Virus record (IMG/VR): IMGVR_UViG_3300033507_000092
Span: 1-30,889 of that record
Origin: a virus
Lineage: Duplodnaviria; Caudoviricetes
Reading direction: 5' to 3' (one strand)
DNA: 30,889 bases
Below the pieces are notes generated by a model, which ran no database searches, was not told the DNA's origin, and was given only the letters and a program-made list of their open reading frames with translations. Positions 1-30,889 of the stretch are shown here, piece by piece; positions within the stretch are counted from its first letter, which is position 1, and each line of letters starts with the position of its first letter. Both the position numbers and the translations under genes were made by a program.

Positions 1-1
1 C

Positions 2-1387
2 ACGCCCGCCACCACGCCCAACGCCACGCCCGCGCAGCCCGCCGACACCGGCGCCGCGCAGCAGCGCAGCACGCCCGATGCGGCTTCCGTCGCCGCCGAC
101 ATCACCGAGCTCTGCGTGCGCCACGGCTTGCCGAAGCTCGCCGCCGGCATGATCCGCGGCGGCCAGACCATCGACCAGGCCCGCGCCGCCGTGCTCACCG
201 AGCTGGCCACGCGTGACGCCGGTGCCGGCGGCCACCGCAACGTCAGCCGCGTCGACACCGTGCAAGACGAAATGCAGACCCGCATGGCCGGCATCGAGCA
301 GGCCATCCTGCACCGCATCGCCCCGGGCACCGCGCTCGACGACAACGGCCGCACCTACCGCGGCATGTCGCTGCTGGAAATCGGCCGCAGCTTCCTGGAA
401 GCGCACGGCCAGCAGACGCGCGGGCAAGACCGCATCACCCTGGCCGGCCGCATCCTGCACTTCCGCAGCCCCGGCATGCACGGCACGGGCGACTTCGCCA
501 GCCTGTTCGCCAACGTGGCCAACAAGCGCCTGCGCGGCGCCTATGACGAGAACCCCGGCACCTACGCCATGTGGGCCCGGCGCGGCCCGAACGCGCCGGA
601 CTTCAAGAACATCAGCGTCGTGCAGCTCAGCGGCGCCCCCACGCTGCTGCAGACCAACGAACACGGAGAGTTCAAGTACGGCACCATGAAGGACGCCGGC
701 GAGACCTACGCCGTGCTCACCTACGGCCGCATCGTCAGCCTCACGCGCCAGGCCATCATCAACGACGACCTGCGCGCCTTCGACCGCCTGGTCTCGGCCT
801 TCGGCTTCGCGTCGCGCCGGCTGGAGAACCGGCTTGTGTACAGCCAGCTCACCGCCAACGCAAACATGGGCGACGGTGGCGCGCTGTTCAACGCCACGGC
901 CGTCACCACGGCCGGCGGCCACGCCAACCTGTTCACCACCGGCGCCAGCGCCCTGCAGACCAGCGCGCTGATCACGGCGCGCACCGCCATGCGCCGCCAG
1001 AAGGGCCTGAACGCGGAAGAGCTGAACCTGGCGCCTTCGTACCTCATCGTGCCGGCATCGCTCGAGCAGACGGCCTACCAGCTGACGAGCAACCAGTACG
1101 CGCCGGCCGTGAAGAGCGAGATCAACGAGTTCCGCACCGGCGGCCGCACGTCGCTGGAACCGGTGGTCGAGCCGCTGCTGGACGACAACAGCGCCACCGC
1201 CTGGTACCTGGCCGCGGCCACGTCCCAGGTCGACACGGTCGAGTACTGCTACCTCGACGGCGCCGAAGGCCCGGTCATCGAATCCGACGTGGGCTTCGAG
1301 GTCGACGGCGTTTCCTACAAGTGCCGCCTGGACTTCGGTGCCAAGGCCGTGGACTGGCGCGGCCTGAGCAAGAGCGCCGGCGCCTGA
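2..1387 (+). CDS. Major capsid protein, C-terminal part of a probable prohead protease/major capsid fusion (5' partial)
   Basis: Frame open from base 2. Motifs DFASLFANVANKRL, YGRIVSLTRQAIINDDL and YKCRLDFGAKAVDWRG are typical of Mu gpT-like capsid domains in protease-capsid fusions. A Pro/Ala-rich linker lies upstream. Confidence 0.9.
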   Translation, partial: TPATTPNATPAQPADTGAAQQRSTPDAASVAADITELCVRHGLPKLAAGMIRGGQTIDQARAAVLTELATRDAGAGGHRNVSRVDTVQDEMQTRMAGIEQAILHRIAPGTALDDNGRTYRGMSLLEIGRSFLEAHGQQTRGQDRITLAGRILHFRSPGMHGTGDFASLFANVANKRLRGAYDENPGTYAMWARRGPNAPDFKNISVVQLSGAPTLLQTNEHGEFKYGTMKDAGETYAVLTYGRIVSLTRQAIINDDLRAFDRLVSAFGFASRRLENRLVYSQLTANANMGDGGALFNATAVTTAGGHANLFTTGASALQTSALITARTAMRRQKGLNAEELNLAPSYLIVPASLEQTAYQLTSNQYAPAVKSEINEFRTGGRTSLEPVVEPLLDDNSATAWYLAAATSQVDTVEYCYLDGAEGPVIESDVGFEVDGVSYKCRLDFGAKAVDWRGLSKSAGA

Positions 1388-1423
1388 CCCCCTGAACGCA
1401 ACCTGATGACCTGAAAGGCCACC

Positions 1424-1768
1424 ATGAACAACTACGTGCAAGAGGGCGACACCCTCACCCTGACGCCTGGCGCCAACGTCGCGGCCGGCGCCGGCTACAT
1501 GTTCGGCACCGCGATCTTCGGCGTGGCCACGGCGGCTGTCACCAGCGGCCAACCCGGCGAGTTCATCACCGAAGGCGTGGTCGAGCTGGCCAAGACTTCG
1601 GCGCTGGCCATCGCCACGGGTGACCTGGTGTACTGGGTGCCCGGGTCCAGCGTGGTCAACAAGACCACCACCAGCCAGCGCGCCGTGGGCGTGGCCGTGG
1701 CCGACGCCGCCAACCCCAGCGCCACCGTGCTGGTGAAGCTGGGCGTGCCCACGCTGCCGGGCACCTGA
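1424..1768 (+). CDS. DUF2190-family capsid decoration/cement protein
   Basis: MNNYVQEGDTLTLT...GVATAAV...EGVVELAK pattern; lies directly after the capsid gene. Confidence 0.8.
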   Translation: MNNYVQEGDTLTLTPGANVAAGAGYMFGTAIFGVATAAVTSGQPGEFITEGVVELAKTSALAIATGDLVYWVPGSSVVNKTTTSQRAVGVAVADAANPSATVLVKLGVPTLPGT

Positions 1769-1799
1769 TCGGCTGCCTGACCCGCTGCCTGATCTGCTG
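1764..1799 (+). repeat. Three imperfect 12-bp tandem repeats (CCTGAycbGCTG)
   Basis: CCTGATCGGCTG, CCTGACCCGCTG and CCTGATCTGCTG, starting at the stop codon of the upstream gene. Confidence 0.8.
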
Positions 1800-1810
1800 C
1801 CCACGCCGCC

Positions 1811-2122
1811 GTGAGCCTCGCATCCCAGGCCATGGCCCGCGCCACCGACACGCTGTACGCGCGTTTCGGCGACGCGGCCACCTACACCGACCGCAACGCC
1901 GTCTCCACGCCGTGCACGGTGCTGGTCGACCGCGACCTCACGCGCTACGGCGAAACCGCCGTGGTCAACCAGCGCACCGCCGTCGTTCAGGTGCGCACCG
2001 TGCAGCTGGTCGCAGCGCCGCGCCGCGGCGATACCTTCACCCTGGCCGGCAGCGGCCAGGTGCTGGTGGTCGACAGCCTGCAGGGCAGTGACGAATTCGA
2101 GCACCGGGTGTTCGCGGCATGA
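1811..2122 (+). CDS. Head-tail joining protein (lambda gpFII-like)
   Basis: 103 aa; LYARFGDAATY...PRRGDTFTL pattern; synteny. Confidence 0.65.
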   Translation: MSLASQAMARATDTLYARFGDAATYTDRNAVSTPCTVLVDRDLTRYGETAVVNQRTAVVQVRTVQLVAAPRRGDTFTLAGSGQVLVVDSLQGSDEFEHRVFAA

Positions 2123-2772
2123 CCACCAGCTACAGCATCCAGGTCGACCCCGACAGCGTGAAAGAGGCCGTGAGCCTCTTCGAGTTCGTCGGCGGCAACA
2201 CCGACGAAGCCCTGCGCGTGGCCATCAACAAGGCTGCGCCCAAGGTGCGCACGGCCAGCAGCAAGGCCATCCGCGAACAGGTGCGGCTGCAGGCCAGATA
2301 CGTCAACCAGCGGCTCACCGTCATCAAGGCCACGCGCCGCAACCTGAACGGCCGCATCCGGGCGCTGTCGCGCGGGCTGCTGCTGTCGCGCTTCAGCACC
2401 GACGCGCTGGTCTCCAGCGACAAGGTCGGCTGGTTCCGTCCGCCGCTGGTGCCCAAGCAGGGCATCCGCGTCAAGGTCAAGCCCGACGGCGCGGCCAAGG
2501 TGGTGACAGGCGACACCGACACGCGCGGCAACAATCCCTTCTACATCGTCATCAACGGCGGCCAGAACGTGGCCATCGCTGCGCGCCTGGCAGGGCAGGG
2601 CAGTGGCGGCCGCAAGGTCAAGATCTTCGGCGGCCCGTCGCTCAGCCAGGTGTTCAACACCGTGCGCGACCAGGTCACGCCCGAGGCGGCCGACGTCTTC
2701 GAAGGCGAGCTGCTCGACGCCATGCGCTACCTGCTGGTGAAGAAGTACCCGCCGGAGCCCACCGATGGCTGA
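2119..2772 (+). CDS. Minor tail/neck protein (lambda gpZ-like)
   Basis: Basic 217 aa protein with ALRVAINKAA and FGGPSLSQVF motifs; ATGA overlap with the previous gene. Confidence 0.7.
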   Translation: MTTSYSIQVDPDSVKEAVSLFEFVGGNTDEALRVAINKAAPKVRTASSKAIREQVRLQARYVNQRLTVIKATRRNLNGRIRALSRGLLLSRFSTDALVSSDKVGWFRPPLVPKQGIRVKVKPDGAAKVVTGDTDTRGNNPFYIVINGGQNVAIAARLAGQGSGGRKVKIFGGPSLSQVFNTVRDQVTPEAADVFEGELLDAMRYLLVKKYPPEPTDG

Positions 2773-3175
2773 CCTGGTGCGCGAGCGGCTGCTGGCCAAC
2801 ATCCTCACCGCCGTGGGCGGTGAGTACGGCTTGCCGGCGCCCGAAGACGAGCGCGACCTGCCCGTCACCATCGTGCAAGACGGCAGCGACGAAGCCACCA
2901 CCAACTACGACGCCACCGTCTGCGTCATGCCGCTGAACGTGGCCCGCGCCGAAGCGGCCGCCAGCAGCGACCGCGACGCCATGCGCCAGCAGGCCCACGC
3001 GGCGCTGAAGGCGCTGCTGGCGGCCATGTTCACCGACGAAACCTTCGACGGCCTGGCCGTCGGCATCGACTACACCGGCGGCGGCATCCAGGCCGACGGC
3101 CGGCTCGTGTTCGCAGAGGCTGCCTTCCGGGTGCGTTACCAGCACCTGCGCGGGCAGCCCGACGTTCTGGCCTGA
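2765..3175 (+). CDS. Tail terminator protein (lambda gpU-like)
   Basis: Acidic 136 aa protein between the gpZ-like gene and the tail tube gene. Confidence 0.55.
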   Translation: MADLVRERLLANILTAVGGEYGLPAPEDERDLPVTIVQDGSDEATTNYDATVCVMPLNVARAEAAASSDRDAMRQQAHAALKALLAAMFTDETFDGLAVGIDYTGGGIQADGRLVFAEAAFRVRYQHLRGQPDVLA

Positions 3176-3207
3176 GCCACCCACCCACAGACACCGAGGA
3201 AACACCC

Positions 3208-4203
3208 ATGGGCGCACCCATCATCCGCTACGAGGCCGGCCAGACCGCAAAGGCCTTCGAAGAGATCGTCAACAGCGGCGACGCGAAGACCTACTCGGCC
3301 AGCTTCGCCCCCGTCAGCAACGCGGCCGGCTTCGAGCCCGTCGTGGCGCCCTACGGCCTGCTGACCGGCGGCGCCATCACGCCGCACGCCACCAACGACA
3401 ACGTGGCCGTGGCCGCGCTCACGGCCTGCATGGCAGCCGTGTCGGGCGCCGACACCAGCGGCGTCATCTCGGTGGCCGCGGGAAACGTCGCCATCACCCG
3501 GCCTGCTACGGCGGTGGCGAAGATCTGCAGCATCACCATCACCAGCGCGGGCGCCATCGCCGCCGTGGCGGGCACCGACGGCGCCACCACCGCCTTCAGC
3601 GAAACCCGCGGCGCCGCCGGCGGCCCGCCCTTCATCCCGGTGGGCAGCATCGAAATCGGCCAGGTGCGCGTGACGAGCAACACCGCCGCGCTCATTACCA
3701 CGGCGCAGATCTACACCGTGCCAGGCCTGCACGTCGAGCGCAGCGACTACCCCGTGTACGCGCTGGACTACGCCACCGGCAAGGTCACATTTGCAGAGGC
3801 GCTGCCGCTCATCCACACCGCCAGCGTGCCGAAGAAGGTGTACATGCGCGGTGCCACGCCGCTGTTCAGCGCCATCCCGAACACCAGCGACTGGGTGCCG
3901 GCGGAAAGCACCTACAGCATCACGTCCACCAGCACCTACGACGGCCCGGTGGGCTCGGCCAGCAGCTCGCTTGGCCAGGCCGGATTCACGGCCGTGCTGC
4001 GCGACGGCATCACCGACAATTTCCTGGCCCAGAAGGGCAAGGACCTGTGGTTCGAGTTCCGCCCTGATCGCGACAAGACCGTGCCCAAGCAGCTCACGCA
4101 GGGCAAGCTGGGCATCAGCCGCACCTTCCCCAGCGGCGGCGGCAACTTCAGCGCAGCCTGCACGGTGACGCCGCGCGTCGAGTCGGTGGACGTGCGCGCC
4201 TGA
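3208..4203 (+). CDS. Major tail tube protein (putative)
   Basis: 331 aa, Thr/Ala/Gly-rich, strong GAGGA RBS; directly upstream of the frameshifting chaperone and tape measure genes. Confidence 0.7.
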   Translation: MGAPIIRYEAGQTAKAFEEIVNSGDAKTYSASFAPVSNAAGFEPVVAPYGLLTGGAITPHATNDNVAVAALTACMAAVSGADTSGVISVAAGNVAITRPATAVAKICSITITSAGAIAAVAGTDGATTAFSETRGAAGGPPFIPVGSIEIGQVRVTSNTAALITTAQIYTVPGLHVERSDYPVYALDYATGKVTFAEALPLIHTASVPKKVYMRGATPLFSAIPNTSDWVPAESTYSITSTSTYDGPVGSASSSLGQAGFTAVLRDGITDNFLAQKGKDLWFEFRPDRDKTVPKQLTQGKLGISRTFPSGGGNFSAACTVTPRVESVDVRA

Positions 4204-4205
4204 CC

Positions 4206-4676
4206 ATGCTCGACCTGCAGGCCTTTCTGAGTGCTGCGCTGCAGCCCCGGCAGCAGCGCGTTCCGGTGCCCGAGCTGGCGCACTGGCTGCTGCCGGGCGC
4301 CGAAGCCGTGTGGGTGGTGCGGGGCCTGACAGCGGCCGAACTTTCCCGCGCCAACCAGGCCGCCGAGAGTGGCCTGGCCAACGTGCGCGCCCTGGTGGCC
4401 GCGCTGGCAGGTGACGCGGCCAACAAGGCCGCCACCATCCGCCAGACGCTGGGCCTGAGCGACGAAGACGTGCCGGCCGACGTCAGCCGCCGCATCGAAA
4501 TGCTGACGGCCGGCAGCGTGAGCCCCGTGCTGGGCCCCGACAACCGTGACGTCGCCGTCAAGCTGGCCGAGGACTTCCCGGGCCAGTTCTACGCGCTCAC
4601 CAGCGCCATCGTCAACCTCACGGGCCAGGGGTCCGAGCCGGGAAAGCCGAAGCGCTCTGGGTCGACCCCGGCGTAA
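4206..4676 (+). CDS. Tail assembly chaperone (gpG equivalent)
   Basis: Lies between tail tube and tape measure genes; VWVVRGLTAAEL motif; G-GGA-AAG slippery site near its end. Confidence 0.8.
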   Translation: MLDLQAFLSAALQPRQQRVPVPELAHWLLPGAEAVWVVRGLTAAELSRANQAAESGLANVRALVAALAGDAANKAATIRQTLGLSDEDVPADVSRRIEMLTAGSVSPVLGPDNRDVAVKLAEDFPGQFYALTSAIVNLTGQGSEPGKPKRSGSTPA

Positions 4677-4828
4677 GGGCCGCCATGGCCCTGTGCTCAG
4701 AGCGCGGCAGGTTTCTGTTCGAAGTGCGCCCCGACCTGTTCCCCGAAGCCATGCTCGGCCACACCGAGACCGATCTCTGGGGCCGTTGGTACGAAGAACG
4801 CGAGCGCCGCAACACCGCCCGCAAGTAA
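4640..4828 (+). CDS. -1 frameshift extension of the tail chaperone (gpGT equivalent)
   Basis: GGGAAAG at 4640-4646 is in the lambda G/T register. The -1 frame reads KAEALWVDPGVRAAMALCSERGRFLFEVRPDLFPEAMLGHTETDLWGRWYEERERRNTARK to TAA at 4826-4828. Confidence 0.85.
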   Translation, partial: GKAEALWVDPGVRAAMALCSERGRFLFEVRPDLFPEAMLGHTETDLWGRWYEERERRNTARK

Positions 4829-4840
4829 GGACCCCCCGCC

Positions 4841-7609
4841 GTGGCCGACGCGCAGCGCACCATCGATCTGATCTTCAACGGCGTCGACAAGACCGGCGCC
4901 GCGACGCTGAGCGCGCTGAACAACGTCGACAAGTTCGCCGGCAACGTCCAGAAGCTCACCGAACCCATCGCCGACTTCACCCTGGGCGCGGTGAAGCTCG
5001 AGGCCGGGCTGCTGGCTGCCGGCTTGGCCCTGACCACCTTCGCGGTGAAGACGGCCGGCGACTTCGACGCCAGCTTCCGCCAGATCAGCACCCTGGTCGA
5101 CGCTTCGGCCGAAGACCTGGAAGCCTTCCGCCAGGCGGTGCTGGAATACGCCAGCGGCAGCACCAAGCCGCTGGCCGACATTACCGCGTCGCTCAGCGCC
5201 GCCATCGGTTCCGGCGTGGACATGGCCGAGTCCCTCAGCCTGCTGGCCGTGGCCGAAAAGCTGGCCGTGGCCACGCGCGCCGACCTGACCAGCACCACCG
5301 AAACGCTGGTCAGCACGCTGAACGCCTACGGCCTGAAGACGGGCGACGCCGGCAAGGTGTCCGACCTGTTCTTCCAGACCATCAAGGACGGCAAGATCGA
5401 GATGACCGATCTGTCGGCCAGCCTGGCGCGGGTGACGCCCATCGCGGCCACGGCCGGCATCAGCCTGCAGGAAGTGGGCGCCGTCATCGCCACGCTGACG
5501 GCCGGCGGCATGCAGCCCTCCAGCGCCATCGACGCGCTGCGCAGCGCCATCACCAACATCATCAAGCCCAGCGAGCAAGCGAAGAAGCTGGCCGAAGAAC
5601 TGGGCATCCAGTTCAACGTGCAGGCGCTACAGAGCAAGGGCTTGTCGGGCGTGCTGGACGACGTGGCCAAGGCCACTGGCGGCAGCGCCGACAAGATGGC
5701 CATCCTGTTCGGCGACGTCACCGGCCTGGGCGCCGTGCTCTCGTTGACGGGCAAGCAGGCCGACACCTTCAAGGACGCGCTGGTGTCCATGGGCGACGCC
5801 ACGGGGTCGGTGCAGGCCGCCTTCGAGAAGATGGCGGGCTCGGTGGGCGAATCGAGCCAGCGGGCCGTGAACGCGCTGACGGCGCTGCTGGTGGGCATCG
5901 GCACGCCGCTGCTGGACGAGTTCGGCGGCATTGCCAACGCCGTGGCCGCCATCTTCACGGCGCTGGGCGCCAGCGTGAAGAACGGCGGGCTGAAGGACGT
6001 GGTCGGCTTCATCGAAAGCCTGTTCGGCGACCTGCAGAGCACGCTCGACAAGGTGGCGGCGAACCTGCCGAAGGCGCTGGAAAGCGCCGACCTGAGCGGC
6101 TTCACGCGCGGCATCCAGGCCGTGGTGGAAGCCTTCCGCAACCTGTTCGGCGGCATCGACCTGACCACCGTCGCCGGCCTGACCCGTGCCGTGGAGCTGG
6201 CCGGCGCTGCCTTCCTGGGCCTAAGCCGCTTCACGGCCGGCGTGGTCGAGAGCTTCGGCCCGCTGTTCGACTTCCTGGTCAAGCTGGGCGGCCAGATCGA
6301 CAAGGTGAACCCCGACTGGCTGGAATTCGCCGGCAACATCGGCGGCGCGGTGACGCAGTTCAACCTGCTGCTGAGCGGCATTGGCGGGCTGGTACCGGCG
6401 TTGGAGGTGCTGGTGGGCCTGATGGTGGCCCGCAACGGCCTCAGCCTGCTGAGCGCCGTGAGCACGCTGGCCGCGGCCATGCCGGCGCTTACGGGGGCCC
6501 TCACGGTGGCGGGCGTGGCTTTCGCTGGGGCCTTCGCCATAGAAAAGCTGTACCAGATCGTCACCGGTGTCCTGCAGCTCAAGGAAGCCAACAAGCAGCT
6601 GGCAGAAGCCCAGGACCGCGCCCGGACATCGGCCGCGCAAAGCACTGAAACCCTGGACCGCTTCAACGAGACCACCGGCCTGACGGCGACCACGTTGGAC
6701 GCCGCGATTCAGGCAATCGACACAGGCGCGGTGGTCTGGAGTACCGCGGCCAATGGGTGGGTCTTGGTGGGTGACGCGCTGGCCGATGCCGGCGACGCTG
6801 CCCAGGGGGTGGCCGACCCCTTCGGCGAGGCCAACCGAGCGATGCTTGATGCGTCAGAGGCAGCCGCCAAGGCCGAGGACGCCGCGCAGGGCCTGGGCGC
6901 CGCCCAGAAAGACGTCGGCACCTACACGATGAAGATCGTGGAGATCGTCGATCAGGCCACCGGCAAGATCATCGGCTACGAGCAGCAGCTGGTGCGCACA
7001 GAGGGCGCCGGCCGTAGGCTGGGCCAGGCCACGGCCGATGCGTCGAAGGACCTGAAGACGTCGGGCGACGTCATGGACGCGCTGAGCCGCAAGACGGACC
7101 TGACCAACAAGGAACTGATCGAGCTGGCGAAGAACGTCAAGGACGCCGAGATCAAGCTCGAAGAGATCGCCAGCAACGAGCGCATCAAGAACATCGAAGC
7201 CCAGGTCTCGCTGAACATCGCGCAGCTCGAGGCCGACACCGAACGGGTGAAGGCGGCCTTCAGCAGCATCGACAACACCGTGAACAGCACAGGCGATCTG
7301 CTGGGCGAACTGTTCGGCCTGTTCGGCGACTTTGACAAGCTGAGCTTCAGCACCACCAACAAGATCGAAGACCAGATTGAGCTCGAGAACAAGCGCCGCG
7401 ATGGCGCGCTGAAGCTGCAGAAGGACCTTACCGAAGCGCAGATAGCCAATATCAAGGCGCAGACGCAGAAGATCGAGACCGGCGACGCCTTGATAAAGGT
7501 CGACGGCGCCGGCCTGCAGCCGCACCTTGAGGCGTTCATGTGGGAGATTCTGCGGACCATCCAGGTGCGGGTGAATCAAGACGGTTTGAAGATGCTGCTG
7601 GGCACCTGA
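4841..7609 (+). CDS. Tail tape measure protein (TP901-family core)
   Basis: 922 aa, helical and Ala/Gly/Leu-rich; STLNAYGL...SDLFFQTIKDGKIEMTDLSASLARV motif. Confidence 0.92.
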   Translation: MADAQRTIDLIFNGVDKTGAATLSALNNVDKFAGNVQKLTEPIADFTLGAVKLEAGLLAAGLALTTFAVKTAGDFDASFRQISTLVDASAEDLEAFRQAVLEYASGSTKPLADITASLSAAIGSGVDMAESLSLLAVAEKLAVATRADLTSTTETLVSTLNAYGLKTGDAGKVSDLFFQTIKDGKIEMTDLSASLARVTPIAATAGISLQEVGAVIATLTAGGMQPSSAIDALRSAITNIIKPSEQAKKLAEELGIQFNVQALQSKGLSGVLDDVAKATGGSADKMAILFGDVTGLGAVLSLTGKQADTFKDALVSMGDATGSVQAAFEKMAGSVGESSQRAVNALTALLVGIGTPLLDEFGGIANAVAAIFTALGASVKNGGLKDVVGFIESLFGDLQSTLDKVAANLPKALESADLSGFTRGIQAVVEAFRNLFGGIDLTTVAGLTRAVELAGAAFLGLSRFTAGVVESFGPLFDFLVKLGGQIDKVNPDWLEFAGNIGGAVTQFNLLLSGIGGLVPALEVLVGLMVARNGLSLLSAVSTLAAAMPALTGALTVAGVAFAGAFAIEKLYQIVTGVLQLKEANKQLAEAQDRARTSAAQSTETLDRFNETTGLTATTLDAAIQAIDTGAVVWSTAANGWVLVGDALADAGDAAQGVADPFGEANRAMLDASEAAAKAEDAAQGLGAAQKDVGTYTMKIVEIVDQATGKIIGYEQQLVRTEGAGRRLGQATADASKDLKTSGDVMDALSRKTDLTNKELIELAKNVKDAEIKLEEIASNERIKNIEAQVSLNIAQLEADTERVKAAFSSIDNTVNSTGDLLGELFGLFGDFDKLSFSTTNKIEDQIELENKRRDGALKLQKDLTEAQIANIKAQTQKIETGDALIKVDGAGLQPHLEAFMWEILRTIQVRVNQDGLKMLLGT

Positions 7610-7613
7610 CGCC

Positions 7614-7967
7614 ATGATGTGCACTCTGTCGACACCGGCCTATGACTTCGACGGCGTGGTCACGCTACGCCTGTCGGCCCTGCCGCAGCCCGACGGCGTG
7701 CGGCGCCGCGTCAATCGCATTGCCACCCTGGACGGCGGGGTGGCCGTCAACGACTTCGGCTTCGCCGACGCCGACCGCACGCTGCTGCTGCGCTGGGCGC
7801 CAACCGGCCAGGCCCAGCACGCCGAGATCGATCGCCTTGTGCAGACCTACCCACTGCTGCAGGTGGCCACGCGCGACGGCGTGTTCTTGGCCGCACCAGA
7901 GACCTACGTGCAGGGCACCGAGGAATCTAGCCTGCGCCTGCTGGTCACACAGAAGCTCTCTGCCTGA
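7614..7967 (+). CDS. Distal tail (Dit-like) protein, putative
   Basis: Follows the tape measure gene; RRVNRIATLDGGVAVNDFG motif. Confidence 0.5.
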   Translation: MMCTLSTPAYDFDGVVTLRLSALPQPDGVRRRVNRIATLDGGVAVNDFGFADADRTLLLRWAPTGQAQHAEIDRLVQTYPLLQVATRDGVFLAAPETYVQGTEESSLRLLVTQKLSA

Positions 7968-7979
7968 CAGGAAACCACC

Positions 7980-8369
7980 ATGCCCGCACCGACCATTGCC
8001 ACCTACTCCGTCGCCGCCCTGGTGGCGGCGCATACCAGCTTTCGAGACCTGATCGACAGCGGCAGCGCCGCGGGCAAGATCCGCATTCGCGATGCGGCCG
8101 ACGCTCTGCTGGCCGAAACCGTGCTGGCCGACCCGTGCGGCACGGTGAACGGCACCACCGGGCAGCTGACGTTCAGCGTGGCCACGCAGGAGGACGCGGC
8201 CACGGCAGGCACTGCGGCCTATGGCGAATTCGTGGACAGCGACGGCGACGTGCACCTGGCGCTGCCTTGCGAGGCCGGGACAGCGGCGGTATCTGGCAAG
8301 CTGGTGCTGAACAGCCTGACGCTGGTGGCCGGCGGGCCGGTGAACATCGTCAGCGCGACCATCGGGTGA
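7980..8369 (+). CDS. Virion structural protein (tail tip region)
   Basis: 129 aa, beta-rich (GQLTFS...AGTAAYGEFVDSDG); good RBS; tail module position. Confidence 0.6.
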   Translation: MPAPTIATYSVAALVAAHTSFRDLIDSGSAAGKIRIRDAADALLAETVLADPCGTVNGTTGQLTFSVATQEDAATAGTAAYGEFVDSDGDVHLALPCEAGTAAVSGKLVLNSLTLVAGGPVNIVSATIG

Positions 8370-8373
8370 TCTG

Positions 8374-9792
8374 ATGGCGGTGACCTGGGTCGGAGGCGGT
8401 CCAGCGGTCTTTGCCGCCTTCGGATCCAGCACAGTTTCTGGAGCCGCCCCGGCCGGGATTGCCGACGGCGACGTGCTGCTGGCGTGCGTGTTCGGCCGCG
8501 GAACGATCACCCCACCGTCGGGGTGGACCAAGCTGCGCGAGGTCGAGTTCTCAAACCCGGCCTTCATCCAGTACGTCGTCCTGTTCTCGAAGGACACCGT
8601 CACCACGGCGGACGCAAGCGCAACCTTCACCTTCGACGACGATTCCTTCAGCCGCTGCGGGCTGCTGTACGCCGTCGCCCGTGGCGTGGACGGCGAGGTC
8701 ATCGGCGACGCCGCGGCCAACAGCGTGGACAGCTGGTCGATCACGCCGGCATCGGCAACGGCCGGCGCCGATGGGTCGATGCTCCTTGTGTTCGTCTCGC
8801 AGATTTACCCAGGAGACGTAGCAACGCCAACGCCAACGCCGCAGGCGTCGTTCACGCTGTTCAGTGGCGCCGCACTGGCCGACTACCGCCTGGCCGGTGC
8901 GTATCGGTCCGTGGACACCGGGCAGTCGAACTCCGGCGCGTTCAACATGGACCCGGCCGGTGCAAACCCTATTGCGGCCGGCTATGCCTACACCAACGGC
9001 CTAGGCGCCATCACGGTGCTGCTGTCGCCGGCTGGGGGCGGTATCGCGCCTGTAGATGGCATCGCCGCGGCGCCCGGTCCTCTCGGCGCTGCGGCGTCGC
9101 TGGCGCTGGCGTCCGTCTACGTGCGGTCGGCAGCGCCAGGGCCGCTGGGAGCGCCGCTGGTGATGGCGCGGCAGTCTGCGGCGCTGCTTTCAGTGCCGAG
9201 CATGCTGGGTCAGGCAGCAGCCCTGGCGGCGCACGACTTCACCAGCAGCTTCGAGGGCCAGCCGCTGCGCTACGTGATGGACCTGATATTCCCGCCCGCA
9301 GGAGCAGAGAGGGTGCCGATAAGCTCATGGCAGGCCACCTTGCAACTGGACAGGGCCCAGTACGTGCAGTGCGTGGTGCCAGCCTGCGAGCCCTACGTCG
9401 ACCAGATCAACGCCGCGCCCACGTTCCGCATCAGGCGCCGGGCCCTGCTGCCTGACGGTCAGCCGTTCGAGTACGACATGGCCGTCGCGCCGCTGCAGAC
9501 TGTGCAGATGGCGCGAGGCTCCCGCAACTACACCGCCACGCTGAGCGGCTATGCCCCGCCGGCTGAGGCCGACGAAGACCCGCCAGAGGCCACGGCGCGC
9601 ACGCTGCGTGACGTGCGCAGCGTCACCACCCAGGCAAGCGGCATCAGGGTCAGCTGTGCGATCGACTGGCTGCTGCGGCCGGGCCAGATCGCCTACGTTG
9701 ACGGCGTGCCGTTCGTGGCCAGCTACATCAACTATTACTGCAGCGACGGCGACCAGTACATGGACGTCGGCGAGCGCACCGAGGCCGGCTGA
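8374..9792 (+). CDS. Tail tip protein with a beta-sandwich-like N-terminal part and a hub-like C-terminal part
   Basis: 472 aa. N-terminal PAGIADGDVLLA...TPPSGWT motif, a repeated AAPGPLGA linker, and C-terminal DWLLRPGQ. Coupled to the next gene via TGATG. Confidence 0.55.
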   Translation: MAVTWVGGGPAVFAAFGSSTVSGAAPAGIADGDVLLACVFGRGTITPPSGWTKLREVEFSNPAFIQYVVLFSKDTVTTADASATFTFDDDSFSRCGLLYAVARGVDGEVIGDAAANSVDSWSITPASATAGADGSMLLVFVSQIYPGDVATPTPTPQASFTLFSGAALADYRLAGAYRSVDTGQSNSGAFNMDPAGANPIAAGYAYTNGLGAITVLLSPAGGGIAPVDGIAAAPGPLGAAASLALASVYVRSAAPGPLGAPLVMARQSAALLSVPSMLGQAAALAAHDFTSSFEGQPLRYVMDLIFPPAGAERVPISSWQATLQLDRAQYVQCVVPACEPYVDQINAAPTFRIRRRALLPDGQPFEYDMAVAPLQTVQMARGSRNYTATLSGYAPPAEADEDPPEATARTLRDVRSVTTQASGIRVSCAIDWLLRPGQIAYVDGVPFVASYINYYCSDGDQYMDVGERTEAG

Positions 9793-11216
9793 TGGGCTAC
9801 GCACGCATCCTGGGCGGTGGCGAGGACGGCCGCTACACCATCGAGATGGACTACGGCGCATCCACGAAAGCGTCCGCCATGGAGGCGCTGAACGCGCTGC
9901 TGGCGAAGATCGACACCGGCATCGCCACGCAGCGGGTACTGAACGCGGCGGCAGATGCGCTGGAAGCCGAACAGCGCGCCAGGGTTCTGGAAGCGCAGCA
10001 GCAGGTGATCGACCAGACCGTGGGCGGCCTGCCGCCGGGATCGCCCAAGCCCGACACCACAGCCTACAAGTTCGAACTGCTGAAGCTGTCGAAGCTTCAA
10101 CAGAAGCACGCGCCCATGCGCATGAACCTGCAGGCGTTGCTGTTCGACAGGCAGCAGGCGCTGCGGCAGGTGGCGAAGTGGAGCGCATTCACGCCCACCG
10201 AGACGCGCCAGGCTTGGTGCGCAGACCTGACGGAGGACGCGCCGGCAGGGGCTTATGCGGCCACGCTGGATATTCCGGGCGAGTCCGGCCTGATCCTGCT
10301 GGCGCCAGGCTGCAGGGCTTGGTCGGCCGGCGACGGCATGCTGAAGGCGCGCGAAACCATGTCGCCTGAGCAGGCCTTCCTGAATGCTGCGCTGCTGCCC
10401 GGGTGGCAGAAATTCATGCCCACGTACCGCTGGGGCACCTGCATGGCAGTTGACCGAGACGCGGACACCATGAATGTTCATCTGGCGCCGGCCATCTCGT
10501 CGGCGCAGCGCCTGCCGGTCAACCAGTCGAGCACCCTGACCGGCGTTCCTGTGGTCTACATGACGTGCAACGCAGAGCCCTTCGAGGTGGGAGACCGCGT
10601 GGTCGTCCAGTTTGTCGGTCAGGACTGGACCAAGCCGCGAGTTATCGGGTTTCTGGACAACCCAAAGCCATGTGAAGAGTTCGAGTTGTATTACGGATAT
10701 TGGAACGCGCTTGGTGTGACTTCTCAGACTCAAAAGATATACAAGAACCGCGATGGAGAAGAAGTAACAACTCTTGCACCATTCTATAACCCATTGACCC
10801 GTACAGGATCGGCTTTTGTATTTTGTGGATGGAATGACGGGGTAACTACACTGACGCGAAGAGAATTGAACGTTATCGAAGATGGTTCGTTCTTCGCGCA
10901 GTACGCTGGCGTGAGCGGAGAAGATATATCTAGCGCAATCGGGTTAAAAACTGAAGATGGCGCAACCACATATAAGCGAACAATATCAATATCCTATACC
11001 GGGCGCACGTTGATATCCGGCCCTGCGCCTGGCGCATACGAATCAGGCTGGGTCAGCTTTGCGGAAGCGCTCGCATTCTTTGTTGGCCAAACGGCAACTC
11101 TCTCATTCACAGCCTTCGGAAGGGTAATTCAGTACACCTGGCAAAGCCAGGCAGATCCTGACGATTCATCGTCGCTGATCTGGAAACTGACAGACGTCGA
11201 TCCTCTGCAGCCGTAG
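9792..11216 (+). CDS. Tail tip / putative receptor-binding protein with a low-GC C-terminal module
   Basis: 474 aa, last tail gene. OB-fold-like VGDRVVVQF...PRVIGF is followed by an abrupt switch to AT-richer codons at about 10680. Confidence 0.6.
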   Translation: MGYARILGGGEDGRYTIEMDYGASTKASAMEALNALLAKIDTGIATQRVLNAAADALEAEQRARVLEAQQQVIDQTVGGLPPGSPKPDTTAYKFELLKLSKLQQKHAPMRMNLQALLFDRQQALRQVAKWSAFTPTETRQAWCADLTEDAPAGAYAATLDIPGESGLILLAPGCRAWSAGDGMLKARETMSPEQAFLNAALLPGWQKFMPTYRWGTCMAVDRDADTMNVHLAPAISSAQRLPVNQSSTLTGVPVVYMTCNAEPFEVGDRVVVQFVGQDWTKPRVIGFLDNPKPCEEFELYYGYWNALGVTSQTQKIYKNRDGEEVTTLAPFYNPLTRTGSAFVFCGWNDGVTTLTRRELNVIEDGSFFAQYAGVSGEDISSAIGLKTEDGATTYKRTISISYTGRTLISGPAPGAYESGWVSFAEALAFFVGQTATLSFTAFGRVIQYTWQSQADPDDSSSLIWKLTDVDPLQP

Positions 11217-11353
11217 ACCGCCGCGTTGGAGCCCATGAATACCAAGCAACGCACCATCACTTCATGGCCTCCCGGCATCGCATCGGTGTAGCGGTTAGGC
11301 TGGTGCCGTAGTCGCGCGGGGACAGGATCAGGTGTGCCGGACTTGTGCCGAGA

Positions 11354-12646
11354 TCAGGCCGATTTCGGCTTTCTCGGCTTTCGCAAGTCGTTGATTTTCA
11401 ATACTTCGGCGGCATGGGAACGTCTTGTGATTCTGGTCGTCGTGGGTTCGAGTCCCATCAGCCACCCCAAGTGATTTCCCTCGTAAGCGGCCTCTTCGGA
11501 GGCCGCTTCTCTTTGTGCCTTCGGCGCAGGTTGTGCCGGAGTTGTGCCACCGGCTGAGAGATTGCCGGCCCACTGCGCCACGTGGCTGCGGCCCAGGTGG
11601 GCGTAGCGCTGCACCATGGCCAGGCTGGCCCATCCGCCCAGTTCCTGCAGCACCGCCAGAGGCGTGCCGGACTGCACGTGCCAGCTTGCCCAGGTGTGGC
11701 GCAGGTCATGGAAGCGCAGCCAGGGCACGCCGGCGCGCACGCAGGCCTTGCGCCACGCGGCGCTGCTGATCTTGCCCGTGGGGGAGTCGGCCACCAGGCG
11801 CGGCTTGTCTCCAGGCGAGGCCGCTGGCTCCCAGTGCGGAACGGGGAACACCCACTGCTTGTGGGCGCCGCGCTGGCGGGCCAGCACCTGCAGGGCTTCG
11901 TCGTTCAATGGCACGCTGTGGGCGCGGGCGGCCTTCATCTCGTCGGCCGCAAACCACGTCACAGCCCGCGCCATGTCGACCTGCTGCCAGGTCAGCAGGC
12001 GCACGTTGGTCTCACGCAGGCCGGTGGCCAGGGCGAACTCGGCCATGGCGCGCAGGTGCGGCGGCAGCTCGGCCAGCAGCTTGTCGGCTTGCTCGTGCGT
12101 CAGCCAGGCCACGCGGCGCGCAGGCTCGGCGGCCTTGCTGATCGGCGGCACGGCGTCCAGCCAGCGCCGCTTGTGGGCGTAGTGCAGCACGGCGCTGAGC
12201 TGCGCCAGGTGGCGGTTGACGGTGGCGCCGCTGGTGGGCTTGGGCTTGGGTGGCGGCAGTTCGGCCGCAATGGCGCGCTCGATAGCCCGGCGGTTGACGG
12301 CTTCGGCCCGGCGCTCGCGGGTCAGGGCGCGGATCACGGGATCGGTGATCTCGGCGAGTGGCGTGCCGCGCAGTCGGGCGCTCAGCCAGCGCAGCACGCG
12401 CTTGATCTCCTCGATTGAGCGGCGGTGCTGGTGTTCCTCGAGCCAGGCCACGACGGCCTGGTCCCACGTCACCGTGGGGGTTTCGCCGAGGCGGCGGGCG
12501 CGCCAGAGATCGCGTGCAAGCGTGGCGGCGTATTCCTGCGCCTCGGCGCGGTCCGAGGTGCCAGTGCTGCGTCGAGCACGCTGGCCGGCAACGTCGCCGA
12601 GATCAACCCACCACGTGCCTCGTTTGCCGCGCTGATAGAGCCGCAT
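11354..12646 (-). CDS. int: Phage tyrosine integrase
   Basis: Catalytic motifs TGLR, FHDLRHTWASW, LGGW and RYAH; N-terminal arm-binding segment; overlaps attP. Confidence 0.95.
   Translation of the reverse strand: MRLYQRGKRGTWWVDLGDVAGQRARRSTGTSDRAEAQEYAATLARDLWRARRLGETPTVTWDQAVVAWLEEHQHRRSIEEIKRVLRWLSARLRGTPLAEITDPVIRALTRERRAEAVNRRAIERAIAAELPPPKPKPTSGATVNRHLAQLSAVLHYAHKRRWLDAVPPISKAAEPARRVAWLTHEQADKLLAELPPHLRAMAEFALATGLRETNVRLLTWQQVDMARAVTWFAADEMKAARAHSVPLNDEALQVLARQRGAHKQWVFPVPHWEPAASPGDKPRLVADSPTGKISSAAWRKACVRAGVPWLRFHDLRHTWASWHVQSGTPLAVLQELGGWASLAMVQRYAHLGRSHVAQWAGNLSAGGTTPAQPAPKAQREAASEEAAYEGNHLGWLMGLEPTTTRITRRSHAAEVLKINDLRKPRKPKSA
11425..11469 (+). other. attP core identical in form to the 3' half of tRNA-His(GTG), from the anticodon loop to CCA
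   Basis: TTGTGATTCTGGTCGTCGTGGGTTCGAGTCCCATCAGCCACCCCA has the GTG anticodon loop, a GTTCGA T-loop and the His-type CCACCCCA end. No 5' half lies upstream. Confidence 0.92.
11485..11514 (+). terminator. Rho-independent terminator for the tRNA restored on integration
   Basis: AAGCGGCCTC-TTCG-GAGGCCGCTT hairpin followed by CTCTTT, 15 nt after the CCA. Confidence 0.7.
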
Positions 12647-12828
12647 GCGCCCTCCCTGTAGACCCCGTACTGCGTGCGCAGCCAGGAAATGACGTCATCG
12701 TCGACCAGCACGTAGGCGCGCCCGATGCGCGCGGCCGGCAGGCCGCGATTGTGGATGCAGTCGCTGACCGTCTCGGCCGTGGTCTTCAGGACCGCGGCCG
12801 CTTCGTCCAGGGACAGCGTGGTCGGCAT
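12469..12828 (-). CDS. xis: Excisionase-like HTH protein whose C-terminal extension overlaps int by 178 nt
   Basis: LSLDEAAAVL...LPAARIGRAY matches the HTH_17 pattern; lies immediately upstream of int. Confidence 0.8.
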   Translation of the reverse strand: MPTTLSLDEAAAVLKTTAETVSDCIHNRGLPAARIGRAYVLVDDDVISWLRTQYGVYREGACGSISAANEARGGLISATLPASVLDAALAPRTAPRRRNTPPRLHAISGAPAASAKPPR

Positions 12829-12830
12829 GG

Positions 12831-13073
12831 TCAGGCCAGCGCGTCCAGCGGGCTGATGACGCCGCGCCCGCCCTGGCTGGCCGGCAGGACGTGGGTGTAG
12901 ATCATTGTGGTCTCGACGTCGGAGTGGCCCAGCAGCTGCTGGATGGTGCGGATGTCGTACCCGGCCTGGAGCAGGTGGCCACGCTCGCCAGGCTTCGGGC
13001 CGGCGGCAGCCATCAGCGCCGCTGCGCGGTGCGTAACGGCTGCTGATGTGGGCGGTGCCTGGGTGGTGAGCAT
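12831..13073 (-). pseudogene. intI: Integron-integrase (IntI-type) remnant with an in-frame internal deletion
   Basis: [31 protein letters not shown]...[10 protein letters not shown] matches the IntI C-terminus. It is joined directly to a 32-aa N-terminal leader, and the core domain is missing. Confidence 0.85.
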
Positions 13074-13103
13074 GGCGGGCCGGTGTTACACCGCGGGTGT
13101 GGC

Positions 13104-13122
13104 GGTCGAATTCACGTTAGGT
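13104..13122 (+). other. attI-like site 1 (crossover G/TTAGGT at 13116/13117)
   Basis: GGTCGAATTCACGTTAGGT just upstream of the intI start; a GTTRRRY core with no pairing attC arm. Confidence 0.65.
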
Positions 13123-13148
13123 GCTTTTCGCGTGTTACAAAATAGTCG

Positions 13149-13177
13149 TTGACGCGGTGCATTGTTCGTAATACAGT
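13149..13177 (+). promoter_or_regulatory. Sigma70 promoter for the two-gene + strand unit
   Basis: TTGACG-17 nt-TACAGT in an AT-rich patch. Confidence 0.65.
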
Positions 13178-13226
13178 CTATTCCACGGTGATGCACAGGG
13201 CAGCACCGGCAACCAGGAGAGACACC

Positions 13227-13439
13227 ATGAGCAGCATCAACCTCTACGAAGCCAGCCCCGAAGTCATCATGGAAGAGGCCGAGCGCATCGCCGACGACTG
13301 GAACGCCTTTTGCGATGGCATCGACACGATGGGCGTCTGCTACGCCGACAAATCCGCATTCGACGCGGCTCCGTTCGCTGAGCGCCTGTCCACGGTGCTG
13401 GAAACGTTTCGCGGCAACGGTGTCGCGGTCCCGGCATGA
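13227..13439 (+). CDS. Small acidic hypothetical protein (70 aa)
   Basis: AGGAGA RBS, then ATG (MSSINLYEASPE...); ATGA overlap with the next gene. Confidence 0.7.
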   Translation: MSSINLYEASPEVIMEEAERIADDWNAFCDGIDTMGVCYADKSAFDAAPFAERLSTVLETFRGNGVAVPA

Positions 13440-13633
13440 GCCAAGCCCCCGAACCAAAGCGCCGGGGGCGCCCGCCCCTGGCCCCCGGCGAGAGCACGGC
13501 GTCACCAGTGCGAACCGTGCGCCTGTCAGATGCCGAGTTCGCAGAGCTACAGGCGCGCGGCGGCTGGCCCGCTGTCCGCGAGTGGCTGGCGAGGCCGCAG
13601 CGTCGGTCAGCGGCGAATGGGCCGTCACGCTGA
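13436..13633 (+). CDS. Small ribbon-helix-helix-like DNA-binding protein
   Basis: KRRGRPP hook followed by VRTVRLSDAEFAEL..GG..VREWL. Confidence 0.65.
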   Translation: MSQAPEPKRRGRPPLAPGESTASPVRTVRLSDAEFAELQARGGWPAVREWLARPQRRSAANGPSR

Positions 13634-13829
13634 CTCCCCCAGCGCAGCCCGCGCCGCCTCTTTTGCTGCGTCGTGGTCGTCGTCGTTCAGCATCCCGCGC
13701 AGTGCAGCAGGTACAGCGGCTCGGGCTGCGGGGCTGCCAATGCGGCACGCAGGGCGTCGGCGCCCGGCCAGCTATCCGGCAGGTCGTGAGCAGTTCGCGG
13801 GCGGCGGTGCGTAGGTCGGTTACGTTCAC
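13625..13829 (-). pseudogene. Degenerate small phage gene(s)
   Basis: GGAG RBS plus GTG start (MNVTDLRTAARELL). Protein-like text continues only after frame changes (LPDSWPGADALRAALAAPQPEPLYLL; DDDHDAAKEAARAALGESA). Confidence 0.4.
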
Positions 13830-13943
13830 ATCTGCTCCAATTTAGGCAGCCCATTGCGCGGGGCTGCGGTGTAGGGTGTTGATATGTATGGGGTTGTCAG
13901 CGGGCGTGCTGATATGGGCCAACTGGGGTTAGTCGGAGGGGTT

Positions 13944-13962
13944 GGTCCACATTACGTTAGGT
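13944..13962 (+). other. attI-like site 2 (crossover G/TTAGGT at 13956/13957)
   Basis: GGTCCACATTACGTTAGGT is similar to site 1, has no upstream attC arm, and marks the left end of cassette A. Confidence 0.6.
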
Positions 13963-13963
13963 T

Positions 13964-14683
13964 TCACAACAGCCCCTCTTGCACGCATTCGCGCGGGGGT
14001 TCGGGTGGTAGTAGCGTGCCCTGGGCCTGGGCGCGGCTGATGCGCTCGCAGGCGATGTCGAAATACGGGCGGTGAATCTCCACGCCGACAAAACGCAGGC
14101 CGAGATTCATCGCCGCTACTCCGGTACTGCCTGATCCCATGTAAGGGTCAAACGTCAGCGCGGGAAAACCGGCCAGCTCCAAGCATCGGCGCATCAGTGC
14201 AACCGGCTTCTGTGTCGGGTGCTCTAGCCCTCCACCTACAAACGGGCACTCTTCGCCGCCGCGCTGTATGCCTTGCCACCGCTGGCGGTGTACGCGGTTT
14301 GAGCCGAGGAAGTTTGTCCACGCGGTTTCACAGTCGCCGCCCGACCACCTGCCCACAATCTGCTTATCCCAAATGATCCAGCCGTAGTTGTCGGGCAACC
14401 TGCTGGCGTAGGCCGAAGCGCCGAACAGAATCACGAGCTTTGCCAACGGCAGCAGTGCCCCAGGGTCAAACGGCGCATCGTCGCCATGTATCGGGGCCGC
14501 AGCCTTGCCCCATGTGCGCGTGCCATCCGGCTTATACCCGGCGCTTGCGGTCGAGTCGCGTGCATAGCCAATGCCATAGGGCGGGTCGCTCACCACAGCA
14601 TCAAAGCGCGGCAGCAGCGGCAGCACCTCGCGGCAGTCGCCGTGCCACAGTTCCGCGTTCCCTATCACCACTTTCTCAGCCAC
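13964..14683 (-). CDS. Orphan DNA methyltransferase, N6-adenine/N4-cytosine beta class
   Basis: DPPY precedes HPTQKP and FDPYMGSGSTG; no restriction enzyme nearby. Confidence 0.92.
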   Translation of the reverse strand: MAEKVVIGNAELWHGDCREVLPLLPRFDAVVSDPPYGIGYARDSTASAGYKPDGTRTWGKAAAPIHGDDAPFDPGALLPLAKLVILFGASAYASRLPDNYGWIIWDKQIVGRWSGGDCETAWTNFLGSNRVHRQRWQGIQRGGEECPFVGGGLEHPTQKPVALMRRCLELAGFPALTFDPYMGSGSTGVAAMNLGLRFVGVEIHRPYFDIACERISRAQAQGTLLPPEPPRECVQEGLL

Positions 14684-14861
14684 GGTCGGCCCTCGCGTGA
14701 ATCAACCCGCTGATCTGCTGCGCCAGTCGGGCAGCGTCAGCAATCATCGGCAGCAGCACCAGCGCGGCCACCGCGTCGGCGGTCTTCAGTGCGTCCTGTA
14801 GATCGCGCGTTGCAAACGTCGCAGAGTTCAGGGCCTTTGTCAGTTCTTCGTCCATGTTCAT
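14676..14861 (-). CDS. Small helical hypothetical protein
   Basis: 61 aa; AAGGA near the start; overlaps the MTase start. Confidence 0.6.
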   Translation of the reverse strand: MNMDEELTKALNSATFATRDLQDALKTADAVAALVLLPMIADAARLAQQISGLIHARADRG

Positions 14862-14886
14862 CCTTGGTCAGTGCGCCACCAGTGAA

Positions 14887-14945
14887 ACCTAACCAGACAA
14901 TTCAAGCGGACTGCCTACGGCAGCCTCTTAATTGCAACGTTAGGC
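14887..14945 (+). other. attC site A (59 bp)
   Basis: ACCTAAC-CAGAC-AATT[C]AAGCGG[A]CTGCC-TAC-GGCAGCCTCTTAATT-GCAAC-GTTAGGC. Extrahelical bases at 14903 and 14910 (G and T on the bottom strand) are 6 nt apart. Confidence 0.92.
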
Positions 14946-15235
14946 CCTGTCACGCGAACGGGCCATCCATCAGACCACCCGGCTTGTTCCACTCTGCGCG
15001 CACCTAGCGCTTCGTCTATCGTGGCGCGCATCAGTCCGCCGTGATGCCTCGCCTGCAGCCATTGCAGGCACTCGCGCAGTCGCTCAATCTCGTCGGCGGC
15101 TTCGAGCATTGCAGTGCTGTAATCGTCGCTCAGTAGCTCGTCGGCAGGGTAGGCCCTCAAACGTTCAACCAAGGGCCTAACCTGGCAGTCAACCGGAGAG
15201 CCGCCGGCCTCTGGTTTTTGGTGTTCGGCGTTCAC
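14915..15235 (-). CDS. Hypothetical phage protein whose two termini are encoded by attC sites
   Basis: LVERLR...EAADEIERLR motif common in small phage early genes; starts inside attC B and stops inside attC A. Confidence 0.75.
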   Translation of the reverse strand: MNAEHQKPEAGGSPVDCQVRPLVERLRAYPADELLSDDYSTAMLEAADEIERLRECLQWLQARHHGGLMRATIDEALGARRVEQAGWSDGWPVRVTGPNVAIKRLP

Positions 15236-15262
15236 GTTGGGCGTCTCCCGGTTACGTCTACG
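14940..15262. mobile_element. Gene cassette B (106-aa gene)
   Basis: Left end GTTAGGCCCT (14939-14948) is the exact reverse complement of AGGGCCTAAC (15172-15181). Confidence 0.85.
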
Positions 15263-15268
15263 TTAGTC
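15175..15268 (+). other. attC site B (94 bp)
   Basis: GCCTAAC-CTGGC-AGT[C]AACCGG[A]GAGCCGCC ... GGCGTCTCCCGGTTAC-GTCTAC-GTTAGTC; extrahelical bases at 15190 and 15197. Confidence 0.88.
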
Positions 15269-15486
15269 GTCACACTGACGACCGTCGTGAAGTGCCCAGG
15301 CGCCCCACGCTTCGGCTTGTGCGTGATCGTCAGCACCAGCCCCTGCCGTGCTGCTTGCGACAGCAGCTTGTGCGCTGCTAGCTCGATGTCGACGGGATGC
15401 GGAACGTGCGCTATGCGCGGGTCGCGCTGGCGGGGCGCGGGGTCGGCGTTGAGCAGTTCAACGGCGCGGGCGGCTAGGGTGGTCAT
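15232..15486 (-). CDS. Hypothetical protein, last resident early gene, ending inside attC B
   Basis: ATG overlaps the previous stop; C-terminus TNVDVTGRRPT comes from the attC arm. Confidence 0.65.
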   Translation of the reverse strand: MTTLAARAVELLNADPAPRQRDPRIAHVPHPVDIELAAHKLLSQAARQGLVLTITHKPKRGAPGHFTTVVSVTTNVDVTGRRPT

Positions 15487-15647
15487 GCTGCGTACTTCTG
15501 CCTCGGCATCGCCATCAGCGCGGCCGCCGCACGATTCGCCGCAGCCATGCACTCCGCAAAGCGCGTGCCGCTGACTGCCTGCATTGCGGCCTGGTGCGCC
15601 TCGAAATACGCGCGCAGCAGCGCGATTGATTCGGGTGTTTCGGTCAT
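15483..15647 (-). CDS. Hypothetical protein (54 aa, below the ORF-track cut-off)
   Basis: MTETPESIALLRAYFEAHQ...KYAA; ATGA overlaps at both ends. Confidence 0.6.
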   Translation of the reverse strand: MTETPESIALLRAYFEAHQAAMQAVSGTRFAECMAAANRAAAALMAMPRQKYAA

Positions 15648-15913
15648 GCCCGCATCCCCCACGCCTGGGCCAGTGCAGCGCCGCCGTCGGTGTGGCGGGC
15701 GGGCGATTCATCGGCGGCGGCGAAGTACACGCCCGGCACCCCGCGCACCAGGTGCGCGTTCAGGTTCTGCAGCTCGCCGCGCTTGACGAGGTTACGCACG
15801 GACCAGATCACTTTCGACTCGTTGCCGAACTTGGCCACGATCTCGGCGCGCGTGCGTGGCGTAGCGCAGAAAGCGCGGATGGCCTGGGCGTGTGAAGTTG
15901 GTGGGCGTGGCAT
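15644..15913 (-). CDS. Hypothetical winged-helix-like protein
   Basis: IRAFCATPRTRAEIV...SVRNLVKRGEL pattern; ATG 1 nt after the upstream stop. Confidence 0.5.
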   Translation of the reverse strand: MPRPPTSHAQAIRAFCATPRTRAEIVAKFGNESKVIWSVRNLVKRGELQNLNAHLVRGVPGVYFAAADESPARHTDGGAALAQAWGMRA

Positions 15914-15914
15914 G

Positions 15915-16259
15915 TCAGGCGCTGGTGGTGCTGGGCTCGATGACGCCATCGAGCCGAGCCCCAACAGCAGGGGCCAGCGGTGGCGTCTCGGTAGCAGTGC
16001 AGCACGTCGGGCCCTCGGGCTGCGCCCAATACAGGACCGTGCCCCACACGTCATCGCCGGTGGCGACGTCAAGCCAGCGCTCGCCGGTCCACCAGCCGCC
16101 GCACCAGTAGGTGATGCCGGCGCGGTCCTTGAACCACACCATCACCGTGAGCTCGGCATCGGGCAGGCAGCCGGCGGCCACGCTGTGCCACTCCAGAAGC
16201 TCGGCGGTCTGCACGGTGATGGCCTGGCCGGGCCTGACAGTGATGACGGCGGGCGCCAC
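15915..16259 (-). CDS. Hypothetical phage protein (DUF551-like)
   Basis: EWHSVA..LPD...GGWWTGERW...VLYWA.P.GP pattern. Confidence 0.55.
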   Translation of the reverse strand: MAPAVITVRPGQAITVQTAELLEWHSVAAGCLPDAELTVMVWFKDRAGITYWCGGWWTGERWLDVATGDDVWGTVLYWAQPEGPTCCTATETPPLAPAVGARLDGVIEPSTTSA

Positions 16260-16265
16260 GGCCGC

Positions 16266-17111
16266 TTACTCCGGACTGCCCAGCAGCACCACGACGCCGG
16301 TCTCTTCGGCGATGCGGGCCCAGGCGCTGCGGAAGGCGGCTTCCAGCGCCTTGTGCGGGCGGACCAGTTCGAACCAGATCGACAGCACGCCTTCCTTCAG
16401 GCGGTAGCGCAGCCGGGCCTGCAGTTCGCTGGGCTCTTCGTTCTCGAAGACGGGGATGCCAAGGGTGATGAACTCGGGCAGCTTCACGCTGCCGCTGTAG
16501 TTGTTCTCCGCGCGCCACTGCAGGTTGTGGCTGCCGTCTTGCAGGCGCTGCGCGGCGACGAAGTGCCCGGCCTGCGCGGTCTCGAAGTTCAGCGCCATTT
16601 CCAGCAGCGCGGCGCCGGCGGGCTGGCGCACGTCGGGCAGGTTGTCTTGCAGGAACTCGGCGAAGGCCAGCTGGCTGAAGTGCTGGCGGTTGGCCTTGTT
16701 CCACAGCAGCCACTCGCGGCTGGGCGGCACCTTGAACTCTGCGCGGAAGCCGCGCCATGCGGGGGCCTGCACCGCGCCGATCTGCAGGGTGCCGAAATCG
16801 TCCAGCACGGCCAGGAAGCTGGCGGGCTCTAGGCTGGCGTAGATGCGCGACTCTTCGAGCTTCTGGTCGTTCACGTAGCGGATGAAGCTGGCCGTGTCGC
16901 GCAGCTTCACCGTGGCGGCGGCGCGCGGCGGCAGGTCGGCCTCGGGCAACTGCTTGAGGGTGTAGCCCTCAGGCACCACGGCGTAGTGCATGCCGTCCGG
17001 GTCGGGGTTCTTGTGGGGCTTGCCCATGGCGGCGGCTGCGTTCAGCAGGGCCTGGGTGTCGCTGGGGGCCGCGGCGAGTGCGGTGGTGGTGGGTTGCGGG
17101 CTGTAGCTCAT
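16266..17111 (-). CDS. DUF2303 / YfdQ-family protein
   Basis: SQLAFAEFLQDNL, LPEFITLGIPVFE and ARLRYR motifs. Confidence 0.85.
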   Translation of the reverse strand: MSYSPQPTTTALAAAPSDTQALLNAAAAMGKPHKNPDPDGMHYAVVPEGYTLKQLPEADLPPRAAATVKLRDTASFIRYVNDQKLEESRIYASLEPASFLAVLDDFGTLQIGAVQAPAWRGFRAEFKVPPSREWLLWNKANRQHFSQLAFAEFLQDNLPDVRQPAGAALLEMALNFETAQAGHFVAAQRLQDGSHNLQWRAENNYSGSVKLPEFITLGIPVFENEEPSELQARLRYRLKEGVLSIWFELVRPHKALEAAFRSAWARIAEETGVVVLLGSPE

Positions 17112-17133
17112 CGGGGTCTTCCGGTGGGGTGGG

Positions 17134-17470
17134 TCAGGCAGCGGCGGCGCTGTTGCCGGTGCTCGCGGCGAGCGTGATGCCGGGCAGCTCGTCTTGCTTG
17201 TGGTGGTGGCGGGTGAGGTTGCCCTCGGGCGTGGGGAAGAGCACCGTGCCGTTGTCGCTGAACGTCGGCGCCTTCACGGAGACCGAGGCCTTCACGACCA
17301 CGGCCTCGGTGCTGCCGCGCATGGGCTTGATCTCGACGGTGAGCTTCAGGCTGCCGCCCTTGTTGGTGCGCTGCACGTCTTGCACCAGCTGCTGCAGGTT
17401 GGCGTCGAGTTCGTCGATGGCCATGCCGGCGCGCACTTCGCGCAGGGTGTCTACAAAACTTCTTCGCATT
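17134..17470 (-). CDS. Conserved partner of DUF2303 (YfdP-like)
   Basis: FVDTLREVRAG...KGGSLKLTVEIKP...FPTPEGNLTR..Q.EL motif; directly upstream of DUF2303. Confidence 0.75.
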
Positions 17471-17942
17471 GCGGGCTTCCTTGGTGGTGGGGGTGGGTGG
17501 GTGAAGGGGTGGGCGCCACCGCGGCGGCCAGGGCGTTGACGCGCGCCTCGCCCCACTCGGCCGCGGCCACGGCGGTGGGCGCGTCTATCAGATCGACCAG
17601 TTCGTCCATCACCTGCACGCCGCGCTTCGCAGCCTGGTATTCGGGCCCGCTGAAGGCCACGCGGCCGGTGCGCTTGAAGCGCTGGATGACGTCGGCCACC
17701 AGCTCGAGCTGCTCGCGCATTTCGTCCTGCGCCACGCCCAGCAGGTCGGCGGCGCGGCTCCAGGTCAGCACGCCGCCGGCCATCTGCCACAGCACGTCTT
17801 CGGTGCCGTGGCCGTGGGCGATGACGTCCAGGTTGACGATGTGCGCCAGGCCCAGGGCTCGCACCTGGTCGGCGGCCAGCTTGGGGCGCAGGGCGCGCGG
17901 CGGCATGGGCACCACCACGCGGCGGCGGCAGTGCTTTCTCAT
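17451..17942 (-). CDS. Conserved hypothetical phage protein
   Basis: MRKHCRRR...LDVIAHGHG...RFKRTGRVAFSGPEY; ATGA coupling. Confidence 0.7.
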   Translation of the reverse strand: MRKHCRRRVVVPMPPRALRPKLAADQVRALGLAHIVNLDVIAHGHGTEDVLWQMAGGVLTWSRAADLLGVAQDEMREQLELVADVIQRFKRTGRVAFSGPEYQAAKRGVQVMDELVDLIDAPTAVAAAEWGEARVNALAAAVAPTPSPTHPHHQGSPQCEEVL

Positions 17943-18187
17943 GCCTGGGCCTGGGCGGTGACGCACACCAGCCAGGGCTGCGCGGCGTGGCGGGTGATGA
18001 CGGCGTGGCCTTCGGCCCACTGCAGGGCCTGGGAGGCCATCTCCACAGCGTCGTCGCAGTGCTCGCGCGGGTCAAGCAGCGGGCGGGTGTCGTACCAGCC
18101 CGTGCCGTCGGGCAGCGTCACGTGCACGCAGTTGGTTTCGATGTCGGCCACCACGAACTTGGCGGCCATGTCGGGCTGTGCGGTCAT
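17939..18187 (-). CDS. Hypothetical protein
   Basis: MTAQPDMAAKFVVADIE...; fills the gap in a coupled operon. Confidence 0.6.
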   Translation of the reverse strand: MTAQPDMAAKFVVADIETNCVHVTLPDGTGWYDTRPLLDPREHCDDAVEMASQALQWAEGHAVITRHAAQPWLVCVTAQAQA

Positions 18188-18195
18188 GGTGGGCT

Positions 18196-18417
18196 TCAGT
18201 CGTCGAAGTCGTTGGCCGCGGCGCGGCGGGCGTCGAAGGTGGGGCGGGCGCGCTGCTGCGCTTCGCGGCTGATGGCGCGCGCGGTGCCGCGCAGCAGCGG
18301 GCTGTACAGCGGGTGCGCCAGGGCCTCCTCCACGGTGGCCGGGCGGCCGGGGCGGTGCAGCTGGCACCAGGCGGCCTGCAGCTGCGCGGGGGTGAGCGCG
18401 CGCTCGGGGTGCTTCAT
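18196..18417 (-). CDS. Hypothetical protein
   Basis: 73 aa ending FDARRAAANDFDD, a recurrent C-terminal motif in small phage proteins. Confidence 0.65.
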   Translation of the reverse strand: MKHPERALTPAQLQAAWCQLHRPGRPATVEEALAHPLYSPLLRGTARAISREAQQRARPTFDARRAAANDFDD

Positions 18418-18420
18418 GGC

Positions 18421-18798
18421 TCAGCCCTGCAGGTGCTGCAACTGAACCCGCAGCGCGTTGGCCTCTCGGCGCATCTGCAGGCAGATCGCCGGCAGGTCGG
18501 CCAGGTCTTCCTCCACCCGGTCGATAGCCCATTCCAGGTCGCGCAGCTTCCAGCGCAGCACGGCCGCGCGCAGGCGGCGGCGGGCAGTGGCCAGCCAGCC
18601 GCTGCGGGTGGGCACCGCCGCAAGCGTGCACAGCTGCGCGGCTTCGCACGGGGTGAGGTAGTGCAGCAGGGCCAGGGCGCCCAGGATGGCCAGCACCAGG
18701 GCGACCAGCACGTCGACGGCTGCGTCGGCGCGGCGGGTGCGCTTCGCGTTCATGGCGTTGATGGCCTGGGCGAAGTGGTTGGCGTCGCGCGGGGTCAT
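18421..18798 (-). CDS. Hypothetical protein with one transmembrane segment
   Basis: VLVALVLAILGALALLHYL hydrophobic stretch; GGAG RBS. Confidence 0.6.
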   Translation of the reverse strand: MTPRDANHFAQAINAMNAKRTRRADAAVDVLVALVLAILGALALLHYLTPCEAAQLCTLAAVPTRSGWLATARRRLRAAVLRWKLRDLEWAIDRVEEDLADLPAICLQMRREANALRVQLQHLQG

Positions 18799-19031
18799 GC
18801 GGCATCTCCTGAGTGCGTGGAAAGTGCAGAGGCGGAGGGCGACTTCCAGTAGTCAGGCAGCAGCGCGGCGTGGAGCGCCGCCGCGTCAGTGGCCGACAGC
18901 AGGCAGCGCATCACGCCGCCGTCAGGCATCTCCAGTGCGATGCCCTGGCCTGAGCCGTCTGCGTTCGGCGGCAGCACGGCGCGCAGTCGCACTGGCGCGA
19001 ACGTGGCAGGCGCTGCGCTGGCGCCGCTCAC
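18795..19031 (-). CDS. Hypothetical protein
   Basis: GTGA overlap start (MSGASAAPATFAPVRL...); ATGA overlap at the end. Confidence 0.5.
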   Translation of the reverse strand: MSGASAAPATFAPVRLRAVLPPNADGSGQGIALEMPDGGVMRCLLSATDAAALHAALLPDYWKSPSASALSTHSGDAA

Positions 19032-19138
19032 GGCCGGCCCCCAGGCAGCGCGATCAGCACGCCGGCCACCAGCACCATGACGAACAGCACGCGCAGCGCC
19101 AGGCGCGCGGCCATGTGGAGTGGGTTTGGGCGCGTCAC
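19028..19138 (-). CDS. 36-aa single-pass membrane peptide (not in ORF track)
   Basis: MTRPNPLHMAARLALRVLFVMVLVAGVLIALPGGRP; GTGA overlaps at both ends. Confidence 0.55.
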   Translation of the reverse strand: MTRPNPLHMAARLALRVLFVMVLVAGVLIALPGGRP

Positions 19139-19491
19139 GATTGCTGGCCCAATGCGCGGGCAATGGCGGCGTCGGCGGCGCGCAGCACGGTGGTGCGCTC
19201 CAGGGCGATGCAGCAGGCGTTGCGCAGGTCTTGCAGCGCCATCAGCAGATCGGGCGCGGCTGCGATCAGAAGGCAGTCGGCGTCGATCTCGGCAAGCGTC
19301 TCGCTGGGCTGGCTGCTTATGAAGCCGAAGCCGCCGCCGGCGTACAGGATGCTGTGCACGGCTGAGCGGGATGGGTCGCGTTCAGCGGGAATCAGCTCGA
19401 GGCCTTCCCACTTCCATGGGCCGGGGGTGTAGCTGGCCGTGGCCTGCGTGGCTTGCGCCAGGGCAGCGGGCTTGTCGGCGGTGAGGTGCAT
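19135..19491 (-). CDS. First early-left gene, hypothetical phage protein
   Basis: YTPGPW...LIAAAPDLL motif family; GGAGAG RBS. Confidence 0.75.
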   Translation of the reverse strand: MHLTADKPAALAQATQATASYTPGPWKWEGLELIPAERDPSRSAVHSILYAGGGFGFISSQPSETLAEIDADCLLIAAAPDLLMALQDLRNACCIALERTTVLRAADAAIARALGQQS

Positions 19492-19530
19492 CGGGCTCTC
19501 CGCTCCCCTGTGTGGTGGGGGAGTGGGGAG

Positions 19531-19564
19531 ACTCTATCCGCGAGCTAGTCTAGCGTCAAGATAG
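19531..19564 (-). promoter_or_regulatory. Early-left promoter (PL) with two operator-like 15-mers
   Basis: TTGACG (19559-19554)-17 nt-TAGAGT (19536-19531); CTATC-N5-GCTAG at 19534-19548 and CTAGC-N5-GATAG at 19550-19564. Confidence 0.75.
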
Positions 19565-19657
19565 CTAAAGCAGTTTTTTCACCTCATGCAAACCCTGCCC
19601 GGCGTGGAGCGGCGTACAAGGCGGGTGCGGCCATCGTCCTGCGACACAATGCGCGTC

Positions 19658-19798
19658 ATGTTCAGTGCCCGCTTCGGCCGTCCTGTGGTGTTGACGCGCC
19701 ACACGCGCCTGCGCATGGTCGAGCGCCAGATCGACGAGGCCCTGCTGCTGCGCGTGCTGGACGAGGGCGGCACCCGCTACAGCGACGCCACCCAGCTG
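19658..19798 (+). pseudogene. 5' fragment of a DUF4258-like (RelE/BrnT-fold) gene
   Basis: MFSARFGRPVVLTRHTRLRMVERQIDEALLLRVLDEG..RY.DAT; similarity ends at CAGCTG 19793-19798. Confidence 0.55.
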
Positions 19799-20113
19799 CG
19801 TGACGTGTGTGGACTCGGCCAGTTCATCCAGGGTGCCGCCGACCAGCTTCTGCAGCACATCCACAAGGTGCAAGCGCTCTTCTGGGGTGATGTTGCCATC
19901 AGCCAGCGCCTGGTCTATGGCGGCGACGATCACGTTGCCGGGCCATGCGTGGGCGATGCTGGCGTTGTTTTGAAGCCAATACTGAAGGAAGCGGATCTCC
20001 TGGTCCGACAGATGGCCATCAGACAGAATTCCTTGAGCGATGCCCAGCAGGGCTCCGCACGATCGGGCAAGGTCGTTCCGGAAGGCGGACGCTTGACGGG
20101 AAAATAAGGTCAT
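19793..20113 (-). pseudogene. 5' fragment of a prophage TerB-like/BRCT-domain gene (BRCT part missing)
   Basis: LLGIAQGILSDG.LSDQEI.FL..WL...WPG...ALADG.IT.EER resembles the N-terminal domain of prophage BRCT proteins; the protein-like signal is lost after ESTHVTQL. Confidence 0.55.
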
Positions 20114-20290
20114 GGGGGTGCGACTCCGTGGGTTGTGCAGGAGGCTGGTGTGTCCGCTTTCACCATAGCCCCCACATCCCCCTGATGCACTCCACCGAAC
20201 AGGGGCGGTCTGAAGGGTGGGCCCGGGGGGAGATTGACCCTTCAGCGCGTTGGCCTGGGCTTCGGTTTGGTAAGGTGTAGACCTGGTCCG

Positions 20291-20719
20291 TCATGCGCCG
20301 TTGGCCTGGCGTTTGGCGGGCGGGGTGCGGAGCAGAACCTGCAGCTCGTCCTGGTGGCGCTTGAGGCCCCGGCGGTGCGCCAGCTTGGCCAGCGTGTCGG
20401 CCACGTCCTGCCGTACGTCATCGGGCATGTCGCGCGCCAACTCGATGCCCAGCACCTCCAGCGCCGCGGCTAGGCTGGGCGGCTGCGGTACTTGCCGGGC
20501 ACTTGGTGGCGCGGTGAATGAGAGCCAGTCGGGATAGTGCCGATACAGCTTCTGTTTCAGCTGCCGGCCAACCCTGCGCGGTTGCCCGGATTCGAGCGGG
20601 ACGCCTTTGACGATCTGATAGATCGACTGTTCGTTGACCCCCAGAACGCGCGCGACTTCCTTGCGCCGCGCGGCTGTGCTCCCGGCTAGGCGCCGAAGTG
20701 CCTCGACTTCAATGTCCAT
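20291..20719 (-). CDS. Phage repressor (cI-like HTH) with no S24 peptidase domain; alternative start at 20737
   Basis: HTH RKEVARVLGVNEQSIYQIVKG; divergent from the cro-like gene. Confidence 0.75.
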   Translation of the reverse strand: MDIEVEALRRLAGSTAARRKEVARVLGVNEQSIYQIVKGVPLESGQPRRVGRQLKQKLYRHYPDWLSFTAPPSARQVPQPPSLAAALEVLGIELARDMPDDVRQDVADTLAKLAHRRGLKRHQDELQVLLRTPPAKRQANGA

Positions 20720-20766
20720 GACCGCAGATTCGAGCATGGCGCTAGCGCGATAGTCACTCTGTAGGC

Positions 20767-20796
20767 TTGACATTGAATCTAGCGTGCGGATAGAGT
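20767..20796 (+). promoter_or_regulatory. Early-right promoter (PR) with overlapping operator
   Basis: TTGACA-18 nt-TAGAGT; CTAGCGTGCGGATAG at 20779-20793. Confidence 0.75.
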
Positions 20797-20804
20797 CCGC
20801 AGCC

Positions 20805-21089
20805 ATGATCTCAATGCCCGCAACCGAACGTCTTGCCGTCGCCGCCGCCATCGGCGTCAACGAGCAATACCTCTACCAATGCCTGACGCGGCGGCGGCCG
20901 ACGCCCCCAGACCGCTGCCCCGCGATCGAGCGCGCCACCGAAGGCCGCGTGACCTGCGAGGAACTGCGCCCCGACGTTCACTGGCAGCGCGTGCCCGACC
21001 CCGCATGGCCGCACCCTGGCGGCAGGCCGTGCATCGACGTGGCGGCGCCCGTCGCGCAGGCGCAGCAGGAGGTGCGTGATGCAGCCTAG
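20805..21089 (+). CDS. Cro-like regulator (YdaS family)
   Basis: CPAIERATEGRVTCEELRPDV.W is the YdaS/Cro signature; N-terminal HTH. Confidence 0.85.
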   Translation: MISMPATERLAVAAAIGVNEQYLYQCLTRRRPTPPDRCPAIERATEGRVTCEELRPDVHWQRVPDPAWPHPGGRPCIDVAAPVAQAQQEVRDAA

Positions 21090-21330
21090 CCCCATGCGCG
21101 GCCACGTCCCGCCGCGACCGTTTCCGGCGCCGCTTCCGGCGCCGCTTCCGATGCCGTCCGTGATGAGCCAAACCAACCGCGTGCGCGTGCTGCTTGCCAG
21201 TGACGGCTCTGTCGTCAACGTCTGCAGGGTCGCAGGGGAACGGGTCGTCTGCGTGATCTGGCAGCGGCCAGTCAGCGTTGCCGAGGGGCCGTTCGTGTCA
21301 ATCTTCGAGGGCGAGGCCGCGCCCGCATGA
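21076..21330 (+). CDS. Hypothetical protein
   Basis: GGAGG RBS; Pro-rich N-terminus built from 12-bp repeats; ATGA coupling to the next gene. Confidence 0.45.
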   Translation: MMQPSPMRGHVPPRPFPAPLPAPLPMPSVMSQTNRVRVLLASDGSVVNVCRVAGERVVCVIWQRPVSVAEGPFVSIFEGEAAPA

Positions 21331-21578
21331 GCAGCCCCGCCACGTCCCCCTGGTTCCCGGCCCTGGTGAACCCCTGCCGCCCGGGCTGGTACGAAATCCT
21401 GTGGGCGGGCTTCACCGACGAGAACCTGCCCAACGGCCGCTGGCGCTGGGACGGCCAGGTGTGGCGCGACGCCACCAACCGCCCGCGCCAGATGTGGGTG
21501 CATGACCAGTGGCGCGGCCTGGCTGCGCCCGCCGAAGCCGCTGCCGGCGAAGCGCCGGGCGAACTTTCCAAGGGCTGA
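21327..21578 (+). CDS. Hypothetical Trp-rich phage protein
   Basis: SPWFP...P.RPGWYE...WDGQVW...WRGLA motif. Confidence 0.65.
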   Translation: MSSPATSPWFPALVNPCRPGWYEILWAGFTDENLPNGRWRWDGQVWRDATNRPRQMWVHDQWRGLAAPAEAAAGEAPGELSKG

Positions 21579-21653
21579 GGTGGTGCATCTCATGACCCGC
21601 AATGTGCAACCCGTGCCGCTGCCCAGCAATGGCACCCCTTCGGGCCCGATGCC

Positions 21654-22139
21654 ATGGACGTACTGACCGCCGCCTTCAACGTGGTGCACGACTACCCCGG
21701 GGGGGCGCCGGCCCTGGCCACGCGCCTGGGCAAGGCCTCGAGCACGCTGAGCCACGAGGTGCAGGCCGGCTATCCGGGCGCGAAGTTCGGGCTGCTCGAC
21801 GCGCTGAAGGTGACGAAGCTGAGCGGCGATCTGGGCATCCTGAACAGCTTCGCGGCCGAGTGCGGGTGCCTGGTGCTGCCGGTGATGGCTGGGGTGCTGC
21901 CGGTGATGGCTGGGGTGGGGTCGGGCGACGGCGCGATGTTGGCGCTGAGCAAGCTGGCGACGGAGTTCGGCGACGTGGTGAGCGAGGTGTCGAAGTCGCT
22001 GGCCGACGGCAGCGTGAGCGACAACGAGCTGCTGCGCGTGGAGCGCGAGGCCGGCGAACTGGTGGCCGCCGTGCAGGCGGTGCTGGTGATGCTGCGGCAG
22101 AGCAACGACGCGGCGCGGCGTGAGCGGGGTGCGCGGTGA
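21654..22139 (+). CDS. Phage regulatory CII-family protein (186/P2-type, CP76-like)
   Basis: VVHDYPGGAPALA.RLG and EFGDV...SLADG.VS.NE motifs. Confidence 0.8.
   Translation: MDVLTAAFNVVHDYPGGAPALATRLGKASSTLSHEVQAGYPGAKFGLLDALKVTKLSGDLGILNSFAAECGCLVLPVMAGVLPVMAGVGSGDGAMLALSKLATEFGDVVSEVSKSLADGSVSDNELLRVEREAGELVAAVQAVLVMLRQSNDAARRERGAR
21872..21917 (+). repeat. Perfect 21-bp tandem duplication inside the cII-like gene
   Basis: GGTGCTGCCGGTGATGGCTGG twice, then GGTG; encodes VLPVMAG twice. Confidence 0.9.
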
Positions 22140-22384
22140 AGGGCCCGGTGGGTGCGGCGTCGAAGCCGCAGCACGTAGTGCGGGCGCCCGATGCGGACGG
22201 CCGGCGTGCGTGCAGCCGGCGCCGCGTTGACCTGGCGCCGGATGAAGCGTACTGGCCGGGCTACTTCACGGCGCTGGTGCGCCAGCACAACTGGCCGCCC
22301 CAGTTCCAGCCGCATTGCCTGGGCGATGGTGGCCGAAAGAAGCTGGGCCGTCCGGGCTTGGTTCTGACGAATGCCGCCTCGTGA
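22136..22384 (+). CDS. Hypothetical protein
   Basis: GTGA coupling to the cII-like gene. Confidence 0.4.
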   Translation: MKGPVGAASKPQHVVRAPDADGRRACSRRRVDLAPDEAYWPGYFTALVRQHNWPPQFQPHCLGDGGRKKLGRPGLVLTNAAS

Positions 22385-22619
22385 GGGCGCGCGCGTTGGG
22401 GAGGGCGCGATTGATCCGCGCGGATACACCTACACCGAGGCTTGCCGCCACGAGTGCGAGGTGCGCTACGTGCTGCGGATGCCGAGCCGACAGCAGCGAG
22501 CCGAATACCTTGACGGTGTTGAAAGGCGAAGGGGCAAGCTTGCAACCGATCGTCTGCGCGCAGACGTTGCAGCGGCGTGGCGTGCCGCGCGAGAGGCAAT
22601 ACCCCGCACCCCCGAGTGA
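22371..22619 (+). CDS. Conserved small phage protein
   Basis: RHECEVRYVL...RAEYL.GVERRRG..A..RLR.DV motif. Confidence 0.6.
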   Translation: MPPREGARVGEGAIDPRGYTYTEACRHECEVRYVLRMPSRQQRAEYLDGVERRRGKLATDRLRADVAAAWRAAREAIPRTPE

Positions 22620-22686
22620 TGCGTGGCGCGGCGACGCGGGCGCTGCCTCGGTTCACCCACGCGGTGAACACCTTGCGCCGAGCTTT

Positions 22687-22736
22687 GGGTCCTTCCTGGG
22701 CGACATCGGTGCGGGTACGCAGAGCCGCCGTTTTCG
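22687..22736 (+). other. Lambda-like cos site candidate
   Basis: GGGTCCT (identical to lambda cosQ), then GCG-GGTACGCAGAGC-CGC, then GTTTTCG, in an intergenic gap. Confidence 0.6.
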
Positions 22737-22760
22737 TGTAGACAGTGGGGCGCTGGCACG

Positions 22761-25232
22761 GTGAACTGGGACAACTACGACAGCGTGCTGGCGCAGCTGC
22801 GCGCCGCTGGGTTGCTGGTCGACGACATCGTGGTCGGCCAGCGTTGCCGCGTCCGGATGGAAGACGACCGCGAGAAGCGCGGCTGGTACCACCTGCACGA
22901 GATGCCCATGGACCACGGCCGCGCCGTGCTGGTGGGCAGCTTCGGCGTCTGGCGCGGCGCCGACAACGGCGCGCAGAAGATCCGGCTCGACCGCTCCAAG
23001 ACGCTCACCGCCGAGCAGCAGACCGCCATCCGCGACCGCATCGCCGCCGACCGCAAGGCCAGCGACGCCGCACGCAAGCGCGAGATCGATCGCGCCGCAG
23101 CCCGCGCCCAGGCCATGTGGCTGAAGCTGCCCACCTCTGGCGACAGCGAGTACCTGCGACGCAAGCTCGTTGCCCCGCACGGCGTGCGCTTCTCTGCCAA
23201 CGGCACCGTGCTGCTGCCGCTGTGCGACGTGCACGGCAAGGTCTACGGCCTGCAGGCCATCTACCCCCGCGGGCACGAGAAGGCCCGCCGCCTGGGCCGC
23301 GACAAAGACTTCTGGCCCGCTGGCCTGGCCAAGCAGGGCCACTTCTTCCTCATCGGCTCGCCCGCGTTCGGCGGCGTGTGCATGCTGGCCGAGGGCTACG
23401 CCACCGCCGCCACCGTGCACGAGGCCACCGGCCTGCCCGTGGCCGTGTGCTTCGACGCCGGAAACCTGGTGCACGTGGCCGGTGCGCTGCGCTCGCGTTG
23501 GCCGCGGCTGCGCCTGCTGGTGCTGGCCGACGACGACTACCTGGGCAAGTGCCGCGCCTGCGGTGAACTCACACCCACCGCCGACCCCGCGTGCGCCCAC
23601 TGCGGCGAGCCGCACCGCGCCACCAACGCCGGCATCGCCGGCGCCCAGGCCGTGGCGTTGTCGGACGAATCCACCTGGCTGGCGCCGCACTTCGCAGCCC
23701 AGCGCCCGCTCGACCGCAAGGGCCCCACCGACTGGAACGACCTCCACGTGGCGGAGGGCCTGCACGTCGTGCGCGCGCAGGTTGAGGCCCACCTCCTGGC
23801 GATCAAGTGGCGGCCCGCGGCGGGCGCGGCGCCTGCCTCCTCCACCAAAGGGGGAGGGGGTGGCGACAGTGGCGACGACCTGCGCTCCATCGGCACGGTC
23901 GACGAACTGCACCGCCGCTACGCGCTGGTGTACGAAGCGGCCGAGACCGTCTTCGACGCGCAGGAACACAAGCTCGTGCCGCTGGCCAGCATGCGCAACC
24001 TGTGCACCAGCCGGCAGATGCACCGCGACTGGATGGAGTCGGCCGACAAGCGCGTCGTGCGGCTGGAAGAGGTCGGCTTCGACCCTGGCGAGCAGGACGC
24101 GAACATCAAGTGCAACCTCTGGGCAGGCTGGCCCACGCGGCCGCGGGCCGGTTCGTGCGAGCTGCTGCTCTCGCTGGGCGAATACCTCTGCAGCCAAGAC
24201 CGCCGCGCCGCCGAAATGTGGCTGTGGCTGCAGCGCTGGCTGGCCTACCCCATCCAGCACCCGGGCGCGAAGATGAAGACCGCCGTCATCATGCACGGCC
24301 CCCAGGGCACCGGGAAGAACCTCTTCTTCGAAGCCGTGCTGGCCATCTACGGCAACTACGGCCAGCTCGTCGACCAGGACGCGATCGAAGACAAGTACAA
24401 CGACTACCTCAGCCGCAAGCTCATGCTGGTGGCCGACGAGGTGGTGGCGCGCCAGGAGATGTTCCACGCGAAGAATAAGCTCAAGGGCCTGGTCACCAGC
24501 GACTGGATCCGCATCAACCCCAAGTTCGTGGCCAGTTACCGCGAACGCAACCACGTCAACCTCGTCTTCCTGAGCAACGAAGTCCAGCCCATGGCGCTGG
24601 AACGCGACGACCGCCGCTACGGCGTCATCTGGACGCCGGGCAAGTGGCAGGCCGAGCTCTACAACGCCGTGCTGGCCGAGATCCGCGCCGGCGGCGTGGC
24701 CGCGCTGCACCACCACCTGCTGCACATCGACCTGGGCGACTTCGGCCCGGCCACGTTGCCGCCGATGACCGATGCGAAGACCGCCCTCGTCGAGCTCGGC
24801 ATGGACAGCAGCGAACGCTTCTTCGTCGAGTGGACTGCCGAGCGCCTGTCGATGCTGCCCGTGTGCACCGTGCGCAGCGAAGACCTGTACCAGGCCTACA
24901 CCCACTGGTGCCGCATGCAGGGCGTCAGCAAGCCCGCACAGCTCAACACCTGCATGGGCAGCTGGGTGAAGCGCCCGGGCACGCGCAAGTCACGCGAACG
25001 GCACCTCCTGAACCACAGCCTCACGCGCGAAGTGCAGAGCACCGTGCTGCACCCGCCCGGCGTCGAGGCGCCAGCCAACCGCACCGACCTCACCGCAAGC
25101 ATCAACCGCTTCGCCGAAGGGCTGCGCGAGTGGCGCGACATCACCACCGAACCCGCGCGCAAGCCCTTCCAGCCGACCGGCTATGCCAACCGCGCCCCCA
25201 AAGCCATGGAGGAAGCCGATGCACCGTACTGA
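22761..25232 (+). CDS. Primase-helicase (TOPRIM plus SF3/D5-like helicase)
   Basis: TOPRIM motifs AEGYATA, FDAGNL and LADDD; Walker A GPQGTGKN, Walker B VADE, motif C FLSN. Confidence 0.92.
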   Translation: MNWDNYDSVLAQLRAAGLLVDDIVVGQRCRVRMEDDREKRGWYHLHEMPMDHGRAVLVGSFGVWRGADNGAQKIRLDRSKTLTAEQQTAIRDRIAADRKASDAARKREIDRAAARAQAMWLKLPTSGDSEYLRRKLVAPHGVRFSANGTVLLPLCDVHGKVYGLQAIYPRGHEKARRLGRDKDFWPAGLAKQGHFFLIGSPAFGGVCMLAEGYATAATVHEATGLPVAVCFDAGNLVHVAGALRSRWPRLRLLVLADDDYLGKCRACGELTPTADPACAHCGEPHRATNAGIAGAQAVALSDESTWLAPHFAAQRPLDRKGPTDWNDLHVAEGLHVVRAQVEAHLLAIKWRPAAGAAPASSTKGGGGGDSGDDLRSIGTVDELHRRYALVYEAAETVFDAQEHKLVPLASMRNLCTSRQMHRDWMESADKRVVRLEEVGFDPGEQDANIKCNLWAGWPTRPRAGSCELLLSLGEYLCSQDRRAAEMWLWLQRWLAYPIQHPGAKMKTAVIMHGPQGTGKNLFFEAVLAIYGNYGQLVDQDAIEDKYNDYLSRKLMLVADEVVARQEMFHAKNKLKGLVTSDWIRINPKFVASYRERNHVNLVFLSNEVQPMALERDDRRYGVIWTPGKWQAELYNAVLAEIRAGGVAALHHHLLHIDLGDFGPATLPPMTDAKTALVELGMDSSERFFVEWTAERLSMLPVCTVRSEDLYQAYTHWCRMQGVSKPAQLNTCMGSWVKRPGTRKSRERHLLNHSLTREVQSTVLHPPGVEAPANRTDLTASINRFAEGLREWRDITTEPARKPFQPTGYANRAPKAMEEADAPY

Positions 25233-25295
25233 TCGACGCCGTCAAGCCAGCAGCCAGGCCGCCGCGCGGCCCGCCGTGCGCAACATGCGCGGGTT

Positions 25296-25578
25296 TGTGC
25301 AGGCTGTGCAGGCGCCTGTGAAGGCACTTGTGCAGGCACTTGTGCAGCGGTCAAAAGCCCCGTTTTCCCAGGTGGCCGGCCTGTCTGTGCAGGCTGTGCA
25401 GGCCCATCACGCATGCGTGACGCGCGACGCGCGTTGCGCCTGCATGCACGACGCGGGCCACGCGCATCCCGCGCGCATCACGCGATCCCACACACCCTGC
25501 ACACCTAAAAAAATCGTTGAGGGACAGCAGCTTGCAGCGTGCACCCGGCTATGCAGCCTGTGCAGCCGCCCTTGCACA
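25296..25578. repeat. Iteron cluster (TGTGCAGGC), probable replication origin
   Basis: Direct copies at 25296, 25305, 25317, 25329, 25341, 25386, 25395, 25550 and 25559; inverted copies at 25495 and 25570; immediately after the primase-helicase. Confidence 0.75.
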
Positions 25579-25616
25579 GGGCCAGGTGCTGAAGCCAACC
25601 ATCGGAGGGAACCGGC

Positions 25617-25853
25617 ATGACGACGAGGCGCAAACTGATGTCGGCGGTCAATCGCAAGGCCAACCGACTGGCGCAGGAAAGCATTCCGCACCTGGTGAGG
25701 GCCCTGCTGAACATGGCGGCCCACGACGCGCCAGCCGATGCCGCGGCAATGGTTTGCGTTGTCGAGGCCGCCAGCCTGGATGACGTCATTGCAAGGCTGC
25801 ACATCGAAGGCGCCAGCGCAGGTCAAGCTGTCGACGCGGAGGTCAGCCCGTGA
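25617..25853 (+). CDS. Hypothetical protein
   Basis: GGAGG RBS; GTGA coupling to the next gene. Confidence 0.55.
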   Translation: MTTRRKLMSAVNRKANRLAQESIPHLVRALLNMAAHDAPADAAAMVCVVEAASLDDVIARLHIEGASAGQAVDAEVSP

Positions 25854-26233
25854 CGCCGGCGAACTTTGCCTGCACCAGTGGCTTGTCAAGCCCGCTGGCG
25901 CCGGTGGCCGAAGACCAGCGCTTCACGGCCCTGGAGTGGTGGGAGGAAGACCCGAACCACGATCGCCATGTCAGCCACGTCATGCTGCACCAGGGCTTCG
26001 ACCTGAGCGCAGCAGGGATCTGGTCGCATGACATCGCGCCGTGCCTGCTGTGCGCGCCGTTGCCGCCTGGCAGCGACCCGGCGCTGATCCTGGACGATGA
26101 CCAGCCGGCCTCTCGGCGACGGATCCACTTCGTCTGCTGCGGCAACTGCGGCACGCGGGGGCCCTGGGCAGGCAGCGAAAGCCAGGCGCTGGCGCTGTGG
26201 AACGCGGCGCACGAGAGGAACGGCCATGTCTGA
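25850..26233 (+). CDS. Lar-like zinc-ribbon protein
   Basis: APCLLC...FVCCGNCGTRGP...A.ALWN matches the Lar (restriction alleviation) family pattern. Confidence 0.6.
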   Translation: MTPANFACTSGLSSPLAPVAEDQRFTALEWWEEDPNHDRHVSHVMLHQGFDLSAAGIWSHDIAPCLLCAPLPPGSDPALILDDDQPASRRRIHFVCCGNCGTRGPWAGSESQALALWNAAHERNGHV

Positions 26234-26768
26234 CAGCGACACGGCGACCCACACCGCCGCCTTCGGCACCCAGGCCGACTTCGGCCGCGCCCAGGGCTGG
26301 GGCAAGAGCTACGTCACCAAGCTCAAGCACGAAGGCCGGCTGGTCTTCACGCCCGAAGGCCTGGTCGACTTCGTCGCCAGCCTGGCCCGCATCCAGGCCA
26401 CCACCGGCGCGCCTGAACGGGCCAGTTCGCCGGCCGTCAGCAGCAGCGCGCGCAGCGACAAAGACCGCCAGGCCTTCTATGACGCCGAGAAGAGCCGCAT
26501 CGACCTCGAGGAGCGCATCGGCAAGCTGCTCGACCGCGAAGAGCAGATGGCCGCGCTGGCCGACGCCGCCGTCACCCTGCGCGCCAGCCTGGAAGCCTGG
26601 CCCGAAAGGTTGAGCTCGTCGCTCTCGGCGCTGGACGGTGACGAGCAGCGCATCCGCGCTTTCCTCGTCGACCACGTCGAAACCGCGCTGGCTGAACTCT
26701 CGGCGCGCTTCGCCGCCATGGCCGTTTCTGCGCGCGAATCGGCGCGCGAACAAAGCGCGGCGGCCTGA
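26226..26768 (+). CDS. terS: Terminase small subunit (Nu1-like)
   Basis: N-terminal winged HTH (QADFGR..GW.KSYVTKLK..GRL) and a coiled coil ending GKLLDR; TGATG coupling to terL. Confidence 0.8.
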   Translation: MSDSDTATHTAAFGTQADFGRAQGWGKSYVTKLKHEGRLVFTPEGLVDFVASLARIQATTGAPERASSPAVSSSARSDKDRQAFYDAEKSRIDLEERIGKLLDREEQMAALADAAVTLRASLEAWPERLSSSLSALDGDEQRIRAFLVDHVETALAELSARFAAMAVSARESAREQSAAA

Positions 26769-28759
26769 TGCAGCAGCTGCGCCCGCCCCGGGCCCGCCCA
26801 CTGCTCTTCGCCGCGCTGGCGCGTGCGCTCGCGCCGCGCAAGGCGCGCAGCGTCAGCGACTGGGCCGACGACCACCTGGTGGTCAGCAGCAAGAGCGGCA
26901 CCCTGGCGGGCCGCTGGGTGACGGCGAACAACCCGCCGCTGCGCGAGCCGATGGACTGCTTCAGCACCCGCAGCCCGGTGCGCGACGTGGCCGTCAAGTT
27001 TCCCATCCAGTTCGGCAAGAGCGAGATCCTCAAGGCCGTGGCCGCCTACACAATGGTCAACCGGCCCGGGCCCATCATGGTGTGCTACCCCAGCGAGGTC
27101 AGCCGCGACAAGGGCGTCAACCAGAAGTGGCAGCCGCTGTTCGAAGCCACGCCCGTGCTGCGCTCGGCGCTGCGCAGCAGCAACAGCCGCGAGACAGCCA
27201 ACAGCCGCTTCTTCAAAGACTTCGCCGGCGGCCAGTGGTACGCCGAACACGCCGGCAGCCCCGTGCGCCTGAAGAGCACCAGCGTCATGCTGCTCGAGGT
27301 CGACGAGCTAGACGAAGTCGCTTCCCAGCTGCAGACCGGCGACGACCCGCTGCAGATGCTCAACGGCCGCACCAGCGCCTACCCGGCCACCTACAAGCGC
27401 CTGTACGTCAGCACCCCGCAGCTCAAGAGCACCAGCCGCATCGAACACCTGTGGGAAAACAGCGACCAGCGCCGCTACCACGTGCCGTGCCCGCACTGCG
27501 GCCACGAACAGCCGCTGCAGTGGGCCGCGTTGCACTGGTCTGAACACCCTGGCGCCGACCAGCGGCGCCACGTCTGGCTGGCCTGCGAAAGCTGCGGCGG
27601 CGTCGTCGAAGAGCGCCACAAGACCGCCATGATCGCCGCCGGCCGCTGGGTGCCGGGCCGCCCCGGCGCCCGCATCCGCGGCTACCACCTCAACTGCCTG
27701 TACTACGCCATCGGCCTGGGCCCGCGCTGGGCCGAACTGGTGGACGAATGGCTCGAAAGCCAGGGCGACCCCGCGCGCCTGAAGACCTTCGTCAACGACC
27801 GCCTGGCCGAAGCCTGGGAAGACGCCAGCACCCGCCGCGTCAAAGCCAACATCGTGGCCGAACGCGCCGAGCCTTACCCCCTGCGCACCGCGCCGGCCGG
27901 CGTGCTGCGCATTACCGCGGGCGTCGACACGCAAGACAACCGGCTGGCCGTGCAGATCATCGGCTGGGGCCGCGGCCGCACCTGGTGGGTGCTGGACTAC
28001 GTCGAACTGCCCGGCGACCCCGCGCAAGACGACGTGTGGACCGCGCTCACCGAACTGCTGAACCGCCCCATCGCGCACGCCAGCGGCGCCACGCTCAGCG
28101 TCGAGGCCGTGCTCATCGATGCCGGCGGTCACCGCACCGAAGCCGTCAAGGCCTACGTGCGCGACCGCCGCGTGCGGCGCCCCATGGTCGGCTTCGGCGC
28201 CACCGCCAACACCGCGCCCGTGCTCAGCAAAGGCAAGCTGCACGACGTTACCTGGCGCGGCCAGTACGATAAGCGCGGCGTGCTCACCTACCAGATCGGC
28301 ACCGTGGCCGTGAAGCACACCCTGTTCGCTGCGCTGGCCGCCGACGCCGATGCGCACCAGGCCTGGGAACTGCTGCCAGATGGCAGCGAGAAGCCGCTCA
28401 TGCCCGCGCGCCAGTGCCACTTCAGCGACCAGCTGCCGACGGAGTACTTCCCGGGCCTCATCAGCGAGATCTTCAACCCCGCGAAGAACCGTTTCGAAAA
28501 GCGCCGTGGCGGCGTGCGCAACGAGCCGCTGGACACCTGGGTCTACGCCTATGCCGCCGGCCACCACCCCGAGCTGCGCCTGCACCGCGCCACCCGCGAC
28601 GAGTGGGACGCATGGGAAGCGCGGCTGCCGTCGATGGTGGCGCCGGTACCGGCCCGGGCCACGGCCGCTGCGCGGGCTGGTGCGCCAAGCGCGACCCCCA
28701 CATCCCATCGCCCGCCGCCGCCACCTGCCGCCCGCACCACCCTCAACCGCTCCTGGTAG
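26768..28759 (+). CDS. terL: Terminase large subunit (lambda GpA family)
   Basis: QFGKSE, DELD, STP, YHVPCPHCG, TAGVDTQ, IDAGG and RNEPLDT motifs. Confidence 0.95.
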   Translation: MQQLRPPRARPLLFAALARALAPRKARSVSDWADDHLVVSSKSGTLAGRWVTANNPPLREPMDCFSTRSPVRDVAVKFPIQFGKSEILKAVAAYTMVNRPGPIMVCYPSEVSRDKGVNQKWQPLFEATPVLRSALRSSNSRETANSRFFKDFAGGQWYAEHAGSPVRLKSTSVMLLEVDELDEVASQLQTGDDPLQMLNGRTSAYPATYKRLYVSTPQLKSTSRIEHLWENSDQRRYHVPCPHCGHEQPLQWAALHWSEHPGADQRRHVWLACESCGGVVEERHKTAMIAAGRWVPGRPGARIRGYHLNCLYYAIGLGPRWAELVDEWLESQGDPARLKTFVNDRLAEAWEDASTRRVKANIVAERAEPYPLRTAPAGVLRITAGVDTQDNRLAVQIIGWGRGRTWWVLDYVELPGDPAQDDVWTALTELLNRPIAHASGATLSVEAVLIDAGGHRTEAVKAYVRDRRVRRPMVGFGATANTAPVLSKGKLHDVTWRGQYDKRGVLTYQIGTVAVKHTLFAALAADADAHQAWELLPDGSEKPLMPARQCHFSDQLPTEYFPGLISEIFNPAKNRFEKRRGGVRNEPLDTWVYAYAAGHHPELRLHRATRDEWDAWEARLPSMVAPVPARATAAARAGAPSATPTSHRPPPPPAARTTLNRSW

Positions 28760-28766
28760 CCGCCCC

Positions 28767-29180
28767 ATGCCCAAGCCTACGCCACAAGCCCAGCACCTGC
28801 CGTCGCAGCCCATCGCCGACCCCGACCTCGTCGACCGCCTCTTCGAGTTCCTCCGCGACGACCCCCGGCTGCCGAAGATGCCGCCCGCCGTCCTGGCCGA
28901 AGTCAAGGCCGACCTGCGCTGCGAGTTCCGCGACGAAGTGCGCCGCACCTCGCCGCTGGAACGGCAGCAGCGCGTGCACCAAGTGCTGGCGCTCTTCAAC
29001 GGCCGCAACGCCACCGAGGTGGCCCGCAGCCTGGGCATCGGCCGCGCCACGGTGTACCGCTACCTCAAGCAGCAGGGCAGCCGCCCGCCTGGCGCCGCCA
29101 TCTTCCGCGTCGCGCCGTCAGACCGTCTCACATTCCCTGGAAATGAGACAGACCCCCCGATAACTTCAGGCGACGCCTGA
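28767..29180 (+). CDS. Mor/C-like late transcription activator (HTH)
   Basis: FNGRNATEVARSLGIGRATVYRYLK; lies between terL and the head operon. Confidence 0.7.
   Translation: MPKPTPQAQHLPSQPIADPDLVDRLFEFLRDDPRLPKMPPAVLAEVKADLRCEFRDEVRRTSPLERQQRVHQVLALFNGRNATEVARSLGIGRATVYRYLKQQGSRPPGAAIFRVAPSDRLTFPGNETDPPITSGDA
29125..29149. promoter_or_regulatory. Dyad GTCTCA-N13-TGAGAC, candidate late-activator binding site
   Basis: Perfect 6-bp inverted repeat ending 77 nt upstream of the gpW start. Confidence 0.5.
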
Positions 29181-29226
29181 CCCTCGCGCGCGGGGTGCTG
29201 GCGGCAACCTTGCAGCCACGCCACCC

Positions 29227-29448
29227 ATGCCATTCACGTCGACAGACCTCGCCAACGTAGACGCCGCCATCGCCTCGGGCGAGCTGGCCGTCGAAGTGAA
29301 CGGCAAGCGCATCACCTACCGCAGCGTGCAAGAGCTGATGGTCGCGCGCAGCGCCATCCTCAACGACATTGCCACCACCGGCGGCACCAACGCCGGCCCG
29401 CGCCGCGGCGCCTACCGCGTCACCTTCACCACCGCGCGGGGCGACTGA
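29227..29448 (+). CDS. Head-tail joining protein (gpW-like)
   Basis: DAAIASGEL.VEVNGKRITYRSV.EL motif; precedes the portal gene. Confidence 0.85.
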   Translation: MPFTSTDLANVDAAIASGELAVEVNGKRITYRSVQELMVARSAILNDIATTGGTNAGPRRGAYRVTFTTARGD

Positions 29449-30889
29449 TGGCCGGCCCCAACCTCAACGCGCTGGACCGCCTGCTCGGCTACCTGTCCCC
29501 CGGCGTCGCCATCAAGCGCATGCGCGCCCGCGAGGCGCTCACCCGCGCCTACGAAGGCGCCAGCCTGCGTGACGGCTGGCGCCCCCGCCGCGCCGGCGCC
29601 AGTGCCAACACCGACCACGCCGCTGACGCCGGCGCCCTGCGCGTGCGCAGCCGCGCGCTGGTGCAGAACGTGCCGTACATCCGCCGCGGGCTCGACAGCC
29701 TGGTGGCCAACATCATCGGCACCGGCATCACGCCGCGCAGCCTGTCTCCGCTCGCCACGCAGATCGACCAGCTCTGGAACGAATGGGCCGCGGTGGCCGA
29801 CGCCGACGGCCGGCTCGACCTCTACGGCCTGCAGGCCGCCGGGCACCGCGCCATGGAACAAGACGGCGAGGTGCTCATCCGCCTGCGCCCGCGCCGCGCC
29901 GAAGACGGTCTGCCCGTGCCGCTGCAGCTGCAGCTGCTGGAAATCGACTGGCTCGACAACAGCAAGAACGGCGCGCACAACGCCAACACCATCGTCAACG
30001 GCATCGAATACAGCCCGCTGGGCCGCATCGTCGCCTACTGGCTGTGGGACCAGCACCCCGGCGAACTCACCCAGGCCCGCCGCAGCCGCGCCAGCAGCTA
30101 CCCCGTGCCGGCCGACCGCATCGTGCACCTGTTCAACCCCGAGCGCCCGGGCCAGGGCCGCGGCTTCCCGCGCCTGGCGCCGGTGATTGCCCGCGTGCGC
30201 GACCTGCAGCTCTACGAAGACGCCGAGCTGCAGCGCAAGAACATGGAAGCGCGCCTCAGCGTGCTGGCCAGCGGCGACGCCAGCGCCATGAGCATGACCG
30301 AAAGCACCGACCAGGCCACCGTGCGCGCCACCGGCGAACTCGGCAGCCTGGCCAGCGGCAGCATCGTGCAGGTGCCCAGCGGCATGAACATGACCGTCGT
30401 CGAGCCCAAGGTCGCGCCGGGCTACGTCGAATACCTGCAGTTCAACCTGCACCTGGTGGCTGCCGGCATGGGCGTCACCTACGAAATGCTCACCGGCGAC
30501 GTGAGCAAGGTCAACTTCAGCAGCGCCCGCGTGGCCCTGCTCGAATTCCGCCGCGGCGCTGAGCAGCTGCAGTGGCTGACGATCATCCCGCGCCTGTGCA
30601 CGCCCATCTGGCGCGCCTTCATCGACGCGGCCGTGCTGGGCGGCGCGCTGCGCAGCGCCGACTACGGCGTTGACTGGTCTACCCCCAAGTGGGACTACGT
30701 CAACCCCGAGCAAGACGTCGCCGCTGACCTGGCCGAAATCAGCGGCGGCCTCAGCAGCTTCAGCGAGAAATTGCGCCGCCGCGGCTACAAGCCCGACCTG
30801 GTCTTCGCCGAGCTGAAGGCCGACCTGGACCGCCTGCGCAGCGACGGCACGCTCGACGTGCTGCTGCAGCTGCAGACCGGCAAGACGGC
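29448..30889 (+). CDS. Portal protein, lambda family (3' partial, absent from ORF track)
   Basis: ATG 29448 overlaps the gpW stop. Reads RAYEGAS...LRVRSRALVQN...DGEVLIR...ERPGQGRGFP...TGDVSKVNFSSAR...WDYVNPEQD and runs off the window. Confidence 0.93.
   Translation, partial: MAGPNLNALDRLLGYLSPGVAIKRMRAREALTRAYEGASLRDGWRPRRAGASANTDHAADAGALRVRSRALVQNVPYIRRGLDSLVANIIGTGITPRSLSPLATQIDQLWNEWAAVADADGRLDLYGLQAAGHRAMEQDGEVLIRLRPRRAEDGLPVPLQLQLLEIDWLDNSKNGAHNANTIVNGIEYSPLGRIVAYWLWDQHPGELTQARRSRASSYPVPADRIVHLFNPERPGQGRGFPRLAPVIARVRDLQLYEDAELQRKNMEARLSVLASGDASAMSMTESTDQATVRATGELGSLASGSIVQVPSGMNMTVVEPKVAPGYVEYLQFNLHLVAAGMGVTYEMLTGDVSKVNFSSARVALLEFRRGAEQLQWLTIIPRLCTPIWRAFIDAAVLGGALRSADYGVDWSTPKWDYVNPEQDVAADLAEISGGLSSFSEKLRRRGYKPDLVFAELKADLDRLRSDGTLDVLLQLQTGKT

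What the first reader, a model, noticed from the sequence alone, without database searches (positions are those of the whole stretch)
12831..15268. Phage-encoded integron with antisense cassettes plugged into the early-left operon
Seen: an IntI-type C-terminus, a GTTAGGT core 43 nt upstream of its start, and two attC sites with R/L boxes and extrahelical bases. Cassette ends match their own R'' over 12 bp (13956-13967 vs 14882-14893) and 10 bp (14939-14948 vs 15172-15181). Established: in canonical integrons most cassette genes lie on the attC top strand and are read from Pc, away from intI. Here every cassette gene is on the bottom strand, in line with the PL operon, and intI is a member of that operon just before xis-int. 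The cargo is phage-type (orphan MTase, small early genes), not resistance genes. Inference: the phage uses integron recombination to shuffle and acquire its own early accessory genes. I know of no characterised example, but I could not search the literature.
Basis: partly seen in the sequence, partly recalled or inferred. Interest (0 to 1): 0.95.

Follow-up and report, generated by a model that had tools for sequence, protein, structure and literature searches.

The report
Phage integron with backwards gene cassettes
This temperate phage carries the broken remains of a gene-swapping system (an integron) whose swappable genes are mostly written on the strand opposite to the bacterial norm, and related phages with an intact enzyme differ by whole genes exactly at the swap points, so these phages likely use it to gain and reorder their own early genes.

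Summary
Observation largely confirmed, with three corrections. Both attC sites are real (49.7 and 32.9 bits with a model built only from bacterial attC sites), and the three genes in their cassettes lie on the attC bottom strand, in line with the leftward early operon. Corrections: intI is a dead 80-aa in-frame deletion product. The first cassette faces the normal way, has its own predicted promoter and has lost its attC. Position 13956 is a second, integrase-less docking site.

Relatives supply the intact system. They form a phage-linked IntI clade (38 of 120 tree rows) with intI abutting xis/int, a conserved attI about 43 nt upstream and no LexA box (0 of 22). Their cassette genes are antisense (70 of 72, against 0 of 36 in bacterial controls by a cruder test). 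Near-identical phages differ by whole cassettes exactly at G/TT. Cargo includes methyltransferases and Acb2/Tad1-family proteins.

Phage integrons are published (Qi 2023), but my searches found no paper on the reversed layout. This scan has noted it on other DNA (16 findings). Recombination and expression are untested. New variant of a known kind.

The parts
11354..12646 (-). Phage integrase (tyrosine recombinase), end of the leftward operon; the open frame runs into the attP-like region
   Evidence: PF00589 E 2e-29, phrog_1
11425..11471 (+). tRNA 3'-half-like stretch, likely attP core (His identity inferred from the GTG loop, recalled)
   Evidence: unrelated contigs match only this stretch; ARAGORN finds no whole tRNA
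12469..12828 (-). Excisionase; starts 2 nt after the intI stop
   Evidence: TIGR01764 above cut-off, PF12728; spacing from the sequence
12831..13073 (-). intI remnant, 80 aa: in-frame deletion of about 819 nt between two 7-nt repeats (junction 12971-12977); predicted inactive
   Evidence: same sequence in a second assembly and on 3 contigs
13026..13094 (.). Imperfect inverted repeat (13026-13037 and 13085-13094) flanking the intI start codon; recurs in many relatives; role unknown
   Evidence: seen by eye, not counted
13074..13122 (+). attI (dock A); crossover G/TT at 13116/13117
   Evidence: conserved arm in 67 pattern matches, 61 with the core at the same offset and varying DNA beyond it
13117..13633 (+). 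Cassette 0, normal orientation: predicted sigma-70 promoter 13149-13177, 70-aa gene 13227-13439, 65-aa gene 13436-13633 (ribbon-helix-helix-like, inferred); its attC is lost here
   Evidence: homology starts at the core in L043 and L321, where the cassette ends in a full attC; promoter scan; Atlas leads only
13625..13829 (-). Decayed (frameshifted) small gene with a ribosome-binding site at the left end of dock B
   Evidence: sequence; no clear homologue found
13830..13962 (+). Dock B: second attI-like site without integrase; crossover at 13956/13957, GTTA box 28 nt upstream
   Evidence: no attC model hit; one 174-nt contig is identical over 13829-13961 and then carries a different sequence starting like a cassette
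13957..14939 (-). Cassette 1, reversed: N6/N4 DNA methyltransferase 13964-14683 and 59/61-aa gene 14676-14861
   Evidence: PF01555, phrog_67; same cassette at 92.6% from the same G/TT in phage contig L292; 30 hits, the query included, for the small gene
14887..14945 (+). attC1 (top strand = +)
   Evidence: 49.7 bits; 91% identical to an attC in L055
14940..15262 (-). Cassette 2, reversed: 106-aa ORF 14915-15235, whose Shine-Dalgarno and GTG start lie inside attC2
   Evidence: sequence; 7 homologues besides itself; weak codon score
15175..15268 (+). attC2 (top strand = +); its core at 15262 is the far end of the array
   Evidence: 32.9 bits
15232..15486 (-). 84-aa gene reading into attC2; taken as the phage backbone side of the array
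   Evidence: called in the protein collection; no attC beyond it
19531..19564 (-). Predicted leftward early promoter (19559-19531) with two operator-like repeats that recur at the cI/cro boundary (20742, 20779)

Best explanation
This is a decayed member of a lineage of temperate-phage integrons in which most cassette genes are written on the attC bottom strand, so that the phage's leftward early transcript likely reads the cassettes from the far end and then intI, xis and int as one operon. SHOWN: the recombination geometry is normal (intI, attI, then attC sites with their top strand facing away from intI). The genes are reversed, often with their ribosome-binding site and start codon inside their own attC. 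Relatives differ by whole cassettes at G/TT. intI abuts xis/int and lacks a LexA box. INFERRED: when the repressor leaves the leftward promoter (induction or infection), IntI is made along with Xis and Int. Replication exposes single strands so attC bottom strands fold, cassettes are excised by attC x attC recombination and re-enter at attI, and co-resident phages exchange them. Because every reversed cassette lies inside a strong operon, array position would not switch a gene on or off as it does behind Pc; the gain would be capture, loss and exchange of small accessory genes, methyltransferases and Acb2/Tad1-type sponges among them. In this phage a deletion removed most of intI and another removed the attC of cassette 0. 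Its two intact cassettes could move only with IntI supplied by the host or another phage.
For: Sites. Intact IntI in relatives; 27 of 53 distinct attI loci intact. attI: 61 of 67 pattern matches have the core at the same offset although the pattern did not include it. Reversed genes: best codon-scored ORF on the bottom strand in 70 of 72 segments; PHROG hits for 21 of 72 bottom ORFs and 0 of 70 top ORFs; bacterial controls have the longest ORF on top in 36 of 36. In a set chosen by the methyltransferase alone, 50 of 79 viral loci have attC nearby: 48 reversed only, 2 both, 0 normal only. Start signals inside long attC sites on the bottom strand: 25 of 48 phage against 2 of 46 bacterial. Movement: L148/L190, L160/L164 and L153/L201 differ at G/TT; the window's own cassettes 0 and 1 recur from the same G/TT in other phages. 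Operon link: the next gene is an excisionase or integrase in 24 of 30 tested, mostly with stop-start spacing of -4 to +2; LexA box 0 of 22 against 10 of 18. Phage-linked clade with support 99. Cargo.
Against: No experiment: neither IntI activity nor transcription was shown. intI is broken or absent in 18 of 45 loci that could be judged, and only 1 of 79 methyltransferase loci shows intI within 2.5 kb, so much of the traffic may be run by other integrases. By longest ORF alone the phage segments split only 43 bottom to 29 top. The codon model came from this phage and was not run on the bacterial controls, and the top-strand ORFs sent to PHROGs were shorter. Cassette 0 faces the normal way, and its predicted promoter points against the operon. 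The phage loci were chosen by likeness to this intI or attI, and several are near-copies of each other. Dock B rests on one short contig.
Confidence: 0.8

Rival explanations
1. Host-driven traffic: reversed cassettes enter phages mainly through host integrases acting on attI-like or secondary (attG) sites, and the phage intI is a dispensable passenger that tends to be lost.
For: 18 of 45 judged loci have lost intI. Integrase-less docks occur beside xis (L292) and in this window. A Rubrivivax bin holding one such phage also has a second IntI with a LexA box. IntI inserts cassettes at non-att sites (bioRxiv 10.1101/2022.09.11.507474, passages). A review links loss of LexA control to inactive IntI (PMC8946536, passages).
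Against: A 38-row phage-linked IntI clade with intact genes of about 55-90% identity, a conserved attI of its own, and first-position cassette changes next to intact intI. For this window itself the rival is the only route left, so it complements the best explanation more than it excludes it.
Confidence: 0.3
2. The reversed cassettes are mostly selfish or neutral passengers that ride the early operon; they are reversed only so that they do not block transcription and translation of xis and int, not because their products help the phage.
For: 51 of 72 cassette ORFs have no PHROG family. This array is decayed. intI is often lost.
Against: Cargo includes 7 methyltransferase ORFs and 2 Acb2/Tad1-domain proteins above the Pfam cut-off. 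The small genes have conserved homologues and carry their own start signals.
Confidence: 0.2
3. An ordinary host integron fragment was picked up by the prophage (as in the Vibrio and Shewanella cases of Qi 2023), and the apparent reversal comes from mis-called genes in high-GC DNA.
For: The phage clade is sister to betaproteobacterial chromosomal IntI (moderate support). Longest-ORF calls alone are mixed. One viral contig (L016) does carry a bacterial-type IntI.
Against: Family hits fall only on bottom-strand ORFs. The methyltransferase is plainly on the bottom strand here and in 48 of 50 loci with attC. No LexA box, and only about 43 nt between core and start codon.
Confidence: 0.04
4. The attC-like palindromes act as RNA signals or as handles for homologous recombination, and IntI plays no part in the exchanges.
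For: attC sites resemble each other (75-90% over 100 nt between some cassettes) and could recombine by homology.
Against: Changes at the first position join attI to a new cassette with under 10 nt in common, always at G/TT, and cassette starts match their own R'' over 8 bp or more in 56 of 72 segments.
Confidence: 0.05

Closest known systems
Canonical integrons: class 1 and betaproteobacterial chromosomal integrons (PMC8946536, passages; bioRxiv 10.1101/030866, passages)
   Same: IntI above the TIGR02249 cut-off in relatives; attI with a G/TT crossover; attC sites with R and L boxes; intI on the strand opposite the attC top strand; cassettes of 250-1400 nt whose start matches their own R''.
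   Different: Cassette genes are on the bottom strand and point towards intI. No LexA box, and about 43 nt from core to start codon. intI abuts xis/int. Start signals often lie inside attC. In this window intI is deleted.
Phage integrons and CALINs of Qi et al. 2023 (PMC9892861; main text parts 1-4 of 7 up to the start of the references, and part 1 of 2 of the supplement, read)
   Same: attC arrays in phage genomes, methyltransferase cassettes, and phage attC sites recombined by IntI1. One of their CALINs (MW202573) has 5 of 5 model hits opposite to the annotated genes, the same layout as here.
   Different: The complete integrons they describe are a piece of a Vibrio chromosomal integron, class 1 integrons in P1, and a Shewanella-type integron in an inactive prophage. 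TJE1, one source of their tested sites, has genes in the normal orientation. The text I read does not mention reversed genes, a phage IntI clade or linkage to xis/int.
SALINs and insertion at secondary (attG) sites (Loot et al., bioRxiv 10.1101/2022.09.11.507474, passages)
   Same: Cassettes outside a complete integron, expressed from a resident promoter; could explain dock B.
   Different: Those are ordinary top-strand cassettes at scattered sites. Here there is a dedicated attI with repeated first-position insertions and a consistently reversed cassette pool.
[quoted passage not shown]
   Same: intI and cassette genes lie on one strand.
   Different: There the integrase is flipped relative to attC and the genes are normal (seen in virus Rctr41k). 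Here the integrase is normal relative to attC and the genes are flipped.

Membership tests
Integron (complete) | Full-length IntI with the IntI-specific insertion, in this window | tested here: not met
   80-aa remnant, 70 bits against cut-off 265; middle of the gene absent
Integron (complete) | Full-length IntI in relatives at the same position | tested here: met
   6 of 6 score 417-431 bits; insertion region aligned with a bacterial-type IntI; 27 of 53 attI loci intact
Integron (complete) | attI site next to intI with crossover at G/TT | tested here: met
   61 of 67 matches; first-position cassette differences
Integron (complete) | attC sites with R/L boxes and strand asymmetry | tested here: met
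   own model from 33 bacterial sites: 49.7 and 32.9 bits on +, 9.2 on - for attC1
Integron (complete) | attC score above the IntegronFinder model's threshold | not testable with these tools
   that model is not available; Rfam was not searched
Integron (complete) | Cassette genes on the attC top strand, read from Pc at the attI end | tested here: not met
   70 of 72 segments bottom; 3 of the 5 intact cassette genes in the window are bottom, and the other 2 have their own predicted promoter
Integron (complete) | intI promoter with a LexA box (common, not universal) | tested here: not met
   0 of 22 phage loci, 10 of 18 proteobacterial controls (the regions scanned differed in length)
Integron (complete) | IntI-dependent excision and insertion of cassettes | not testable with these tools
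   only comparative traces
CALIN | Two or more attC sites with no functional integrase nearby | tested here: met
   two attC sites 230 nt apart, intI deleted; unlike most CALINs it keeps an intI pseudogene and attI
Inverted-integrase integron | intI on the same strand as the attC top strand | tested here: not met
   intI on -, attC top on +
Captured host integron fragment in a prophage | IntI nested among chromosomal IntI, normal cassette orientation | tested here: not met
   relatives form a clade with no genome-collection row other than a duplicate phage contig; genes reversed; the genome sample was 1 of 64 parts of the collection

The most novel reading that the evidence does not exclude
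Temperate phages have evolved their own integron lineage with a mirror-image cassette pool. Genes are built on the attC bottom strand with their start signals inside the recombination hairpin, they are silent in a bacterial integron but expressed in a phage early operon, and IntI is switched on with Xis and Int at induction. This gives phages a site-specific, shared library of early accessory and counter-defence genes, the counterpart of the anti-phage cassette banks of bacterial integrons, and a defined mechanism for part of the mosaicism of phage early regions.
Probability: 0.55. Interest if true: 0.87.

Novelty: new variant of a known kind. Interest (0 to 1): 0.72.

Why it matters
Phage early regions are known for small, swapped genes, usually put down to illegitimate or short-homology recombination (own knowledge). 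Here a named enzyme, named sites and exact breakpoints account for such swaps in a set of temperate phages, which makes the question directly testable with standard integron assays. It also reverses a rule stated in the integron literature, that strand choice at attC exists to place genes behind Pc. The cargo includes likely counter-defence genes, whereas bacterial integrons are reported to bank anti-phage genes (search listings of bioRxiv 10.1101/2024.07.02.601686 and 10.1101/2024.07.02.601719). This particular window is a broken example; its value is as a pointer to intact relatives and as a record of how the system decays.

Tried and rejected
An attC before 13956 or before 13116: no model hit and no matching fold. 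Homologues of dock B and of the decayed gene: none clear among GenBank phages, fetched loci or earlier scan notes; an exact 21-mer found only the twin assembly. Assembly error as the cause of the intI deletion: a second assembly agrees over about 15.9 kb with one substitution and a divergent last 90 nt, but it may come from a related sample, and no laid contig bridges the junction. Longest-ORF strand calls were too noisy in high-GC DNA. No RNA holder was listed, so expression was not examined. PADLOC gave only methyltransferase families for 1 of 14 proteins. The Atlas gave no usable hit for the 70-aa protein and only leads under 0.9 for named families of the 65-aa protein. A fixed RNA hairpin over the intI start was not supported: predicted folds vary between relatives. 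The full maximum-likelihood tree did not finish, so FastTree was used. GenBank phages gave 9 IntI records, none of this clade by identity. Literature searches listed no paper describing reversed cassettes in phage integrons; subscription journals are mostly not held, and the Dryad annotation file of Qi 2023 was not seen.
Full report
CONTEXT. The window is a 30.9-kb virus record of a lambda-like temperate phage. It holds capsid, tail and tape-measure genes, then int (11354-12646, -) and xis (12469-12828, -), a leftward run of small genes including DUF2303, a cro/cII-like region, primase and terminase. A predicted leftward promoter at 19559-19531 carries two operator-like repeats that recur at the cI/cro boundary. 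I take it as the early-left promoter; that is inference, and the repressor gene had no family hit.

THE OBSERVATION. Seven of the eight GTTAG/CTAAC words in the window lie between 13116 and 15262. The cassette-end matches are exactly 12 and 10 bp. I built a covariance model from 33 attC sites found beside intI in bacterial genome contigs. Those sites were picked by my own rule-based detector, so the model is independent of phage sequence but not of that detector. It scores 14887-14945 at 49.7 bits and 15175-15268 at 32.9 bits on the + strand; the next hit scores 15.3. The methyltransferase, the 59/61-aa gene and the 106-aa gene are on the - strand, which is the attC bottom strand.

THREE CORRECTIONS. 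First, intI is dead. The 80-aa ORF joins the N-terminus and the C-terminus of the full-length protein of relatives. In relative L040 two CACCTGC-type 7-mers lie 819 nt apart, and its 1062-nt gene less 819 equals the window's 243 nt. Second, the DNA right behind attI is itself a cassette. Its homology to L043 and L321 starts at the core, and in both it ends in a full attC with a matching R''. It holds two top-strand genes behind a predicted promoter; here its attC is gone. Third, 13956 has no attC before it. In run X2 a 174-nt contig is identical over 13829-13961 and then continues with different sequence, and relatives of the methyltransferase end follow other left arms in X2 and X6. So 13956 behaves as a second dock, on thin evidence.

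RELATIVES HAVE THE INTACT SYSTEM. The 48-aa C-terminus found 36 viral loci, 31 of them IntI-like. Six of six tested score 417-431 bits on TIGR02249, cut-off 265. A pattern for the conserved attI arm, which did not include the core, matched 22 viral and 45 metagenome stretches, several of them copies of one phage. In 61 of the 67 the core sits at the same offset, with varying DNA beyond. Of 53 distinct loci, 27 have intact intI, 18 a broken or missing one, and 8 were too short to judge. In a FastTree tree of 120 IntI proteins, 38 rows from viral and metagenome contigs form one clade (support 99), sister with moderate support to betaproteobacterial chromosomal IntI. Seven more viral rows form a second clade (100), and one viral row (L016) is bacterial in type. 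The genome sample was the best 80 from one sixty-fourth of the collection, and one Rubrivivax bin contig dropped out as a duplicate of a viral contig. Of 45 clade rows examined I sent the next ORF of 30 to PHROGs: 22 matched excisionase families, 2 integrases and 6 neither. The xis/int modules differ between phages, and most start within -4 to +2 nt of the intI stop. No LexA box was found in 22 phage loci, against 10 of 18 proteobacterial controls.

THE GENES ARE REVERSED. In 36 of 36 bacterial control segments the longest ORF is on top; in 72 distinct phage segments from 35 loci that crude test gave 43 bottom and 29 top. A codon model trained on this phage's core genes put the best ORF on the bottom in 70 of 72. 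One exception is the promoter-bearing cassette; the other has poor scores on both strands. PHROGs hit 21 of 72 bottom ORFs and 0 of 70 top ORFs, which were shorter. A set not chosen for integron features, 79 viral loci related to the methyltransferase, had attC nearby in 50: 48 reversed only, 2 both, none normal only. A Shine-Dalgarno plus start codon lies on the bottom strand inside 25 of 48 long phage attC sites and 2 of 46 bacterial ones; the window's attC2 shows this directly. The best ORF of the first cassette ends between -18 and +27 of the core in 25 of 31 loci, close to the intI start.

CASSETTES MOVE AT G/TT. I compared 13 chosen pairs. L148 and L190 differ by 40 of 3059 nt on the intI side, and L190 lacks exactly the 369-nt first cassette. 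L160 and L164 are identical over 1095 nt on that side; L164 has an extra 523-nt first cassette, the start of a near-copy of it in third place, and a different neighbour after the shared cassette. L153 and L201 share 3724 nt of array and part at a core. L148 and L149 have different arrays, and backbone homology resumes at the last attC core. Several other pairs were identical or uninformative. First-position junctions share under 10 nt, too short for a repeat-driven misassembly (inference). The window's methyltransferase cassette occurs at 92.6% over 734 nt from the same core in L292, behind an integrase-less dock next to xis.

CARGO. Among the 72 ORFs, 7 match methyltransferase families and 2 the Acb2/Tad1 hairpin domain above cut-off; 51 have no PHROG family. 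No resistance family appeared in these PHROG and Pfam scans; no resistance library was searched. That such methyltransferases protect against restriction is stated in PMC9892861; that Acb2 and Tad1 are anti-CBASS and anti-Thoeris sponges is recalled. Neither was tested.

MECHANISM. Shown: geometry, reversal, breakpoints, gene adjacency and absence of a LexA box. Inferred: one leftward transcript covers cassettes, intI, xis and int; IntI is made at induction or infection; it recombines folded attC bottom strands as in known integrons (PMC8946536, passages); phages trade cassettes. Frequent loss of intI fits a cost of unregulated integrase (the same review links missing LexA control to inactive IntI) and fits help in trans. 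A Rubrivivax bin with such a phage has a second IntI with a LexA box, which also hints at Burkholderiales hosts. This phage would need such help.

WHAT IS KNOWN. Qi et al. 2023 (PMC9892861; main text and part 1 of the supplement read) report integrons and CALINs in 21 phages and show that IntI1 recombines phage attC sites. Their TJE1 array has genes in the normal orientation, while MW202573 has 5 of 5 model hits opposite to its genes, which the text I read does not remark on. Loot et al. (bioRxiv 10.1101/2022.09.11.507474, passages) state that strand choice places cassettes correctly behind Pc, and describe isolated cassettes. Cury et al., PMC8876359 and PMC13323075, all passages only, cover inverted integrases and antisense promoters in ORF-less cassettes, not reversed genes. 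PMC13366799 (passages) found no integrons in its prophages. Nine searches listed no description of this layout. This scan has noted it before: 16 findings hold all my search words, 8 were shown, and two of these describe complete systems. My reading was formed before that call; the notes are unchecked and are not counted as support.

VERDICT. A real feature: a decayed copy of a phage integron variant with reversed cassettes. As it stands the window is a CALIN with an intI pseudogene and two docks. The lineage works like an integron in recombination but fails the canonical expression layout. New variant of a known kind; interest 0.72.

Noticed in passing
L179:3557-3826 and L195:913-1194: First-position reversed cassettes encode Acb2/Tad1 hairpin-domain proteins above the Pfam cut-off; L179 has an intact intI.
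   Followed up: partly
window 13026-13037 and 13085-13094: Imperfect inverted repeat flanking the intI start codon, recurring in many relatives; one arm holds the stop codon used by 11 of 31 first-cassette ORFs. Could be IntI binding sites or a translation switch.
   Followed up: partly
L376 (MW202573) 2069-3738: One of the published phage CALINs has 5 of 5 attC hits opposite to its annotated genes.
   Followed up: partly
L037 (Virus Rctr41k, KX853513) 4680-10101: IntI followed downstream by six similar 127-131-nt attC-like sites on the same strand as intI and the genes: an inverted-integrase layout in a viral record.
   Followed up: partly
L023, L026-L031: A second viral-only IntI clade (7 rows, support 100); the four with detected sites also have attC arrays 5' of intI in the same geometry.
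   Followed up: partly
L292-L370: Many integrase-less left arms precede reversed cassettes; they share little sequence beyond GTTA-like boxes, suggesting several families of docks.
   Followed up: partly
L024, L147, L155, L174, L176, L197, L200, L207: Independent deletions or truncations of intI at different points.
   Followed up: no
L187 array: Two adjacent cassettes begin with the same sequence, suggesting a tandem cassette duplication.
   Followed up: no
L076:6479-7390: An 81-aa top-strand gene occurs twice, once on each side of an attC.
   Followed up: no
window 19565-20113 and 28759-30889: The tellurite-resistance-like gene left of the repressor and the portal region look frameshifted or split; no long ORF gave a portal hit.
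   Followed up: no
window 10600-11300: The 3' part of the last tail gene drops to about 54% GC, typical of a swapped host-recognition segment.
   Followed up: no
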